From positions 1 to 58,377 of IMG/VR virus record IMGVR_UViG_3300043172_000336: a stretch of DNA of 58,377 nt; one strand, 5' to 3'. This document shows, in pieces, positions 1-58,377 of this stretch. Positions within the stretch are counted from its first letter, which is position 1. Each line of letters starts with the position of its first letter. This DNA comes from a virus. Lineage: Duplodnaviria > Caudoviricetes. The notes under the pieces were generated by a model. It ran no database searches. It was not told the DNA's origin and was given only the letters and a program-made list of their open reading frames with translations. Both the position numbers and the translations under genes were made by a program.

Positions 1-50
1 ATGAACGCGCCGACCACCACCAGCGTGATAACGCTTAGCGTCTTGTTCAC
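1..50 (-). CDS. 5' fragment of a small hydrophobic protein, truncated by the window edge
   Basis: GTG at 50 overlaps the TGA of the upstream gene (GTGA); reads MNKTLSVITLVVGAF... to the window end. Confidence 0.4.
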   Translation of the reverse strand, partial: MNKTLSVITLVVVGAF

Positions 51-241
51 AGGTGCAAGAGAGCATCGACTTCAGCTTGCGCCGAGTCCATCTCTCTCAC
101 CATTGCGTAGTATGACGGACAGAACTGCGATAGCCCCTGCCTGTCACTACCCGTGAATCGCTCAGCACTCTCAGTCAGGTGCTTGAGCTTACGCAACTTG
201 CGCCTTGCGACTAACAACAACAACCTATTTCGTATCTTCAT
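47..241 (-). CDS. hypothetical protein (early region)
   Basis: ATG at 241 with GGAGGTG RBS; basic helical protein MKIRNRLLLLVARRKLRK. Confidence 0.7.
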   Translation of the reverse strand: MKIRNRLLLLVARRKLRKLKHLTESAERFTGSDRQGLSQFCPSYYAMVREMDSAQAEVDALLHL

Positions 242-362
242 CAATGTCACCTCCACCAAGCAAGGTGTACGCAATCTTCAATGTATAAAGAAAGAGCCAC
301 CTTAATAATAGAATCCCGAACGCTACTCGGAAGCCACCCCATAACAGATCAGTCCACTCCAT
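225..362 (-). CDS. 45-aa hydrophobic protein (not in ORF track)
   Basis: TGATG coupling to the upstream gene, GAGGTG RBS; MEWTDLLWGGFRVAFGILLLRWLFLYTLKIAYTLLGGGDIDEDTK; fills the gap between neighbours. Confidence 0.65.
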   Translation of the reverse strand: MEWTDLLWGGFRVAFGILLLRWLFLYTLKIAYTLLGGGDIDEDTK

Positions 363-619
363 CACGCCACCTCGTTGCAGTAATGTCGGGCGTGTTCTTC
401 GGCCTGTCTCATGTTCATGTAGGGATAGAGCCTGCGAATCTCATCCTCAACTTGAAACACAATCGTGGGCTTGGGGAAGTTAACTGCCCAACTTCGCCAC
501 TGGTTGATCAGGTTTATGTCATTGTCGGTGACTCTACCTAACATGAGCGCGAGCGCAGTATTGATATCTTCCTGCCGTTGCTTGCGCTTGAGTTTGTTTC
601 GTCTGTGTGCTGTCGTCAT
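362..619 (-). CDS. hypothetical protein
   Basis: GGAGAGG RBS, ATGA overlap with the upstream gene. Confidence 0.7.
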   Translation of the reverse strand: MTTAHRRNKLKRKQRQEDINTALALMLGRVTDNDINLINQWRSWAVNFPKPTIVFQVEDEIRRLYPYMNMRQAEEHARHYCNEVA

Positions 620-837
620 TTGTCCTCTCCTACAAAGTGTTTGTACATACGTATATTATCCAGACGTAATCGATAGTCGCGCCAGTAATTTACTATCTCA
701 ACCTCGCGCAGATACGGTATGTCTGGGTCTAGGTGCCTGATTGTTTCGCGTGCGCGTACGTCCTGTACGTGCATTGAACCGAGTGTAAGATCAAGCAACG
801 TACACCAGTCCTCTAAGCTCAACGCTGCGTGACTCAT
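616..837 (-). CDS. hypothetical protein
   Basis: Start reassigned to ATG 837 (MSHAALS), which gives an ATGA overlap with the upstream gene. Confidence 0.65.
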   Translation of the reverse strand: MSHAALSLEDWCTLLDLTLGSMHVQDVRARETIRHLDPDIPYLREVEIVNYWRDYRLRLDNIRMYKHFVGEDK

Positions 838-1082
838 GGCCGACCCACAAGGGCACTGATCACAGCCGTGTCTACTTTGTACCACCCTGCCAGACACGAG
901 CGCGTGTAGTCACCTGTTGCCCACAAGTCGCGGATCAATTGCTTCCGGTCATCATCCATTATGATTCCGTTGACCGTATGCAGATGCAACTTGAATGCCA
1001 TCGCTATCTTGGTTGGGTGCCACCCTGCCTTGTGCAACGTCTGCACCCCGTGATTTACCATTCGTCCTAGTTTCTTAGCCAT
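834..1082 (-). CDS. small protein with two putative helix-turn-helix motifs
   Basis: GWHPTKIAMAFKLHLHTVNGII and GDYTRSCLAGWYKVDTAVISALV fit HTH spacing; AGGAGAGG RBS. Confidence 0.6.
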   Translation of the reverse strand: MAKKLGRMVNHGVQTLHKAGWHPTKIAMAFKLHLHTVNGIIMDDDRKQLIRDLWATGDYTRSCLAGWYKVDTAVISALVGRP

Positions 1083-1110
1083 GATCCTCTCCTATCATCG
1101 TTAACTAAAT

Positions 1111-1130
1111 TGTTACACAGCTGTGTAACA
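1111..1130. promoter_or_regulatory. perfect 20-bp palindrome, copy 1 (operator-like)
   Basis: TGTTACACAGCTGTGTAACA, intergenic, upstream of 834-1082(-). Confidence 0.85.
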
Positions 1131-1646
1131 TCACCACACCTTGCCCTCGATCAGCACGCGCTTTGCCAGCATGTGTTGATAGATCGAGTAGCACATCTGT
1201 TCGACTCCCCGCGCCGGGCTGCTGCCCCTGGGTCTAAGGGCGCGAGAGATTAGAATCCATTCAGCCTTGTCAAACTCCGTGCGCCGTGGCACTTCATCAC
1301 GCAAGGTAGCCACATACGCCTCCAGTTTCTGCGCGAGGACGTGCTGACCAGCGGACTCCATTCTGATAACGCTCACCTTTAATGCGCCACGGTACAGCCG
1401 CCACTGTCGCCTGCGTGCTGACGCAAAGGCTGTTGTTTGGAACATGTATACCCAACGCTTGGGCGCATGGTGTTCGGCCACCATTTCCTTGAGCATATTC
1501 TCTTGTTCAAGCGCATCGAATCCGGCCAGCCACTTGGCGTACTTCTTTCGTAACCGGGCCTTGGTTTGCCGCTTTGCTTCGCGCTGTTTGTCTTGCAATG
1601 CCTTAATCTCTCGTTTACGCATCATTACTATCCTCATTGTATTCAT
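1131..1646 (-). CDS. hypothetical basic protein
   Basis: 171-aa ORF co-oriented with neighbours; no family recognised; start uncertain. Confidence 0.65.
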   Translation of the reverse strand: MNTMRIVMMRKREIKALQDKQREAKRQTKARLRKKYAKWLAGFDALEQENMLKEMVAEHHAPKRWVYMFQTTAFASARRRQWRLYRGALKVSVIRMESAGQHVLAQKLEAYVATLRDEVPRRTEFDKAEWILISRALRPRGSSPARGVEQMCYSIYQHMLAKRVLIEGKVW

Positions 1647-1951
1647 TGCGAACCGGGCTTAGGTAATGATAGCCCATGTGCCACCTTGTCTCAACGCATC
1701 TTATCTATCATACCCACATGCCGCCAGTTATAAACACCTATATTGATTTAAGCTCAGACACATAGGCTTCGAGTCTAAGAGACGCTTGGGGGTATATATA
1801 TGTATGTAATGATGGTTATGATAGAGAGCAACCCTGCCACCCGCGTGGTTGAGCCAAACTTCATTGCCGTGATTGCATCTATCATTACCAACGGTATGTT
1901 GCATGATGATAACGAAGTGATAACGCCCCGCGAGGCAACTGGTCATGCCAT

Positions 1952-1971
1952 TGTTACACAGCTGTGTAACA
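1952..1971. promoter_or_regulatory. perfect 20-bp palindrome, copy 2
   Basis: TGTTACACAGCTGTGTAACA in the long 1647-2088 intergenic region. Confidence 0.85.
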
Positions 1972-2009
1972 TGTGTGCCTGCATTTGATCCTCAGTTGCT
2001 AACGCAGGC

Positions 2010-2040
2010 AAAAGAAAACGATCCCGAAGGATCGCTTTCT
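2010..2040 (-). terminator. intrinsic terminator
   Basis: Minus strand AGAAAGCGATCC-TTCG-GGATCGTTTTCTTTT: C(UUCG)G tetraloop plus U-tract, downstream of 2089-2703(-). Confidence 0.85.
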
Positions 2041-2088
2041 CCCATGGCTCTCAAAGTCTTAAGCCTCTGGATTTCCACTCCGCTTGCC

Positions 2089-2703
2089 TTACTTTTTGGC
2101 CGCTTTCTTCTTGGCCTTCGCTTTCGGCATTGACACGTTCAGCTTGCCAGACTCTAACGCGCACGTATACAACTCGGCTCGGAAAGCCTTGTTCAACGCG
2201 GTCATTTTGAGTATGCCGTTGATCGCAATCGCTGCGCGTTTCTTGGACTCCGTTACGCCCAGCTTGTTAGGCGGCGTGCCCTTCGCGGCAATCTGATCCA
2301 CCAATGCTTGCACCGCTGGCTTTATCGAGCCGCCATTCTTTTCGAGATTGCGCGCCAGCGTTACGACATTGTGCCACGTCGCATTGCCATCATTCTTGGC
2401 GCGAAACTTCGTACACACGTCGGCAAGTTGGGCGTACCATGCCAGCACGTTCCGCGTCTCCGACTTGCGGGAGTGTGCGCTGCGACCCTTCCATTCAAAC
2501 ACGTCGGCGATGTTGTTGACCATCGCGGTCAAGTCACCATCCGGTATCGGCTTGCCTTTATAGAACTGTTTGCCACGCGCAACACAAGTATCGATTAGCT
2601 CACCTGTGTTCAGTGCTTTGTTCTTACCATCGACGAACGCTTTACTCATGCCCGTGACGCCAGCGCGTGACTTGATTTCTACCTTGTCTGTTTTCTTAGT
2701 CAT
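2089..2703 (-). CDS. hypothetical protein with Lys/Ala-rich C-terminal tail
   Basis: ATG 2703 with GGAGAGGG RBS; ends KAKAKKKAAKK; followed by a terminator. Confidence 0.8.
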   Translation of the reverse strand: MTKKTDKVEIKSRAGVTGMSKAFVDGKNKALNTGELIDTCVARGKQFYKGKPIPDGDLTAMVNNIADVFEWKGRSAHSRKSETRNVLAWYAQLADVCTKFRAKNDGNATWHNVVTLARNLEKNGGSIKPAVQALVDQIAAKGTPPNKLGVTESKKRAAIAINGILKMTALNKAFRAELYTCALESGKLNVSMPKAKAKKKAAKK

Positions 2704-2727
2704 GTTACCCTCTCCAGTTAACGTGAA

Positions 2728-2747
2728 TGTTACACAGCTGTGTAACA
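2728..2747. promoter_or_regulatory. perfect 20-bp palindrome, copy 3
   Basis: TGTTACACAGCTGTGTAACA, 24 bp upstream of the ATG at 2703(-). Confidence 0.85.
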
Positions 2748-2868
2748 ATTGGCGTACCGTGATCCGGTACTCTCATAACACGCCTCACAGGATGGACAAA
2801 TACACCCCCCCATCGGACCAGAGGGGCACGCGCCCACGCACTCCTACTTACCTCCCCTACATACAGGT

Positions 2869-2903
2869 TTGACACAAAATAAAAGATGTGCGATAAAGGC
2901 ACC
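2869..2903 (+). promoter_or_regulatory. putative sigma70-type promoter containing 25-bp direct repeat copy 1 (2879-2903)
   Basis: TTGACA-17 bp-GATAAA with TG at the extended -10 position; repeat ATAAAAGATGTGCGATAAAGGCACC. Confidence 0.6.
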
Positions 2904-2908
2904 CAGTC

Positions 2909-3283
2909 ATGAAATACACCCGCCTTTTTTATCCAGAGTACCCCCTGGACTTGCTCGACAATAATAAAGTCCGCATCCTGGACCGGATATTGGGGGGTAA
3001 TCGCCGCAGGAGAAGCCGCGAATACAATTCCGCCTGGGGGATTGCAGAGTCGATCAAATTAGAAGGGTTGCACAACCCACTTACAATAGAGTGGTTTTCG
3101 GTTTATCCCAACGAACCCCCCACCTGGAGTGTCCGCGACGGCAACAATCGGTGGCTCGCACTGACCCACTTTCTGAAGCGCGAGACGGCACCGTGTCTTT
3201 TTTTCGTTCTTGCCGATCGAGAACCTCCGCCGGGCGAGTATAAAAATCTGGGGGGTTGCAACGAGATAAAAGATGTGCGATAA
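2909..3283 (+). CDS. stand-alone ParB/sulfiredoxin-like N-terminal domain protein
   Basis: AESIKLEGLHNPLTI ... VRDGNNRWLAL matches the ParB/Srx pattern SI..GL..P ... DGxxR. Confidence 0.7.
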   Translation: MKYTRLFYPEYPLDLLDNNKVRILDRILGGNRRRRSREYNSAWGIAESIKLEGLHNPLTIEWFSVYPNEPPTWSVRDGNNRWLALTHFLKRETAPCLFFVLADREPPPGEYKNLGGCNEIKDVR

Positions 3284-3290
3284 AGGCACC
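3256..3290 (+). promoter_or_regulatory. putative promoter containing 25-bp direct repeat copy 2 (3266-3290)
   Basis: TTGCAA-17 bp-GATAAA; identical 25-mer to 2879-2903. Confidence 0.6.
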
Positions 3291-3314
3291 ATGTGTTTTA
3301 TAGGAGAACCAGGA

Positions 3315-3605
3315 ATGACCGACGGAATCGTACAAGATGGAGGCCACAGCAGCCAGCCGGTTGGGTATGCACAAGATAAACCCGCGATGGATTGGGGTCA
3401 GGCACTCAACCGATTGCAAAATGGGCTGTCAGTATTCCGCACCGGCTGGAACGGCGCGAATCAGTTCCTCACACTTCAGCGTCCCGACGAAAATTCAAAA
3501 ATGACGCTCCCGTACATTTACATTACGACGGTCCAAGGTGACCTGGTGCCCTGGTTGGCATCGCAGACCGATCAGCTCGCAATGGACTGGTGGGTGCGCC
3601 CATGA
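3315..3605 (+). CDS. DUF2829 / Thoeris anti-defence Tad2-family protein
   Basis: MDWGQAL..L..G..V.R.GWNG ... PYIYI ... VPWLASQTDQLAMDW family signature; AGGAG RBS before ATG 3315. Confidence 0.8.
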   Translation: MTDGIVQDGGHSSQPVGYAQDKPAMDWGQALNRLQNGLSVFRTGWNGANQFLTLQRPDENSKMTLPYIYITTVQGDLVPWLASQTDQLAMDWWVRP

Positions 3606-3877
3606 TCGATCCAATTCAATGGCAGGCGATTGCGTGGATTGGCGCGTTTTTACTCGCGCTCTGTGGGGTACCGCAAGCGGCGATGTGTTGGAAGAACGGA
3701 AACGCCAGGGGCATGGACCCGTATTTTCTCGCGATGTGGTTGATGGGCGAGCTTTTAATGTTTGCATATGTCGTCCAAATGGGTGACTGGCCGTTAATGG
3801 CAAATTACGGACTTAATCTTGTTGTCTTGCTGGTAATATGGCGGTATAAACTCTGGCCCCGTAAATACCGACATTAA
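3602..3877 (+). CDS. PQ-loop (SemiSWEET-like) three-helix membrane protein
   Basis: WIGAFLLALCGVPQA...G.S-like loop, three hydrophobic segments, LMANY motif; ATGA overlap. Confidence 0.75.
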   Translation: MIDPIQWQAIAWIGAFLLALCGVPQAAMCWKNGNARGMDPYFLAMWLMGELLMFAYVVQMGDWPLMANYGLNLVVLLVIWRYKLWPRKYRH

Positions 3878-3888
3878 AGGCGACGACG

Positions 3889-4107
3889 ATGAAAATTTTA
3901 CTCCTAGTATTGCTTGCAGTAACCACCCCCGACTTGGCTTATTTGACCGGCCATTTTTACGCGACAAACGGGCAATCGAAATATTGCATTTATTCACAGA
4001 CGGGCAAAGTCCGTATCTACGTAAGAACGGTGGATATGGGCATTGCGTGCCCTGAAACGACCATACTTACTGGCGCTGAGAAGTGGCGCAAAATCAACTA
4101 TACTTAG
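3889..4107 (+). CDS. small putative exported protein
   Basis: MKILLLVLLAV signal-like N-terminus, two Cys. Confidence 0.6.
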   Translation: MKILLLVLLAVTTPDLAYLTGHFYATNGQSKYCIYSQTGKVRIYVRTVDMGIACPETTILTGAEKWRKINYT

Positions 4108-4130
4108 TACCTGAAAAAGGATGACGAATC

Positions 4131-4562
4131 ATGAAAAAGTATTTCCTAGCGGCCATTATTGTGTTTTTCATTGCCGGGTGTAGCACCCTCGGCGCACTTG
4201 GCGATTGGGCCAACGAAAACCCCGCAGTTGCAGACCTGGTCGTGAGCCAGGCGATACATCGGTACATTGACGACGATGTGTTCAAAGCGGCGCGAGTTGT
4301 TGCGTCGATTTCGGCAACAGAGAGATACCTGGAGGGGACCCCTACCGCGACCGTCGATGCACTGCTTCAAGTTCTAAACGCATCGATCGAGTGGGAACAC
4401 TTATCAACTGCCGACCGGATGCTTGTCCGGGACCTGATCGGAGTCGTGCAGATAAACCTCGCACAAAAGCAGGTAGACGGCGAACTTGACCCGGACGAAC
4501 TCATTGGCGTTAAGTCGCTGTTGAGAACTGCGCGTCGGGCGGCTGAGGCATATGCTACTTAA
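4131..4562 (+). CDS. putative lipoprotein
   Basis: MKK-hydrophobic stretch-IAGC lipobox. Confidence 0.8.
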   Translation: MKKYFLAAIIVFFIAGCSTLGALGDWANENPAVADLVVSQAIHRYIDDDVFKAARVVASISATERYLEGTPTATVDALLQVLNASIEWEHLSTADRMLVRDLIGVVQINLAQKQVDGELDPDELIGVKSLLRTARRAAEAYAT

Positions 4563-5010
4563 AGACCCGGCATTCAAAGTCGCCGGGCGAGGTAAATGGC
4601 TCGTCAGCGACCCCATGTTGGTTATATGGAAGCTCTGGCGCGTTACCGTACCGGTGGGGTTCATAACCGACTTTGCAAGCATCCCCCGAATTGGGCGATC
4701 AATTATCCAGAAAGATGGACCCCACCGCCTTCCTGCATTGCTCCACGATTATCTCTATAAACACGCCGGTCGAATTCCCGGTCTCTACTTTGAGCCGAAC
4801 GTGGCATTTCCTAAGAACAAGAAACACAGACATATGGTTACGGTTGACTACACCAGGAAGGATGCAGATGAAGCCTTCCGTGATTTTTTGATCCAGTCCG
4901 CAACAAATAAAACCGTCCGAATCATACTCTATCGATTCGTTCGTATGTTCGGGCAAATGTCGTGGCGAAAACACTGCCGCGCCAAAAAACGCGAGGAAAA
5001 GAATGCCTAG
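4552..5010 (+). CDS. DUF1353 family protein
   Basis: VPVGFITDFASIPR ... ALLHDYLY ... RKDADEAF ... YRFVRMFG signature. Confidence 0.85.
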   Translation: MLLKDPAFKVAGRGKWLVSDPMLVIWKLWRVTVPVGFITDFASIPRIGRSIIQKDGPHRLPALLHDYLYKHAGRIPGLYFEPNVAFPKNKKHRHMVTVDYTRKDADEAFRDFLIQSATNKTVRIILYRFVRMFGQMSWRKHCRAKKREEKNA

Positions 5011-5158
5011 ACAATCAATGAACGGCCATCGAATGCATGTGATCCTTACGGGTCCCCAGCACAAGGCCATAACCAGACTTTCGAACAAATCCGGTTTGAC
5101 CACTTCTGAGCTTATGCGACGAGCAGTTGATGCATACCTGGCGTCGGCAAAGAAATGA
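5003..5158 (+). CDS. ribbon-helix-helix (CopG/Arc-like) DNA-binding protein, 51 aa (not in ORF track)
   Basis: MPRQSMNGHRMHVILTGPQHKAITRLSNKSGLTTSELMRRAVDAYLASAKK; GAGG RBS; ATGA overlap with the next gene. Confidence 0.8.
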   Translation: MPRQSMNGHRMHVILTGPQHKAITRLSNKSGLTTSELMRRAVDAYLASAKK

Positions 5159-5367
5159 AAAAATACATCGCCATGTACATGGTTCCGCAGCGCGTAATTA
5201 TCGATGCAGCTGACCTCGCCGATGCGGTTGCCATTGCCAAAGATAGCGGAGAGGCAGGGGATAAGCTCGATGGGTTTTCACCGAAACTTATGACCGTTGA
5301 AAAGCACCCAGACGTAGAGCAATTGTTTATTCCGCCTGATGCGCCTATGCCTCCGATGGCCGCATAA
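5155..5367 (+). CDS. hypothetical protein
   Basis: 70 aa, coupled to the RHH gene by ATGA. Confidence 0.65.
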   Translation: MKKYIAMYMVPQRVIIDAADLADAVAIAKDSGEAGDKLDGFSPKLMTVEKHPDVEQLFIPPDAPMPPMAA

Positions 5368-5389
5368 AAAAGCCCCAGCGAACTGGGGC
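5366..5389 (-). terminator. intrinsic terminator on the strand opposite the flanking genes
   Basis: Minus strand GCCCCAG-TTCG-CTGGGGC-TTTTTT. Confidence 0.8.
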
Positions 5390-5421
5390 GAGGCAGGCGG
5401 GAGACGACGGCCAAAAGTAAT
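5366..5421 (-). ncRNA. predicted ~56-nt small RNA
   Basis: Lies between a minus-strand promoter (5428-5456) and a minus-strand intrinsic terminator (5366-5389); no start codon inside. Confidence 0.55.
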
Positions 5422-5427
5422 GCGATC

Positions 5428-5456
5428 AGTATAGTAAAGGACAGGGCGGAGATCAA
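5428..5456 (-). promoter_or_regulatory. putative sigma70 promoter
   Basis: Minus strand TTGATC-17 bp-TATACT. Confidence 0.65.
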
Positions 5457-6173
5457 ATGACGAATATTGTTTGCTGGAAATGGGACGACCCCGGCTATGT
5501 ACGCGGGGACAAGCTCCTACCAGAATATTACAATATCCTTTACGCGATGCTGGAGCGGAATATTACACTCCCGGTCTGGGACCTTATCGTGCCCACTGAC
5601 GACACCACCGGCCTTAACCCAAATATCGTTGCGGTTCCGCAACCTTCTTCACTGTCTATACGATCGCCGCACGGTAATCGCTTCCCGGCCTGCTACCGCC
5701 GTCTATGGAACTTCTCGCGTGACGCGCAATACCTTTTCGGCAACCGATTCCTCTGTATAGATGTGGATGTCATTATTGTTCGCAACATCGACGCTATGCT
5801 CACTCGCCCTGAAAAATTCGTTGGGTGGACTGACCCGGACTTTAAGTGGGAGAAAATCGCGGGCGGTCTGTACTACATGCAGGCGGGCGCACATCCCGAA
5901 GTCTGGGATGACTTTGATCCGAAAACTTCACCGGCCATTGCAAAGGCCGACGGCAGACACGGTTCCGACCAGGGCTGGATCTCCCACAAACTTTATCCGC
6001 CCGATGCATCGTTCGGACGCAAAGACGGAGCCTGGTACGCGAAATGGATTCCACCGGGGCTTAATATAACGCCAGCGGAAGTGAAGATCGTCAGCACTCC
6101 AGGTTCAGAGAAACCGTGGCACGAGTCGCTCCAAACTAAACACCCTTGGATCAAGCAGCACTGGAGGCTCTGA
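5457..6173 (+). CDS. GT-A-fold glycosyltransferase-like protein (paralog of 10230-10943)
   Basis: IVCWKW, CYRRL, DxD motif CIDVDVII, GSDQGWI, KPW. Confidence 0.8.
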   Translation: MTNIVCWKWDDPGYVRGDKLLPEYYNILYAMLERNITLPVWDLIVPTDDTTGLNPNIVAVPQPSSLSIRSPHGNRFPACYRRLWNFSRDAQYLFGNRFLCIDVDVIIVRNIDAMLTRPEKFVGWTDPDFKWEKIAGGLYYMQAGAHPEVWDDFDPKTSPAIAKADGRHGSDQGWISHKLYPPDASFGRKDGAWYAKWIPPGLNITPAEVKIVSTPGSEKPWHESLQTKHPWIKQHWRL

Positions 6174-6892
6174 TGGACGACGTTACTATTATCGTGCCGT
6201 ACTACCGAAACCCTCTGATGCTGGAGCAGCATGTTCGGTCCTGGGATCTGTTCCCATACAACTTCAAATTTATCGTCGTTGACGACGGCAGCCCTGAACC
6301 AGTAGAGTCGATTCCTAACTCACGGATTAAAGTTCTTCGCATAGAAGAAGACATCCCGTGGAACCGAGCTGGCGCTCGTAACCTTGGCGCACATGTTGCA
6401 GACACCGATTGGATAATCCACATGGATATCGATCATTTTATGCCGCTCAACACAGCCGTCGCCCTGGCCCAATTCACTGCGCTCTCGGACCACTGGTATC
6501 GGTTCGCCAGGTACCGGTTCGGCGCGGCGGATGCTACGCGCAAGAAAGATGATCTCCCTGACGACGTGATGTTTGGCAAGGTCAAGCCCCACATGGACTC
6601 CTACATGGTTGAGCGGAGTATGTATTGGGCGCTCGGTGGGTACGACGAGGACTACTCAGGCTCTCTGGGCGGCGGTGTGCCGTTCGTTAAGGAGCTGGAG
6701 AAGGCAGGCATCCGGCAGGACCTGGACGACCCCTACTACCTGTATGTGTACACTACGGACGCCATATCGGATGCTTCTGACTCATCGCTGAGTCGGGACA
6801 AGGCACGGTATAGCGAGATCCGCAAATCCAAGGCTGATGGAAAAGTACCTAAAAAGGAGCCGTTGCAATTCAAATGGAAGACCGTAGATTAA
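6173..6892 (+). CDS. GT2-like glycosyltransferase with GT7-C-type C-terminal motif
   Basis: IIVPYY, IVVDDGS, GARNLGA, MDIDH, GGYDEDY; start 6173 (GGAGG RBS, TGATG). Confidence 0.85.
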   Translation: MDDVTIIVPYYRNPLMLEQHVRSWDLFPYNFKFIVVDDGSPEPVESIPNSRIKVLRIEEDIPWNRAGARNLGAHVADTDWIIHMDIDHFMPLNTAVALAQFTALSDHWYRFARYRFGAADATRKKDDLPDDVMFGKVKPHMDSYMVERSMYWALGGYDEDYSGSLGGGVPFVKELEKAGIRQDLDDPYYLYVYTTDAISDASDSSLSRDKARYSEIRKSKADGKVPKKEPLQFKWKTVD

Positions 6893-8181
6893 CAACCTAT
6901 CCCAAAGTTTGGGATGAAGCGGAGACACTCAACCGGCTAATGCGGGGCGCTTCGCTTGCTCGCTTTGGTGACGGCGAGATCAAGCTCATGCTCGGCGGCG
7001 ACCAACTGCGTGAGCCAAAGAACAAGAGGCTCCAGGCTGAACTTCTCGCGGCGCTGAATATCAAACTTCCGAATTACATTATTGGTATCCCAACCATGAA
7101 CCCGGAGGGGTTGAAGTATGTCTTCTGGCATAAGTTCGAAGCACGGATTTTGAGTATTTTGAAGAAGCGCCCGGAATACCATTCTGCGTTTATTACTCGT
7201 CCTGACAGCGCCCCCTGGATAATGAATCGCACGTTTGTCGAGTGCTTTCGATCACTGTGGTTTAATAAAAGGGTTACACTCGTTGCAGAAGACAGCAAAG
7301 TAAAAATTCATAAGGTGATCCATGACTATGCTAAAAAACTTACTCTTGTACGCTGTCCGCATGATGAAGCGCACGCCTCCATTGATGTACTCGAAGATCG
7401 AGTTGTGGCTTCTGATCCTGAGATCGCAATTTTATCCGCCGGTCCTACTGCTACTTGTCTTGTTCCTCGTCTTGTTAGGCGTGGCATTCAGGCAATAGAT
7501 GTAGGGAGCATCGGCGGGCTGCTGCTTACTGTGTTCCCATTAAAAGATGTCGAAGTCTATGGTGAGGTCCAGACACTTGATCTTGTATTAGCCGGAGCCA
7601 GCATCGCCCGCTTCGGTGACGGCGAACTTAAGATCCTGCGAGGCCACGACATCGACTGCCAGCCGTGCCACAAACATTTACGCGGTGCGTTCCAGAAGAT
7701 CATCCTTAACCAGAACCCTGAGATCCTTGTCGGTATTCCACGCCCTGATAAGCTCAGCCCGAAGTACGAGAAGTGGATGGGTTTCATGGCCCACTACGAA
7801 GGGTGGCTCAGCCGGAAGCGTCCGTACGGATCTGCGTTTATTACTCGGGCTGATAGTGCCCCCTGGATCGATACCCCGGAGTACTGGGCCAAGCTGAAGC
7901 AGCTTTGGGAAGGGAAGCATGTTTGCCTGGTCTGGGGTGGAGAGACAGCTTCACTGGTCCCCGCTAAAGTGCGGGGTACAAAACAACTCGATAAGATTAA
8001 GTCGCGCCCCAATAATGCGTGGAAAGACAAAGATAATATCCTCAACCAGATTCGAAAGTTGCAGCCTCAACCGGAGGTCGTCCTCCTCTGCCTGGGGCCG
8101 ACAGCAACTGCACTCGTCCCGGACATCGCTGCCATGGGCATCCAGGCAGTTGACCTCGGCCACGTCGGGAGATGGATGTGA
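6874..8181 (+). CDS. tandem GT-D-fold (DUF1792) glycosyltransferase
   Basis: Two internal copies of S[LI]ARFGDGE ... SAFITR.DSAPWI ... GPTAT.LVP ... GIQA[IV]D[VL]G. Confidence 0.85.
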   Translation: MEDRRLTTYPKVWDEAETLNRLMRGASLARFGDGEIKLMLGGDQLREPKNKRLQAELLAALNIKLPNYIIGIPTMNPEGLKYVFWHKFEARILSILKKRPEYHSAFITRPDSAPWIMNRTFVECFRSLWFNKRVTLVAEDSKVKIHKVIHDYAKKLTLVRCPHDEAHASIDVLEDRVVASDPEIAILSAGPTATCLVPRLVRRGIQAIDVGSIGGLLLTVFPLKDVEVYGEVQTLDLVLAGASIARFGDGELKILRGHDIDCQPCHKHLRGAFQKIILNQNPEILVGIPRPDKLSPKYEKWMGFMAHYEGWLSRKRPYGSAFITRADSAPWIDTPEYWAKLKQLWEGKHVCLVWGGETASLVPAKVRGTKQLDKIKSRPNNAWKDKDNILNQIRKLQPQPEVVLLCLGPTATALVPDIAAMGIQAVDLGHVGRWM

Positions 8182-8354
8182 TCGCTGCCTTCAAAGGTGT
8201 GCCCGAAGCTGAGCGCCTGGTCGAGGCCGTTCGGAATTATAAAGGGGGTGATGACCACGAAAGAAGGTTTTTACGCGGCGTGGTTACCTTCTATAAAGCC
8301 CGCCAGCAGCGACCGCAGGTGGTGAGATTTCTGGAGTATGTGCTGTATGGATAA
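8172..8354 (+). CDS. small hypothetical protein inside the glycosyltransferase cluster
   Basis: 60 aa, overlaps both neighbours, GGGAG RBS. Confidence 0.55.
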   Translation: MDVIAAFKGVPEAERLVEAVRNYKGGDDHERRFLRGVVTFYKARQQRPQVVRFLEYVLYG

Positions 8355-9060
8355 TATTCAGCTCATCTATCCGTACTACGACAACCCCGGCATGTTCTAT
8401 GAACAGCAGTCCGTTTGGGCTGAGTGGGACCGCGAGCTTAAAGCTAAAGTCAAGATCATCATGGTCGATGACAGTAGCCCTAACGACGCCGCTGAAAAAT
8501 ATTACTGCTCCGTCCCCGGCCTGGACTTTGAACTATACCGGGTGCATAAAAATATCCCCTGGAATCAGAACGGCGCTCATAATCTCGCCATGCACGTAGC
8601 TGATGACGGCTGGTGTTTGATGACGGACATCGATCATGTGCTGTCGAACGAGAACCTGGCGAGGCTGTTAGCCATCGAGCCAGATGAAGGCATGTACTAC
8701 ACTCTTGGGCGGCGTCAGTTCGGCCATCTACGTGTGCCTTATAAACGGCACCCCAATTCCTGGCTCCTGACGAGGGAGATGTTTTTGACGAGCGGCGGGT
8801 ACGACGAAGACTTCTCTGGATACTACGGCTCCGACAGTGTTTTCAAAGTCGCGCTTTCTCATGTAGGAACGCACATCAAACTCGAACTGCCATATCTTAT
8901 TGTATATAACGAGGACGACATTCCAGATGCAAACACGCGAGAGTTCGAGCGTAAGCATTCGAAGTACTGGAGTTTGAATCACCCTCACCTGTTAGCAAAA
9001 CGCCGCCACTGGCGGATCGCCTTAAACCCCATTCGATTTCCCTGGGAGCGCATACTATGA
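8347..9060 (+). CDS. GT2-like glycosyltransferase with GT7-C-type motif (paralog of 6173-6892)
   Basis: LIYPYY, MVDDSS, IPWNQNGAHNLA, TDIDH, GGYDEDFSGYYGSD. Confidence 0.85.
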   Translation: MDNIQLIYPYYDNPGMFYEQQSVWAEWDRELKAKVKIIMVDDSSPNDAAEKYYCSVPGLDFELYRVHKNIPWNQNGAHNLAMHVADDGWCLMTDIDHVLSNENLARLLAIEPDEGMYYTLGRRQFGHLRVPYKRHPNSWLLTREMFLTSGGYDEDFSGYYGSDSVFKVALSHVGTHIKLELPYLIVYNEDDIPDANTREFERKHSKYWSLNHPHLLAKRRHWRIALNPIRFPWERIL

Positions 9061-9704
9061 AACTCAGTCACGGCTGGTACCACCACGATGTGATGAAAGG
9101 TCTCGGAACGTACATCCGTCGCTCGGGGGTTATTGACGCTGCTATGAAATATCTACCTCCTGAGCGCCGCCGCACAGTCCTCCAGGCAGGAGCGCACCAA
9201 GGAGTCTGGCCTGTCACTCTTGCGAAACTTTTTGAGCATGTGTTCGCGTGGGAGCCAATGCCAAGTAACTGGGAGTGCCTCGTCAAGAACACTGAAAAGA
9301 TCGACAACATTACGATTACGCTGGGCTGCCTCGGTGAGGAAGTAGGTGAAGTAATGCTTGAGGATAAGTCCAATAAAAATACGGGCGCATCTTTTATTAA
9401 CCCCAGGATAGGCACGCAGAGTGCGAAGCAGTTTCGTCTTGACGACTACAATTTCCCTACTCCTGTGGATGCGCTGTTCCTCGATGTTGAAGGGTACGAG
9501 CTTAAGATTTTATTGGGCGGCCACATCCTCATACACAACGACCGACCGGCACTGATTGTTGTCGAGGAAAACGGCTTACAGAAACGTCGATTCAGAATGC
9601 CTGAAAAGGCACTCGGTAAGTACCTGGAAACTTTTGGGTACCAGGCCGTGGAACGCTGGGAAGAAGATGTGATTTATATTCTGGAGGACAATCATTATGA
9701 TTGA
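9057..9704 (+). CDS. FkbM-family SAM-dependent methyltransferase
   Basis: QAGAHQG, VFAWEP, RLDD, LDVEGYE..IL.G. Confidence 0.85.
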   Translation: MKLSHGWYHHDVMKGLGTYIRRSGVIDAAMKYLPPERRRTVLQAGAHQGVWPVTLAKLFEHVFAWEPMPSNWECLVKNTEKIDNITITLGCLGEEVGEVMLEDKSNKNTGASFINPRIGTQSAKQFRLDDYNFPTPVDALFLDVEGYELKILLGGHILIHNDRPALIVVEENGLQKRRFRMPEKALGKYLETFGYQAVERWEEDVIYILEDNHYD

Positions 9705-10233
9705 TGCAGTAGAGGAGGGGTATCTTATTTCCCCGGAACACAAGGCGCGGTACGTCGAGTACTACGCCGACCGTCCCTTCAAAGATCGACCTCATAAATG
9801 GCAGGAGAAGGTCGAAGCGATTGCGAAGAAGATCGAGGCGAAGTCAGTCCTCGATTACGGGTGCGGCGTAACTCAGGCTTTGTCTCGTTGGTCGTCCCTG
9901 CCTGTGACGGACTATGACCCCGTCATTCCCCACCTGGACTGCCCTAACTTTAATCACAAGTTCGATCTGGTTGTCTGCAATCATGTCTTAGAACATGTCG
10001 AACCTGAGCGGCTCCACGATATCCTAGCGCATATAAAGAGCCTGACTGGTAAGGTCGTCTACATCGCGCTCTCCACTAAGCTGTCTACAAAGAAGCTCCC
10101 TGACGGTACTGAGTGGCATCTGCTTGTCCACAATAAAAAATGGTGGAACCAGCAGTTCAAGAAACACTTCCGAGCCTTCCACATCTTCGAGTCAGATGAG
10201 CGGACCTTTGAAATAATATGGGTGAGAAAATGA
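9697..10233 (+). CDS. class I SAM-dependent methyltransferase
   Basis: VLDYGCG, YDP, FDLVVCNHVLEHV. Confidence 0.85.
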   Translation: MIDAVEEGYLISPEHKARYVEYYADRPFKDRPHKWQEKVEAIAKKIEAKSVLDYGCGVTQALSRWSSLPVTDYDPVIPHLDCPNFNHKFDLVVCNHVLEHVEPERLHDILAHIKSLTGKVVYIALSTKLSTKKLPDGTEWHLLVHNKKWWNQQFKKHFRAFHIFESDERTFEIIWVRK

Positions 10234-10943
10234 TTAGAGTAGTATGTTGGTTATGGCCTCCAATGCGAAAATACCGAACGACGTTCACGTATGAACACGT
10301 CAACATCTTTCGCAACATGGTGGAGCGCCACCTGCACATGGAACACGAGGTTGTATGCATTACGAATATGGCAGATCGTATTGATCCTCGTGTCCGTATT
10401 GTTCCGCTGTGGGATGACTATGCTGATGTTGCTTCTCCTCATGGTGGTTTTTCTCCAGCGTGCTACCGAAGACTTAGAGCATTTTCCTCCGAGATGGAGA
10501 ATGTAATTGGCCCGCGTTTTGTTTCGATGGATCTCGATGTCGTCATTGTTGACGATATAACCCCCCTGCTGGACAGGGAAGATGACTTCGTTATTTGGGG
10601 GTCAGTGTTACGGGACACGCCATATAATGGCTCGATGTGGATGATGGACGCAGGCGCTCGCGAAGTGGTCTGGACTGATTTCAATCCGAGTATTTCGCCC
10701 ACACTGACGAGGAAAGCTGGCCTCCACGGATCTGACCAGGCGTGGATGAGCTACCGTCTCGGGGCACTTGAGAAGCGGTGGACACCTAAAGGTGACGGCG
10801 TGTATGCTTTCAGGTCGGATCTAAAACGTCGCCGGTATACGTTACCTGACGACACTAAGATTGTTTTCTTCCAGGGTGCCAACGACCCATGGGATGAATT
10901 TTCACGCAGGGTCGCGCCGTGGATCATGGAGCATTATAAATGA
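10230..10943 (+). CDS. GT-A-fold glycosyltransferase-like protein (paralog of 5457-6173)
   Basis: VVCWLW, CYRRL, MDLDVVI, YNGSM, GSDQAWM, IVFFQG..DPW; ATGA overlaps on both sides. Confidence 0.8.
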   Translation: MIRVVCWLWPPMRKYRTTFTYEHVNIFRNMVERHLHMEHEVVCITNMADRIDPRVRIVPLWDDYADVASPHGGFSPACYRRLRAFSSEMENVIGPRFVSMDLDVVIVDDITPLLDREDDFVIWGSVLRDTPYNGSMWMMDAGAREVVWTDFNPSISPTLTRKAGLHGSDQAWMSYRLGALEKRWTPKGDGVYAFRSDLKRRRYTLPDDTKIVFFQGANDPWDEFSRRVAPWIMEHYK

Positions 10944-12343
10944 GCGCATTGGTTAATTTCCGAACTCCCCCAACTGTTGGGAAGTTCATGCTCGATGACC
11001 ACTTCACTCGTCTCATCATGGGGCCGGTGGGGTCGGGCAAGTCAGCTGGATGCTTCATGGAACTACTGCGCCGGGCGCGACTGCAAGAACCAGACGGAGA
11101 AGGTGTACGCCGAACTCGCTTTGCGATCGTTCGAAATACTTTGCAACAGCTACGACAAACCTGCCTCGCGGATATCCAGCTGTGGCTGTCATCGGTGTGC
11201 AGCTATCGAGTTACTGACGCAACTGTACAAGTTCGCCTGGATCTAAAAGACGGCACCCGAGTCGAGTCTGACTGGATGCTGATCCCGCTCGATACAAAGG
11301 CTGATCAACAGCGCCTCCTGTCTCTCAACTTGACTGGTGCATGGGTGTCAGAGTTTCGTGAGATCGAACCCAGCCTCATCGATGCACTGTCAGGCCGCCT
11401 CGGTCGTTTCCCATCGAAGGCAATCGCTGAGCCTACCTGGTTCGGCATCATCGCTGAGTCAAATCCCCCTGACGAAGACTCAGTTTGGTACACCAAGATG
11501 GAAGTGGACCTACCTCCTAACTGGGTGCTGTTCAAGCAGCCCGGCGGACTAACCGAATTCGCGGAGAACGTCGATAACCTACCGAAGAATTATTACCAGA
11601 ACCTGGCCGACAATAACAACGCTGACTGGGTCGATATCCATGTTCACGCCAAGTACGGCAAGAGCCTCTCTGGTCAAGCTGTCTTTCGGTCCAGCTTCCG
11701 CCCCGGCTTTCATGTGGTCAAGGACCTGGAGCCGATCCCCGGTATGCCAATTATGATTGGGCAGGACTTTGGGCGAACCCCTGCTTCCCTGATGGGTCAG
11801 ATCGACAACCGTGGCCGACTCTGCATTTTTCACGAGTGTACATCTGAAGACATGGGTATCGAGCAGTTCTGCACAGCCAAACTCCGACCAATGATGTTTG
11901 AAAATTACGCCGGTAAAGAATCATTCATGATCGGTGATCCGTCGGGAAAATTCAAAGGTCAGATTACGGAGGAGTCTCCGTTCGATGCACTCAAGCGATT
12001 AGGGTTTAAGATTTACGCAGCGCCGACCAACGATGTGGAGCCACGACTGCGAGCTGTTGAACAACTCTTTCTGCACCAGGTTGATGGAGGACCGATGCTG
12101 CTCATCCACAGCGAGAACTGTCCTCTGTTGATTCAGGCGTTAAAGTTTTGGTATCGCTACCGCCGTAAAACTACAGGTATGTTAGAGGACCGTCCCGAGA
12201 AGACTCACCCTTGGTCTGATCTTGCTGATTGCCTTCAGTACATGTGCCTTGCCGTGAATGGCAATTACATCGGGAATATGATTGCTCGTCAGCGGCCACG
12301 GAAGAACAAGAAGCCTGCGATGACCTCCGCCGCCTGGAACTAA
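10940..12343 (+). CDS. terL: terminase large subunit
   Basis: Walker A GPVGSGKS, RFAIVRNT, ESNPP, nuclease motifs GQDFG, GDPSG, SDLADCLQY. Confidence 0.92.
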   Translation: MSALVNFRTPPTVGKFMLDDHFTRLIMGPVGSGKSAGCFMELLRRARLQEPDGEGVRRTRFAIVRNTLQQLRQTCLADIQLWLSSVCSYRVTDATVQVRLDLKDGTRVESDWMLIPLDTKADQQRLLSLNLTGAWVSEFREIEPSLIDALSGRLGRFPSKAIAEPTWFGIIAESNPPDEDSVWYTKMEVDLPPNWVLFKQPGGLTEFAENVDNLPKNYYQNLADNNNADWVDIHVHAKYGKSLSGQAVFRSSFRPGFHVVKDLEPIPGMPIMIGQDFGRTPASLMGQIDNRGRLCIFHECTSEDMGIEQFCTAKLRPMMFENYAGKESFMIGDPSGKFKGQITEESPFDALKRLGFKIYAAPTNDVEPRLRAVEQLFLHQVDGGPMLLIHSENCPLLIQALKFWYRYRRKTTGMLEDRPEKTHPWSDLADCLQYMCLAVNGNYIGNMIARQRPRKNKKPAMTSAAWN

Positions 12344-12816
12344 GCTGCTTCCGGTAACGCAGTAGCTTCGATTGCCACCGTGCGAATCTCTTTCTCTCCG
12401 GTATCGATGTGAATGTTGATGGTAGCTGCGTTTGCTCCAAGTCCTGCGTTTGCTGCATCCCGCTGGTTACGACCAGCCAGGACCGCCATCTGCTTAATAC
12501 TGTCGATGCGTTGCTGCGATGGTTTCTCGATGTCATGAGCAATCTCGTATAAAATGTGAATGGAATCTTCGAGGATAAGTTCGGCTTTCTTTGTGATTCG
12601 CTTCCCCGAGTTTAGGTCCCCGTGCCAGTCTCTTAGCGCCTCCTTTAGCATGTTGCGGAAGACCCGACTGATTTTGAGGGTTTCCCACTGGTCCTGGGAG
12701 ATCTCGTACTTTTCTCTGATGCCCTCCGCATCGGCAAGCCCAGCGGCTAATTCAGCGCATATGGTCGCGCTCAGATTGTGGATACCCAGGGGCTTAATGG
12801 TTGCTATTTCATTCAT
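12340..12816 (-). CDS. hypothetical protein, candidate small terminase subunit
   Basis: 158 aa with N-terminal HTH-like segment, helical middle and C-terminal strand (ATINIHID); lies between terL and portal. Confidence 0.55.
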   Translation of the reverse strand: MNEIATIKPLGIHNLSATICAELAAGLADAEGIREKYEISQDQWETLKISRVFRNMLKEALRDWHGDLNSGKRITKKAELILEDSIHILYEIAHDIEKPSQQRIDSIKQMAVLAGRNQRDAANAGLGANAATINIHIDTGEKEIRTVAIEATALPEAA

Positions 12817-12829
12817 ATTCTTTCGCCAG

Positions 12830-12859
12830 TTGACAACCCCTATAGCATACTCGCAAAAT
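12830..12859 (+). promoter_or_regulatory. putative promoter for the portal/head operon
   Basis: TTGACA-18 bp-CAAAAT in the short divergent intergenic gap. Confidence 0.45.
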
Positions 12860-12866
12860 GGGGGCT

Positions 12867-14999
12867 ATGGCTATCTCTAGTGGCATCCCAGTTCCGGTCG
12901 TCCCTGGCGGCGGTCTCATTCGAATCGTCTCGAACCAACAGCTAGTTGAGCAGGAAAAGTCTGCTGAACGAGAGGCGCAAAATCGAGTTGAGGATCGTCC
13001 GATGGGAATGCTTGCCCAGCATATCAGGGCACGCATGACCGACATGCGGAACTTCCGCAACGCTGAAGGAATTAGCGAACGATTGCTTTCTGCTCTGCGT
13101 ACTTATAAAGGGATGTACAACACGGCTAAGCTGACCGAAATTAAAAAGTTCGGGGGCAGTGAAGTTTATGCACGTATCACCGCAACCAAATGTCGAGCTG
13201 CGACTGCCCTACTCCGTGATGTCTTTCTCGGTAGTGAGCGACCTTGGTCTGTAGACGCCACCCCTGACCCCGAAGTTCCGTACGACATCAATGAACAAAT
13301 TCAGAATCTGGTCGCCACCGAAGTTGCGGTATTAGTTGCGACAGGTGAAGAGATTGACGACACAGCAATCGCAGATCGAGTCGGCACTCTCCGTAAAAGC
13401 GCCGTCCGCGCTGCAAAGAAACAGGCGGAGCTGGAAGCAGATAAAGCTCAAGCGATGATGGATGACATGCTCATAGAGGGAGGCTTCTATGATGCGTTCG
13501 CCGAGTTCCTGATCGACCTTCCGATCTTCCCTTACGCTGTTATGAAAGGACCGGTCGTCCGCAACGCTACACAAGTCAAGTGGGTAAATGGCACAGCGGA
13601 AACCGAATACACCCCGAAGATGTTTTGGCAACGTGTGTCTCCGTTTGATCTGTATTGGTCACCCGGTGCAGGCGAGGTGAAGCACGCAGAGTTTATCGAA
13701 CGGATTCGGGTATCCCGTGCTGAACTACAATCCTTGAAGGGAGTGGCTGGCTACAATGATGAACAAATTGATCTCGTCCTGGCTCAGTTTTACAACTCCG
13801 GTCTCCACGAGTGGTGGGATACAATCGACACAGAACGGGCTGAGCTGGAAGACCGAGAACGATGGGCACGTACAGCAACCACTCTTATCGATACCGCAGA
13901 ATACACCGGTTCCGTTTCGGGTACCCTCTTACGCGAATGGGGAATGTCAGAGCAAGATATTCCCGATCCGCTTGTCGAGTACCACGTCACTGCATGGATG
14001 ATCGACCGCTTTGTTATTAAGGTCCAGATCACACCCCAGCCTGACGAACGACCCCCCTACTTCATCAGCTGCTTTGAAAAGATCCCTGGCGCATTGATCG
14101 GGTATGCCCTACCAGACTTGCTGGAGGATGTACAGCAGATTTGTAACGCAGCTGTCAGATCCCTGGTGAATAACCTCTCTATTGCATCTGGTCCGCAGGT
14201 AATCATCAACGATGAAGTCCTGCAGCCTGGCGAGGACGACAGCCTGTATCCGTGGAAACGATGGCATGTCTCGTATGACCCGATGGTTTCCAGTGCTTCT
14301 ACCAGGCCGATTGATTTCTTCCAACCCAAATCAAATGCGACTGAGTTGCTCGGCGTCTATGAGAAGTGGGCGGTGATGGCTGACGAGATCTCTTCTCTGC
14401 CTCGATACATGACAGGTAGTGAGAAGGTCGGTGGCGCGGGCCGCACGGCATCTGGTCTCGCAATGCTCATGTCTAATGCTGCCAAGACGCTACAGAATGT
14501 CGCCGCACAAATTGACCGCGATGTTATACATCCGATTTTGCACGGTCTGTTCAATATGATTATGATCACGCAGCCGGGTGTGTTACGCGGCGATGAACAG
14601 ATCCAGGTGAAGGGTACCAAGCACGCCGTGAAACGAGAACAGGATCGTATGCGACAGCTTGAATTCCTGCAGCTGACAGCGAACCCGATCGACATGGGTA
14701 TTATCGGACCGGAAGGCAGATCACAAGTTCTTCGAAGTGTCGCCGGAAATCTGGGGTTAGATCATGAAAAAATTCTTCCAGACGAAATGGAACTGCAAGA
14801 CCGGATGGCTCAGATGGCTCAGGCCGAGCAACAGCAAGCTCAAACTGAGGCAGCGGGTAAAGGTCAGCCTAGTGCTGCACAAACTCCGGCCCCTGCTCAG
14901 GCTCGTGCTGGACCAGAACAAGTCCGACAAGACACAGGAGTTGAAGGACAATTCACGAACCAGGCGACAGGTCGCCCAGGAATGAGAGCCGGAGGCTAG
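12867..14999 (+). CDS. portal protein
   Basis: ~710 aa after terL; RVSPFDLYW, G..LPDLL.D.Q...N, RTASGLAMLM; Gln-rich C-terminal tail. Confidence 0.88.
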   Translation: MAISSGIPVPVVPGGGLIRIVSNQQLVEQEKSAEREAQNRVEDRPMGMLAQHIRARMTDMRNFRNAEGISERLLSALRTYKGMYNTAKLTEIKKFGGSEVYARITATKCRAATALLRDVFLGSERPWSVDATPDPEVPYDINEQIQNLVATEVAVLVATGEEIDDTAIADRVGTLRKSAVRAAKKQAELEADKAQAMMDDMLIEGGFYDAFAEFLIDLPIFPYAVMKGPVVRNATQVKWVNGTAETEYTPKMFWQRVSPFDLYWSPGAGEVKHAEFIERIRVSRAELQSLKGVAGYNDEQIDLVLAQFYNSGLHEWWDTIDTERAELEDRERWARTATTLIDTAEYTGSVSGTLLREWGMSEQDIPDPLVEYHVTAWMIDRFVIKVQITPQPDERPPYFISCFEKIPGALIGYALPDLLEDVQQICNAAVRSLVNNLSIASGPQVIINDEVLQPGEDDSLYPWKRWHVSYDPMVSSASTRPIDFFQPKSNATELLGVYEKWAVMADEISSLPRYMTGSEKVGGAGRTASGLAMLMSNAAKTLQNVAAQIDRDVIHPILHGLFNMIMITQPGVLRGDEQIQVKGTKHAVKREQDRMRQLEFLQLTANPIDMGIIGPEGRSQVLRSVAGNLGLDHEKILPDEMELQDRMAQMAQAEQQQAQTEAAGKGQPSAAQTPAPAQARAGPEQVRQDTGVEGQFTNQATGRPGMRAGG

Positions 15000-15001
15000 T
15001 C

Positions 15002-15316
15002 ATGAAACCCCGAACACACAAGTATGCAAATCAAGGTCCCCAGCTGATGAAAGATGGCGGGCGTGCTGGTAAGCAAACCAAACAACCCCCGAAGGATGAG
15101 AAAGGCCAGGGGACGAAACCAAAGGAAGGCGGCGAAGGACTGATGTCCAGATGGAAAGGCCGCTCGGCAAAAGCGTTGGAAGAAATGGGTATGGCTGATG
15201 GAGGCCGTGTTATGAAGAAGCCAGAGAAGGGTAAGAAACCAGTACGGATCACGACGAAGAACCCACCGGGGGGACCACAAACCCCAGGGGCTAAGAAGAA
15301 AAAGAAGAAGAAGTAG
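15002..15316 (+). CDS. small Lys/Gly-rich basic protein
   Basis: Follows the portal stop; MKDGG and MADGG motifs; poly-Lys C-terminus. Confidence 0.65.
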   Translation: MKPRTHKYANQGPQLMKDGGRAGKQTKQPPKDEKGQGTKPKEGGEGLMSRWKGRSAKALEEMGMADGGRVMKKPEKGKKPVRITTKNPPGGPQTPGAKKKKKKK

Positions 15317-15381
15317 CATTTATTAGCGAAAGTGGTAAGATTCAACAGACTTTACAGCATATGTTACCAGGAGAAATGGTC

Positions 15382-15675
15382 ATGGATGTAAGCGGAAACG
15401 GTGGTGGTGGCGAAGGCCATTCCCCATATGGGAAGCAAAGTGAGTTCCTTGGCGATACCAAAGGTAACCGTGATCTCGAAACGGATCGCACGCACCCGAG
15501 CGGTGGAACCGGCGAACCTCACGCGGCGTTCTCGAAGCAGAGCGAGTTCCTTGGTGACACCAAGGGCAACAGTGATCTGGCAACAGATCGTTCAAGCGGT
15601 GTTCCTTCTGGTTTCGGTGGCGGTCGGCATAAAGCTGGCGGCAGCGGTAAAGACCAGAGCGGACCGGGGCAGTAA
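15382..15675 (+). CDS. Gly/Ser-rich protein with an internal duplication
   Basis: AGGAG RBS 8 nt before ATG 15382; KQSEFLGDTKGNxDLxTDR occurs twice. Confidence 0.7.
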   Translation: MDVSGNGGGGEGHSPYGKQSEFLGDTKGNRDLETDRTHPSGGTGEPHAAFSKQSEFLGDTKGNSDLATDRSSGVPSGFGGGRHKAGGSGKDQSGPGQ

Positions 15676-15677
15676 TC

Positions 15678-15911
15678 GTGAAGGGCCTGACCTACTCCAA
15701 AGGCAAGTGCGTAGGAGAGCTTCGGCTTTCTGGCGCAGCTGGCTTTGGGAGTGTAAGTGTCCCTGGCGGATCTGCTCCCCCTGATCGCCGAATCATGTCG
15801 GAGACCGGTGCTTCGAGAGATATGTCGAAAGCCGGTGTCAAAGTTCAGGAACCCGAAGGCGGGTTCGATGACGACAACGAGCGGTTGCGAATGCTCGGCT
15901 TACTACCTTGA
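15678..15911 (+). CDS. hypothetical protein
   Basis: GTG start 2 nt after the previous stop; overlaps the next gene. Confidence 0.55.
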   Translation: MKGLTYSKGKCVGELRLSGAAGFGSVSVPGGSAPPDRRIMSETGASRDMSKAGVKVQEPEGGFDDDNERLRMLGLLP

Positions 15912-16159
15912 AGCTGACGCATCGCGCAGCTCAGGCTTTTACGAACCTCCGGGGTAACCCGGATTTTGGCGACTTGTTAATGTGGATTGCGGAGATTCAA
16001 GCCAAGGAGACTAGGACTTGTATAGAAGCTGAAGGAGTCATCCTGCATAGAGCGCAGGGGGCCGCTAAAGCTCTACATCAAATCAGAGTGGCATACGATG
16101 AATCTCCAGAAACAGTCCTTAAACTTAGAGCTAAAGAACGTGAGGTACCAAGACAATGA
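15908..16159 (+). CDS. hypothetical head-region protein
   Basis: TTGA/ATGA overlaps; helical, LHRAQGAAKAL; immediately before the scaffold gene. Confidence 0.65.
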   Translation: MKLTHRAAQAFTNLRGNPDFGDLLMWIAEIQAKETRTCIEAEGVILHRAQGAAKALHQIRVAYDESPETVLKLRAKEREVPRQ

Positions 16160-17253
16160 ATCAGCCCGCTAGTCACGAAGCAAGTGCGCTCCCACAAGCC
16201 GTGCAAAAACAAGTCGATGAAGCAAACCGCATAATCGATGAACTGAACAAGCCGGTTGAGCCGGTCGTGCCCTTTGCTGAGGGCGATGCGCCAGTCGCGC
16301 CGGTTGAGCCAGTCGCGCCGGTTGAGCCAGTTGAGCCTAACCTGCTTGCGGAACCCACCCCTGAACCTACTCCCCCGGCTGAAGACAAGCCGTGGGAACA
16401 CAAATACAATGTCCTGCAAGGGAAGTACAACGCGGAAGTGCCGCGTCTTACCCGGCAGGTTCAAGAGCAAGACGGACAATTGTCTGATATACGTCAACAG
16501 CTGACGAATACGCAGACGATTCTCGCATCGCTGAATCAGCGTACCGCTGATCCCGAAGGAGATGTTGGGGCACCTGCAACACCCCCCCAACGCCTGGTTC
16601 AAGACGATGAAATTACGGCGTTCGGAGCCGACCTCCATGACTTTATCAAGCGCACTGCTTTAGAAGCGGTTGCGCCGAAGGTCGAGGCAGGCTCACATTC
16701 GCTGGATCAGCGACTCTCAAAGGTCGAGTCTATTGCAGAAAATGTGCAAGCTCAGGCTACGAGAGTGGAGGAAATAGGACTCTTCGATCTTCTCACCGCC
16801 GATGTTCCCGACTGGGAAGTGCAGAACAAGGACCCCTTGTTCCTGCAGTGGCTTGAGGAAGTGGACCCGTATACCGGGGCACAACGAGGACAGCTCCTTA
16901 CGCAGGCGTTCGCACGTCACGACGGCCCTCGCGTCGTAGCGTTATTTCAGGGCTTCAAGAACGAAAACGCTGCTGTAACCCCCCAGCCTACGATCCCTGC
17001 TCCAGCAGAGGTAACTCCTCTGCCGGAACCACAGAGTCTCGAAGGATTGGTAGCACCAGGCACTCCTAAGTCTGGTATTGATAGTGGCGCTCCCAATGAT
17101 GCCGAAAAACGGGTTTGGACCCAGCCTATGATCTCTCAACTATATGCTCAAATAAATGAGTACACCAAAAAGGGTAAGTCAGCTCCCGACGAGCTGAAAG
17201 CTCTTGAGGCAGACCTCATCCGTGGGCAGAGTGAAGGCCGGGTACAAGCATAA
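16156..17253 (+). CDS. capsid scaffolding-like protein
   Basis: Acidic, Pro-rich and coiled-coil (WEHKYNVLQGKYNAEVPRL), directly upstream of the capsid gene. Confidence 0.75.
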   Translation: MNQPASHEASALPQAVQKQVDEANRIIDELNKPVEPVVPFAEGDAPVAPVEPVAPVEPVEPNLLAEPTPEPTPPAEDKPWEHKYNVLQGKYNAEVPRLTRQVQEQDGQLSDIRQQLTNTQTILASLNQRTADPEGDVGAPATPPQRLVQDDEITAFGADLHDFIKRTALEAVAPKVEAGSHSLDQRLSKVESIAENVQAQATRVEEIGLFDLLTADVPDWEVQNKDPLFLQWLEEVDPYTGAQRGQLLTQAFARHDGPRVVALFQGFKNENAAVTPQPTIPAPAEVTPLPEPQSLEGLVAPGTPKSGIDSGAPNDAEKRVWTQPMISQLYAQINEYTKKGKSAPDELKALEADLIRGQSEGRVQA

Positions 17254-17282
17254 TTTTCGACTCTTATGGAGTGTAAATTGTC

Positions 17283-18275
17283 ATGTCCTATCCTGTTGCC
17301 ACTACGGCCTTTAGAGGCCCTACGCAATCACCGGCTTATACCGGTAACTTCATTCCAGAAATCTGGAGCGGCAAGCTCGTAGAGAAATTCTACGCGGCCA
17401 CCGTTCTGGGTGCCATTGCGAACACTGACTACGAAGGTGAGATTCGCAACCAAGGCGATCTGGTCAACATACGAACCCGCCCGACGATCACGATTTCGGA
17501 TTACGAGGTGAACCAGGATTTAACCGTCCAACGTCCCTCCAGTACTCCGACTTCCCTGTTGATCGACAAGGGTAAGTACTTCAACCTCGCACTCGATGAC
17601 GTGATGGAAATCCAGTCCGATATCGATCTCCTGTCCACCTGGGCGGAAGACGCTTCGGAGCAGATGAAAATCGCAGTCGATACCGACGTACTTGGGGCGC
17701 TATCTTCGGTGACCGATACCGACATCAGCGACCTGAACAAGAGCGATAACTCCGGTGCCATATCCGGCGACATCAATCTTGGTGATTACGGTGGTCCGGT
17801 GTATGTCAATGCTGCCTCGCAAGGTACGGGTATCGGTAACGATAACTCGAACGACCGAGCCATCATCGACTTCATCACCGACATGGGTCAAGTACTCGAT
17901 GAGCAGAACATCCCGGAATCGGGACGGTGGCTGATCATACCCGCCTGGCTCGCTGCCAGGATCAAACGATCCGAATTGAAGGATGCTTCGCTTTCCGGCG
18001 ACGGCACCTCGATTCTGCGTAACGGTCGTCTGGGCATGATCGATCGGTTCACTATCTATCTGTCCAACCTCCTGCTCCCGCTGGGTGGTTATGCAGATGA
18101 GTGGCCGCTTCTGTTCGGCACCAATGCCGCTCTGACCTTCGCCAGTCAGTTCACCAAGATGGAAACGATTCGTTCAGAACGATCGTTCTCCAACCTCTTG
18201 CGTGGTCTGCAGATTTACGGCTATAAAGTCGTGAATGGCGTTGCGATGGGTCGCGCTGTTGTTGCTAAGGGCTAA
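17283..18275 (+). CDS. major capsid protein
   Basis: 330 aa; FIPEIWSGKL..KFY, NTDYEGEI..QGD.V.I, LDEQNIPESGRW, RGLQIYGYKVV; followed by a terminator. Confidence 0.9.
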   Translation: MSYPVATTAFRGPTQSPAYTGNFIPEIWSGKLVEKFYAATVLGAIANTDYEGEIRNQGDLVNIRTRPTITISDYEVNQDLTVQRPSSTPTSLLIDKGKYFNLALDDVMEIQSDIDLLSTWAEDASEQMKIAVDTDVLGALSSVTDTDISDLNKSDNSGAISGDINLGDYGGPVYVNAASQGTGIGNDNSNDRAIIDFITDMGQVLDEQNIPESGRWLIIPAWLAARIKRSELKDASLSGDGTSILRNGRLGMIDRFTIYLSNLLLPLGGYADEWPLLFGTNAALTFASQFTKMETIRSERSFSNLLRGLQIYGYKVVNGVAMGRAVVAKG

Positions 18276-18283
18276 TCCCTGAT

Positions 18284-18327
18284 CCTCCAGGGGGTATAAT
18301 ATTTTTATACCCTCTGGGGGGTTTCTT
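18284..18327 (+). terminator. intrinsic terminator after the capsid gene
   Basis: CCTCCAGGGGGTATAA / TTATACCCTCTGGGGG 16-bp stem with G-U pairs, then GTTTCTT. Confidence 0.75.
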
Positions 18328-18338
18328 AGGAGTGCCCC

Positions 18339-18719
18339 GTGGCGAGCTACCAGAAGATCATCACTGATGCGCGTGAGTTGCTACAGGATACGAATGCTGA
18401 AACCGGTCTACGGTTTACGGACTCCTTCCTAGTCAATCAGCTCAACCGTGGCATAGAAGAGTTGGGGCGCATCCGCCCTGACGCTTTTAGTTCTGTGTTC
18501 GACAAAAACAGTTTGAATATCCCGGAGGTCATCGCCGAAGGGGACCCCACCGATGAACAGGTCTTATGGACTGAGGAGACTCTCTTTGAGGGGCAGTTCT
18601 TCACTCCATTAGTCTTTTACGTCACCGGATCGTCTGAAGTCACCGACGATGAATTCACCATGGACGGGCGAGCTGGACTATTACTAGGTCAGTTTCGTCA
18701 AACCGTACTGGGGATATAG
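18339..18719 (+). CDS. head-tail adaptor-like protein
   Basis: AGGAG RBS, GTG start; II..ARELLQD...R[FW] ... LN.G...L..IRPDA pattern; position after the capsid gene. Confidence 0.65.
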   Translation: MASYQKIITDARELLQDTNAETGLRFTDSFLVNQLNRGIEELGRIRPDAFSSVFDKNSLNIPEVIAEGDPTDEQVLWTEETLFEGQFFTPLVFYVTGSSEVTDDEFTMDGRAGLLLGQFRQTVLGI

Positions 18720-18721
18720 TC

Positions 18722-19447
18722 ATGGTTGATAGTGTTTTCATCGAAGGCTCTGGCTGCGAGTGTGATGTCACGCTCGACACCTGGTTACGAGATTCACTCT
18801 CATACCTCCCTGGCTCTATCCGCTCCGTGGCAGCACGAGAACTCGTCCTTGCTGCTCGTGAGTTCTTCGAACGGTCGTACGCCTGGCAGGGTCTGATCGA
18901 GGACCAGGACGCCAAGGCTGGCCGCAAGCAATATTGGCTCTCGCCATGGGATGAGTACGCCAATGTCGTCGGAGTGATCGGCGTGAGCCTCAAGGGTAAC
19001 CCTATAACACCTGTTCCAGTACGCCCGGCCCGAGTCAATACGACCTCCAGTGGCACCGCCGCTGCGACCAGTGACCGTCCGAGTTTCTATTACGCTGCCC
19101 CAGCTCCTGATGCGATCGAGCTATTCCCCGATCTGCAGTCGGATGAGGATGATGCTCTGACCTTCCATGTCGCTCTGACCCCGAAAACTACAGTCGAGCA
19201 TCTGCCGCGTGTCGCAGAGATTAAATACTATGATGCGATCCTGGACGGGTTCCTGGCTCGTATGTATATGCACCCAAGCAAGCCTTATACCTCGCTGCAG
19301 ATGGCCCAGTTCAAACGCAAATCTTTTAACCACTGGATTGGCAAGTACATGGGTCAAGCGAAGCAAGGATATGTCGGCGCTCAGAACTGGAGCTTCCCAT
19401 CTGAATGGGGAGTTCGTCGGCTCGGGCAGGCGGCCCGTGGTGGATAA
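18722..19447 (+). CDS. tail adaptor / tubular protein A-like
   Basis: AAREFFERS..W, AI.DG.LARMY.HP.KPY; position. Confidence 0.6.
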   Translation: MVDSVFIEGSGCECDVTLDTWLRDSLSYLPGSIRSVAARELVLAAREFFERSYAWQGLIEDQDAKAGRKQYWLSPWDEYANVVGVIGVSLKGNPITPVPVRPARVNTTSSGTAAATSDRPSFYYAAPAPDAIELFPDLQSDEDDALTFHVALTPKTTVEHLPRVAEIKYYDAILDGFLARMYMHPSKPYTSLQMAQFKRKSFNHWIGKYMGQAKQGYVGAQNWSFPSEWGVRRLGQAARGG

Positions 19448-20061
19448 TGGGCGCTCAACTTTACCCCAGTGCGCTTGGATCAATACAAGATGGAGTGTTT
19501 GATTGGCTTGCACACGAGATTGTAATCGCATTGATGGCACCTGCATTTGTCCCTGATTTCTCACAGGTGTACGCAGACTCTCTCCCCGATGGTGACATCA
19601 TTCGTGTCAGTGACCCGATGACAAATCGGACCTATGTGGATAATATCGCCGGGGGTGAACCGGCTCCTTTCCTGCAGTTATTTGACACGCGGGCTATCTC
19701 GCATGTGGTCATCTATCAAGACACAGGTGACATCGCGTACTCCCCACTCATTGCATACTATGATGAGGATAATATCCTTGGCGCACCGCTGGTATCTGAG
19801 GGGCTTGACCAGTTTGTGTACGGTACTTTCCCGCCTGGCGGGTACTGGCAAGTCACGACAATCCCTCTGACTGGTGAAATTAACAGCTATCTTCTGTCTG
19901 GAAACACCGCTTTGGCTGAGCTGGAGGGCGGGGATGTCATTATTCTTCCCGAACTTCTCCTGAGTGGTAGACTAACCGTCACTACACAGGCGATTTGTGC
20001 GACTCCAGATGAGCCAAACGATTGCTGCGAGCCAACGATTCGGAGTTCGATATGCGAATAG
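19447..20061 (+). CDS. virion structural protein (hypothetical)
   Basis: TAATG coupling; acidic; VVIYQDTG....SPLIAYYD. Confidence 0.6.
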   Translation: MGAQLYPSALGSIQDGVFDWLAHEIVIALMAPAFVPDFSQVYADSLPDGDIIRVSDPMTNRTYVDNIAGGEPAPFLQLFDTRAISHVVIYQDTGDIAYSPLIAYYDEDNILGAPLVSEGLDQFVYGTFPPGGYWQVTTIPLTGEINSYLLSGNTALAELEGGDVIILPELLLSGRLTVTTQAICATPDEPNDCCEPTIRSSICE

Positions 20062-20372
20062 GTGCCTACACAATTAAAGGACGGATCGTTCAGCAGCCAG
20101 GTGAGAACCTGCGTCGTCTGATTGACTATGATCGATGGCTTGAGGAAGGAGAGGTTATAACTTCTGTTGCAACGTCGATCGATAATGCAACCAGTCCGCC
20201 TCTGGCAGTGACGAACATCGTCATTGATCCTGACGGCAATAGGATAGCGTACTACATCAGTGGTGGAGCCGATGGTGAGGACTACACCGTAACATTTTCT
20301 GTAACTACTAGCGTTAACCAGACGCGAGAGGACGAACTTTTAGTTGGCGTCCGGGAGGTACTTCGTGGGTGA
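20052..20372 (+). CDS. fibre-attachment adaptor-like protein
   Basis: GGAG RBS; QPGE...IDY..WL.EGE.I ... ISGG.DGEDYTVT...TTS..QTRE. Confidence 0.6.
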   Translation: MRIGAYTIKGRIVQQPGENLRRLIDYDRWLEEGEVITSVATSIDNATSPPLAVTNIVIDPDGNRIAYYISGGADGEDYTVTFSVTTSVNQTREDELLVGVREVLRG

Positions 20373-21438
20373 TCAAGTCTTTTCGAACAATGCCAGCTCT
20401 CTTTTAGCAGCGAGCATTGACAATATAGAAACCGTGATCCAGGTTGAAGCTGGGTTCGGTGCGCTGTTTCCGAATCCTGGTGCAAGCGAATTCTTCAAGC
20501 TCCGTCTCGTTAATGCTACTGGCGATATAGAGATATGCTCTTGCACAGAACGGACCAGTGACTTACTTACTGTCGTCCGTGCCCAAGAAGGCACTATCGG
20601 AATTGCATGGACTCTCGGAGCTACGCGGGTTGAACTGAGTAACACCGCAGTAACGATGGAGCAGTTTATTCAGCGTGACGGGGATACCATGGAGGGTAAC
20701 CTCGCCATGGGCGGTAACAGTATTAGCGCCGCTCGGATTGGCGGCTCATCTATTTTCGAGACCGGACAAAGTCTCGTGCCTATGCGAGGTACTGAGGATG
20801 ACGCTTCGAATGAAATTTCTGTACCCACTGATGGCTCAAGAGCCACCGCTGGCGGGTCACCAATCCTGACTCAGTCCGACGGTATTATGCAGCTGATGCC
20901 GATCGGCTCAATTATCTTATGGAACGCAGGGCTAGGAAGTCGTCCTGATGAATGGGAACTCTGCGATGGTAATAACGGAACGCCGGATCTTACGGATCTA
21001 TTTGTTCGTGGTGCGGGTGGTTCATATACATTAGGTGACGACGGCGGGTCGGCAACTGCTTCGGGCACGACCGATGAAAATGGTGATCATGAACATCCAG
21101 GTGACACCGAAGCTACTGTTCTTGAAGAAGATGAGATGCCTGCTCATCATCATCGAGTCTATGGGAACTCAACTGGTCATGGTGGTGGCATTACTGCGGT
21201 GGGGCTTCAGCAAGCCACTTCTCACAGCGTTGCCGGGTTCTTCACCGCTAATGTTACCGATGGATATTCGGATAATGTGGGTGGCATTGGAGGTGACCAG
21301 ATCCTCGAAGACACTGGTAGCGGTAACAGTCACAAGCACGCTAACCAAGGAGAAGCTGGGGACCACACTCATGGGCTTGGGACTGTAGAAACTATCCCAC
21401 CCTTCCGAGCGATCTACTACATTATGAAGGTGGTGTGA
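20365..21438 (+). CDS. tail fibre protein with tail-collar domain
   Basis: GTG 20365 after GGGAGG; PIGSIILW...P..WELCDGNNGTPDL.D.FVRGAG, HxH repeats, IPPFRAIYYIMK. Confidence 0.85.
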   Translation: MGDQVFSNNASSLLAASIDNIETVIQVEAGFGALFPNPGASEFFKLRLVNATGDIEICSCTERTSDLLTVVRAQEGTIGIAWTLGATRVELSNTAVTMEQFIQRDGDTMEGNLAMGGNSISAARIGGSSIFETGQSLVPMRGTEDDASNEISVPTDGSRATAGGSPILTQSDGIMQLMPIGSIILWNAGLGSRPDEWELCDGNNGTPDLTDLFVRGAGGSYTLGDDGGSATASGTTDENGDHEHPGDTEATVLEEDEMPAHHHRVYGNSTGHGGGITAVGLQQATSHSVAGFFTANVTDGYSDNVGGIGGDQILEDTGSGNSHKHANQGEAGDHTHGLGTVETIPPFRAIYYIMKVV

Positions 21439-21755
21439 TGCCTGACTTTCTCTTTGCAAACAATGCGTCTTCAACGCTAGCGATCGAGCTTAATACAATA
21501 GCGTTGACGATTACTCTTGCCGCTGCAACAGGGGACCGATTCCCTGACCCTGTTCAGTATGCCGAAGAGTTTGTCATTACTTTGAAGAACACCACCACAG
21601 GTGAAATTGAGATCGTCAACTGTGTTGAACGTAGTGGTGACGTGCTGAATATTGTACGGGCACGAGAGGGCACAGTTGCGCTCTCCTTCCCCGTGGGTGC
21701 TGCTGTTGTCCACCAGATGACGGCGGCGATGTTCGCGTATCTCAGAGATCTCTAA
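21435..21755 (+). CDS. stand-alone copy of the fibre N-terminal domain
   Basis: FANNASSTLA ... FPDP ... EIV.C..RSGD.L.IVRAREGT, shared with both neighbours. Confidence 0.75.
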   Translation: MMPDFLFANNASSTLAIELNTIALTITLAAATGDRFPDPVQYAEEFVITLKNTTTGEIEIVNCVERSGDVLNIVRAREGTVALSFPVGAAVVHQMTAAMFAYLRDL

Positions 21756-24070
21756 TGGCTGAACTACGAGAATTTCAGTTTACTAATTTTGCACGATCTA
21801 CTCTTTCAAGTGATCTGGCTGCGGGCGCAACTACGCTAAATATTCAGCCAAACCAGTCACACCTGTTCCCTAACGCAGAGGCCACCTACGACGAGATCTT
21901 TGCGTGCATCTTACTCACGCCAGATGAAACTGAGATCGAGATCGTCTATTGCACTGCCCGTGCCAGCGGCCTCCTGATAGTCGAACGAGGGAAAGAATTC
22001 ACCGCCGATCGTGACTGGCCTGCGGGCACAACGATAGTCCATAACTACACCGCCCAACTTGGAACCGATATCGTTGAAGGCGGTTCGCGTGTTAATGGGA
22101 TGATGTTTGTCGGGTGGGACGGGAATGGGATGATCACCAAGGATGGTGTAAATTTCGAGCGGCTTGCATTCTTCGGCTTCGATCATGATTTTGATGCCGT
22201 TGCGTATTCAAAACCCCTCGATAGAATGGTCGCCTGTGGTTCCCTCAAATCGATAGTCTATAGCGATGACGGCGGGTACACATGGTTTGAGCAGCCAGAC
22301 GTTTTTACAGAAGGTGGGCATATCTCCGGGTTCCAGCATACAGATATCATTTGGTCTGATCAATTCCAGTTATTTATTTGCTGTTCGAATAATTCTAATG
22401 CCTCACAGTCGCTGGCCGTTCAATGGAGTGAGGATGGTCTTACCTGGACCGAGTTCGATACCTCTGGCATTTGCACTCAAAGTTCCGGTAAAGGATTTGC
22501 TTCGCTTGTCGATGTACCTGCTCCTTTTTCCAAGCCAGGTATATACGCGATGCACTGGAAGAGTTTTGCTTACTCCGCCGATGGTAAAACGTGGGTAGAT
22601 ATTCCTGATCAGGTGGACCTGGGGTGGGGACTCACTTTTTATGGAGGCGCAAGTTTTGCTAATGGCACAATACTCTTCGGGGGATCATCCCAATCTAGTT
22701 CGATTGCCGGTCCGATCGTCTACAGCAATGATGGGATTACCTTTACAGAGGTTGATGGATCACTGGGCGACAACTCGGACACCGTCCCCGCCGCATACAT
22801 GACTGAGTTGGGGAGATTTGTCGCCACCACCAACACTAGTGTGGTCCCGGCGACTTGGGCATCCTATAGCGATGACAATGGCTTATCCTGGATCGGAGTA
22901 GATAATGTCGAAGTCGGACAAGGCCGCTGGTCGAGGCCGATTTACAGCAACAAGTTCGGCGTAGTATTTATTCTGAGTCAGCAGATCAATACTCCAGACA
23001 CTATGCTCATGAAATCCAGTGACGCTATTAGTTGGGTCTTCCAGCCTATCCCTGCTGAGTTTGGCACTAATATTTGGTGGAAGGGCGCAGCTGAGGCTAC
23101 AGTCCCTGTTGTACGATTCAAGCAAGAAGTTATAATGGTGGAAGATACCGGTGGTAGTACGAACGTTGCTTTTTCCGCCGACGCGGCCACCTTTGACCAG
23201 CTCCCCGCTGCACAAAACGCAGCTATCCGTGATGTAGAATTCTGCCCGACGTTGGGGACCCAGGGACGGTTTGTTCTGGTGGGGACCGTCGGCATCATAA
23301 ATACCTCTGATGACGCTGGTCAAACCTGGACCGTGCGAACCAGCCCTGATGTCCTCGCGGTATACAGAACAGTTATCTGGTCTGCTTCTCTTGAGTTATT
23401 TATTGCTGGTGCGGATAATACTGGCACTCAGAATATTGCAACTAGTCCTGACGGCATTGACTGGACTCTTCGTACAACTCCCCAATTTAGGGTCTATGAT
23501 ATTGCAGACGATGGAAATGGGAACCTTGTTGCGGTGGGCGAGGGTGCTTTACTAGACGCTATGTATTCTCCCGACGGCATCAACTGGACATTAGCTACGG
23601 GTGATGCTGGGGACAGTGGCAGCGGCTCGATAATTGTCCAATTCGACGTTGCTCGAAACCGGTTTGTTCTTATAGATAGCGATGAAGAAGTGTGGGTTTC
23701 TACTGATCTCGGAGCGAACTGGACCGATCTCGTTTCTGATTTAGAAACCGTCGGCGGTAATATGAACAAGACAAATGGCGCTCATTTTATAATACTTTCT
23801 AGTGGTCGCTTTATTGCGACAACCAGTACCTCGATTCTAAGCAGTGATGATGGTGGTCAAACCTGGACTATACGATCGACGGAAGGATCTCAGAGGGGAC
23901 TCGTCCAATTAGGTAATGGGCATGTCGTATCTTGTGCCCAGATCACCAACAGGCAAATACTTCACAGCTTCGACAATGGCACTACCTGGCTTATCGGCTC
24001 TGATCCACTTGGAGCCGCCGCTGGCGTCTGGCATAGAATGGCTGTCGGTAACGTCACGGAGATACCGTAA
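21755..24070 (+). CDS. receptor-binding/tailspike-like protein with Asp-box (BNR) beta-propeller repeats
   Basis: Many S.D.G.[TS]W repeats (YSDDGGYTW, WSEDGLTW, TSDDAGQTW, STDLGANW, SFDNGTTW). Confidence 0.8.
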   Translation: MAELREFQFTNFARSTLSSDLAAGATTLNIQPNQSHLFPNAEATYDEIFACILLTPDETEIEIVYCTARASGLLIVERGKEFTADRDWPAGTTIVHNYTAQLGTDIVEGGSRVNGMMFVGWDGNGMITKDGVNFERLAFFGFDHDFDAVAYSKPLDRMVACGSLKSIVYSDDGGYTWFEQPDVFTEGGHISGFQHTDIIWSDQFQLFICCSNNSNASQSLAVQWSEDGLTWTEFDTSGICTQSSGKGFASLVDVPAPFSKPGIYAMHWKSFAYSADGKTWVDIPDQVDLGWGLTFYGGASFANGTILFGGSSQSSSIAGPIVYSNDGITFTEVDGSLGDNSDTVPAAYMTELGRFVATTNTSVVPATWASYSDDNGLSWIGVDNVEVGQGRWSRPIYSNKFGVVFILSQQINTPDTMLMKSSDAISWVFQPIPAEFGTNIWWKGAAEATVPVVRFKQEVIMVEDTGGSTNVAFSADAATFDQLPAAQNAAIRDVEFCPTLGTQGRFVLVGTVGIINTSDDAGQTWTVRTSPDVLAVYRTVIWSASLELFIAGADNTGTQNIATSPDGIDWTLRTTPQFRVYDIADDGNGNLVAVGEGALLDAMYSPDGINWTLATGDAGDSGSGSIIVQFDVARNRFVLIDSDEEVWVSTDLGANWTDLVSDLETVGGNMNKTNGAHFIILSSGRFIATTSTSILSSDDGGQTWTIRSTEGSQRGLVQLGNGHVVSCAQITNRQILHSFDNGTTWLIGSDPLGAAAGVWHRMAVGNVTEIP

Positions 24071-25944
24071 TGGCTGGCGTACGACTTGAAAAATTCTCAG
24101 GACTTATACCGCGAGCATCGGATCGTCTGCTGCCAGCTATGGCGGCTACTACTGCCCGCAACACTAAGCTCCTGCAAGGTGAGCTTCGAGGGTACCGTGC
24201 GCCTCGTGAGATTGCTGACCTGACTTCTGAATACTTCACCGTCCGTAGCGCCTACCGCGTGGTAGATCCGGGCGGGGAGTACGCCGACGAGTGGCTGGCA
24301 TTCGACACACAAGACGTGTCTGTTATTCGGTCGCCGATTGTCAACGATCAATTCGACAGGTACTACTGGGCTGGCGATAATGGCCGACCGATGTACAACA
24401 CGCGGGAGCGGATCTTCGACGGCGAGCCTGCTTATTTCCTTGGGGTGCCTATCCCTACGGTTGCTCCAACAGTAACTCCTCCGGGCGTTATTTATCTTGA
24501 TCAAACCCGAGCCTATGTCTATACGTTCGTCAGTGAATACGGCGAGGAAGGCCAGCCTTCTCCTCCGACTCTTGCTCAAGGAGACGAGGGGACGTGGGAG
24601 CTTACTGGTCTGCAGACATCAGTACCTGATGCAGCCAACCGCACCATTACAAAGAAAAAGATTTATCGCACTGTGCCGGGCAACAGCTCGTCGCTATTCT
24701 TCTTCGTCGCAGAAATTGATGTTGGCGATAGTGCGTATAGCGATAGCGCCTCTGACTTTGATGTGGCGCTGAATAACATACTGGAGTCGCAGACATGGGC
24801 CGAACCGATAACCGGTATGGAAGGCTTTGCGTTAATGCCTAACGGCTACCTGGTCGGCTGGGATGGAAGACGGCTAGTATTCTCTGAGGCGTACCGCCCC
24901 CACGCTTGGCCTGCCCAGTACGAACTCTCAACTGAGTTTGAGATTGTCGGCCTGGTCGTCTGGGGTGCGACGATAGTTATTGGCACGTCTTCGCAACCGT
25001 ACATGGGCCAGGGCGTATCCCCACGAGCGTTCACCATGCAGAAGATGGACGCCGTCGAACCGTGCCTGTCACGACAGGGGATGGTCGCTACTGTGTGGGG
25101 TGCATACTACCCATCGATCAATGGCCTGACCTTGGTGAATTCCTCTGGCGTGAAAAACATTACGCAAGACATCCTGACCAAAGAGGAGTGGGCTAGATAC
25201 AACCCATCAGATATCTTCGCTGCCCAGCTCGGCCTGGAGTACATCGCATTCAACAGCCCGAGCTTCGGATTTGTTTTCAACCCGACTGAACCCACCATCA
25301 AGTTTATTGAGCTGGATCGGTTCTCGGGTGTCAATGGAGTCGAGACCGATCCGTACACAGGTAACGTCCTTCTTCTCATGCAGGACCGTGTATGGGACTG
25401 GGACCCGAATGATGTCGAGCGTCTCTTCTGGCGATGGAAGTCTAAGAAGTACCACCTCAAGAAGCCACTGAACTTCGGCGCAGCTCGGATTAGTTTTGAC
25501 ACCGCCTCTGACGATGTCGGGCAAGACATCCTGAGTTATTACGGGTCTTATAACGAACTGCTGTTCGCTGTGGTTCCTACCAGTCAGATCCTTTCCATTG
25601 ACGATAGCCAGGCGGGGCTAAATACATTGGCGGGGCATGTCCTCTGTGGGTTCCCTGCCCAGGCAGCAGGGCTTGTGTCCACCTGGACAGAACCTGAGAT
25701 CATTGCACCCCTGGGTGGTGATCTGTTATACCCAATACAGTTTATGATCTTTCAGAACTCAACTGTTCGCCTGATCGTCCGCGCTCAAGATAAGATTATT
25801 TTGGATACAATTGTCGTCACTGAAGATATCATACGTCTCCCGACAGGTTTCAAATCTGACCTCTGGCAATTTGAACTGATCGGTAATACCACCGTCTACT
25901 CGATACAGATAGCAGAGACAGCGAAAGGTCTCGCGGAAGTGTAA
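24070..25944 (+). CDS. tail tubular protein B / stabilisation-like protein
   Basis: 624 aa; F.G.IPR...RLLP, YVYTFVSEYGEEG.PS, FSE.Y.PHAWP..Y, W.WKSK. Confidence 0.7.
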   Translation: MAGVRLEKFSGLIPRASDRLLPAMAATTARNTKLLQGELRGYRAPREIADLTSEYFTVRSAYRVVDPGGEYADEWLAFDTQDVSVIRSPIVNDQFDRYYWAGDNGRPMYNTRERIFDGEPAYFLGVPIPTVAPTVTPPGVIYLDQTRAYVYTFVSEYGEEGQPSPPTLAQGDEGTWELTGLQTSVPDAANRTITKKKIYRTVPGNSSSLFFFVAEIDVGDSAYSDSASDFDVALNNILESQTWAEPITGMEGFALMPNGYLVGWDGRRLVFSEAYRPHAWPAQYELSTEFEIVGLVVWGATIVIGTSSQPYMGQGVSPRAFTMQKMDAVEPCLSRQGMVATVWGAYYPSINGLTLVNSSGVKNITQDILTKEEWARYNPSDIFAAQLGLEYIAFNSPSFGFVFNPTEPTIKFIELDRFSGVNGVETDPYTGNVLLLMQDRVWDWDPNDVERLFWRWKSKKYHLKKPLNFGAARISFDTASDDVGQDILSYYGSYNELLFAVVPTSQILSIDDSQAGLNTLAGHVLCGFPAQAAGLVSTWTEPEIIAPLGGDLLYPIQFMIFQNSTVRLIVRAQDKIILDTIVVTEDIIRLPTGFKSDLWQFELIGNTTVYSIQIAETAKGLAEV

Positions 25945-26420
25945 TGGCTGTTACTATTAAATTCGAAGCTAATCGCGCTTACCCTAGTCAACCAGAACCG
26001 GGGGCCGATCTTCCGTCTCATACCAACTCTCTGAAGTTGATACGAGAAGCGATTGAAATCCATGAGCGCCGAACAGGTAACTACCTTGACAGCTTCGTAC
26101 GGGTACAGGAGCTGATCGACTTAGGATTCATTACTGTCGAGGGGAACCAACTTAACAACACTGTTGGCGGTGCAGATGGTTCCGGTACCCATAATGATTT
26201 GTCTGGTCGGAATGATCCAGACGCACATTCGATGGGTTCGATCACCGGCCTGAACTCGTCACAGGGTAGCCAGAATACACAGATCGGCAACAACGCTGCA
26301 GCCATCACCATCAACGCCAACGACATCATCATTAACGCTGCCGCTATCGCCGCCAACGCCGCTGACCTCGCCATCCATAGTGAGTTGAGCGAGTCCCTCA
26401 GATACTTCCTGGGAGAATAG
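25944..26420 (+). CDS. virion-associated hypothetical protein
   Basis: TAATG coupling; HNDLSGR..PDAH motif and Ile/Asn/Ala heptad repeats. Confidence 0.65.
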   Translation: MAVTIKFEANRAYPSQPEPGADLPSHTNSLKLIREAIEIHERRTGNYLDSFVRVQELIDLGFITVEGNQLNNTVGGADGSGTHNDLSGRNDPDAHSMGSITGLNSSQGSQNTQIGNNAAAITINANDIIINAAAIAANAADLAIHSELSESLRYFLGE

Positions 26421-26749
26421 TGATGGCTGCTGTTTATGGTGTTCTCGGACAATCAGCCCCATCAGCTGCTGTGCTGACTGATATGTATACAACCCCGGCG
26501 TTGAAGCACACCACGGGGCGCATCATCGTGGTCAACCGGGGTATCCTGCAGACACAGCTTCGGATAGCCCTGTCCCCCAATGGTGATGCGATTGCAGACG
26601 AACATTATGTTGCCTATAATGTCACGATTGATGGGGGCGCGACAGGCTCCACGATTGGCATTATACTCGGTGATGGCGATGTCGTCCGAGTGTGGGGCGG
26701 TACCTCAGATTTAAGTTTCACCCTTACGGGTCTTGAGCAAGATGACTAG
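26420..26749 (+). CDS. small beta-rich virion protein
   Basis: YGVLGQSAP...TDMYT.PA pattern; coupled to neighbours. Confidence 0.65.
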   Translation: MMAAVYGVLGQSAPSAAVLTDMYTTPALKHTTGRIIVVNRGILQTQLRIALSPNGDAIADEHYVAYNVTIDGGATGSTIGIILGDGDVVRVWGGTSDLSFTLTGLEQDD

Positions 26750-26761
26750 GAGTAATTCGAC

Positions 26762-28951
26762 ATGTCAATGGTAGACGCAGACTGGAGCATTGACCGAGCA
26801 ACAAAGGTCATCGCATATATTGGTGATGACCACACAGACAGTGGCGGCTCCCCGTCCTACGCGACAGTCATCCAATTTCACAGATGGGTTCAAGACTTCG
26901 CTGACAATGCGAACTACGATGCAGGCGGCGGTGACACCGACAACATCGAGTTGGACATCATCGACATCAACCCGTCCACACGATCGACCGACAACATCGT
27001 TCAGTTGATCAACGGGTTCACCATCTCGGCGGTTGAGATCGAGCATCTATACGATGGCACGATCATCCAGGGTTCCGGCGTCACCGAAGAACGCTGGGAT
27101 GGCATCGTCAACTTCGGCAATGCCACTGCCCATCTCCAGGTACTTCAGGATGGAGACATCATCGCTGATGACTTCTGGAACTACGGCCACGAAGCCGGGA
27201 GTATGGATGGTGGCGATAGCGACACTGTAATGACCGACTCTACATTAGGTGCCACGCTTGATGAATTCATCGGGTACACAATTCTTAACGTCACTGATGG
27301 ATCACGCGGGATCATCACAGACAATGACTCTACCTCGGTTACGGTCTCTGAGCTGTACGGTGGGGCAGACAATTCATGGGACTCGTCTGACGTTCATCAC
27401 ATTTGCGTCCCCCTGAACTCTGACGCCGGGCAAGGTATCTCTCACCGTTTCATGATCAAGACCCGTGACCTTGGCGTAGACATCGATCGAAGACGATTGA
27501 TCGGCACGTCGCGTCGTTACGGCAACACGTACAGCGAGTTCAAGATCAACGGTACGTCACAGGGCAACAACGTATTTGCGCTGTCCGACTCCGGTGACTT
27601 GAACAACACAACTTCATGGGCAGCGATCGATGCCCTGGCCGACATCACCAATCAGGAAGGCTTACGTCTGATCGATATCTCCGGTGACACGGTACCCGAA
27701 GAGTACTACTCAGAGTGGACTCGTGGTGCGAACGACATCAACACCTTCTATGAGTACCTGAAGATGGCGTCGGCTGACGCCACCGCTGAAACACTCCAAG
27801 GTGAATCAGGTGAGCTGCATCGCGGGCCGACTCATTCAATGCCTTACGGCGCTGAAATCGGTGCGCCATCAACGGCCACCAACGACAAGCATGTTTATGG
27901 AACCCTCGTTCAGCATGGCACAGTCACCGGAGCGTTTGTTGTCGGAGAGACAATTCGAGAATCTGGCTCCGATAACTGGCGAGGTCGTATCCTCGGTATT
28001 GATGTCGGCAACGACACGCTGATCGTTGATATCGAAGTCGGCTCAGTTACAACCGGCGAAGCTATGATCTCCGAACCGTCTGGTGCCACTGCAACCACTG
28101 ACGTTACACCGTCAGGAAATGAGATCCAGAACTCCGCTGGCGAGTGCAAGGTACTGGCCCTCGATGACCAGGGCGCAACTGGTTTTTTCTACGTACAGGT
28201 GACGAAGGGCGTAGCGACATTGGACAACACGCTGCTGTATGACGCCGCCGACCATACGGATCAATATGACCTGAATGCTAATCCAGATGAGCGGGCCATA
28301 TCGACACCGTTCGCTGGTGTATCAACTGGCTCGGCCCTGATCGGTGCCTACGGTCTTGGGATTGAACAAGGCGATGCGGGGGTAGCTGATACTTACTTCG
28401 ACTTGAATAACGATCCTGTCTCGCCGCCGAACAACGTGACGTTCGTGACCTCTGGGTTTGCCTCTGGTGACTACGTCCTCTGCACCAACGACAACGGTGG
28501 TGACATCGACTTCACGCAGTTGGCATCAGTTGGCTCGTTAACTTCGGGAACACAAACCGCTGTTGAAGTGGCCGCGATCCCATCTGATACTCCCCCCGAT
28601 GCCTTTAGTAAGGGCGGCATCAGGATCGAGCGCGATACCGGGCTGTACAGTTTGCACCGGTACACGGCTATTGATTTCGGTACTGACATATTTACGATTC
28701 CGTCAGCCGACTTCGCCACTGACACACTGCCAGGCAACGGCCCGGCAACTCACCCATTCAACGTGTTCATAACCTACCTCGACCTGGTGACCGGACTAAC
28801 AGAAGAGGAATTCACCTACGTGTTTGACTCACCGAGAACACACTTCCTCCGAGTGAGGAACGGATCGACACCGATCAAGACAGCGGAGGCTACAGGTGAT
28901 ATGACCTCAACCGGAGGAGTTGCATCGGTCAGTACTATCCCTGACGCTTAA
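26762..28951 (+). CDS. large acidic virion structural protein
   Basis: 729 aa, AGGAG RBS, Asp/Thr/Gly-rich; tail region. Confidence 0.7.
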   Translation: MSMVDADWSIDRATKVIAYIGDDHTDSGGSPSYATVIQFHRWVQDFADNANYDAGGGDTDNIELDIIDINPSTRSTDNIVQLINGFTISAVEIEHLYDGTIIQGSGVTEERWDGIVNFGNATAHLQVLQDGDIIADDFWNYGHEAGSMDGGDSDTVMTDSTLGATLDEFIGYTILNVTDGSRGIITDNDSTSVTVSELYGGADNSWDSSDVHHICVPLNSDAGQGISHRFMIKTRDLGVDIDRRRLIGTSRRYGNTYSEFKINGTSQGNNVFALSDSGDLNNTTSWAAIDALADITNQEGLRLIDISGDTVPEEYYSEWTRGANDINTFYEYLKMASADATAETLQGESGELHRGPTHSMPYGAEIGAPSTATNDKHVYGTLVQHGTVTGAFVVGETIRESGSDNWRGRILGIDVGNDTLIVDIEVGSVTTGEAMISEPSGATATTDVTPSGNEIQNSAGECKVLALDDQGATGFFYVQVTKGVATLDNTLLYDAADHTDQYDLNANPDERAISTPFAGVSTGSALIGAYGLGIEQGDAGVADTYFDLNNDPVSPPNNVTFVTSGFASGDYVLCTNDNGGDIDFTQLASVGSLTSGTQTAVEVAAIPSDTPPDAFSKGGIRIERDTGLYSLHRYTAIDFGTDIFTIPSADFATDTLPGNGPATHPFNVFITYLDLVTGLTEEEFTYVFDSPRTHFLRVRNGSTPIKTAEATGDMTSTGGVASVSTIPDA

Positions 28952-28952
28952 T

Positions 28953-30836
28953 ATGACGATACTAGCGGTAACCTTTAACGGGACCAGGCTGGCCGACTCT
29001 GACACCAATACGGGTTGGGGTAACTTCCAGCCATCAACAGGTGGTGCCCCTTCATCTGAAGGGGCGAATGCCTATCAGATTTCGTCGGGCGCTGCTGCGA
29101 ATACTGGTGTCGTAGGCAGACAGTCACAGTCCTCAGTGACTCGTCGCGGGGTAGATCACAACGGGGCGACCGTCGATTTCACCGCTACTGCAAACCGCCT
29201 GATGTATCTGAAAGGGTACGTCACTGACTTCTCTGATCTCAATGCAACCTTCGGGGTTGAGTTTGCTATGGGGACAGCCGATACCGATCTCTATCACAGC
29301 TACAACATGGCTGGCTCGGGTGCAGCATTGCCAGTCTATAGTCAGTACCCTCCGCAGGGTGGCTATCTAATTACCTGCATCGACCCGACGATTGATGCGT
29401 GGGCTGACACCGCTGATGTTGGCGGCACGTTTGATCAGGCTGATGTGACTTGGTATGCATTCGGCGCTCAGATGATCGCCGGTAACTCGAAGTCGGAGAA
29501 CGTCGCCTTTGATGCTATCGACTACGGTACTGGTCTGACTCTGCTGAGTGGTGACGGGGCGAATGACCCTGGCGACTACATCAGTTTCGTTATTGCCGAT
29601 CAAAACGACCCCGACAAGCGGTGGGGCGCTGCCATCGGGAGTGGCAACAGCGCAGTCCTCCGTGGCGTAATGACTATCGGTTCCGCTGGAACTGCCACAG
29701 AGTTTCTTGATGTAGGCTCCATCGTTACGTTCCCAGATGGGTACCACAGTCGCGGGCTGTTCGGTGTGCTTTTCGACATCGGTAACGCCAGTTCCATCAT
29801 GGCAGACGGCGCTACGCTGATTGGTGCTGGCACAAGGAATGGTGTAGACGCCAACGATACACGCCCAGACTACGAAGTGACCGGAACCTCTGGTTCGTTC
29901 ATCTTCACAGGCCAACTACGAAACTTCCGCGACGTTGAATTCACATCAGTCTGCGATATCGACGGTGCTTCGATTGAGTGCATGTTGTTGATACAGGGTA
30001 CAGCGGAGATTCAGAACTCTACGATCCTCACCAACGCTCTTATTAGTATAGCCTGCCTGCAAGACCCGACGTTTGGTACGACGACTGATCTACACGACAC
30101 TGATTTTATTCAGGCGGGTGCGGGCCATGCGCTTGAAATAGATTCACTCGGCACATATACATTCACCAACCTTACGTTCACCGGTTACGGGGCAGACACC
30201 ACCGACGATGCAGCCATTGATGTTACCCATGCAGGACCTGGCACAGTTACTATAAATTATTCAGGCAGCGCACCCACATTTAAGACAGCGGGCGCAACCG
30301 TCGTCCTCGTTGGCAACCCGGTGGCTACCAAGATTACGATCGAAGAAGCCGACGGCACCAAGATCGAGAATGCCAGGGTGTTCATTGAAACAGCGGACGA
30401 CGGTGGTGGCACCGGCTTCCCGTTCGAGGCAGGGATAGCAACGCTCGTTCAGGTGGCTGGTACTGCGACCCTTACATCCGACGATCCTCATGGTCTGCAG
30501 GACGACGACTACATTGTGGTTCGTGAGTCAACGAGTCAGCACTACAACCGGACGGCACAGGTCACAGTCACTGGGGCGTCAGAACTAGAGTACGCTGTTG
30601 ATTCAGGAGCGGCAGCTACTGCCCTCGGAACTCCAGTATTCTCGTACATGCCACTCAGTGGACTGACCGATGTTAATGGTGAGATTACGTCATCGAGATC
30701 GTGGCCCGCAGCACAATCACTTAAAGGGTGGGCGCGTAAGAGTACGGCCAGCCCCTTATTCCAGCAGACCGCCATCAGCATCCTTGATGCTAGCGGCGGA
30801 ACTGATCTTCTTGTAGCATTACAATCGGATGAATAA
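28953..30836 (+). CDS. virion structural/fibre-like protein
   Basis: Start 28953 just after the previous stop; Thr/Gly/Asp-rich; TATLT...PHGL..DD.IVV small beta-barrel motif. Confidence 0.7.
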   Translation: MTILAVTFNGTRLADSDTNTGWGNFQPSTGGAPSSEGANAYQISSGAAANTGVVGRQSQSSVTRRGVDHNGATVDFTATANRLMYLKGYVTDFSDLNATFGVEFAMGTADTDLYHSYNMAGSGAALPVYSQYPPQGGYLITCIDPTIDAWADTADVGGTFDQADVTWYAFGAQMIAGNSKSENVAFDAIDYGTGLTLLSGDGANDPGDYISFVIADQNDPDKRWGAAIGSGNSAVLRGVMTIGSAGTATEFLDVGSIVTFPDGYHSRGLFGVLFDIGNASSIMADGATLIGAGTRNGVDANDTRPDYEVTGTSGSFIFTGQLRNFRDVEFTSVCDIDGASIECMLLIQGTAEIQNSTILTNALISIACLQDPTFGTTTDLHDTDFIQAGAGHALEIDSLGTYTFTNLTFTGYGADTTDDAAIDVTHAGPGTVTINYSGSAPTFKTAGATVVLVGNPVATKITIEEADGTKIENARVFIETADDGGGTGFPFEAGIATLVQVAGTATLTSDDPHGLQDDDYIVVRESTSQHYNRTAQVTVTGASELEYAVDSGAAATALGTPVFSYMPLSGLTDVNGEITSSRSWPAAQSLKGWARKSTASPLFQQTAISILDASGGTDLLVALQSDE

Positions 30837-30838
30837 TT

Positions 30839-31192
30839 ATGAGCATAGGCGCAACAACTGGTAAGGAACCCGACCATGTGGACGACCAGGATCTGAAAAC
30901 CCTGGACGAGCTTCGCGGTGCAATGAAGGACCTGGACAAGGCCGCGATGTCTATTGGCGAGAAGGCCACGGTCAAGGGTGTACAGACAGCCCTGGCTGTC
31001 GTGCGCCAGCAGTTGGATATGACGCACGAACAACTCAGGCGGCTGACCGGGATGTACGCAACGCTCCAAGCGGAGTTCACCCAGTTCAGGCAGCAACGAA
31101 TCAGGGAGCTGAATGTTCGAGTCAATGGTGGCTCGACCTCACCGGAAGATCAAAATGGCGCTAACCATCGATCCCGCTTCAAAGGTCATTAG
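30839..31192 (+). CDS. coiled-coil hypothetical protein
   Basis: Heptad-like helical sequence; starts 2 nt after the previous stop. Confidence 0.6.
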   Translation: MSIGATTGKEPDHVDDQDLKTLDELRGAMKDLDKAAMSIGEKATVKGVQTALAVVRQQLDMTHEQLRRLTGMYATLQAEFTQFRQQRIRELNVRVNGGSTSPEDQNGANHRSRFKGH

Positions 31193-31586
31193 TATTCCAC
31201 AAGCGGACCTGAACTTTGTTTCGGGTACGTTGTGGGAGCTGGACAGTGATGCGTTCCGTCGGCTGGTCATGACAGACCTAGCCAGTCAGGAGCATATCTG
31301 GATGCAGGATGCTTACCTGCACAACGGTGAGGTCACGGTAGCCGGTGAGACGTTCGCCCGCACACTGGAGTTCATCAACGGGTACGTCATCAGCCTGGAG
31401 GACACCGGCTCCCCGTACTCAGTCAGTATCGTGGGGTCGAACAACAACATCTTCGATATCGAGAATGGCATTATGAATCCAACACCCCTGGTCACTGTTC
31501 TCTCGAACAACTCCGCCGGTCTTATCGTCGGCTCCGGCGGTGGCGGTGGCGGAATCGGACGACACATTACAAACTTTATAAGCTAG
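31155..31586 (+). CDS. virion-associated hypothetical protein
   Basis: MALTIDPASKVISIPQADL ... ARTLEFINGY ... GSNNNIFD ... NNSAGL. Confidence 0.65.
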   Translation: MALTIDPASKVISIPQADLNFVSGTLWELDSDAFRRLVMTDLASQEHIWMQDAYLHNGEVTVAGETFARTLEFINGYVISLEDTGSPYSVSIVGSNNNIFDIENGIMNPTPLVTVLSNNSAGLIVGSGGGGGGIGRHITNFIS

Positions 31587-31594
31587 GAGTGGCT

Positions 31595-32137
31595 ATGATA
31601 GAACAGATCATCACTGGTATTTTGGAACGAGAGGGTGGCAGTAAGTATACGAACCGCCCTGCCGATCGAGGTGGCCCTACCAAGTGGGGCATCACACAAA
31701 AGAAATGGCGTGCGTTTACTGGACTCCCTATCAGTGAAGCCGACATGAAAGAGATCCTCGAAGAGGAGGCCCGTGCCTTTTACGAACTGATGTATATCAC
31801 CAAGCCTCGGTTCATCGAGATCCATAACCACCACCTCTGCGAGCTTGTCATAGATTGCGGGGTTAACCATGGAGTGAAGCAAGCAGCCAAGTGGATTCAG
31901 CTTGCAGCAGGTGTGAAGAAGGACGGAGTGATCGGCCCTATCTCCCTGGCAGCGATCAATGCCGTCGATCCCTTGCGCCTATTCACGGCTGTGCTGTCCA
32001 GCAGGATCAAGCTGTATGGTCGATTGGTGACTAAAAACCGTAGCCAGGCTGTGTTCGCAGCGGGCTGGAACAACCGTGCGGCGGGCTTCTTGGATGATGT
32101 GGTAGCCCGCATTGCCCAGGGCGAACAGCCAGTGTAA
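31595..32137 (+). CDS. endolysin, glycoside hydrolase family 108 with peptidoglycan-binding domain
   Basis: REGG..Y.N.PADRGGPTKWGIT, D.GVNHG, DGVIGP.SL.A, F..GW.NR; AGGAG RBS. Confidence 0.9.
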   Translation: MIEQIITGILEREGGSKYTNRPADRGGPTKWGITQKKWRAFTGLPISEADMKEILEEEARAFYELMYITKPRFIEIHNHHLCELVIDCGVNHGVKQAAKWIQLAAGVKKDGVIGPISLAAINAVDPLRLFTAVLSSRIKLYGRLVTKNRSQAVFAAGWNNRAAGFLDDVVARIAQGEQPV

Positions 32138-32168
32138 TATGGTGTAGACTTTTACTTGGGCCAAGCAG

Positions 32169-32537
32169 ATGAAGTTCACGAAAGAAGAGAGGCGGCGGCA
32201 TATCGTCAGTACGATGTCTACTTTCGCTGCTCTCTTTCCTCTCGCTATCGCTGCCTGGTTTCTTGTAAAGCCAGCTCTCGTGTCATCGATAAGTGGAGCG
32301 ATGGCGGCTGGGATTGACCAGAAGATTACGCTCGTAGCTGCACCACTCGTAGCTGGGATGGCAGCATTACTTCAGCAGAACATTAACGATCTGCGACGAG
32401 AAATTGGTAAACTTGAACATGAACAGCAATACGATCCACATGCATTTACTTCGGAACAAGCAGCAGAACTTATAACCTTACGAATTGACTTGGACGCACA
32501 GAGACGAGCGTTAAACGCGATGCGAGATACAGCATGA
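32169..32537 (+). CDS. membrane protein, possible lysis accessory
   Basis: N-terminal hydrophobic helix then coiled coil; next to the lysin. Confidence 0.5.
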   Translation: MKFTKEERRRHIVSTMSTFAALFPLAIAAWFLVKPALVSSISGAMAAGIDQKITLVAAPLVAGMAALLQQNINDLRREIGKLEHEQQYDPHAFTSEQAAELITLRIDLDAQRRALNAMRDTA

Positions 32538-33085
32538 AATACTATGCATTTGAAACACTGGAAGTCGGCACTGCTGTCATTGGCCTTGAAAAGCTGGAAG
32601 ACATGCAGAGCGATCCAATTCTCACCGACCTCCATCGTGAACATTACGAAGAGACCGAGACACTTTATCTCGCCGAAGAATTTGATCCTGACTGGGGGCG
32701 CTACATACTCTCGGAAAAGGAAGGCCAGTTTGTTGTTTTCACCGCACGCATTTTTGGGAAGCTAGTTGGGTATCTCCAGTACTATATTTTCCGAGACATG
32801 CATACCAAAAGTATCTTCTCAGCTAGAGAGGATGCTTTCTTTATAACGAAATCCCAGAGAGGGCGAGAGATAGCTCCTTCGCTTTTAGGGTACGCCGAAC
32901 ACTGCTTGAAGCAACTCGGATGTTCACACGTTGGCATGACCAGCAAAGCCCCATGTGGTGGCCCGGACATCGGAAACTTTCTTGCTAAGAAAGGTTACAA
33001 GCCCGTCGCCACCTACTATCTAAAAGATTTAGATGCAGTAGAGGACGAGGACAATGTGTTGCAGCGGACCGCCACCAGCCCCTGA
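32534..33085 (+). CDS. GNAT-family acetyltransferase-like protein
   Basis: KLVGY, DAFFITKSQRGREIAPSLL acetyl-CoA loop, FLAKKGYKP. Confidence 0.8.
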   Translation: MKYYAFETLEVGTAVIGLEKLEDMQSDPILTDLHREHYEETETLYLAEEFDPDWGRYILSEKEGQFVVFTARIFGKLVGYLQYYIFRDMHTKSIFSAREDAFFITKSQRGREIAPSLLGYAEHCLKQLGCSHVGMTSKAPCGGPDIGNFLAKKGYKPVATYYLKDLDAVEDEDNVLQRTATSP

Positions 33086-34085
33086 CATGAGCGCCATGGC
33101 TGGCGCGAGTGAAGAAGTCGCTCGCATCCAGCAGGAAGTCGCCATGGAGCAAGTCCAGTGGGCGAAAGACCAGGATGCAATGAACCGGGAGACCTTGAAC
33201 AGGGTCCTCGATATTCAGTTGCCTATGATGGAAGAGAATGCCCGAGCAGCGAAGATGGATCGCTCCCGGTACGAGAAACTATTCCAACCCCTCGAAGAAA
33301 ACCTGATCAATGAATTCCAAGACTTTGCCTCCCCCGAGCGTATCCTCCGGGAGCAGGGTAAAGCTATCGCCGATGTCAGCACGACATTCGATGCGTCCCG
33401 CCGCAATGCACTCCAGCGTTTGGAGAGCTACGGTGTTGATCCTTCCCAGACTCGTAACGCCGCTCTCGATGTAGACGTGCGTACGAAACAGGCCGCCGCC
33501 CAAGCTGCAGCCGCAAGTTCTTCTCGCTCCAACACTGAAGCTATTGGCCGATCACTCCGCGCCGAAGCGATTAACATCGGTCGCGGTATGCCTTCGCAGA
33601 TTGCTGGTGCATACGGTACCGCATTGCAGGCGGGTAACAGCGCGGTCGGCGGATCAACCTCTGTCACTAATGCTGGTACCGCAGCCAATGCCGGTGCCGC
33701 TCAGTACTTCGGCGGCGCGATGCAGGGCTACAACCAGTCCGCCAACATCACCAGCCAGGGGTTCGCAAATCAGATGGCGAGCTGGCAAGCTGGGTCTGAT
33801 CAGACGATGGGGATGATCAATGCGGGTGTTGGTATAGCTGGTGCTGCATCACCTGGTGTTGCTGATGGCGGAGCAATTCCGTCGGCGCTTCCTGTAGAAG
33901 GCCCCGGCAAGGTGGCAACTGGTATCGGTGACGGCTCTGGTATTGATGACGCTATACCTGCTCAGCTCTCCGATGGTGAGTTCGTCATACCCGCCGACGT
34001 GGTCCGAATGAAAGGCGAGGAGTTCTTCAACAAGCTCCTTGAGAAATACCATGTACCCGCCGAGCAGCAAAGGGCAGCAGCGTAA
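33054..34085 (+). CDS. internal virion (ejection) protein
   Basis: MCCSGPPPAPD start, Ala/Gln/Gly-rich; C-terminal GPG...DDAIPAQLSDGEFVIPADVV domain. Confidence 0.7.
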   Translation: MCCSGPPPAPDMSAMAGASEEVARIQQEVAMEQVQWAKDQDAMNRETLNRVLDIQLPMMEENARAAKMDRSRYEKLFQPLEENLINEFQDFASPERILREQGKAIADVSTTFDASRRNALQRLESYGVDPSQTRNAALDVDVRTKQAAAQAAAASSSRSNTEAIGRSLRAEAINIGRGMPSQIAGAYGTALQAGNSAVGGSTSVTNAGTAANAGAAQYFGGAMQGYNQSANITSQGFANQMASWQAGSDQTMGMINAGVGIAGAASPGVADGGAIPSALPVEGPGKVATGIGDGSGIDDAIPAQLSDGEFVIPADVVRMKGEEFFNKLLEKYHVPAEQQRAAA

Positions 34086-36148
34086 TGGCTTACGACGCAG
34101 CAAAATATGACATAGCCGGTAGCTTCTCACGGGGTCGTGAAGGCACACTGAAAGCTAAGCGTGCCCGGCAGCGGATTAAATCTGCTGATATAAAGATTAA
34201 GAACGAGTCGGATTCTTTGGAGTCTCGCCGCCGCACTCAGCAGCGAGACAGAGGCCGTAGCGGGATGCCTCCGCTGGAGTTTGAGAACTACGACACAGAC
34301 ATGCGAGGGCCAGTCAAACGGACTCTGGACTGGATCAAGGAGCGGTCGGCAAATAAAATTAGCCCTGATGCACCAGGCGAAGCTAATTCGACGCAGTATG
34401 CGGAGGAGTATAAGTTAGGCACTCGATATCAGATGGCCCAGACTGCGGCAAAGTCCAAAGAAGCGCAGATGCAGGGGCAAGAAGATGAGATGCTTGCCGA
34501 ACGTTATGCCACGGAAGAGTTTGAACAAGCCGAGATCCCGCAGTACGCGAATGGTGGTCGAGCTATCCCCTCAACTTCACCCAGCGTGAACAGCTACGCT
34601 GACGGTGGAGCGGTAGATGATGGCGGGCAACCAGTGCAGCATGAGGAGCATCGCCCAGGGGTGTTTACTGTTGGCGCTCAACGTGACGCCCCTCTTAATA
34701 GTGTCGTCCCGCAGATGGCTGACGGTGGGATACTGCAGATGGCTGGCGGTGGCGTGGTCGCATCAGAGAGAACACTCTCAGCAGCAGAACGACTCAACCA
34801 GTATGAAAAGGCCAAGAACGCTCCGAGGCCGAGCCAGGCTTTAAGCCCTCAACAGAATCTCGAAGCTCGTGGTGGCGTGCGCGGAAATGTATCGAAGGGC
34901 CGGGGCTTTCTGAACTCACGAGCAGCTCGCATACCTACTTCGGCAATAGGAAGGGGCCTGCGTCATGGCGCTCGTTTCGGCGTCGGTGCCCTTGCCTATG
35001 GCGCTGCTGAGACTGCTGTAGAGTCATACGGCACTGGCACTGATGAGTACCGTGAACGATATGGAATTCCAGAGTCACCGAACGATGGGTGGCGTCGTAC
35101 TGTTGACGATCTCGCTGTCCGTGGCAAAGGGTTCCTGGAAGACTTCGGTAATAAAATAACAGGTGGCGTGGCCGGTGACATCGGATCAGGCATGAACGCC
35201 CCCGACACTGCTATACCTCCTGAACTCCCATCGTCTGTACCACCGGTCAGCGAGGATGAAAAAGTCGGGCAGGACGCAAAGGGTGACGCCGAGCGTATGG
35301 CCGCTGAAGCGGAAGCTGCTAACAAGCCGCCGGGCGAGATTGATTTCTCGAAGGTTGACTTTAAGTCAGGTGACTTCCCCTCTATGACAGTTAAGGATTG
35401 GACTGCGTACCGCTATGCCACAGTTGCTGATCTTGTTGGTATGGGTGTCGGCTATGAAGACGCGCATGACCAGGTATCGAATACGCAGCAGAAGGAATTC
35501 CTTAACTACCTGAAGCAGGGACAGATGCATCTCGAAGTAGGTAATGCTCCCGCCGCTGCCGGTGCCCTACGTATGGCGTTCCAGCATTTCCCCAATGGTT
35601 CTGATGTAAAAATTGGAGTCCACCAAGACCCGAACACGGGCCAGCCTATTCTTCTGGGTATGGGTATGAATGATGAGACAGGTGAACCCGTCGGTCAGCC
35701 ACAATTTATGGATGCTCAGAAGCTCGGCATGATGATCGATAACTTTGGTAACCCTGCCTCGTTCCGTATGTGGACGAAGGATCGTGACGACAATACCTTC
35801 CGCGATAAAGGGCAGAAGATTGAGCAGCAGAGGGCTGATCAAATGGGGCGGTACCAGGAGAAAATGGGTACAGCTGCCCTTGGTCGAGCGTCAGCCGCGA
35901 TACAAGCCGCTGCGAATTCACTCGATGGTATTGAGGATGTCGCAGAGGCCACGAAACGAATTCGTGAAGAACTTTCAATCTCTGGTATTGAATATGATGA
36001 CCAGGTCAAGTTGCTGAGTATAATGGGTCAGATTAAACAGAACGACCCCGGTCTGATCTACCCTGAAATCTACCAACTGGTAGTAAGTCAGTACAAAGCT
36101 GACCCTGAACAACTTGATGAGATGCTTGATTCAATTGGGATACGCTAA
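34085..36148 (+). CDS. internal virion (ejection) protein
   Basis: 687 aa, TAATG-coupled between two other ejection-type genes. Confidence 0.65.
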   Translation: MAYDAAKYDIAGSFSRGREGTLKAKRARQRIKSADIKIKNESDSLESRRRTQQRDRGRSGMPPLEFENYDTDMRGPVKRTLDWIKERSANKISPDAPGEANSTQYAEEYKLGTRYQMAQTAAKSKEAQMQGQEDEMLAERYATEEFEQAEIPQYANGGRAIPSTSPSVNSYADGGAVDDGGQPVQHEEHRPGVFTVGAQRDAPLNSVVPQMADGGILQMAGGGVVASERTLSAAERLNQYEKAKNAPRPSQALSPQQNLEARGGVRGNVSKGRGFLNSRAARIPTSAIGRGLRHGARFGVGALAYGAAETAVESYGTGTDEYRERYGIPESPNDGWRRTVDDLAVRGKGFLEDFGNKITGGVAGDIGSGMNAPDTAIPPELPSSVPPVSEDEKVGQDAKGDAERMAAEAEAANKPPGEIDFSKVDFKSGDFPSMTVKDWTAYRYATVADLVGMGVGYEDAHDQVSNTQQKEFLNYLKQGQMHLEVGNAPAAAGALRMAFQHFPNGSDVKIGVHQDPNTGQPILLGMGMNDETGEPVGQPQFMDAQKLGMMIDNFGNPASFRMWTKDRDDNTFRDKGQKIEQQRADQMGRYQEKMGTAALGRASAAIQAAANSLDGIEDVAEATKRIREELSISGIEYDDQVKLLSIMGQIKQNDPGLIYPEIYQLVVSQYKADPEQLDEMLDSIGIR

Positions 36149-39100
36149 TGCCCTCCTTCAAAGAGACATTTGGGGAGCCATTAACGTACGATCCGGTTGA
36201 TCCAAACAACGACACTCCACCTTCCCCCCGTCTGAAAGCAAAATCCTTTCGTGAGGTGTTCAGTCCCGGTGCCGATCCCGGTGCCGGTGCCGACCCGCCA
36301 CCCGACACGTTCGGGACTAAGAGTTTCGGGGAAGTTTTTCGTGGCCGGGCACGCCTCAACCCACAGCCTAAAGATGAGCCTAGTTTCGCAGGCGACATCG
36401 CTCGTGACCTCTTCTCCGGTGTAGTGCAGACAGGTGAGCTTGCCCTTGGCGGAATAGAATATGCAGCGCGACAGGCAGCAGGGGAAGAAGGTACCTTCGG
36501 CCAGTACATCATCGGCCAGGCGGTGGACCCACTGTCTGCTGCTCGTCGTGCAACAGGTGAATACGCCCAGCAGATCGTAGGCTCTATGTCACAGGAGTCA
36601 GAAGATCTGATCACTCGTGAGTGGACCACCCTGGACCCGGAGAGATCTGTATGGACTCAGGGGGTCGGTGGTGTCACCAAAGCAGTCCTGCTTAAAATGG
36701 CGCAGGCATTACCAGCCACGATAATCACGATGCTGCCAGCTGTCAGGTTATTCAAAGCCGGTATGACACCTGGTGCTATGGCCTACCTCGGTGCATCAGA
36801 AGGTGCGCTCTCTATGGGCGGCATTGCCGCTGGCCTGGCCCAAGAGATTGAGGGCATGACCCATCAGGAGTTACTGAATGAGTCCCCGGTTTACCAAGAG
36901 TTTATAAGCGGAGGGCTTAGCGAAGATGATGCACGTAGCCAATTGATTACCGCTGCCCAAGGTGCGGCACCGCTGATCGGCGGCATACTTGTAGGGTCTA
37001 TCGCTGCCACCGCTGGTAAATGGCTGGAGCCAATCATCGTCGGAAAGGGAGCGAAACTGGCTGGCCGGTTCGGTCGTGGCACAGCTGTTGAGGCCGCACA
37101 GGAATCCCCTCAGTCGGGTGTTGAACAGTTCATGCAGAACGTTGCCGCCCAGGTCTTCGACGCCGACAGGCAGCTCAGCGAGGGCGTAGCAGAGGCCATG
37201 ATCGAGGGCGGCATCATCGGTGGCTTGACCGGCGGTGTCTTCACGGGCGTGATGGGGGCCAGGCCACAGCAACCGGCTGGGCAGGCCCCTGAACAAGCCC
37301 CGGACCCCACTGAAGACTTCCCGGAGGCTGAACCCACTGACCTTAGTGCGGCCCTGGTTCCAGTAGACCAGCCGCTGGGCCAGATGGACCTTCCACTCAC
37401 ACGTAGGGAACGTGGATTTCCACGCGCCCCTATCCCCCCTGGTCAGCAGCCTGGACCTGACCCAACGGACTACAGTCCTGACCTGGGTCCACTTGGCGGT
37501 GCCCAGGACAAACTGTTCGGCACCCAGCCTAGTGGTGCCCAAGATCCCCGACAAGGTGACCTGTTCGACCCGGTAGCAGCTGGCGACACCACTGCGGAAC
37601 CTCTGAGGGACATCGAGGCCCAGATCCTGGAGATGCAACGCCCGGAGAGCGGCAAGGACGCCGTGTTCTTATCCTCTGCGAGCATTGAACATCTTCAGAG
37701 GTCTGGTGACCTCGAAGCGTTTTTGGATAGCGGTGTAGCCCTCACCAATTTCGATGGGGCGGGCGGTGTACTGTTAGCAAAGGACAGACAGGCAGCGGTG
37801 GGGTTCACTGAAGATCGGAATACCGGTGGTGATGTGGAGCGGATCATTGGCCTTGCTACTGGAGATGGTGTTGGGAAACCCATGTCACGGGTAGGCTCCG
37901 CGTTTGCAACCACGGTTGTACAACGCCGTGACGAAGCTGGGAACATTGTTCAGGAACGAGTCGTCGCCGACGAGGAGGAGGCTCTCCTTATTGAAGCTCA
38001 GTGGGAGCAGAAGTATCCCAACTTTGACATTATGATCAGGACCGCCGACGCCGTGCAGATGCGCCGGGCCGAGCGCGTACAACACGAAGATGCACAGGCT
38101 CAGGCCGTGGTTGCTGAGCAAGAATTGCAACGGCAGCTTGCGGAGGAGCGGGCCGACACTGAGCAAGAGTTCGATGTCGCTACCAGATTCCTTGACGAGG
38201 ATACCCGTACCCGAACAGCCGGTGCCCAGACTCCTACCCGAGCCGCTGCCCGACTGGTCGGCGAGGCCACTCGTCAGTCAGGTGAGCGACAGCGTATCGG
38301 TGGGTTCTACCCGCCCGAGGTTCTGGAATTCCAAAGCCCGACCGCTGGAAAGAATTACGACAAAGCGTTTACCGAACTGGTGGACCAAGAGATTACTATC
38401 AAGCAGGAAGAACTTGCTCGGGAAGACTGGCCCCGTGGTGTGCGCCCCAAACATTTGAAGGGTGGCACCGGCCAGGTTACGAAGCGTCTCTCCAAAGCTG
38501 GAGACAAAGCACGCAGTCGTCGGACTGCCCTGCTCCATGAGCTGGGTAAGATCCGTGCGAAGGCCAAGCCTATACGTAGGAAAGCAGCAAACATTATTGA
38601 GGCTGCTCGGGAGCTGTCACCTGAAACTGTTGAAGGCGCAGCCCGTGGTACTCCAGCTACGAAAGAACGTGAGGATACACCGGCAGCGGCAGCGATTCCT
38701 AACACGCAAATGCTGGGGAATCTAACTGACTCAAAAATAGATGTGCTTACCGGTGCAGAGCTTGCGAGAGTTTTCAAGCAGGCTGCCACCTGGATGGCTG
38801 GTCGTTGGATCGCACTACAGTTGGAGTACGAAGGCGGTCCGAAAACTCTGGAAAATATTCCCGAAGGTGCCGAGCTGCTGGCGATCAGTGTCCCCGTGAT
38901 GAAGACCAAGCAAGAGCTTTGGGTAATAGAGAGCGTTAAGAAAGGATCGCCACCGGAAGGCATGAAAGGTCCTTGGGTTGATTACGTGGTACGGCAAGGG
39001 GAGAAAGACCTAACGAAATACGTAAAGGAAGGGATGACAAAAGAAGAAATTAAGGAAGCGACTGCGAGAGATCTAAAGGAAAACACGAGTGTTGGTAAGC

Positions 39101-42100
39101 GGCGGGGTACTGTTAAGGCTACCCGTGCCTGGCTCACAGACGAAGGCAAGAAATCAAAGTGGTCGATCGTCTATAAGAATAACAAGATCAAAAATATAAA
39201 CACGAAGGGCATAGAGGAAGGGCTGACTATTGATCGGCTCTCGCAAGGCTACTCTACTAAGGCTGCCCAACGTAAATTGATCCGCCGGGTCAAGGCGTTG
39301 ATTGTTTCCGGGCGGCACGGCGGTTGGACTAAGTCGCCGGAAATATCTGCAAGTATTAAACAACGCCAGATGAAAGCAGAGGTAGATCCGGGGGTCCTCC
39401 GTCGTAGTGGGGCGTTCGATGTTACGGTTCTTGGGCATGAGGTCTTCAAGCAAGATGAGTCAACGCCCGATCGTCTGAAACGTATTGCATTATCTAAGAG
39501 GCTACGCGCTAACCTAGATAAAACGATCCGTCGTGCTGCCAAGCACATGAGTAAGATGAACTCCGGTAAGTTTGCTGACCTGATCAATGAGCGAGATGAC
39601 GGTAGCCTTACTGACGCAGCACGCGACATGATCCACGGCAAGGCGTACTTCCGTGTCATTGCTGAGTTCGCCACATCGCTGGTTCGATCTAAGAACTCGA
39701 ACAAAGATGTAAACGAGCAGATGGATAAGGTCGATCAATTTCTAAAGAAAGCAATCGGCCTGCCAGCGAAAGACTTCGCTCGGGTATTAGGTAGGTTGCT
39801 ACGGGCAGAGTCACAGACACAAGTCCGTAACATAGAGGGGTTCTCTGATGCCACGAAATCGACCCTCGCTAATCCGGCCCAGCGTGAAAAGAAAAACGCT
39901 GAAGCTACTGCTCGGTTGCTAGCTGCAATCGCACAGGCAAATCGGATGGAGCATTTTTGGAAGACGAACAGCTACTACAATAATATCGTTGCCCCCCTCG
40001 TGCATAAGTTTGCTAACTCTACAGCCAGTGATGGCTGGCCGAGCTACCAACCGACCGAGGAAGAACTGCAGCAGGTGCAGTGGGTAATGAAGGGATGGGA
40101 TATCCCTCGACTTCGAAAGGAGATGTATACACCGATCCGTAATTTCTTCAAAACCGCTGGGCTTGAATTTACCCCCAGAAAGAAAGACGGCACCGGAGGG
40201 GAGTTGATCATCCCTTACAACGAGGAAGGGAAGTACGACTACTCTCCTTCAAACTTCGCGTTGGAAAGTAAATTCAAGAAACGGTTTGGTAGTGCAGAAG
40301 ACACCAGGTGGGGTGGTATCTGGGACGACGTTGCTCGTCAGACCTACGACCCCCAGGCTGCCGAAGATGCTCGTGAAGACGCGATGAAGGCAGCAGACAC
40401 CAGGTCTGAGCTGGCGACGTTCACCCGACACGCCCAAGCCAATCGAATCATCGAGGAGTTCCGAACGTTTATCTCGAACCCGAAGACAACTATCCCTGGC
40501 ATGATACGTGCCGAGGAGCGCCTGATCCGTGTGTTCAAAGAGCTACGCATGTGGCGTGACACCCCCAGTCCCAAGATGGGACGTATCATGTTTGGTACAC
40601 CCCGCACTCATCGTATCGTTGGCCCTCGTCTTGCGGCGAAGGAGATACGTAAGGACGAAGCTCGGAAACTATTGCTTGCGTCAGTGAAGACTCAGCCCCT
40701 GCCTAAAGCCTGGCGGAAGAACGAAGCTGTCGCCAACGCTGCCCGAGAACAGGTCCGTGCCGAGACGGAGTCGTTCATGCAGGCTACTGATCCGGGGCCA
40801 AGCATCGGCCAGTTCCGTCAGACAGCAGCGATGCTCACTAATAAGCTGGACGATATAACCAACCCGATCAAGATGAATGAGCTTCTGGACATGATCGTTG
40901 CTGGTATTCCAGAGTCACATATGTACCACACCCTGGCGAATCGTATCCGTGCCCTGAATCTCGATGACGTTCTTGTGTCATGGGACTGGCGGAGCCAGAT
41001 CGAAGACCCGCACACAATGGGCCTCTCAAAGTGGGAAGAAGATCCGGCCAATGCCAATGGACAGCTGCGGTATATCCTGCTTAATAAACGAGGTCTCAGT
41101 AAGACACTACACAGACGTGAGCCTCAAGCCAGGCTGCTGCATACCCTCATGCATGAGGCGACACACATGGCGGTGAACGGTGCCATGGATAGAAACCTGG
41201 CAGTGCGAACAATGATGAGGCAGCTTAAGAGGCAAGCACTGGAGCAGTGGGCTACTAACCCAGCAGAACAGGGGAGAGACGTACCCTATGGGTTGAATGC
41301 TTTAGCGGTAGATGAGTTTGTGACCGAAGCATTTTCGAACCCTCAGTTCCAGCAGTTCCTGAAACGTACGAAGATACAGGGTGAAGCACAGACCTTCTGG
41401 CAGAAGATGTTGAATTTTGTTAGGCAGCTACTGGGCCTGCCAGCTAATGACGTACGCGCTACGAACGCACTCGAAGCGATCATGCAAACAACCGACATGC
41501 TATTCACGGGCGAGGTCCGTGACCTCACTGGCAAAGGTACGATGCAAGCGAACCTGGATGTCATGGACTCTGCTCTGAAACCCATCGCTCAGAGTGTCAT
41601 CGGTGACATCGGTAATTCTATGCAGGCAATGCAGTCGGGGTGGGACAAGGCTAAGAAGCTGCGCCTCCGTGCGCCGCTGCACCTCATGTCGATGCGTCAG
41701 ATCCACTACGAGTTCAGACGGTTCTTTAATGATGCCGAGGGTAAAAACCCACTGGACAGGTACAAGGAAGCATGGGAACGCCGCGACTCTGAGAACTCGA
41801 AGCTCATGCATGTCGGTGAGCTACTGTCTACTGTGTGGACAGGACTAACTGAGAGAGGTGGCGTAGCCAATGCCCTTGAGTTTTCAAAGGTGGCTACTGA
41901 AGCGTCACTCTATATGATGCACCCGAATCTCCCACTGGACCACGAGAAAAACGAACACATCACATCGAAGGAACAACACGCCAAGCACGCTGAGTTGGCT
42001 AGACGTTTTAACGCTATGTCGTCAGGCTGGCAGAGTTTGTGGAAGCAGGTGCAGAAGTACTACGCTAACGCCATTGCTGATGAGACTTCGCTCATCATGA

Positions 42101-44670
42101 TCAATGCTCTCCGTGGTGTAGTCTCCCGTGGGGATTACTCGGTCATGGACCGTGATGTATTCGATGCGAAGTATACGCAGGAGTCAGTTGCTGAGTTGAA
42201 ACTTGATACCCAGGAAGGTATACGTAAAGAGTTTCCTGACCTGGCTCCCGAACAGGTAACCGCCCTGGTTACGATCGCATCTATACCAACCCAACGTCGT
42301 GGTCCCTACTTCCCGATGATGCGCTACGGAGAATATCTTGTGTACTCTGAGAAAGAGACAGAGGCCAAGCGGTTCGCCGATAGGAAAGACGCGAATGCAT
42401 ACGCTGCCCAGCGGCGGGCTGAAGACCCGACACTTGATGCGAAGGTGAGAACCACAGGTGAAAACGAACACACGGCGGTCATAACTGAAAAAGATTTCAG
42501 GACGTTTGAGACACGTACCGAAGCTGATGCGACAAGGCTAGAAATGGTTGGGCTGTATGGAGAGACCGCCACATCATCTGTTCAGGTAAAGCATAAGTTC
42601 AAACCGGACGATACAGTTAGCTCTGGCTCTGCGCTCCGTCAAATCCTGGATAGCCTCGACGGGAATGCCAAAGCGCAATCCGCGATCAAGAACTGGTGGC
42701 TGCAGAATCTCTCTGACAGTTCATTCAGGAAGCACGAGATCAAACGAAAGAATCGTCGCGGTGTGGACTATGAGTCGCAGCATCGAAACTTTACTAACTA
42801 CGTGAAGAAGTCTGCGTACTATCGATCGCAGCTTAAGTACGGTAGAGAGATGGCGGACGGGATGCAGGACATCATTGACTACACGAAACAGTACAAGGAC
42901 ACCTCTGGGCCAGATGGAACCACGGCTGTACGGCTGGGCCAGGTGAGGAATCATCTGCAGAAACGTGACTCATTCCTGAACGATCTATCCGAGCCGTCGA
43001 AACTTATCCGTCGTGGTACTGAAGTCGGACAGCTGATGATGTTGTTCGGTCCTTCGTACTGGATGATCAATGCTACGCAACCGTATGTTGTAACTCTCCC
43101 TTGGATGGCCGCCCGGTATGGATGGGGTCCTGCGCTGGCAGTTCTCAAGAATGCTCAGCAGCTAATCATCAGTCCTCTCCTAACAGCCACGAAGGAATCA
43201 ATGGGCGGGATAAAAGCATTGACCTCCAAGGAGGCTGCCGAGAAAGCGTTCAATGTTGTGGACCAGGTGAAGGAAATCATTACCAAACGAGCTGGTGACC
43301 GGGCCTCTGCTTACAACGACATGATTGAACAGCTGCGTAATGTAAGCATCATTGATCTGTCGTGGATTGCTGAGCTGCGTGACATATCTGAGGGCCGGGA
43401 CACTGGTAAATTCCAGAAGACAATCGATGCCACCCGAGTCATGGGCCACCTCACTGAGGTGAACAATCGTATACTCTCGGCCATCGCTGCTTACGATCTC
43501 ATGTACCAGGACCAGGTAGGGAAAGGTCTCAACCACGACGATGCCCACGCAGCTGGTGTGGAGTTCGCTAAGGAATCGACATCGATAACCCACTTTGATT
43601 ACTCTGCTGGGAACAAGCCACTGCTGTTCCAGCCGAACGGACCCCTGGGTAAAGTATCGCCGTTGGTCTTCCAGTTCCTGCAATGGCCGCAGCATATGTA
43701 CGCGACGTTGATTGGTAACACGGCTGCCATGGTTAATGGGGGCACGGTCGATCGCATGGTGGCTGCCAAGACAATCGCCTACATGACGGGTACACACATC
43801 GCTGTCGGTGGCATGATCGGGGTGGCCCTGCAACCAATGAAGTGGGCGATCGGCGCTGCCTTGTACGCCTTCGGTGATGACGATGACATCAACAGTTTGC
43901 AGACAGTTGTCTCAGGAGAGACGTACGACAGGTGGATGAGAGAAGGGGCAACAGATCTCCTTGGGAAGAAGCTGGGCCACGCACTAGCGTCCGGTCTCCC
44001 GGCAGCGTTCTTAGATGTAGAGCTGTCCTCAAGGATGTCAATGGGAACGGTTTACTTCGTTGACCTGAAAACTGACACCGCAGAGTCAGCACTCGGTAGC
44101 CTCGCCGCTGGCTTAGGTGGCCCGTGGGTGAACATTGCGATGGGTGCTGCCAAAGGTTTGCCTATGATGGGCCGGGGTTTGTTCAAGGGGACAGGAGAAT
44201 TCCAGCGCGGCCTGGAGTACTTCCTGCCGAAAGCATTCAAGGACATCTCTAAGACAGTCCGCTATGCAACCGAGGGGCTAGTCAATAACGCTGGTGACAC
44301 AGTCATGGACACGGATGGTATCTCTGGGCAGCAGTTGTTCTTGCAGTCACTCGGGTTCCGTCCCGCCGAGATCGCTGACTTCTATTCACGCCAGGCTCTT
44401 ATTAAAGACACCGAGCGGTTCGGCAAAGAGCGGGCCAGTAGTTTGCTCAAGCGGTATCGAACTGCACGCAGCAGTGAGCAACGTAACAGGGTCTCGCATG
44501 AGATCGCCGTGTTCAACCAGGTGTTTCCTTACACGCCTATCACTTACTCATCGCTGTTACGAGCCGTAAAGGGTAAGCGTGAACGTGAGGCCAGCTACCG
44601 TCGATCTGGTGCCGCGCTGAGGGGCCGTGCTATAATGCTCCAACGCGAAGGTGAGTTCTATAAAAAATAA
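36148..44670 (+). CDS. giant internal virion / polyvalent-type protein, 2840 aa
   Basis: Gly/Ala-rich N-terminal helices, HEATH zincin-like motif with downstream EF..EA, PYFPMMRYG (PLxRFG-like) motif; last gene of the virion block. Confidence 0.8.
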   Translation: MPSFKETFGEPLTYDPVDPNNDTPPSPRLKAKSFREVFSPGADPGAGADPPPDTFGTKSFGEVFRGRARLNPQPKDEPSFAGDIARDLFSGVVQTGELALGGIEYAARQAAGEEGTFGQYIIGQAVDPLSAARRATGEYAQQIVGSMSQESEDLITREWTTLDPERSVWTQGVGGVTKAVLLKMAQALPATIITMLPAVRLFKAGMTPGAMAYLGASEGALSMGGIAAGLAQEIEGMTHQELLNESPVYQEFISGGLSEDDARSQLITAAQGAAPLIGGILVGSIAATAGKWLEPIIVGKGAKLAGRFGRGTAVEAAQESPQSGVEQFMQNVAAQVFDADRQLSEGVAEAMIEGGIIGGLTGGVFTGVMGARPQQPAGQAPEQAPDPTEDFPEAEPTDLSAALVPVDQPLGQMDLPLTRRERGFPRAPIPPGQQPGPDPTDYSPDLGPLGGAQDKLFGTQPSGAQDPRQGDLFDPVAAGDTTAEPLRDIEAQILEMQRPESGKDAVFLSSASIEHLQRSGDLEAFLDSGVALTNFDGAGGVLLAKDRQAAVGFTEDRNTGGDVERIIGLATGDGVGKPMSRVGSAFATTVVQRRDEAGNIVQERVVADEEEALLIEAQWEQKYPNFDIMIRTADAVQMRRAERVQHEDAQAQAVVAEQELQRQLAEERADTEQEFDVATRFLDEDTRTRTAGAQTPTRAAARLVGEATRQSGERQRIGGFYPPEVLEFQSPTAGKNYDKAFTELVDQEITIKQEELAREDWPRGVRPKHLKGGTGQVTKRLSKAGDKARSRRTALLHELGKIRAKAKPIRRKAANIIEAARELSPETVEGAARGTPATKEREDTPAAAAIPNTQMLGNLTDSKIDVLTGAELARVFKQAATWMAGRWIALQLEYEGGPKTLENIPEGAELLAISVPVMKTKQELWVIESVKKGSPPEGMKGPWVDYVVRQGEKDLTKYVKEGMTKEEIKEATARDLKENTSVGKRRGTVKATRAWLTDEGKKSKWSIVYKNNKIKNINTKGIEEGLTIDRLSQGYSTKAAQRKLIRRVKALIVSGRHGGWTKSPEISASIKQRQMKAEVDPGVLRRSGAFDVTVLGHEVFKQDESTPDRLKRIALSKRLRANLDKTIRRAAKHMSKMNSGKFADLINERDDGSLTDAARDMIHGKAYFRVIAEFATSLVRSKNSNKDVNEQMDKVDQFLKKAIGLPAKDFARVLGRLLRAESQTQVRNIEGFSDATKSTLANPAQREKKNAEATARLLAAIAQANRMEHFWKTNSYYNNIVAPLVHKFANSTASDGWPSYQPTEEELQQVQWVMKGWDIPRLRKEMYTPIRNFFKTAGLEFTPRKKDGTGGELIIPYNEEGKYDYSPSNFALESKFKKRFGSAEDTRWGGIWDDVARQTYDPQAAEDAREDAMKAADTRSELATFTRHAQANRIIEEFRTFISNPKTTIPGMIRAEERLIRVFKELRMWRDTPSPKMGRIMFGTPRTHRIVGPRLAAKEIRKDEARKLLLASVKTQPLPKAWRKNEAVANAAREQVRAETESFMQATDPGPSIGQFRQTAAMLTNKLDDITNPIKMNELLDMIVAGIPESHMYHTLANRIRALNLDDVLVSWDWRSQIEDPHTMGLSKWEEDPANANGQLRYILLNKRGLSKTLHRREPQARLLHTLMHEATHMAVNGAMDRNLAVRTMMRQLKRQALEQWATNPAEQGRDVPYGLNALAVDEFVTEAFSNPQFQQFLKRTKIQGEAQTFWQKMLNFVRQLLGLPANDVRATNALEAIMQTTDMLFTGEVRDLTGKGTMQANLDVMDSALKPIAQSVIGDIGNSMQAMQSGWDKAKKLRLRAPLHLMSMRQIHYEFRRFFNDAEGKNPLDRYKEAWERRDSENSKLMHVGELLSTVWTGLTERGGVANALEFSKVATEASLYMMHPNLPLDHEKNEHITSKEQHAKHAELARRFNAMSSGWQSLWKQVQKYYANAIADETSLIMINALRGVVSRGDYSVMDRDVFDAKYTQESVAELKLDTQEGIRKEFPDLAPEQVTALVTIASIPTQRRGPYFPMMRYGEYLVYSEKETEAKRFADRKDANAYAAQRRAEDPTLDAKVRTTGENEHTAVITEKDFRTFETRTEADATRLEMVGLYGETATSSVQVKHKFKPDDTVSSGSALRQILDSLDGNAKAQSAIKNWWLQNLSDSSFRKHEIKRKNRRGVDYESQHRNFTNYVKKSAYYRSQLKYGREMADGMQDIIDYTKQYKDTSGPDGTTAVRLGQVRNHLQKRDSFLNDLSEPSKLIRRGTEVGQLMMLFGPSYWMINATQPYVVTLPWMAARYGWGPALAVLKNAQQLIISPLLTATKESMGGIKALTSKEAAEKAFNVVDQVKEIITKRAGDRASAYNDMIEQLRNVSIIDLSWIAELRDISEGRDTGKFQKTIDATRVMGHLTEVNNRILSAIAAYDLMYQDQVGKGLNHDDAHAAGVEFAKESTSITHFDYSAGNKPLLFQPNGPLGKVSPLVFQFLQWPQHMYATLIGNTAAMVNGGTVDRMVAAKTIAYMTGTHIAVGGMIGVALQPMKWAIGAALYAFGDDDDINSLQTVVSGETYDRWMREGATDLLGKKLGHALASGLPAAFLDVELSSRMSMGTVYFVDLKTDTAESALGSLAAGLGGPWVNIAMGAAKGLPMMGRGLFKGTGEFQRGLEYFLPKAFKDISKTVRYATEGLVNNAGDTVMDTDGISGQQLFLQSLGFRPAEIADFYSRQALIKDTERFGKERASSLLKRYRTARSSEQRNRVSHEIAVFNQVFPYTPITYSSLLRAVKGKREREASYRRSGAALRGRAIMLQREGEFYKK

Positions 44671-46268
44671 TGCCGAGACAAATAGCAAGTGGCCCACCAT
44701 GCCCCAAGTGCGGGAAGCTCATGGCGCGGGGTCCGAAATCACAATCAGGTAGGCTAAGGTGGACGTGCCGTCACTATGAAGACGGTAAAAGAATCTACTG
44801 CTACAGTACGACTGACCCGGAGACAGCCAGAGTGAATACACCATCAGGTAAGACCGAGAAGTTATCGTCACCAAAATTTAACCGTAAGCTCGGCGACGTA
44901 AAAAGATTCATCATCACGTCGGCGCAGAACGCAACACCAATCCACGAAGGTTTCTTCAGGGCGCTCAAGGCGTACTGCAAGAAGAACGGTGCGGAGCTGG
45001 TCGTCATACCAATCCGATACAAGAACCCGACCTCACGATGGACCGAGAGCCAGCGCAACGACGAGGTTTGGGCACCGGAGCTGCGACCCCACCTATATAA
45101 CCAGCGTAAGAAGCTCTGTAAGCATCTCGTTCTTTTAGGAGATATTAAAACAAGGCCCACTGCACAATCTCCTCTTACAGGCTTCGAGGGGATCACTCAT
45201 GGTGAGTCTGGCATCCTCGGTCATTCCAAACTGCAATTAAGAACTATCCCCACTCCACAGAATTCTCTACCGAAGATCCTAACGACCACCGGCAGCTGCA
45301 CGGTGAAGAACTACACCGACAGCAAGGCAGGCAAGAAGGGTGAGTTCCATCACGTCATCGGTGCCTGTGTCGTGGACATCAGCGGCGGCAAGTTTCACAT
45401 GCGCCAGGTGAACGCGACGAAGGACGGCTCGTTCATCGACCTGCAACACCACTATAGATCTAGTGGCCGGGTACACAGGGCGAACAAAGCATTGGGCCTC
45501 GTCATGGGTGACACCCACATGCGCTTCGTTGACCCGCAGGTAATCAAAGCCACCTTCGGTAAGAAGGGGATAGTGAACGCCCTCCTACCTGATGTCCTCG
45601 TCTGGCATGACCTACTCGATGGGTACAGTGCGAACCCACATCACTTCGGCAACCCGTTCATCGAGATCGCCAAGCGCCGGGCGAACATGCACATCGTGGA
45701 GGATGAGATCAAAGAGACGGTCTGGTTTCTCCGTAAGCACACACCCCCCGGACGTAAGAGTATCGTCGTAGCATCTAACCACGATGACTTCTTCCGCCGC
45801 TGGATCATGGACACTGACTGGCGACGTGACCCGGACAACGCATCGTTCTACCTTGAGACAGCCAAGCTCATGGCTGACTCCGCACACATGGACAAGCACG
45901 GCGCAAGCTACCTCGACCCATTCACCTACTGGGTGGACAAGTTAAAGGACAGCCCTAGTATCTCCTGCCTACCTGTGGATGAGAGCTACATGCTCGGCAA
46001 CATTGAGGTAGGGTTCCACGGTCACCGTGGCCCGCACGGAGCCAGGGGTACAGTAAAGAACTTGAGTCGCCTCGGTGTCCGTGTCATCACCGGCCATGGT
46101 CACGCACCTGCGATCGAAGAAGGACACTTCCGCACTGGCACCAGTACGTATCTCAAGCTGGAGTACAACGAGGGACCCAGTGCCTGGTTGAACACGCACT
46201 GCATCGTCTATGCCAACGGCAAGCGATCACTGATCAACATCATCGACGGCGCGTGGAGGTTTGAGTAA
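44670..46268 (+). CDS. T5 A1-like metallophosphoesterase/nuclease with N-terminal Zn-finger-like motif
   Basis: RFIITSAQN, TG..T.KNY...KAG.K, GDTH, HD..D, SNHD, HGH.G..G.RG, TGH.H, YN.G.S.W..TH...YANG.R.LI, in the order I recall from T5 A1; CPKC at the N-terminus. Confidence 0.8.
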   Translation: MPRQIASGPPCPKCGKLMARGPKSQSGRLRWTCRHYEDGKRIYCYSTTDPETARVNTPSGKTEKLSSPKFNRKLGDVKRFIITSAQNATPIHEGFFRALKAYCKKNGAELVVIPIRYKNPTSRWTESQRNDEVWAPELRPHLYNQRKKLCKHLVLLGDIKTRPTAQSPLTGFEGITHGESGILGHSKLQLRTIPTPQNSLPKILTTTGSCTVKNYTDSKAGKKGEFHHVIGACVVDISGGKFHMRQVNATKDGSFIDLQHHYRSSGRVHRANKALGLVMGDTHMRFVDPQVIKATFGKKGIVNALLPDVLVWHDLLDGYSANPHHFGNPFIEIAKRRANMHIVEDEIKETVWFLRKHTPPGRKSIVVASNHDDFFRRWIMDTDWRRDPDNASFYLETAKLMADSAHMDKHGASYLDPFTYWVDKLKDSPSISCLPVDESYMLGNIEVGFHGHRGPHGARGTVKNLSRLGVRVITGHGHAPAIEEGHFRTGTSTYLKLEYNEGPSAWLNTHCIVYANGKRSLINIIDGAWRFE

Positions 46269-46954
46269 TGCACGAGAGTGACGCACGGACCTCGTACAAG
46301 CGGGAGTTCGCTTGCATTGACTACGTCCATGACTACGGCATCGACCCGGAGAAGCGGGAGATCTATTTGTTCGGGCGCGATGAGTTTGTAACCGGTCAGG
46401 GGACAGAGGGATACAACGAGGAGCCAGGGGTTGAGTACTCCATGGCGAACCAGTTCATTAAGAACATACGTGTGCTGCAGGGGTTAGGAGACAAGCCGAT
46501 CCTCATCCACATGAAGACGTGCGGCGGTGACTGGATGGAAGGCATGGGTATATACCAATCTATACTGGCGTGTCCAAACCACGTCACCATCCTGAACTAC
46601 ACCCACGCTCGCAGCATGTCATCGATCGTCCTGCAAGCAGCTGACCACCGGGTGATGATGCCCTACTCAGAGTTCATGATGCATAAGGGTACGCAGACTA
46701 TCAGCGGCACCATCACCCAGGTGGAGACAGAGTACGCTCAGCTACAGTCAGACAACGACACGATGATGGAGATCTACGCCGACAAGCTCATGTCGTCGGA
46801 GCATTTCAAGAAGAAATCTTTCAAGCAGTGCGCTGCGTGGATCGACGCCAAGATGAAACAGAAGGAGGAGGTGTACTTCACTGCTCAAGAGACAGTGAAC
46901 CTCAACTTCGCCGACACTATCTTTGACTACGACTGGAAGAAGTTGAAAAAATAA
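46268..46954 (+). CDS. ClpP-like serine protease
   Basis: REIYLFG, T.GGD, ARSMSSIV (Ser), FMMH (His), YFTAQE.V.L.FAD. Confidence 0.8.
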   Translation: MHESDARTSYKREFACIDYVHDYGIDPEKREIYLFGRDEFVTGQGTEGYNEEPGVEYSMANQFIKNIRVLQGLGDKPILIHMKTCGGDWMEGMGIYQSILACPNHVTILNYTHARSMSSIVLQAADHRVMMPYSEFMMHKGTQTISGTITQVETEYAQLQSDNDTMMEIYADKLMSSEHFKKKSFKQCAAWIDAKMKQKEEVYFTAQETVNLNFADTIFDYDWKKLKK

Positions 46955-47295
46955 TGGCTACAGTAAAACTAGAGACAGGTGGTGTGTTCCAGCCATCAAT
47001 ATGGGCCGACAAGTTCGTAGAGGAATACAAAAGCCAACTGGTCATGGACCAGATGCAGAAGGCGTTCGATTGGCAACCCCCTGCCACCTGTCCACTGTCA
47101 AAGCAGATCATCATGGATGACATCCAAGAGTTGATCGCCATGCAACCAGACAAGCACATGATAGAAATCCTACAGGATATTGGGTCGGCATCGGATGGTG
47201 CCGAGCGGTCAGACATTCCCCTCGCGGAGATAGTTAATCAATTGGTTTGTTCTTTGCGCTCCGCTTGTAAGAACGATTCTTCTTCCGAGTCGTGA
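46954..47295 (+). CDS. hypothetical protein
   Basis: TAATG coupling to the ClpP-like gene. Confidence 0.55.
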   Translation: MATVKLETGGVFQPSIWADKFVEEYKSQLVMDQMQKAFDWQPPATCPLSKQIIMDDIQELIAMQPDKHMIEILQDIGSASDGAERSDIPLAEIVNQLVCSLRSACKNDSSSES

Positions 47296-47494
47296 CGCGA
47301 GTGTTACTCTTGGCGTAGCTTCCCCCGTTCGACAGGGCCTTGACGTGATGGACTTCCTTCCCGTCCCCCTTGTGGACGGTGCCTGCCTTCTCCGCTTCGT
47401 GGCGTGATCTGTTCCTTGCCGCCCGATCCTTCTTCGCTTTTGGCCCAGCGTGGTACTTTTGGTAGTAGGCGTCGGTTGATTCTCGGGTCGGCAT
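47234..47494 (-). CDS. HNH endonuclease-like protein
   Basis: KGDGKEVHHVKALSNGGS....NTRV.....NRS; ATG at 47494. Confidence 0.8.
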   Translation of the reverse strand: MPTRESTDAYYQKYHAGPKAKKDRAARNRSRHEAEKAGTVHKGDGKEVHHVKALSNGGSYAKSNTRVTTRKKNRSYKRSAKNKPID

Positions 47495-47930
47495 CGGACT
47501 CGTCCTGAATGGTGTGCTGGTGTGGGTGCTTGTCTTCAAACAGCTGCTTCAAGTGTATCACGCTGGCCGCCATACCGTCGATGGCTGAGGCCGTGTCCTG
47601 GCTTGGTGGTCGGTCATCAGTGAGCTTACCAGAGTGGTAGGCGTCGAGGATAATACCCACGCAGGCCAGCACACTACCCAGGTGTGGGACATGTGTGACA
47701 GGGTCAGCCCACTCACCGTTCTGGTACTTAGCCAGGTGTCTATAGCAAGCGTCGAGGTAGATCGACACGCGGACACCAGCTGCACGCCAGTTGTATTTCC
47801 CGTACTTGCACGCACCTTCAGTGAACGCGAGCGCAGCGTACGCAGGCAAGACACTGGGGACCAGGTGAAGGGGGAGCTTGTCGGAACCGATCTCGTCCTT
47901 CGGGTTGCTTGACTTTGTGTCGTCGCTCAT
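47304..47930 (-). CDS. dATP/dGTP diphosphohydrolase-domain (DUF5664-like) protein
   Basis: NPKD..G..K.PL.LVP, GA.KYG.YNWR, Y.DA..RHL, E..DP....PHL, L.DDRP. Confidence 0.8.
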   Translation of the reverse strand: MSDDTKSSNPKDEIGSDKLPLHLVPSVLPAYAALAFTEGACKYGKYNWRAAGVRVSIYLDACYRHLAKYQNGEWADPVTHVPHLGSVLACVGIILDAYHSGKLTDDRPPSQDTASAIDGMAASVIHLKQLFEDKHPHQHTIQDESDADPRINRRLLPKVPRWAKSEEGSGGKEQITPRSGEGRHRPQGGREGSPSRQGPVERGKLRQE

Positions 47931-48361
47931 AGCGTGGCGTCCATCACTCTGGCTAACAAGAGTCGTCGGCCAAACTCCTCAAGTTTTCCCCCTTCGTACA
48001 TAAATATAGTGTGGTAACACAGCAGTCCGGTCACCACCTCCAGCCGCGCACCCTTAGATTTCTCCCACCCACTCAGTAGTATGATGCCGTTGCATTTATC
48101 AGCGATCAACTCAACGTCACGCCCAAGTATCTGCCCCCATGACTCGCCCGCTATCTTCCCGGCCTTGTCTAGTCGCCCATCCTCGGACGCAAGCGCAGCC
48201 TCTCGGACTGTAGGTGAATCTGTTTCGACTGGTGAGATGATAGTAAGTCCCACGTCACGTAACTCTTTGGCAGCAGCTTCGAACGCCGGGAAGTTAAACT
48301 GTGGAATGCCAGTCATGGGACCGGCGAGATAGAATGTCTTCTTTAAGTCTGCGAGTTTCAT
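47927..48361 (-). CDS. DUF4406 (nucleoside deoxyribosyltransferase-like) protein
   Basis: YLAGPMTGIPQFNFPAF, L.GWEKSKGARLE. Confidence 0.85.
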   Translation of the reverse strand: MKLADLKKTFYLAGPMTGIPQFNFPAFEAAAKELRDVGLTIISPVETDSPTVREAALASEDGRLDKAGKIAGESWGQILGRDVELIADKCNGIILLSGWEKSKGARLEVVTGLLCYHTIFMYEGGKLEEFGRRLLLARVMDATL

Positions 48362-48609
48362 TAGTATACGTCTCCATTGTTTCCTCGTTTGTGTTCTTCA
48401 TAAGGCGCTACCTTTCGGCGGTAGAATTCCTGCTTCGCACACTCCAACACGCCGATGATTTCGTTGAGGAGTTCATAGCTAACATCTTTGTCCTTCAAGT
48501 AGGCAAGGCAAGTCTTCGTGATGATGTAGTTGAGTTCCCCTGCGTCCATGGCAAAGCTGCTCTTGTTTCGGTCCAGTCTCTGTCGTTGTTTCTTTGTTAC
48601 GTATGGCAT
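48361..48609 (-). CDS. phage hypothetical protein
   Basis: MPY...R..LD ... GELNY.IT ... GVLECAKQEFYRR.VAPYE..K...NGDVY; coupled on both sides. Confidence 0.75.
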   Translation of the reverse strand: MPYVTKKQRQRLDRNKSSFAMDAGELNYIITKTCLAYLKDKDVSYELLNEIIGVLECAKQEFYRRKVAPYEEHKRGNNGDVY

Positions 48610-49181
48610 TAGAATGTGTATCCAAACTTTTCAATTTCCCAGGCACCGTTCACCGCGATCAACTCCTTGTCCTCGGGTTCAACGACCAACTCCCTGACGG
48701 TGTGGTTCTTGAACTCGGACCGCTTCCTATGTCGGAGAGCTATTGGTTTGATGCCGAGGGCCAGTGCAATATCATCGTGCGAGCCACGCAGGTCCTCAAA
48801 CCTAAAGACGTGATCAACTATCTTCCGACCGTCCTCGTCACACAGCATGTTCACTGGGCACTGCTTGGTTACCCACTCGTATCCTTTCTTCGACATGTAC
48901 GGTGTGTACAACCAGGTGTGGAAGTCTTCCCGCTGCCAGTCGAGGTCCGTCTGCATCTTCTCGTGCCTGCTCTCCCGAAAGTAATAGTACAGCGAGATCA
49001 TCCTCTCCCATGGGTTACGGACGAAGCTGAAACTCCACGCATCATTCCACTTGTAGTTCAGCCGCTTACGTACCTGCAATGCGGTGTCGTGACTGAAGTA
49101 ATAGATGTGGTCCCGGTACATCATCTTCACGGTGTTGCCGTTCGTACGAGGGACGTGGATAAAGACTGCGTTGCGTATCAT
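48609..49181 (-). CDS. sulfotransferase family 2-like protein
   Basis: 5'-PSB-like FIHVPRTNGNT, 3'-PB-like FSFVRNPWERMISLY, later RFEDL and E...FGY.F. Confidence 0.8.
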   Translation of the reverse strand: MIRNAVFIHVPRTNGNTVKMMYRDHIYYFSHDTALQVRKRLNYKWNDAWSFSFVRNPWERMISLYYYFRESRHEKMQTDLDWQREDFHTWLYTPYMSKKGYEWVTKQCPVNMLCDEDGRKIVDHVFRFEDLRGSHDDIALALGIKPIALRHRKRSEFKNHTVRELVVEPEDKELIAVNGAWEIEKFGYTF

Positions 49182-51982
49182 TTAACTACCTCATCTAATG
49201 GTTTCGAGTGTGTGAGTGGAACCTCCAACAGGTACTGAGCGATTGGAATCTCATACTTCGTTCCGATGCCCAGCTTCGCACGCTTCTCCGTGGCACCCAT
49301 CTTAGTTTTCAATGTCTGTACGATCCTGCCCGAGGGTAAGCCCCGTGCCTCCAGCCATCGAACGAAGTCCGACCGGGAGAAGCGGACCAGGTCATCGTCC
49401 CGTGACTGGTGACAGATGATCTTCTCGCTGCGCGGTGTGATAAGTATCTCGGGATGGTATCCACGAGTGTTCGCTCTGGGTAACGGGAAGACATCAACGA
49501 GTAACACCTTGTCTTGGTGTTGCTGTATGTAAGAGCTGACGATCTCCTCCGGCTCGAACGCGGCGAGGCTACGGTTGCCACGGCCACGCAGGTGGTTCAG
49601 GTTGCCGCCGAGGAATCGGATCAGCGTCTTGGTATTTATCTTAGCGATTTCTAAGTCGTGTGCTATCTCAGCACCTACTACTATCGCAGCCATCATAGAG
49701 AACCAGAACCGTTCGGCTGGGTCTTCCTTCAGTGCGACCCCCAGCTTGGTACGTATGTGTTGGACTCGTGCCTCGACCTCCGGTGCATGACGCGCCAGGT
49801 ACTGGGCGTACACCCTGCCTGCGTGCCCGTAGTTCTGATTCAGCTGACCGAAAAGCACAGCCAGCTCGGACACGTTGACCTTGTCAGTGGATGGTTGGAC
49901 AGTCACCTCGAACGTGCGAGCAACGCCAGCGTCCGACCCTGTACTGTGACGAGCCATCGACTCGAAGATAGAATCGTTCGACGCCACGATCAGCATCGTC
50001 TCCCATGTATGGATCTCCTGCATGGCAGCCTGCTGGGTGAGCCGTGTCTTCTCCTTGCCCTGTGCAATCTGGAACACGAGGCGTACAAATTCTTCGACGG
50101 CTTCCTTACCACGCAGCTCATCCCAATAGGCGGGCAGGTTATTCAGGTAGCCCAGCTTGCGGGCGACACTCTTAGGTGTGTCATCAATCGCGTTCACTCC
50201 ATGAGTAGGTGAACCCCAGACAGCTTGGCTCATCTTAAGGGCCGAGGTCTTACCGACACCACTCTCTGCGCTGACTATTGATAGGGTGCCACCTGATATG
50301 CCAGTGAACCTGAGTATGGGTGCGGCGAATGCGCTCGCCAGGATAGCAGTGAACGCCGGGTTGTCCTGTGTCGTTATGAACTCGGCGACCTCTTGCCATT
50401 TCTTATAGGTGCCGACCGGCTCGTAGTACTTACCGATCGCAGTAAATTCTTTCGCGGTGCGTACGTCATCACGCACCCGACCATCAGCATAGAAGGTGGT
50501 GCGACCGCACGAGAACCCGACGATCGCATCGTCCTTTGTGACCCAGCCTAGCTGCTCCGTTACCTCGGCGACATGCTTGGCGTCCTGTAAATTCTTCAAC
50601 CAAATAGCCATAAGTTCCTTGAAAGCTATCGCTTCCTTACCTCTGAATGCAACCCCGTACAGGGCCATGTGTTCGATGAGTTTGTGCTGGTTGCCGAGAC
50701 ACTCTCCCGGTATGACCAGGTCCAGTACGATACCAACAACGTCGAGCCGGTGTTCCACCATGCCTGTCAGTAACGAGCGTGCTGTTCTGAAGTTGGCAAA
50801 CTCGTAGCTGATCATCTTGACCCACGCCTTACCAGTCTCCTCGTCAGTCATCAGCCGTTCCGTCTTGCCTTCGTGCCCGCGCCACCCCCATGGTAGGCCG
50901 CCAACTTCCTTCGTCTCTGCGGTGCCTACTTGTACAGGTGTCTTGATAAATCCAAACCTGGGGCACCGCTTGCACATCTCCGGGTAGTACCCTTCGAACG
51001 TGCTACATAGGGTGGGTCCAGCCGTGTTCTCCTTCCTTTGCTCCCACTTCTCGTTAGTGGCCGACGCATCGTAGCCGGGATGACCATCAGACACGGCGTG
51101 GACCCATAGCTCTGCGTCTTCGCAATGCTTGAGCAGTTGTAGGATGAGGACCCATTCGGGTTCGCTGCACTCCTTCCCGTGGGTTTCCGCTATGTGTCTG
51201 GAAACCTCACAGTGTTTAATGATCTCTTGGAACGTGCCGGGTTCAACCTTGGCCCCGCCGCCTACCCCGGCAGTGAACTCATCGTAGACGTTACCCGACA
51301 GGACTGAGGAGACAGCCGACTTGACGTACGGTGAGAGCCTGGCTTCCAGGTCCTCCACGTTGAACAGTTGGTCGGAGCTGTATACAACCTGCACCTTGGC
51401 CGGGTACTTCCAGTTGACTGTACTAACAGGTCGTAGGACACGGCAGGCGTCAGCGGTGCAGGCAAGGTCAGCTATCAACCCGGCCTGCTTAGCGGCCTGC
51501 TTCAGGGCCTCAGCGAGCGGCTGCCAACGGGCCAGGGGGATAGGCAGCTCGAAGGGCCAGTAGGCATGGATGCCTCCCCCTGAGTGGACGAGGATTGCTG
51601 GCGGTGGCATCCCCACCTCAGCACAGAAGGTTCGGAGCGCCTCGATCACCTCGCGGGCGTCGGCATACCCTGACTTGAAATCTATGTCGAACCAAAGGGC
51701 CTTGAGTGAGTCAACATTGTCACGCACTCGCATGACCTTCTTGAGCTTGCCCTTCTTCTCGATGGTGTGGAACCCACGCTTGTAAGAGGCGAGGGCGAAG
51801 TAGGTATCCTGTTTGGTCAGCGCGAAGTCCACGACGGCCTGAGCTAGGTCGTGGTGTGTTCTCCTGACACGGTGTTCAAATGTAGAGTACGTCCGTCCCT
51901 CGGCTGAGGTCCGATCGATCTTGCGGGCAGTAACGAGATGTCCGGGTGGAACTACTGCCTCAAGAAAATCTATGAGGTTCAT
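49178..51982 (-). CDS. primase-helicase (primase domain plus DUF927 P-loop domain)
   Basis: LWFDID, HSGGGIHAYW, RVLRP; Cys cluster; Walker A ESGVGKT, WDE, GKEKTRL; start 51982 or 52000. Confidence 0.85.
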   Translation of the reverse strand: MNLIDFLEAVVPPGHLVTARKIDRTSAEGRTYSTFEHRVRRTHHDLAQAVVDFALTKQDTYFALASYKRGFHTIEKKGKLKKVMRVRDNVDSLKALWFDIDFKSGYADAREVIEALRTFCAEVGMPPPAILVHSGGGIHAYWPFELPIPLARWQPLAEALKQAAKQAGLIADLACTADACRVLRPVSTVNWKYPAKVQVVYSSDQLFNVEDLEARLSPYVKSAVSSVLSGNVYDEFTAGVGGGAKVEPGTFQEIIKHCEVSRHIAETHGKECSEPEWVLILQLLKHCEDAELWVHAVSDGHPGYDASATNEKWEQRKENTAGPTLCSTFEGYYPEMCKRCPRFGFIKTPVQVGTAETKEVGGLPWGWRGHEGKTERLMTDEETGKAWVKMISYEFANFRTARSLLTGMVEHRLDVVGIVLDLVIPGECLGNQHKLIEHMALYGVAFRGKEAIAFKELMAIWLKNLQDAKHVAEVTEQLGWVTKDDAIVGFSCGRTTFYADGRVRDDVRTAKEFTAIGKYYEPVGTYKKWQEVAEFITTQDNPAFTAILASAFAAPILRFTGISGGTLSIVSAESGVGKTSALKMSQAVWGSPTHGVNAIDDTPKSVARKLGYLNNLPAYWDELRGKEAVEEFVRLVFQIAQGKEKTRLTQQAAMQEIHTWETMLIVASNDSIFESMARHSTGSDAGVARTFEVTVQPSTDKVNVSELAVLFGQLNQNYGHAGRVYAQYLARHAPEVEARVQHIRTKLGVALKEDPAERFWFSMMAAIVVGAEIAHDLEIAKINTKTLIRFLGGNLNHLRGRGNRSLAAFEPEEIVSSYIQQHQDKVLLVDVFPLPRANTRGYHPEILITPRSEKIICHQSRDDDLVRFSRSDFVRWLEARGLPSGRIVQTLKTKMGATEKRAKLGIGTKYEIPIAQYLLEVPLTHSKPLDEVVK

Positions 51983-51990
51983 AAAACTGG

Positions 51991-52031
51991 AGGGGTCCAC
52001 ATCGCACAGGAGGTGGACAATGTGAACCCCT
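51991..52031 (-). promoter_or_regulatory. RNA stem-loop between the SSB-like and primase genes
   Basis: Minus strand AGGGGTTCACAT ... ATGTGGACCCCT, 12-bp stem with one G-U, followed by CCAGTTTT then ATG. Confidence 0.55.
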
Positions 52032-52036
52032 ATACA

Positions 52037-53152
52037 CTACCCGTCGAGTAACCCGGCGAGCATTTTATCGAAGGATTCTTCTTCTCCTTCGCCAGTGGCG
52101 ACACCCTCCTCGGGTACGGTAGCTGCCAGTGCGACCTCCGCAGCAGCAGCAGGTTCTTCAGCGGGCTTGGCCTTGGCCTTCGTCTTCTTCTTTTTCTTTG
52201 CCGCTGGTTTCTTCACGACTGCGACCGGCTCAGGTGCTGCGATCTCATCAGGCTCGGTCGGAGTAGCAGCTGGTGCTATCTCCTCGTCGCCTGCATTGAG
52301 TTCTTCTTCTTGAGCAGGTTGCATTGTAGATACAGCGGGAGTCGGACCAGCTTCAGTCGTTGTCGGTGCCCCGTCAACTCCTACCTCGCTGTCTCCAGTC
52401 GTTCCCGCTGCACTGTACTCGGTGGCCTCAGCCAGGATGCGTTTCACTTCTTCCGAATCACGTAAGGCAACAACAACTGCTGCCTGATCGTCGTTCAGAA
52501 ATTGAATGCCTTTGAACGAGAGCTTGGGGTACGCCACGCTAGTGTCGAACCCGACTCGGGTGATCAATGCATACGGAGGAACGCCCTTCGGCTTCAGCAT
52601 CTTTTCGATGTAATCTTTCAGAGGATTGAGTGACGCTGGCGGGACACGCAGCAGCAGAGGTTCGACCTCTTGCTTCGGGTCCAGCGCAGCGGCTTCAATC
52701 TGGTCACGCATAGCGACAGCCATGCGTCGTACGTCTGCACAAGCTCGGGTCTTCGCACCTCCCGGTGTGATCTTCGAACCCCATACATTGTTCGGACATA
52801 TCTCACAGGTTTTGGAGACAGGTTTCTCTACCCCTGCGTCGGGCCTGATCCCGTCCGCCGACCAGCAATCAGGCGGGCTGGTATCGCCCTCGGAATACTG
52901 TCCCTTGTAAAAGATTTTTGCGAGCCTCGGGTTCGACTTGATCAGCACAACTTGCACTGACTGAACCGCTTCGCCTTCGTCATCCAGGTAGACTTCTTCT
53001 TCAGTCTTGTGCTTGACTCGCCAGACTTTGCCTCGGTAAGAGATGACGGGGAACCCGCTTGTTACTCCTTCCGAGAACTCGTTGTAAGATTCTGCCTGCT
53101 GCTGAAATATAGCAGGTAGAGATGGATTCACTGTCGCCAATTCCTTGGACAT
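52037..53152 (-). CDS. putative single-stranded DNA-binding/recombination protein
   Basis: PDCWSADG, C..CP.N.WGS, AC...RR.AV, LRVPPASL; acidic C-terminal tail; replication context. Confidence 0.65.
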   Translation of the reverse strand: MSKELATVNPSLPAIFQQQAESYNEFSEGVTSGFPVISYRGKVWRVKHKTEEEVYLDDEGEAVQSVQVVLIKSNPRLAKIFYKGQYSEGDTSPPDCWSADGIRPDAGVEKPVSKTCEICPNNVWGSKITPGGAKTRACADVRRMAVAMRDQIEAAALDPKQEVEPLLLRVPPASLNPLKDYIEKMLKPKGVPPYALITRVGFDTSVAYPKLSFKGIQFLNDDQAAVVVALRDSEEVKRILAEATEYSAAGTTGDSEVGVDGAPTTTEAGPTPAVSTMQPAQEEELNAGDEEIAPAATPTEPDEIAAPEPVAVVKKPAAKKKKKTKAKAKPAEEPAAAAEVALAATVPEEGVATGEGEEESFDKMLAGLLDG

Positions 53153-53154
53153 GA

Positions 53155-53529
53155 TTACCTCCTGACTCCGATTTGATTTAACGTGCTTACTTTAACGCCG
53201 GGGACTTCGTCGCCAAAATCCTCGACATACTTTTTGTTCGCCTTGACATCGAGCGCATCCCACTTACCGTTTGAGATGACCCAATCAAGAAACGCATCAC
53301 GGTCTTTCACCGAGGCGTTGAAGCGTTTGATAATGTACGCGGTGCCTTCTTCGGTTGGAATGTTCTTGGTGTCGGTGTTGTTCAGATGATTAAGCATCTG
53401 AGCTTCGAGCTTGTCCATGCCTTCAGTGACACGGGCCATACTCTTTTTGAATTCGTCTTGCGCTTTCTTTTTGTGGTCACGCAAGCGTAAATAGTTTGAG
53501 ACCATTTGCCCCGGTGTCATTTCGTTCAC
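53155..53529 (-). CDS. phage replication-region hypothetical protein
   Basis: Y..LRD.K, T..GT.Y, VPGV......I.VRR; helical N-terminus. Confidence 0.75.
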   Translation of the reverse strand: MNEMTPGQMVSNYLRLRDHKKKAQDEFKKSMARVTEGMDKLEAQMLNHLNNTDTKNIPTEEGTAYIIKRFNASVKDRDAFLDWVISNGKWDALDVKANKKYVEDFGDEVPGVKVSTLNQIGVRR

Positions 53530-53591
53530 GAGGTCAGATCCCGAAAATTCGAATGGGCGGGGGGTGTGCTTTTCAATGATGTGTGTTTCAT
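53526..53591 (-). CDS. 21-aa mini-ORF bridging the helicase and the downstream gene
   Basis: AGGAG RBS, ATG 53591, MKHTSLKSTPPAHSNFRDLTS, TGA overlapping the next GTG. Confidence 0.35.
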   Translation of the reverse strand: MKHTSLKSTPPAHSNFRDLTS

Positions 53592-53604
53592 GTGTCGTCT
53601 CCTG

Positions 53605-55137
53605 TTATTCCTCAAACATTTCCAGCAAGGCCCCTTGTAGGGATTTTCTTTCCTGCAAACGCCGATAAAGTTTAGTCTCAATGGGCGAGCCAGTCAAATG
53701 AATTATAAGCTGTTTTCTGATCTGCCCCGGCCTGCTTATCCGGGCATTTGCCTGCTCGTATGTTTCAAGTGACGTTGTTGGCGTGAACCAGCATATGACG
53801 TTTGCCTCGGTCAGGGTCAGCCCATGAGCCATGCATTTCGGGTGGGCGACGATGACACGGGGCGACACAGCTGTTTGGAAGTCTCCGAAGATCGTATCTC
53901 GAACCCCCTTGCTTGTACCGCCTGTTACCAACACCGTGTCGTACTTCTTGTTCGCCAGGATAGACTGAACCGCCGTCGCCGTATGCGTGAACTCGGCGAA
54001 TACAATTACCTTGCCAGCAGCCTCATCAAGCACCTCTGTAAGCTGCTCGATCCTCGGCCTGTTATCTAGCGATACAACATTCTTTTCCTTCGTGTATACC
54101 CAACCGCTGGCGATTTGCAGCAGCTTCGAAAACAGAACGCCCTCATTGGCAGCGGTGACCTCACCCTTATCAAACATGATGGCTAATATTCGTAACAGCC
54201 TCTTATAGACCTCGCTCTGCGTTTTCGTCATCTCACATTCACGGGTCTGGTAGCTAATCGGGGGCAGCTCTATGCAGTCGTCTCTCTTATAACGGACGGC
54301 GGGCTGCATGGCCGCGTACACAGTCTCGTTCGCATCCGATAGCGGTATCCACTTAAAAGTAGACACTTGACGCATGGTTTTGCGCTTAAAGGCTTTAATA
54401 TAAGTCGTTACGCGGGCCGGTGTCAGGAGCTTTACTTGCGCCCAGGCGTCCACTGGCTCGTTCGGAGTTGGTGCCCCTGTCATGCCCCATGCGTAAGGTC
54501 GGTCGTGTAACACCTCGAACAGATGCCCCCACCGATTGGCGGTCTTGTTACGGAACACCGCCAGCTCATCAACAATGACGCAATCGATCTCTTCTTTGTC
54601 GATCAGCTCCTGCTTGATCACCTTAACCCCGTCATGGTTTATGACATAGATGTGGTGTTTCTCAGCGAGAACCTTCGCACGCCTCTCGCGGGTGCCGTAT
54701 AGGACGCCGACCGAGAGGTGATTAAAGTATTGGAAGATTTCGCGGTCCCACACCTGTGACAGAGTTGACAAGGGAGCGACGACCAGCACCGCCCGTATAT
54801 CGCCTTGCATCATCATCCAGTTGACTGCGTGTAGCGCGGCTCGGGTTTTGCCAGTGCCCATTTCAGACAACACGTATGCACGACGCTGCATGGTAAGCAA
54901 CGCTGCGGTGATCTTCTGAGTCCTGAACGGTGTGTCACCATTCCAGTCGTATAACGAAGTGATGGGGGCTGGGACGAGGAAGCCTGCGTTCCGGGCTAAG
55001 CGTACAGCGTCCTGCTTGTGGGGCAGCACGACACAACCGCCCGACTTACGTGCATCGGGAACCAGGTTCAGCAGCGCCTTGTCGAACGGCACTGAGAACT
55101 CCTGCGTCTCCTTTAAGATAACAGCCCGAGTAGCCAT
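53605..55137 (-). CDS. SNF2-family (SF2) helicase
   Basis: EMGTGKT, VVAPLS, IVDE, MTGAP, HGLTLT, QANARISRPGQ. Confidence 0.92.
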   Translation of the reverse strand: MATRAVILKETQEFSVPFDKALLNLVPDARKSGGCVVLPHKQDAVRLARNAGFLVPAPITSLYDWNGDTPFRTQKITAALLTMQRRAYVLSEMGTGKTRAALHAVNWMMMQGDIRAVLVVAPLSTLSQVWDREIFQYFNHLSVGVLYGTRERRAKVLAEKHHIYVINHDGVKVIKQELIDKEEIDCVIVDELAVFRNKTANRWGHLFEVLHDRPYAWGMTGAPTPNEPVDAWAQVKLLTPARVTTYIKAFKRKTMRQVSTFKWIPLSDANETVYAAMQPAVRYKRDDCIELPPISYQTRECEMTKTQSEVYKRLLRILAIMFDKGEVTAANEGVLFSKLLQIASGWVYTKEKNVVSLDNRPRIEQLTEVLDEAAGKVIVFAEFTHTATAVQSILANKKYDTVLVTGGTSKGVRDTIFGDFQTAVSPRVIVAHPKCMAHGLTLTEANVICWFTPTTSLETYEQANARISRPGQIRKQLIIHLTGSPIETKLYRRLQERKSLQGALLEMFEE

Positions 55138-55442
55138 GTCTCTAATTCAATCTGCCCCGAGTAATTCATGTTCCCTCTGTCTAGCGTGTCATCGAATTCG
55201 TATTCGCCGATCACAAACACCTTCATCCCTGCGTCTTCCATCGTCCTGATGGTAATCTTCTGCCGTGCCGTGAGCTTCTTACCCGGCGCTTTGCACTCAA
55301 TCGCAAATGCACGGCCTTTGAACGCCCCGTGAAAGTCTAAGCCGGGCGCACCGAAGCCTTGTTGCACGGGCATGAAATAATATGCCGCGTGCTGCTTCAG
55401 CATCTTCTTAACTTTTTCTTTCACTTTACCTTCAGGTGTCAT
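55113..55442 (-). CDS. VRR-NUC domain nuclease
   Basis: TPEGKVK, G..D, AIECKAPGKK.T.RQ. Confidence 0.85.
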   Translation of the reverse strand: MTPEGKVKEKVKKMLKQHAAYYFMPVQQGFGAPGLDFHGAFKGRAFAIECKAPGKKLTARQKITIRTMEDAGMKVFVIGEYEFDDTLDRGNMNYSGQIELETWLLGLLS

Positions 55443-55809
55443 GGATCACCTTCATCCAAATAGGTGGCGGGACTTCGGCTGCCTCCATTGCCTCCACCGC
55501 CACTTTAATTGCATCCATATTAAGGTGAGCCGCCTCGTCTACGATCACCGCATCGAAACTCATGCCCCGGATATCTGGCTCGCCAGGAATGTCATAGACG
55601 AGGCTGCAATGCGCGATGAATACGTCATGGTCATCGCCGTGAATAACTTCCATCCCATTCTTAAAGGTCACAGCTGTCATCTTCTGTTCTATAGTGTCGT
55701 AGTTGACCGCCGCCACTTGTAATATAACGCAGCGTGGCAGACCGAACAGCGACGGATCGTCGTCTTCGTTAATATCTTTTACGAGACCTATGATTTGTTG
55801 TGTGGGCAT
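55432..55809 (-). CDS. hypothetical protein with a Walker B-like segment
   Basis: Fills the gap between two nuclease genes; IRGMSFDAVIVDEAA; start uncertain. Confidence 0.5.
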   Translation of the reverse strand: MPTQQIIGLVKDINEDDDPSLFGLPRCVILQVAAVNYDTIEQKMTAVTFKNGMEVIHGDDHDVFIAHCSLVYDIPGEPDIRGMSFDAVIVDEAAHLNMDAIKVAVEAMEAAEVPPPIWMKVIHDT

Positions 55810-56441
55810 TGTTTCACCGGGCACCATCTGCATAGTGGGTTTTCGATTGCTGGGAAGTCTGTTGTCTTGATCGCTTTTTCAATTTCATCAGCGCGTGGAA
55901 TCATATCGGCCCACACGTCGGTCATATGTTTCATTTCCATCGAGACGGGCGGCGAGATTTCCTTGTGCTTGGTCCACACGTATGTGAGCCTGAATCGCTC
56001 CAGCTCCGGCATCACCCGTGCCAAAACTGCGGCTGATAGCTTGATTTGCCCGAAGTCTGGGCGTACCTTACCAGTCTTCCAATCAATGATGATCGCAAGA
56101 CCACCTTTGATGATGAGTAGATCGATGATTGCACGGACGTAGGTATTTTTGTCGAACCAGTCACACGGTTCAAAATTCCTGTTCAACGCCAACTGCAATT
56201 CACCGTGCTTCTCGCCCTGCGTGTCCACGAAAGGTTTCACCAGCCCTTCTAAGTGACGCAGAGGCAGGGGAAGAAGCACCTTATTGATGACTCGTTTGTG
56301 TAGCGCGACGTGGGTATCTTTGCCTTCACCAGAGAAGGCACTATCCGCGTCCTTTACATCTTTGATGACCTTGAGGTGGTAGTACTTTTTAGGGCACAGC
56401 TCGTACATCGTGATCGCCGACCATGACCATGCGAATGCCAT
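55788..56441 (-). CDS. PD-(D/E)XK (Cas4/RecB-like) exonuclease
   Basis: WSWS....YELCP, G...H, IDL, IDWKTGK, Q, C.WCP...C. Confidence 0.88.
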   Translation of the reverse strand: MAFAWSWSAITMYELCPKKYYHLKVIKDVKDADSAFSGEGKDTHVALHKRVINKVLLPLPLRHLEGLVKPFVDTQGEKHGELQLALNRNFEPCDWFDKNTYVRAIIDLLIIKGGLAIIIDWKTGKVRPDFGQIKLSAAVLARVMPELERFRLTYVWTKHKEISPPVSMEMKHMTDVWADMIPRADEIEKAIKTTDFPAIENPLCRWCPVKQCPHNKS

Positions 56442-56443
56442 CG

Positions 56444-56695
56444 CTAGCTCCCTATATTCATGAAGCGAAACATTTCGTAGGCGACTGCTTCCGACCAGGT
56501 GTACAGGAGGTTTTCTGGGTCTGCGTTGGCGTTGCAGTACAACTGCTCAAAGCTGCTGGGTATTTCCCCCGCCATTTGCCAGCCGCGATCACGTAACCAA
56601 TCGTGTACGTCTTTCGGTTCCTGCACCAAGTGATCTTCTCTCGGTTTTACGTCCACGTCGAAGGTCATCCCCGACGGTTGCCCCATCCAACTCAT
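56444..56695 (-). CDS. hypothetical protein
   Basis: ATGA overlap with the polymerase stop; ends 2 nt before the next start. Confidence 0.65.
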   Translation of the reverse strand: MSWMGQPSGMTFDVDVKPREDHLVQEPKDVHDWLRDRGWQMAGEIPSSFEQLYCNANADPENLLYTWSEAVAYEMFRFMNIGS

Positions 56696-58377
56696 TTTGC
56701 GTCTCCGTATGTTGCACCAAACCCAGAGTCAACACCCATGGGTAAGTCGGGTGCCCATTCAGGCGGCACCATCATTATTTCTGCGATTGCATCTCGGTAG
56801 TACTCTACATCTCGTTCAAGCACGACGTTAACCAGTTCGTCATGTGCTTGCATCACGGGCGAGATACCTAATTCTTTCTTAATCGTTATCATGTGGTCCA
56901 TAATCATGATCCGGCCAAACGACTGGATGATGTTCTCCACGACTTTGCCGCCCCATAGTGTTCGGGTGCGGCCTCCGTAATCGTATACCCATCCCGAGTA
57001 CTTAGCTGTGTCGATCCGACGCAGGTTGTGGTACGTGATGGGCATCCCATTGGGGAGTACTATAACACCATCAGCGGCGTAACACGGCCCCCATTCAGCG
57101 ATGGCCCTCTTGCCGCCAAACGCGAGGATTTCAATTACCTCGTCGCAGTACTTCCACAACTCTGGGATTTCAGAGTAAGTTTCCCTATAGGTGTTCACAT
57201 ACTCGTACGCGACGTGTTCTTCCAGCTTAATGTCATCTTTCCTCAGCGTTGCACGGAGCTTCTTCGCTCCCATGCCGTAGCCCAGCCCCAGGATACAGGT
57301 CTTGCCGACGAAGCGTTCCTTTTCATCCGCCTTTGTGATAGCGCGATGGTACAGCTTTGATGCAAACTCGGAGTACGCATCCCGTTCTGCACGGAAGATA
57401 TCTAATAGAGTGACACAACCCGAGAGCCATGCGTTCGACCGAGCTTCATTCTGTTTGAGGTCATGCACCAGCACCACATGATGCTTCGGTGCCTTAAGCG
57501 CGTAACGAATCTGTCTGCGATCTGGGTTTTTAGGATCGATGCGAGTGAGGTTCTGGCAATTGATCTTCTGCCAGCCGCCGTACCGTCCTGTGAGTGCTGC
57601 GTAATACTTAAGAGGGACACGGAATTTCTTGTAGCTCGCAGCTATGTCGATGAAGCGTTCTGTGCGTGTCTCTATAAGAGTGGATTTTGTGCCGATCCTC
57701 GCTGCCAAGATGGGGGCGATCAATGGATGGTCGGCATATTCTTCTTCCATGTCCTTCCATTGCGGATCTGTCTTAGCAAACGCCCACGTTGATTTGTTAG
57801 TCGTGGGAGATATCTTCATCGGCACTTCAACGCCCAGCTCCGTCAGCATCTTCGCTAGCTTCGCGTTGCTCATTAAATCCGCCCGCTGTATGTCCGGGGG
57901 CAAGCGCATCATTAAATCGAATTTTTCTTCTTGGACCTTCTCTAATATCTGTTGCAACAAAGCGCCATCGAGTTCCAGCTGCGGGTCCAGATACATTCGC
58001 AGGGTCATGTCGATGATCTCTAACTCCTGTCGTGGGAGCAGAGGTAACATATGTTGGAAAGCTGCGTACTCACCATCGGTGTCGCCCATGCAATACCGAC
58101 CGTACTCTTGTAACTCGCGTGCTGATAACCCCTCGCGCCTTCTGCCCTTCATGTTTGCAACGTATGTTCCCTTCTGCACGCCAAGGTTCAGGTGCTTGAG
58201 GATTGCACCGAGGCTGATGCTACGGAGTACGGGCTTTAGTAACGCCTGTGCCATAGCCATGGTGTCGAACAGTACCGGCGGGCGTATGTTGAAATGCACT
58301 TGATTGATAAGCTGATCGAACATTGTGTTCTGCGCGATCATCCCGCAATCAGGTACACCGTTATCAAAGAGAAATTC
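56692..58377 (-). CDS. family A DNA polymerase with 3'-5' exonuclease domain, 5'-truncated by the window edge
   Basis: Exo motifs AQN.MFD and YC.GD; TGRYGG, motif A HDLKQNEAR, motif B RFVGKTCILGLGYG, motif C AHDEL; frame stays open to 58377. Confidence 0.92.
   Translation of the reverse strand, partial: EFLFDNGVPDCGMIAQNTMFDQLINQVHFNIRPPVLFDTMAMAQALLKPVLRSISLGAILKHLNLGVQKGTYVANMKGRRREGLSARELQEYGRYCMGDTDGEYAAFQHMLPLLPRQELEIIDMTLRMYLDPQLELDGALLQQILEKVQEEKFDLMMRLPPDIQRADLMSNAKLAKMLTELGVEVPMKISPTTNKSTWAFAKTDPQWKDMEEEYADHPLIAPILAARIGTKSTLIETRTERFIDIAASYKKFRVPLKYYAALTGRYGGWQKINCQNLTRIDPKNPDRRQIRYALKAPKHHVVLVHDLKQNEARSNAWLSGCVTLLDIFRAERDAYSEFASKLYHRAITKADEKERFVGKTCILGLGYGMGAKKLRATLRKDDIKLEEHVAYEYVNTYRETYSEIPELWKYCDEVIEILAFGGKRAIAEWGPCYAADGVIVLPNGMPITYHNLRRIDTAKYSGWVYDYGGRTRTLWGGKVVENIIQSFGRIMIMDHMITIKKELGISPVMQAHDELVNVVLERDVEYYRDAIAEIMMVPPEWAPDLPMGVDSGFGATYGDAK

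Follow-up and report, generated by a model that had tools for sequence, protein, structure and literature searches.

Does a lone, oddly oriented terminator inside a rightward phage operon mark a small RNA gene? To our knowledge, few phage-encoded regulatory RNAs are known, and nearly all of them come from cultured model phages. The genome in which the question arises here (IMGVR_UViG_3300043172_000336, a whole virus record of 58,377 bp that was analysed at full length and is called the window below; 93% complete by CheckV) has a distant closest cultured relative, Rhizobium phage RHph_TM3_14A, with 48 and 46% amino-acid identity in the portal and terminase proteins, respectively. A sequence-only reading had proposed a self-contained antisense small RNA (sRNA) gene of ~56 nt on the minus strand, at the door of a glycosylation operon. 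Our comparative analysis makes it likely that positions 5456–5366 (minus) are a self-contained sRNA gene, one copy of a conserved family of antisense phage units that would act in cis in the manner of P22 sar.

Genomic setting and anatomy of the unit

Genes of the window run leftward at 1–2902 and 47304–58377 and rightward at 2909–47295, with the exception of a minus-strand gene at 12340–12816; the earlier statement that all flanking genes lie on the plus strand is true for 2909–12343. Within this forward block, 89 bp at 5368–5456 form the sole sizeable gap, and it is this gap that houses the antisense unit. PHROG and Pfam matches between 2909 and 12343 are confined to plus-strand open reading frames (ORFs), and none of the five minus-strand shadow ORFs of the block has one. 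The genes next to the gap are:

5003–5158, plus: ribbon-helix-helix (RHH; CopG/Arc-type) gene, 51 aa, one gene upstream of the unit (Pfam RHH_1, 22.4 bits against a cut-off of 20.5)
5155–5367, plus: 70-aa gene immediately upstream, a member of a divergent small-protein family whose relatives end in Ala-stop just before the hairpin
5457–6173, 6146–6892 and 6874–8181, plus: three glycosyltransferase genes (PHROG/Pfam), their insertion status judged from synteny with relatives

The RHH gene has tblastn matches in 32 of 47 related loci. By eye, relatives of the 70-aa protein stand out as divergent small proteins with the Ala-stop end, but the protein has no Pfam or PHROG family, tblastn against the same 47 loci gave zero matches, and a search of a protein atlas returned unnamed viral clusters alone, all under a useful score. 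To the right of the unit, glycosyltransferase and methyltransferase genes extend up to the large terminase gene (10940–12343), on which the minus-strand gene at 12340–12816 converges (PHROG E 2.4e-10; homologues in 45/47 related loci); no strong terminator was found after this minus-strand gene. A search for tRNA and tmRNA genes found none, and the only repeat in the gap is the hairpin of the unit itself, whose parts are as follows:

5456–5451, minus: −35-like hexamer TTGATC, half of a 9/12 site, overlapping the Shine–Dalgarno (SD)–ATG spacer of the first glycosyltransferase gene
17 nt, minus: spacer between TTGATC and TATACT, read from the sequence
5433–5428, minus: −10-like hexamer TATACT, overlapping a plus-strand TATAGT at 5430–5435
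5421, minus: predicted +1 A, placed from the −10 position only
5421–5390, minus: predicted sRNA 5′ body, 32 nt, holding the conserved core and a C/U-rich anti-SD stretch
5412–5402, minus: family core GGCCGTCGTCT, conserved in family alignments
5389–5372, minus: terminator hairpin GCCCCAG-TTCG-CTGGGGC, with a 7-bp stem (6 G-C pairs) and the 4-nt loop TTCG
5371–5366, minus: T6 (U-tract), whose complement is the TAA stop and A-run of the upstream plus-strand gene

Every element that the sequence-only reading had described (TTGATC-17-TATACT, A5421, the 32-nt body, the hairpin and T6) is present on the minus strand where it had been placed. The predicted RNA overlaps the upstream gene (5155–5367) in the stop codon under the U-tract only, and its 56 nt fold into an open 5′ part followed by the terminator (−19 kcal/mol, z −2.94); the plus-strand fold of 5340–5470 is ordinary (z −1.04). 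An Rfam search, which had been suggested as a check, brought no family: none of the 4227 models matched at its gathering threshold anywhere in the 58,377-bp window, and in a permissive scan of 5250–5550 the best match was RF02278, at 18.8 bits against a threshold of 50, with the sub-threshold matches resting on the terminator. Among strain variants, a contig of 92% identity crosses the unit with no insertion or deletion; another carries indels, at 5390 and 5395, both of them within the linker of variable length, and mosaic junctions lie at ~5299 and ~5341. A search for RNA sequencing runs that contain this DNA returned none.

A minus-strand protein gene was considered and rejected. The 114-aa minus-strand ORF at 5112–5456 has no family, would include the terminator, and has third codon positions that coincide with those of the plus-strand gene; ORFs that start from a palindromic CATG in relatives are 18–76 aa long and not conserved, which also speaks against a minus-strand protein.

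The terminator against chance

With its GC-rich hairpin directly followed by a U-tract, the minus strand carries what defines an intrinsic terminator. Under a strict rule (perfect stem of at least 7 bp with at least 5 G-C pairs, loop of 3–8 nt, and at least 6 T within 1 nt), the hairpin and T6 (5389–5366, minus) are the single terminator on both strands of the 58-kb genome, while 200 dinucleotide shuffles of the genome gave a mean of 0.015, with 1/200 having any. An exact search for the hairpin found it in one unrelated contig (L004), where it is an ordinary sense terminator, so that the likeness in sequence is convergent.

Taken alone, the promoter-like site (TTGATC-17-TATACT, 5456–5428; a 9/12 match) is at chance level: 18 such sites were found in 20 kb against 16.9 ± 3.9 in shuffles. 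A site with its −10 ending 10–60 nt upstream of any minus-strand position is expected at 1.5%, and in the window 38 nt lie between the −10 and the stem. This genome by itself thus shows a real terminator in an odd orientation and a promoter that is just plausible.

A family of antisense units in related phages

Relatives were 47 viral contigs, all uncultivated, recovered with the terminase protein (57–81% identity). Searches beyond them were poor in matches: blastn of 4500–6500 against cultured phages returned nothing, and the first glycosyltransferase and a DUF1353 protein gave 32%-identity matches or none among viral, metagenome and genome contigs. Against the 47 contigs, blastn of 5300–5520 matched only at 5349–5415, in more than a dozen loci and in one orientation throughout. 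The non-coding island at 5350–5424 is the most widely conserved nucleotide stretch in 4500–6500, with matches in 7 loci at E ≤ 1e-3, the RHH gene reaching 3 loci and the first glycosyltransferase gene 2 at the same cut-off.

A covariance model made from 17 copies of the unit recovered 20 full-length copies (32–81 bits), namely the one in the window and those in 19 of the 47 loci, and all 20 lie on the strand opposite the terminase gene. Conservation in relatives had been named as a check on the sRNA gene, and the 19 related contigs that carry the unit bear it out. One further full copy (L057, 67 bits) came from scanning all viral contigs for the pattern. In L039, where the RHH module is inverted relative to the terminase gene, a weaker copy (22.7 bits) is still antisense to the genes on the RHH side. 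Ten related loci span the same interval without the unit, their genes abutting there, and the unit is thus dispensable; in the remaining loci the interval is not covered or the RHH gene lies elsewhere. At the Rhizobium phage RHph_TM3_14A locus (L006), there were partial model matches only (at most 13.3 bits), and in L003 the glycosyltransferase homologue abuts its upstream gene without a gap.

Copies share a layout on the minus strand: a promoter-like site, a 5′ body, a GC stem of 6–9 bp and T5–T7. The 5′ body consists of the near-invariant core given above and a C/U-rich linker of variable length, and T5–T7 follow the stem in 20/20 aligned copies, in one of them with a single A between. In relatives the core is at the same time part of a plus-strand leader, where it separates the SD of a gene from its ATG, and some of its conservation could come from that leader.

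What the family conserves in its hairpin is structure rather than sequence, on the minus strand, in an alignment that was fitted to the model. Specifically, 95.5% of stem cells are paired against 78.9% in shuffles and 21 stem cells are double changes against 5.4 (0/500 shuffles reach either value), in statistics that ignore phylogeny and with a structural bias from two sides, as 17/20 aligned copies had been picked by a rule that demanded an A-run together with 6 bp or more of perfect stem, and the model also guided the alignment. Compensatory changes occur at 4/7 stem pairs, and the signal collapses once partners are slid by one to three columns. Non-Watson–Crick pairs in the stem are G·U in the minus RNA and C·A mismatches in the plus RNA, so the two strands can be distinguished: over the 20 copies, minus-RNA folds contain 11 G·U pairs and plus-RNA folds 0. 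Folding is stronger as minus RNA in 13/20 copies and as plus RNA in 6/20, with −21.6 (minus) against −13.0 kcal/mol (plus) in L007 and L010; the hairpin of the window has equal fold energy on both strands (−14.4). The T-run lies on the minus side only: 5–7 A's precede the stem on the plus strand in 17/17 listed copies, and a plus-strand T-run after the stem is absent in all 17.

Promoter-like sites recur on unrelated flanks

Upstream of the hairpin, sites resembling a sigma-70 promoter are far more frequent than in the background. With the −10 ending 25–60 nt upstream, a range that was set after data inspection (actual −10-to-stem distances are 33–51 nt), strict sites as defined by the promoter-scanning tool occur in 12/20 copies against 1.2% of background positions in the loci, and sites of at least 8/12 in 15/20 against 4.9%. 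The strict matches sit in four mutually unalignable flank types (the window, L023/L024, L040, and a group of relatives with a small ORF at this place), and L008 and L022, whose flanks are likewise unalignable, have matches at 8/12 or better only. Flank alignments among the window, L008, L022, L023, L040 and L007 stay at z < 2.7, while the small-ORF group aligns with itself at z ~5. By our own grouping, this amounts to strict matches in four of about eight independent flank types, for which the binomial probability at 1.2% each is ~1e-6. TATACT occurs at equal distance in L022, L040 and L007, on flanks that cannot be aligned with that of the window. Eight of the 20 copies lack a strict match, among them L053, L019, L035 and L027, which have weaker hexamers only.

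In the small-ORF group the −35 and −10 hexamers sit in coding sequence, where the Val-Val codons GTT GTA and the Ile codon ATA are fixed in 6/6; Gly and Pro third positions near the hexamers vary, unlike the sites beneath them. ATA makes up 17% of the 826 Ile codons in the 58-kb window. By sequence prediction, the unit has a promoter of its own that is directed against the target operon and stands about one sRNA length from the terminator.

A probable small-ORF target and its displacement

In ten relatives (L008, L014, L015, L017, L019, L020, L033, L034, L037 and L053) a small ORF starts directly after the core, and the plus-strand order is hairpin, SD-like stretch, core complement and the ATG of an ORF of 63–79 aa. 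In these relatives the predicted RNA forms a perfect complement to the SD, start codon and opening codons of the small ORF, within which its promoter lies. The ‘anti-SD-like UCUCCC’ of the sequence-only reading receives a more specific explanation here, being the complement of the small ORF's own Shine–Dalgarno leader. The small ORF precedes the terminase gene directly or across a glycosyltransferase/methyltransferase cassette. It has no Pfam or PHROG family; its product is predicted to be a charged three-helix bundle (pLDDT 89.3), for which Foldseek found no neighbour in the PDB (best E 4.4). A type I toxin–antitoxin pair was rejected as an identity for the locus, the small-ORF product being a charged three-helix protein and not a hydrophobic peptide.

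The window retains a homologue of this ORF at a distance:

8172–8354, plus: displaced small-ORF homologue (tblastn with the small ORF of L053, E 1.8e-7; protein alignment)

No ATG is left at the former junction, which reads GGCC followed by AAAAG where relatives have ATGAAAG. Synteny with relatives shows the three glycosyltransferase genes (5457–8181), 2.7 kb in all, to be an insertion that separates the unit from its ancestral cis target. The link that had been drawn to a glycosylation operon is correct as adjacency; it is secondary in origin, the glycosyltransferase genes having been inserted beside the unit. L022 and L023/L024 carry comparable insertions with different cassettes and the small ORF further downstream, and the same kind of insertion is probable for L040 and L007/L010, which yielded no small ORF.

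The window RNA is not complementary to the ribosome-binding site (RBS) and start codon downstream of it: it stops 36 nt before the first glycosyltransferase start and leaves the SD uncovered, and its cis partner is solely the untranslated stretch 36–91 nt upstream of that start. Today the window copy may cause the forward mRNA to be processed where the duplex forms, may interfere with a promoter over the start region of the glycosyltransferase, or may be an orphan of recent ancestry.

A cis-antisense RNA model and its known counterparts

The proposal of a self-contained antisense sRNA gene of ~56 nt gains support from the conservation of the unit in 19 relatives, the covarying stem, the G·U pairs, the U-tract and the promoter-like sites, and from these we infer transcription, its 5′ end and a regulatory effect. 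A sigma-70-type promoter (TTGATC-17-TATACT) would start minus-strand transcription near A5421, and the GC-rich hairpin with U6 would end it ~56 nt on, giving a primary transcript of ~52–72 nt across the family. From a gene placed between the RHH module and the terminase module, antisense to its neighbours, the RNA would pair with the translation-initiation region of the small ORF and block its translation or destabilise its mRNA, as P22 sar does, possibly lowering the terminase message behind the small ORF as well. Strong forward (late) transcription through the antisense promoter would override the RNA.

In phage P22, Arc is an RHH protein; the promoter Psar lies within the beginning of ant, whose ribosome-binding site has its complement in sar. 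The sar transcript is described as a 68/69-nt antisense RNA of immI that pairs with ant mRNA and hinders the initiation of its translation (available excerpts of PMC12197685 and PMC2629481). Like sar, the unit has its own promoter, as predicted, and terminator and is oriented against the surrounding operon; most family members are complementary to the RBS and start codon of the downstream gene; and an RHH gene (5003–5158) lies upstream on the forward strand, as does the RHH repressor gene of immI. The two are not homologous in sequence or structure, the family described here being without a match in Rfam; the target of sar is an antirepressor, whereas the target here would be a small three-helix protein upstream of the terminase. 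In the window, moreover, the 2.7-kb insertion has moved the target start beyond the RNA, and the family is known from sequence alone.

Lambda OOP offers a second comparison. This RNA of 77 nt is transcribed from pO and terminates at the tO hairpin (PMC5869508, PMC12197685, as excerpted), and it overlaps 52 bases of the cII 3′ end and acts through RNase III cleavage (PMC5869508, as excerpted). The likeness lies in a promoter-to-terminator unit set backwards between two genes of a forward operon. Unlike OOP, the RNA here has no long 3′ overlap, touching the upstream stop codon only; the gene that it covers in relatives is the downstream one, at the 5′ end, and OOP and this RNA share no homology. 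In virulent Pseudomonas phages, twenty antisense RNA species with mapped starts are reported in the accessible part of PMC10914365. Those units were mapped by RNA in culture, whereas ours come from comparative sequence, with conservation and covariation; given such mapped antisense RNAs and terminators, units of this kind are normal in phage transcription maps. The word ‘terminase’ is absent from a 2025 review of phage small RNAs (PMC12197685, in its accessible text), and a literature search combining antisense RNA, terminase, phage, RBS and promoter returned no title or abstract start on such a unit.

The family is best read as a new phage cis-antisense sRNA of the sar/OOP kind, whose copy in the window has lost direct contact with the ancestral target. 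If true, this would be a sequence-defined antisense RNA family of uncultivated marine phages, backed by structure, at the entry to the packaging module, with a testable cis target in most members. It would also supply a natural series, from a covered target through one displaced by a glycosylation cassette to absence of the unit, in which one can ask what such RNAs do and how they outlast the loss of a target. Members of the family in viral metagenomes can be annotated with the covariance model.

Other explanations of the unit

The terminator is the best-supported part of the unit, and might on its own be an insulator that stops leftward transcripts from the far right and shields the RHH module, with no sRNA and with incidental promoters. 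Possible sources of such transcripts are the minus-strand gene at 12340–12816, a real gene to the right with no strong terminator after it, or spurious antisense promoters; 9% of mapped Pseudomonas phage terminators are antisense to genes (PMC10914365, in the part accessible), and strict promoter matches are missing from eight of the 20 copies. We nonetheless think this unlikely as the whole account. It leaves unexplained the promoter-like sites at 33–51 nt in 12/20 copies against 1.2%, unrelated flanks included, as well as the fixed synonymous sites beneath the hexamers and the retention of the core in the window despite the lost ORF start; in addition, 7 kb separate the terminator from the minus-strand gene in the window, and several weaker hairpin/T-run sites lie in this interval. 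An insulating terminator may also coexist with an sRNA.

The element might alternatively belong to the plus strand or to the DNA itself, as an mRNA hairpin (a stabiliser or processing site) with the small-ORF leader, or as a protein-binding site, e.g., for packaging, so that the look of a minus-strand terminator would be a by-product of the stop codon and A-run. In relatives the core is flanked by an SD-like stretch and a plus-strand gene's ATG, which would fit, as would a hairpin that in the window folds equally well in plus RNA (−14.4) and the proximity of packaging genes. We find this improbable in view of the 11 G·U pairs of the minus RNA against none in plus RNA, where C·A mismatches stand instead, the A-run in all 17 listed copies with no T-run on the plus side, the unremarkable plus-strand fold of 5340–5470, and the survival of the core in genomes (the window, L022, L023/L024 and L040) in which it is no longer directly followed by the small ORF. 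It is more improbable still that the unit is a by-product of a bidirectional promoter, in which, in genomes with a cassette such as the window, a quasi-symmetric −10 core, AGTATAGT, drives the glycosyltransferase genes rightward and a divergent transcript leftward that an old terminator truncates. The overlap of the plus-strand TATAGT (5430–5435) with the minus-strand TATACT (5433–5428) suggested it, a similar overlap occurs in L023, and symmetric −10 elements are reported often to drive divergent transcription in bacteria (bioRxiv 10.1101/2020.01.31.928960, in the portion available). Yet the plus-strand hexamer has no usable −35 and was not called by the promoter scan, and the predicted starts are ~21–22 bp apart, compared with favoured spacings of 18, and also 29, 23, 12, 10 and 7, in the available portion of that preprint. 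The small-ORF group, with its promoter inside a coding region, would remain unexplained.

Possible pairing in trans and apparently recurrent insertions

Beyond the cis-antisense reading preferred here, targets in trans had been suggested by the sequence-only reading, together with a role in timing late or glycan genes. Its two in-genome pairings, at 53594–53602 (minus) and near the stop of 2089–2703, exist as sequences and do not rise above shuffled controls; the trans pairings are at chance level, and the proposed targets and role find no support in them. When the 32-nt body was scanned for duplexes against 68 start regions, the best value was −29.7 against −29.1 ± 2.6 in shuffles, 40% of 300 equalling it. 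A GACGAC...ATG box has 3 matches against 2.2 expected. The single pre-specified trans candidate, the start of the displaced small ORF, scored −27.9, a marginal result that 5% of 2000 shuffles equal.

The GGAGACGAC box follows the helicase gene at 53594–53602, before a 21-codon ORF at 53591, and it recurs in the relative L061; duplex tests of the start region after the helicase gene gave p = 0.28 in the window and 0.034, 0.36 and 0.18 in three relatives. We treat the pairing at this box as a lead only. A wider proposal would make the RNA a gatekeeper of the packaging module that acts also in trans through an invariant core, GGCCGUCGUCU, controlling the displaced ORF (8172) and the GGAGACGAC box, and would make its gene a hot spot for moron insertion; we hold this combination to be quite unlikely. 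Insertions of cassettes at the sRNA gene do appear to have happened several times independently, in the window, L022, L023/L024, L040 and L007/L010.

Possible recombination hot spot at the cassette, and movement of the RHH module

When the glycosyl/methyltransferase cassette of the window (5457-10943) is set against its counterparts in the related-virus contigs L007-L053, both gene content and insertion point vary among relatives, the cassette separating the sRNA unit from the small ORF in some cases and the small ORF from the terminase gene in others. This variation suggests that the region is a recombination hot spot. The ribbon-helix-helix (RHH) gene changes position as well: in L039, L043, L045, L047, and L048 it is found downstream of the terminase gene and on the opposite strand, a relocation from which it follows that the RHH module moves as a unit. 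In L039 the module is accompanied by a weaker RNA-unit copy.

Candidate regulatory sequences and associated genes

1111-1130, 1952-1971, and 2728-2747: the 20-bp perfect palindrome TGTTACACAGCTGTGTAACA, identical at all three sites, ahead of leftward early genes
12340-12816, minus strand: 158-aa gene (phrog_36773) between the terminase and portal genes
12835-12844 and 52025-52034, minus strand: motif TATAGGGGTT
53526-53604 (including the SD), minus strand: 21-codon ORF, with strong SD GGAGACGAC and then ATG at 53591
2014-2039, minus strand: terminator-like stem and T-run between early leftward genes
18284-18320, plus strand: 16-bp stem (-26.9 kcal/mol) directly 3' of the major capsid gene

The palindrome occurs three times in the window versus none expected by chance, and its copies look like repressor operator sites, for which the candidate repressor is possibly the RHH protein encoded at 5003-5158.

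The phrog_36773 gene, which overlaps the terminase stop by 4 nt from the opposite strand, has homologues in nearly all related loci (45 of 47); no strong terminator was found after it in the window. The motif TATAGGGGTT lies ~20-25 nt upstream of the start of this gene and of another minus-strand gene, the primase/helicase (49178-52000). The sequence flanking the two copies is also similar. The motif may be a promoter or leader element common to both. The 21-codon ORF, also on the minus strand, ends on the GTG with which the phrog_13900 gene starts, an arrangement that suggests translational coupling between the two; the same GGAGACGAC box also stands ahead of the homologous gene in one relative (L061).

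The hairpins at 2014-2039 and 18284-18320 are two further good ones, each oriented in sense.

Other protein-coding genes, including a probable one

36148-44670: 2840-aa protein, its C-terminal third matching a DarB-like antirestriction PHROG (E 1.8e-45)
15000-15400: 401-bp stretch lacking an ORF in the compiled gene list

The 2840-aa product probably serves as a large virion protein, ejected or internal, and the gene that follows encodes a "DNA transfer protein" homologue. The 401-bp stretch is rich in Lys/Pro-type codons, has an AAG/AAA run and then a stop at its end, and probably represents a gene for a small basic protein, located after the portal gene and missing from the list.

What the first reader, a model, noticed from the sequence alone, without database searches (positions are those of the whole stretch)
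5457..10943. Eight-gene glycan-building operon fused to the terminase: candidate virion glycosylation/methylation system
Seen: GT-A-like, GT2-like, tandem GT-D, small ORF, GT2-like, FkbM methyltransferase, class I methyltransferase, GT-A-like, each overlapping the next and running by ATGA into terL. That is six glycosyltransferase-like domains plus two methyltransferases, none with an obvious signal peptide or membrane anchor. I see no TET/JBP hydroxylase or hydroxymethylase to give a DNA acceptor base, and no GtrA/GtrB-type serotype-conversion genes (the window is incomplete). Known: some mycobacteriophages glycosylate their virion proteins with phage-encoded glycosyltransferases; DUF1792 extends a protein O-glycan in streptococci; FkbM enzymes are O-methyltransferases common in glycan loci. 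Inference: a late, cytoplasmic pathway assembling a multi-sugar, methylated glycan on capsid or tail proteins of a podovirus-type phage. Packaging-coupled DNA modification is the main alternative.
Basis: partly seen in the sequence, partly recalled or inferred. Interest (0 to 1): 0.88.

Follow-up and report, generated by a model that had tools for sequence, protein, structure and literature searches.

The report
Phage glycan-building cassette beside terminase
An uncultivated podophage carries eight tightly coupled sugar-transferase and methyltransferase genes running into its DNA-packaging gene; the enzyme family that anchors them sits inside head-gene modules of many unrelated phages, so the phage probably sugar-coats its own particle, which has not been shown experimentally.

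Summary
Window 5457-10943 has eight overlapping + strand genes ending in an ATGA overlap with terL. They give six glycosyltransferase domains in three paralogous pairs (GT8-like g1/g8, GT2-like g2/g5, two GT-D halves of g3). There are also an FkbM and a class I methyltransferase and a 60-aa ORF. None has a membrane segment.

- **Composite origin.** The cassette joins two cassette types that occur separately in relatives. The join lies inside the tandem GT-D gene.
- **Ancestral but dispensable.** 25 of 47 terL-related loci carry a cassette, 24 of them with g8. At least 3-4 changes of state are needed on a quick terL tree.
- **g8 is the constant member.** Its family (1208 metagenome homologues, unnamed) lies in prophage head modules of unrelated types in 31 bacterial-genome loci. 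In one isolated siphovirus it lies between the capsid and head-closure genes.
- **DNA route unsupported.** No thymidylate-synthase homologue or TET/JBP was found here or in five cassette-bearing relatives; no C5-methylase was found here.
- **Envelope route unsupported.** No flippase-like membrane protein or integrase was seen.

Best reading (0.5): late cytoplasmic glycosylation of a virion protein with a methylated glycan. The acceptor is unknown; this capsid lacks the Ser/Thr tail seen beside g8-like genes elsewhere. This scan has noted similar head-module glycosyltransferases on other DNA.

The parts
5457..6173 (+). g1: GT8-like GT-A glycosyltransferase, paralogue of g8
   Evidence: 32% identity to g8, E 1e-41, with the DxD position aligned. 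phrog_1962 5.6e-5. No Pfam family.
6173..6892 (+). g2: GT2-like glycosyltransferase. The longest ORF starts at TTG 6146; the ATG at 6173 overlaps the g1 stop as TGATG.
   Evidence: Glyco_tranf_2_2 7.6e-11 and Glycos_transf_2 1.7e-10. Junction read. 30% identity to g5.
6874..8181 (+). g3: tandem GT-D (DUF1792) glycosyltransferase with two domains, each carrying the RFGDGE (DxE) motif. It is the join between two cassette types.
   Evidence: GT-D 2e-47 in 2 stretches. C-half matches GalT1/DUF1792 4pfx at 4e-20. The halves are 34% identical. The N-half is nearest the L005/L033 type and the C-half nearest the L004/L006/L037 type. None of the other 119 listed homologues covers more than 64% of it.
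8172..8354 (+). g4: 60-aa ORF of unknown function. It belongs to a small-protein family that otherwise lies just upstream of terL or inside cassettes.
   Evidence: No family. blastp to L050 9718-9984 (3.6e-7), L005 (3e-5), L015, L016 and L014.
8338..9060 (+). g5: GT2-like glycosyltransferase, paralogue of g2
   Evidence: Glyco_tranf_2_2 27.6 bits against a cut-off of 27.3. 30% identity to g2, 2e-35. 49-57% identity to L004, L006, L007, L010, L013, L019 and L037.
9057..9704 (+). g6: FkbM-family methyltransferase
   Evidence: Methyltransf_21 2.9e-9. TIGR01444 6.7e-16. phrog_8156 3.2e-23.
9697..10233 (+). g7: class I SAM methyltransferase
   Evidence: Methyltransf_23 3.8e-12. phrog_24759 4.4e-20. 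The same domain is fused to GT-D in other contigs.
10218..10943 (+). g8: GT8-like retaining GT-A glycosyltransferase (likely start 10230). It is the constant member of the cassette and always lies next to terL.
   Evidence: Model pLDDT 94.4. Foldseek matches LgtC, glycogenin and GlyE at about 1e-8. DLD invariant. Homologues of 50-73% identity lie beside terL in 24 of 47 loci. 1208 homologues.
10940..12343 (+). terL, terminase large subunit, ATGA-coupled to g8
   Evidence: phrog_2 1.9e-22. 46% identity to Rhizobium phage RHph_TM3_14A terL. Junction read.
12340..12816 (-). Conserved 158-aa ORF between terL and portal, a candidate small terminase. terL is inverted relative to it in this sub-lineage.
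   Evidence: Clustered in 40 loci. It lies directly upstream of terL and co-directional with it in L036, L041, L042, L044, L045, L046 and L049. No Pfam or NCBIfam family.
17283..18275 (+). Major capsid protein, the proposed but unproven acceptor. Tyr270 (18090-18092) tracks cassette presence. There is no Ser/Thr C-terminal tail.
   Evidence: phrog_267 1.2e-50. Alignment column 306 is Tyr in 10 of 11 cassette-bearing and 0 of 5 cassette-less sequences. Residue number. C-terminus read.
48609..49181 (-). Sulfotransferase-like gene in the replication arm, a possible distal member (speculative)
   Evidence: Sulfotransfer_2 5.9e-7. No homologue in 10 relatives. A Sulfotransfer_4 gene lies inside the cassettes of L004, L007 and L037.

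Best explanation
This is a late-expressed, soluble glycan-assembly cassette that decorates a component of the phage particle, most likely the capsid protein.

Proposed mechanism:
- The eight genes are translated as one coupled unit together with terL.
- g8, a GT8-like retaining GT-A enzyme, is the only member kept in every g8-bearing cassette. I propose it recognises the acceptor and adds or anchors the first sugar.
- Its paralogue g1, the two GT2-like enzymes and the two GT-D domains extend the glycan, up to about six transfers.
- The FkbM and class I methyltransferases O-methylate sugars.

Shown here: gene content, coupling, folds and families, paralogy, composite origin, phyletic pattern and the head-module context of the g8 family.

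Inferred, not shown: late timing, order of action, donor sugars, methylation of sugars rather than of something else, and above all the acceptor.
For: 1. Context of the anchoring enzyme across unrelated phages.
- A genome-contig scan with the g8 alignment gave 31 loci in proteobacterial genomes and MAGs. None matches this phage's terL, portal or capsid at E<=1e-5.
- Among 94 + strand ORFs of 300-800 aa from 30 of these loci, Pfam found 20 portal matches (16+2+2), 12 large-terminase matches (10 TerL_ATPase, 2 GpA_nuclease), 12 capsid matches (8+3+1) and 6 prohead-protease matches. No polysaccharide export or polymerase family was among the 25 families shown of 47.
- Gene orders verified protein by protein: TerL-portal-ClpP-capsid-GT in L091; TerL-capsid-GT-portal in L090; portal...capsid-GT in L082.
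- 20 of 30 loci have at least one head gene within 8 kb by local phmmer labels.

2. An isolated siphovirus. In Tetraselmis viridis virus S20 a cassette of about 10 genes ends in the g8 homologue (44% identity). It holds GT-D, a methyltransferase and genes annotated as sialyltransferase. It lies between the protease/433-aa capsid-like gene and head closure Hc1.

3. Capsid tails. The 10 capsid proteins next to g8-like genes all end in Ser or Thr (10 of 10). That compares with 4 of 13 homologues of the L091 capsid that lack an adjacent g8-like gene, from 401 sampled genomes. One-sided Fisher p=0.0009, not corrected for relatedness.

4. Family composition. GT-D's only solved relatives are GalT1/DUF1792 entries, and GlyE is among the top five fold matches of g8. 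From recall, both act on the cytoplasmic O-glycan of streptococcal serine-rich adhesins.

5. Domain fusions tie the methyltransferases to the glycan. GT-D is fused to FkbM, to Methyltransf_23 and to GT2 in other contigs.

6. Relatives' cassettes add sugar-pathway enzymes: a Polysacc_synt_2 dehydratase (4e-86), a UDP-Glc/GDP-Man dehydrogenase, an SDR epimerase, Sulfotransfer_4 and TylF-like methyltransferases.

7. Long residence. GC content is the same as the flanks. The cassette sits on basal branches of the terL tree.

8. Coupling. Overlapping stops and starts run into terL.
Against: - No acceptor signal in this clade. The capsid protein ends without Ser/Thr. The only Ser/Thr-rich stretches found are one loop of the 241-aa protein, not shared by relatives, and one in the tail fibre.
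- In 3 cassette-bearing against 3 cassette-less near-complete genomes, only g1, g2, g5 and g8 are present in all of the first set and none of the second. No dedicated acceptor or carrier gene co-varies.
- The cassette was lost at least 3 times, so it is dispensable.
- g8 and g3 have no tblastn match to any mycobacteriophage among 50,697 phage records. No mycobacteriophage protein is among the top 50 BFVD fold matches.
- The GT8 fold also serves LPS enzymes such as LgtC. From section 8 of the Pyle et al. preprint, it also serves secondary DNA-glycan transferases.
- The tail statistic rests on related sequences and on a control set of one capsid type only.
- Late expression is inferred from position; the promoter and terminator scans were at chance level.
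Confidence: 0.5

Rival explanations
1. Host envelope glycan remodelling. The soluble transferases and methyltransferases act at the inner face of the membrane on host undecaprenyl-linked LPS, EPS or capsule intermediates, or on host flagellin, pilin or S-layer protein. The host's own primer, flippase and ligase are used. The effect would be to block superinfection or stop progeny adsorbing to debris.
For: GT2, GT8 and FkbM enzymes are typical of O-antigen and EPS loci; LgtC and WbbM are among the top fold matches of g8. Peripheral transferases of such pathways need no membrane segment. Relatives carry nucleotide-sugar enzymes. Authors of a cyanophage paper read their 13 glycosyltransferases this way (passages of PMC12801897). 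No phage acceptor was found.
Against: The g8 family lies inside late head modules: between capsid and portal, or between capsid and head closure. Those operons are normally silent in lysogens, so this is an unusual place for conversion genes. No GtrA-, Wzx-, Wzy- or ligase-like polytopic protein appeared near any of the 47 cassette regions in a crude hydropathy screen; 12 of 733 ORFs had 2-3 hydrophobic segments and none had more. No such family and no integrase appeared in the Pfam scans of this record. The phage looks lytic, which limits the payoff of surface conversion.
Confidence: 0.2
2. DNA hypermodification. The transferases build a glycan on a modified base of the phage genome at or before packaging, protecting it from restriction.
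For: The cassette adjoins terL, and in this genome it is translationally coupled to it. In the Pyle et al. preprint, phage DNA-glycan clusters include GT8-like secondary transferases and are sometimes found near terminase and structural genes (abstract and sections 8 and 9). The record is only 93% complete.
Against: No route to a hydroxylated base was found. Thymidylat_synt, Tet_JBP and C5 DNA_methylase: 0 matches at E<=1 in six frames of the record. Thymidylat_synt and Tet_JBP: 0 of 5 cassette-bearing relatives, with completeness 100, 97, 93, 76 and 66%. The same preprint states that about 65% of GT-containing contigs lack such enzymes and are less likely to modify DNA (section 9). Glycans of up to six transfers, methylated and in relatives sulfated, exceed the mono- to trisaccharides reported there (abstract). 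GT-D has no known DNA-acting member (recall).
Confidence: 0.1
3. Another soluble acceptor. The cassette glycosylates a non-virion phage or host protein, for example a take-over target, or a small molecule.
For: No acceptor was identified. GT8 enzymes include protein-modifying members such as glycogenin and the Skp1 galactosyltransferase. Accessory cassettes at module borders are often host-directed.
Against: It does not explain why the family recurs specifically among capsid, portal and terminase genes in three or more unrelated head-module types. It also does not explain why adjacent capsid proteins end in Ser/Thr.
Confidence: 0.1

Closest known systems
Mycobacteriophage virion O-glycosylation (Che8, Corndog, Myrna; Freeman et al. 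2023, Cell Host Microbe). The paper is not held. I know it here only through passages of PMC12363180 and PMC12619734.
   Same: Phage-encoded glycosyltransferases lie beside structural genes. The proposed result is a glycan on capsid or tail proteins made in the cytoplasm during late infection.
   Different: The host range is Proteobacteria-type phages rather than Actinobacteria. The cassette is far larger: six transferase domains and two methyltransferases. There is no sequence match to any mycobacteriophage. There is no C-terminal Ser/Thr tail on this capsid. Nothing has been shown experimentally.
Cytoplasmic O-glycan elongation of streptococcal serine-rich repeat adhesins (GalT1/dGT1 DUF1792, GlyE). 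PDB titles come; the pathway is recalled.
   Same: The same three enzyme kinds (GT-D, GT8, GT2-like) act stepwise and without a membrane on a protein-linked glycan. The GT-D halves keep the DxE motif.
   Different: No GtfA/GtfB-type GT-B primer and no serine-rich repeat acceptor are encoded here. Methyltransferases are added. The context is a viral head or packaging module.
Chlorovirus PBCV-1 capsid glycosylation by virus-encoded multidomain enzymes that combine glycosyltransferase and sugar methyltransferase domains (recalled; not checked by any search).
   Same: The virus encodes its own soluble transferases together with sugar O-methyltransferases. Fusions of GT and methyltransferase domains occur in this family's relatives.
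   Different: That is a eukaryotic virus with N-linked glycans. No sequence or fold comparison with those enzymes was made here.
Phage DNA sugar-hypermodification gene clusters (Pyle et al., bioRxiv 10.1101/2023.12.21.572611; abstract and sections 8 and 9 read).
   Same: Several GT-A transferases lie in a row, some GT8-like. They are found in uncultivated phages, sometimes near terminase genes.
   Different: The defining partners (C5-methylase plus 5mYOX/TET, or a thymidylate-synthase homologue) were not found.

Membership tests
Phage virion glycosylation system (mycobacteriophage type) | Glycosyltransferase gene(s) embedded in or adjoining the structural or packaging genes | tested here: met
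   g8 is ATGA-coupled to terL. Family members lie between capsid and portal or head closure in other phages.
Phage virion glycosylation system (mycobacteriophage type) | Acceptor: Ser/Thr-containing C-terminal ends of capsid or tail-tube subunits | tested here: not met
   The window capsid and other virion ORFs have no Ser/Thr C-terminal tag. The feature is met only in other carriers of g8-like genes: 10 of 10 capsids end in Ser or Thr.
Phage virion glycosylation system (mycobacteriophage type) | Sequence relationship to the characterised transferases | tested here: not met
   tblastn of g8 and g3 against 50,697 phage records gave only Tetraselmis viridis virus S20/SI1 and EBPR siphovirus 3. 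g1, g2 and g5 were not searched this way.
Phage virion glycosylation system (mycobacteriophage type) | Glycan physically present on virion proteins | not testable with these tools
   This needs virions and mass spectrometry.
GT8 (retaining GT-A glycosyltransferases) | GT-A fold closest to GT8 members, with a DxD metal and nucleotide-sugar motif | tested here: met
   Foldseek matches LgtC, glycogenin, GlyE and a GT8 protein (3tzt) at 9e-9 to 4e-8. D105-L-D107 is invariant in 42 of 42 sequences.
GT8 (retaining GT-A glycosyltransferases) | Match to the family profile (PF01501) | tested here: not met
   No Pfam family for g1 or g8 at E<=0.01. The nearest named Atlas cluster carries PF01501 in 21% of members, score 0.94. 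I therefore call it 'GT8-like', not a member.
GT-D (DUF1792, PF08759) | Profile match above the cut-off and a DxE motif | tested here: met
   162.3 bits against a cut-off of 27, in two stretches. 4pfx at 4e-20. GDGE is present in both halves.
GT2 (PF00535/PF10111) | Profile match above the cut-off | tested here: met
   g2 is clearly above the cut-off (42.5 against 27.3). g5 is borderline (27.6 against 27.3; 20.4 against 23.3) but is 30% identical to g2.
FkbM methyltransferases (PF05050/TIGR01444) | Profile match above the cut-off | tested here: met
   g6: 37.7 against 22.7 and 59 against 37.7. The substrate was not tested.
Phage DNA sugar-hypermodification cluster | A source of hydroxylated base: a thymidylate-synthase homologue, or C5-methylase plus TET/JBP dioxygenase | tested here: not met
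   0 matches in the record. Thymidylat_synt and Tet_JBP: 0 of 5 cassette-bearing relatives. The record is 93% complete, so absence is not proven.
Gtr-type or O-antigen serotype-conversion modules | Polytopic membrane partners (GtrA flippase, GtrC; Wzx/Wzy) and a temperate lifestyle | tested here: not met
   No ORF with more than 3 hydrophobic segments near any cassette. No such family and no integrase in Pfam scans of the window. The hydropathy screen is crude.

The most novel reading that the evidence does not exclude
A widespread, unnamed GT8-like enzyme family of phage head modules primes protein glycosylation of the capsid. In this podophage clade it does so on a tyrosine of a capsid loop (Tyr270, glycogenin-like) rather than on a Ser/Thr tail. 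A merged double cassette then builds a methylated, possibly sulfated oligosaccharide of up to six sugars. That would be the first complex, virus-made capsid glycan in phages of Gram-negative bacteria.
Probability: 0.12. Interest if true: 0.85.

Novelty: new variant of a known kind. Interest (0 to 1): 0.6.

Why it matters
Virion glycosylation by phage-encoded enzymes has been shown only for mycobacteriophages, where it shields particles from antibodies (passage of PMC12363180).

If this cassette also coats particles, three things follow:
- Sugar-coated virions would be common in phages of Proteobacteria. The g8 family has 1208 homologues.
- Glycan structures would be diversified by cassette shuffling, as the composite cassette here shows.
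- This would bear on receptor masking, particle stability, immune recognition of therapeutic phages, and enzyme discovery (GT-D, GT8-like and sugar methyltransferases with protein acceptors).

The family occurs in cultured strains and in one isolated virus, so the question can be tested directly.

Tried and rejected
- **Complex prediction.** A complex prediction of g8 with the capsid protein (alignments A1 and A4) returned 'no answer' (score 0.00, mark 0.32). It counts neither for nor against.
- **DNA similarity.** blastn of 5457-12343 against the phage collection found no match.
- **GT-D in viral contigs.** The pattern scan gave 3 pattern hits, none confirmed.
- **Promoters and terminators.** The scan was at chance level: 11 found against 10.1 expected, and 17 against 13.6. 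Timing therefore stays inferred.
- **Sulfotransferase link.** The replication-arm gene has no homologue in 10 relatives and no PDB relative. Its membership in the pathway is only a suggestion.
- **Z-genome idea from the MazZ-like gene.** No PurZ-type Adenylsucc_synt was found.
- **Acceptor search.** No cassette-specific gene lies outside the cassette. No shared Ser/Thr tag was found. Six capsid columns separate cassette-bearing from cassette-less sequences. I report only Tyr270, as a lead, because relatedness confounds it.
- **Tree.** The careful terL tree did not finish in 288 s. The quick tree (SH-aLRT only) is what I cite.
- **GNAT hit.** I could not assign it to an ORF.
- **Literature.** 'DUF1792' + 'phage': 4 papers, none about a phage GT-D, judged from titles and abstract starts. 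'phage' + 'glycosyltransferases' + 'FkbM' + 'terminase': 1 paper, seen as a listing only. 'Tetraselmis viridis virus': 20 papers, 10 listed, none on glycosylation by title. PMC13326640 was seen as abstract and outline only; PMC13229309 as a search listing only. Supplements are closed. The supplementary tables of the Pyle et al. preprint, which list the transferase families, might bear on the DNA rival.

Full report
**What is there.**
- The window is a whole IMG/VR virus record: 58,377 bp, linear, 93% complete by CheckV.
- It has a podophage-type structural module. Evidence: SU10-type portal; capsid, internal virion protein and DNA-transfer protein; Gp77 fibre-tail adaptor.
- Its nearest cultured relative is Rhizobium phage RHph_TM3_14A, at only 46% terL identity. 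That phage has no such cassette.
- From 5457 to 10943 eight + strand ORFs overlap one another, and the last overlaps terL by ATGA.
  - g2 and g5 are GT2-like.
  - g3 is a tandem GT-D.
  - g6 is FkbM.
  - g7 is a class I methyltransferase.
  - g4 has no family.
  - g1 and g8 have no Pfam family. The g8 model (pLDDT 94.4) is a GT-A fold nearest the retaining GT8 enzymes LgtC, glycogenin and GlyE, with an invariant DLD. g1 is its paralogue.
- The six transferase domains form three paralogous pairs.
- None of the eight proteins has a membrane segment.
- GC content matches the flanks.

**How the cassette is built and inherited.**
- A terL search gave 47 related viral loci at 57-81% identity.
- 24 of the 47 carry a g8 homologue (50-73% identity) directly beside terL, with a changing set of the other genes. 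One more has only a GT-D. The other 22 show none, but 5 of those have under 600 nt of flank and are uninformative.
- Relatives' cassettes also hold a Polysacc_synt_2 4,6-dehydratase, a UDP-Glc/GDP-Man dehydrogenase, an SDR epimerase, a Sulfotransfer_4 gene, other methyltransferases and a GT2+GT-D fusion.
- Among 1089 GT-D homologues, 120 were listed. None of the 119 besides the window's own cluster covers more than 64% of g3. They are single GT-D domains or fusions to FkbM, Methyltransf_23 or GT2.
- The N-half of g3 is closest to the GT-D of the L005/L033 type, which also supplies the best g1 and g2 matches. The C-half is closest to the L004/L006/L037 type, which supplies the best g5, g6 and g8 matches. 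The window's cassette is therefore two cassette types merged, with the join inside g3.
- On a quick terL tree, cassette-bearing lineages include the basal ones and the window's whole 9-row clade. 16 of 17 cassette-less rows sit in one derived 24-row clade. At least 3-4 changes of state are needed; 0 of 500 shuffles were as low.
- In 6 of 25 cassette-bearing loci terL lies on the other strand, behind a conserved 158-aa ORF, and the cassette converges on it. Coupling to terL is therefore a feature of this sub-lineage.

**What the anchoring enzyme keeps company with.**
- The g8 family has 1208 homologues at E<=1e-3. The 120 listed carry no Pfam domain. Atlas neighbours are viral clusters.
- A scan of 185,579 species genomes found 31 loci, in Bradyrhizobium, Sphingopyxis, Sphingosinicella, Sphingobium, Bosea, Afipia, Alcaligenaceae and various MAGs. 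None has this phage's terL, portal or capsid.
- Their large + strand ORFs (94 of 133 candidates; the 39 minus-strand ORFs were dropped for a size limit) are dominated by head genes of several unrelated types: 20 portal, 12 large-terminase, 12 capsid and 6 protease matches.
- Verified gene orders include TerL-portal-ClpP-capsid-GT and TerL-capsid-GT-portal.
- Among 50,697 deposited phages only Tetraselmis viridis virus S20/SI1 and EBPR siphovirus 3 match g8. In S20 a cassette of about 10 genes ending in the g8 homologue sits between the capsid-like gene and head closure.
- This recurrent position inside late head operons is the main reason I favour a virion target.

**A lead taken from earlier notes of this scan, and tested.**
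- Earlier reports paired head-module transferases with Ser/Thr ends on capsid and tail proteins.
- Here all 10 capsid proteins next to g8-like genes end in Ser or Thr.
- That compares with 4 of 13 homologues of one of them that have no adjacent g8-like gene, in 401 sampled genomes. p=0.0009, uncorrected for relatedness.
- Of the 120 nearest homologues, 35 end in Ser/Thr.
- The window's own capsid does not carry such a tail.
- The only capsid feature tracking the cassette in this clade is a loop tyrosine, Tyr270: 10 of 11 against 0 of 5. It spans about three apparent losses on the tree. This is a lead, not evidence.

**Rivals.**
- DNA glycosylation needs a hydroxylated base. No thymidylate-synthase homologue, TET/JBP or C5-methylase was found in six frames of this record. 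No thymidylate-synthase homologue or TET/JBP was found in five cassette-bearing relatives.
- The Pyle et al. preprint itself treats transferase contigs without such partners as less likely DNA modifiers (section 9). It also shows GT8-like secondary DNA transferases (section 8), so this rival keeps about 0.1.
- Host-glycan remodelling remains possible because peripheral transferases need no membrane segment. It fits poorly with the position inside head operons. It also fits poorly with the lack of flippase, polymerase, ligase or integrase genes.

**Verdict.**
- I read this as a composite, ancestrally held but dispensable glycan-building cassette whose conserved GT8-like enzyme belongs to a large, undescribed, head-module-associated phage family.
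- Virion protein glycosylation is the best reading (0.5), with the acceptor unidentified.
- The idea is not new in kind: mycobacteriophages are the known case, and this scan has flagged similar modules on other DNA. The new points are the enzyme set (GT-D with GT8-like, GT2-like and two methyltransferases), the merged architecture, the coupling to terL and the breadth of the g8 family.

Noticed in passing
window 12340-12816 (-) and terL 10940-12343: A conserved 158-aa ORF with no family (a small-terminase candidate) lies between terL and portal on the opposite strand. In L036, L041, L042, L044, L045, L046 and L049 terL follows it on the same strand, as in Rhizobium phage RHph_TM3_14A. So terL alone appears inverted in the window's sub-lineage.
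   Followed up: partly
window 18090-18092 (capsid Tyr270): A loop tyrosine of the capsid protein is present in 10 of 11 cassette-bearing and 0 of 5 cassette-less relatives. This is suggestive for a glycogenin-like enzyme but is confounded by relatedness.
   Followed up: partly
window 48609-49181 (-); L004 1576-2157; L048 9122-9793: A sulfotransferase-like gene is ATGA-coupled to the primase. A Sulfotransfer_4 gene lies inside the cassettes of L004, L007 and L037. In 5 'cassette-less' loci the gene just upstream of terL is weakly sulfotransferase-like (Pfam E 0.0034; blastp 0.03-0.16).
   Followed up: partly
window 47304-48361 (-): A dATP/dGTP diphosphohydrolase N-terminal domain gene and a DUF4406 gene lie in the replication arm, with no PurZ-type adenylosuccinate synthetase.
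   Followed up: partly
window 8172-8354 (g4): g4 belongs to a small-ORF family that sits immediately upstream of terL in cassette-less relatives (L050 3.6e-7; L014, L015, L016). A 13-residue stretch of it resembles a segment of the portal N-terminal region in dozens of portals, each at E about 0.5.
   Followed up: no
L082 1305-3254: A Sphingosinicella prophage portal (Phage_portal_3, 1.8e-91) carries a C-terminal Acb1 anti-CBASS domain (3.9e-39) in the same ORF.
   Followed up: no
L102 8001-8679: In Neopusillimonas aromaticivorans the g8-like gene is split into three frame-shifted pieces, so it is a likely pseudogene.
   Followed up: no
window 3273-3605 and 5003-5158: A Tad2-like anti-Thoeris gene (5.2e-20). 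An RHH_1 family hit (1.2e-4) probably belongs to the 51-aa ORF just upstream of the cassette, read by eye.
   Followed up: no
window, one of 27 ORFs scanned: A GNAT acetyltransferase match (1.5e-6) could not be assigned to a particular ORF.
   Followed up: partly
BFVD matches of the g8 model: In uncultured phages g8-like domains are fused to MptE-like/DUF115 domains (685-700 aa, E 6e-14 and 1e-13). From recall, that is the fold of Maf-type flagellin glycosyltransferases.
   Followed up: no
window 5366-5456: A G+C-rich hairpin followed by a T-run reads as a terminator on the minus strand only. On the + strand it is preceded by an A-run, so + strand transcripts can read into g1.
   Followed up: partly
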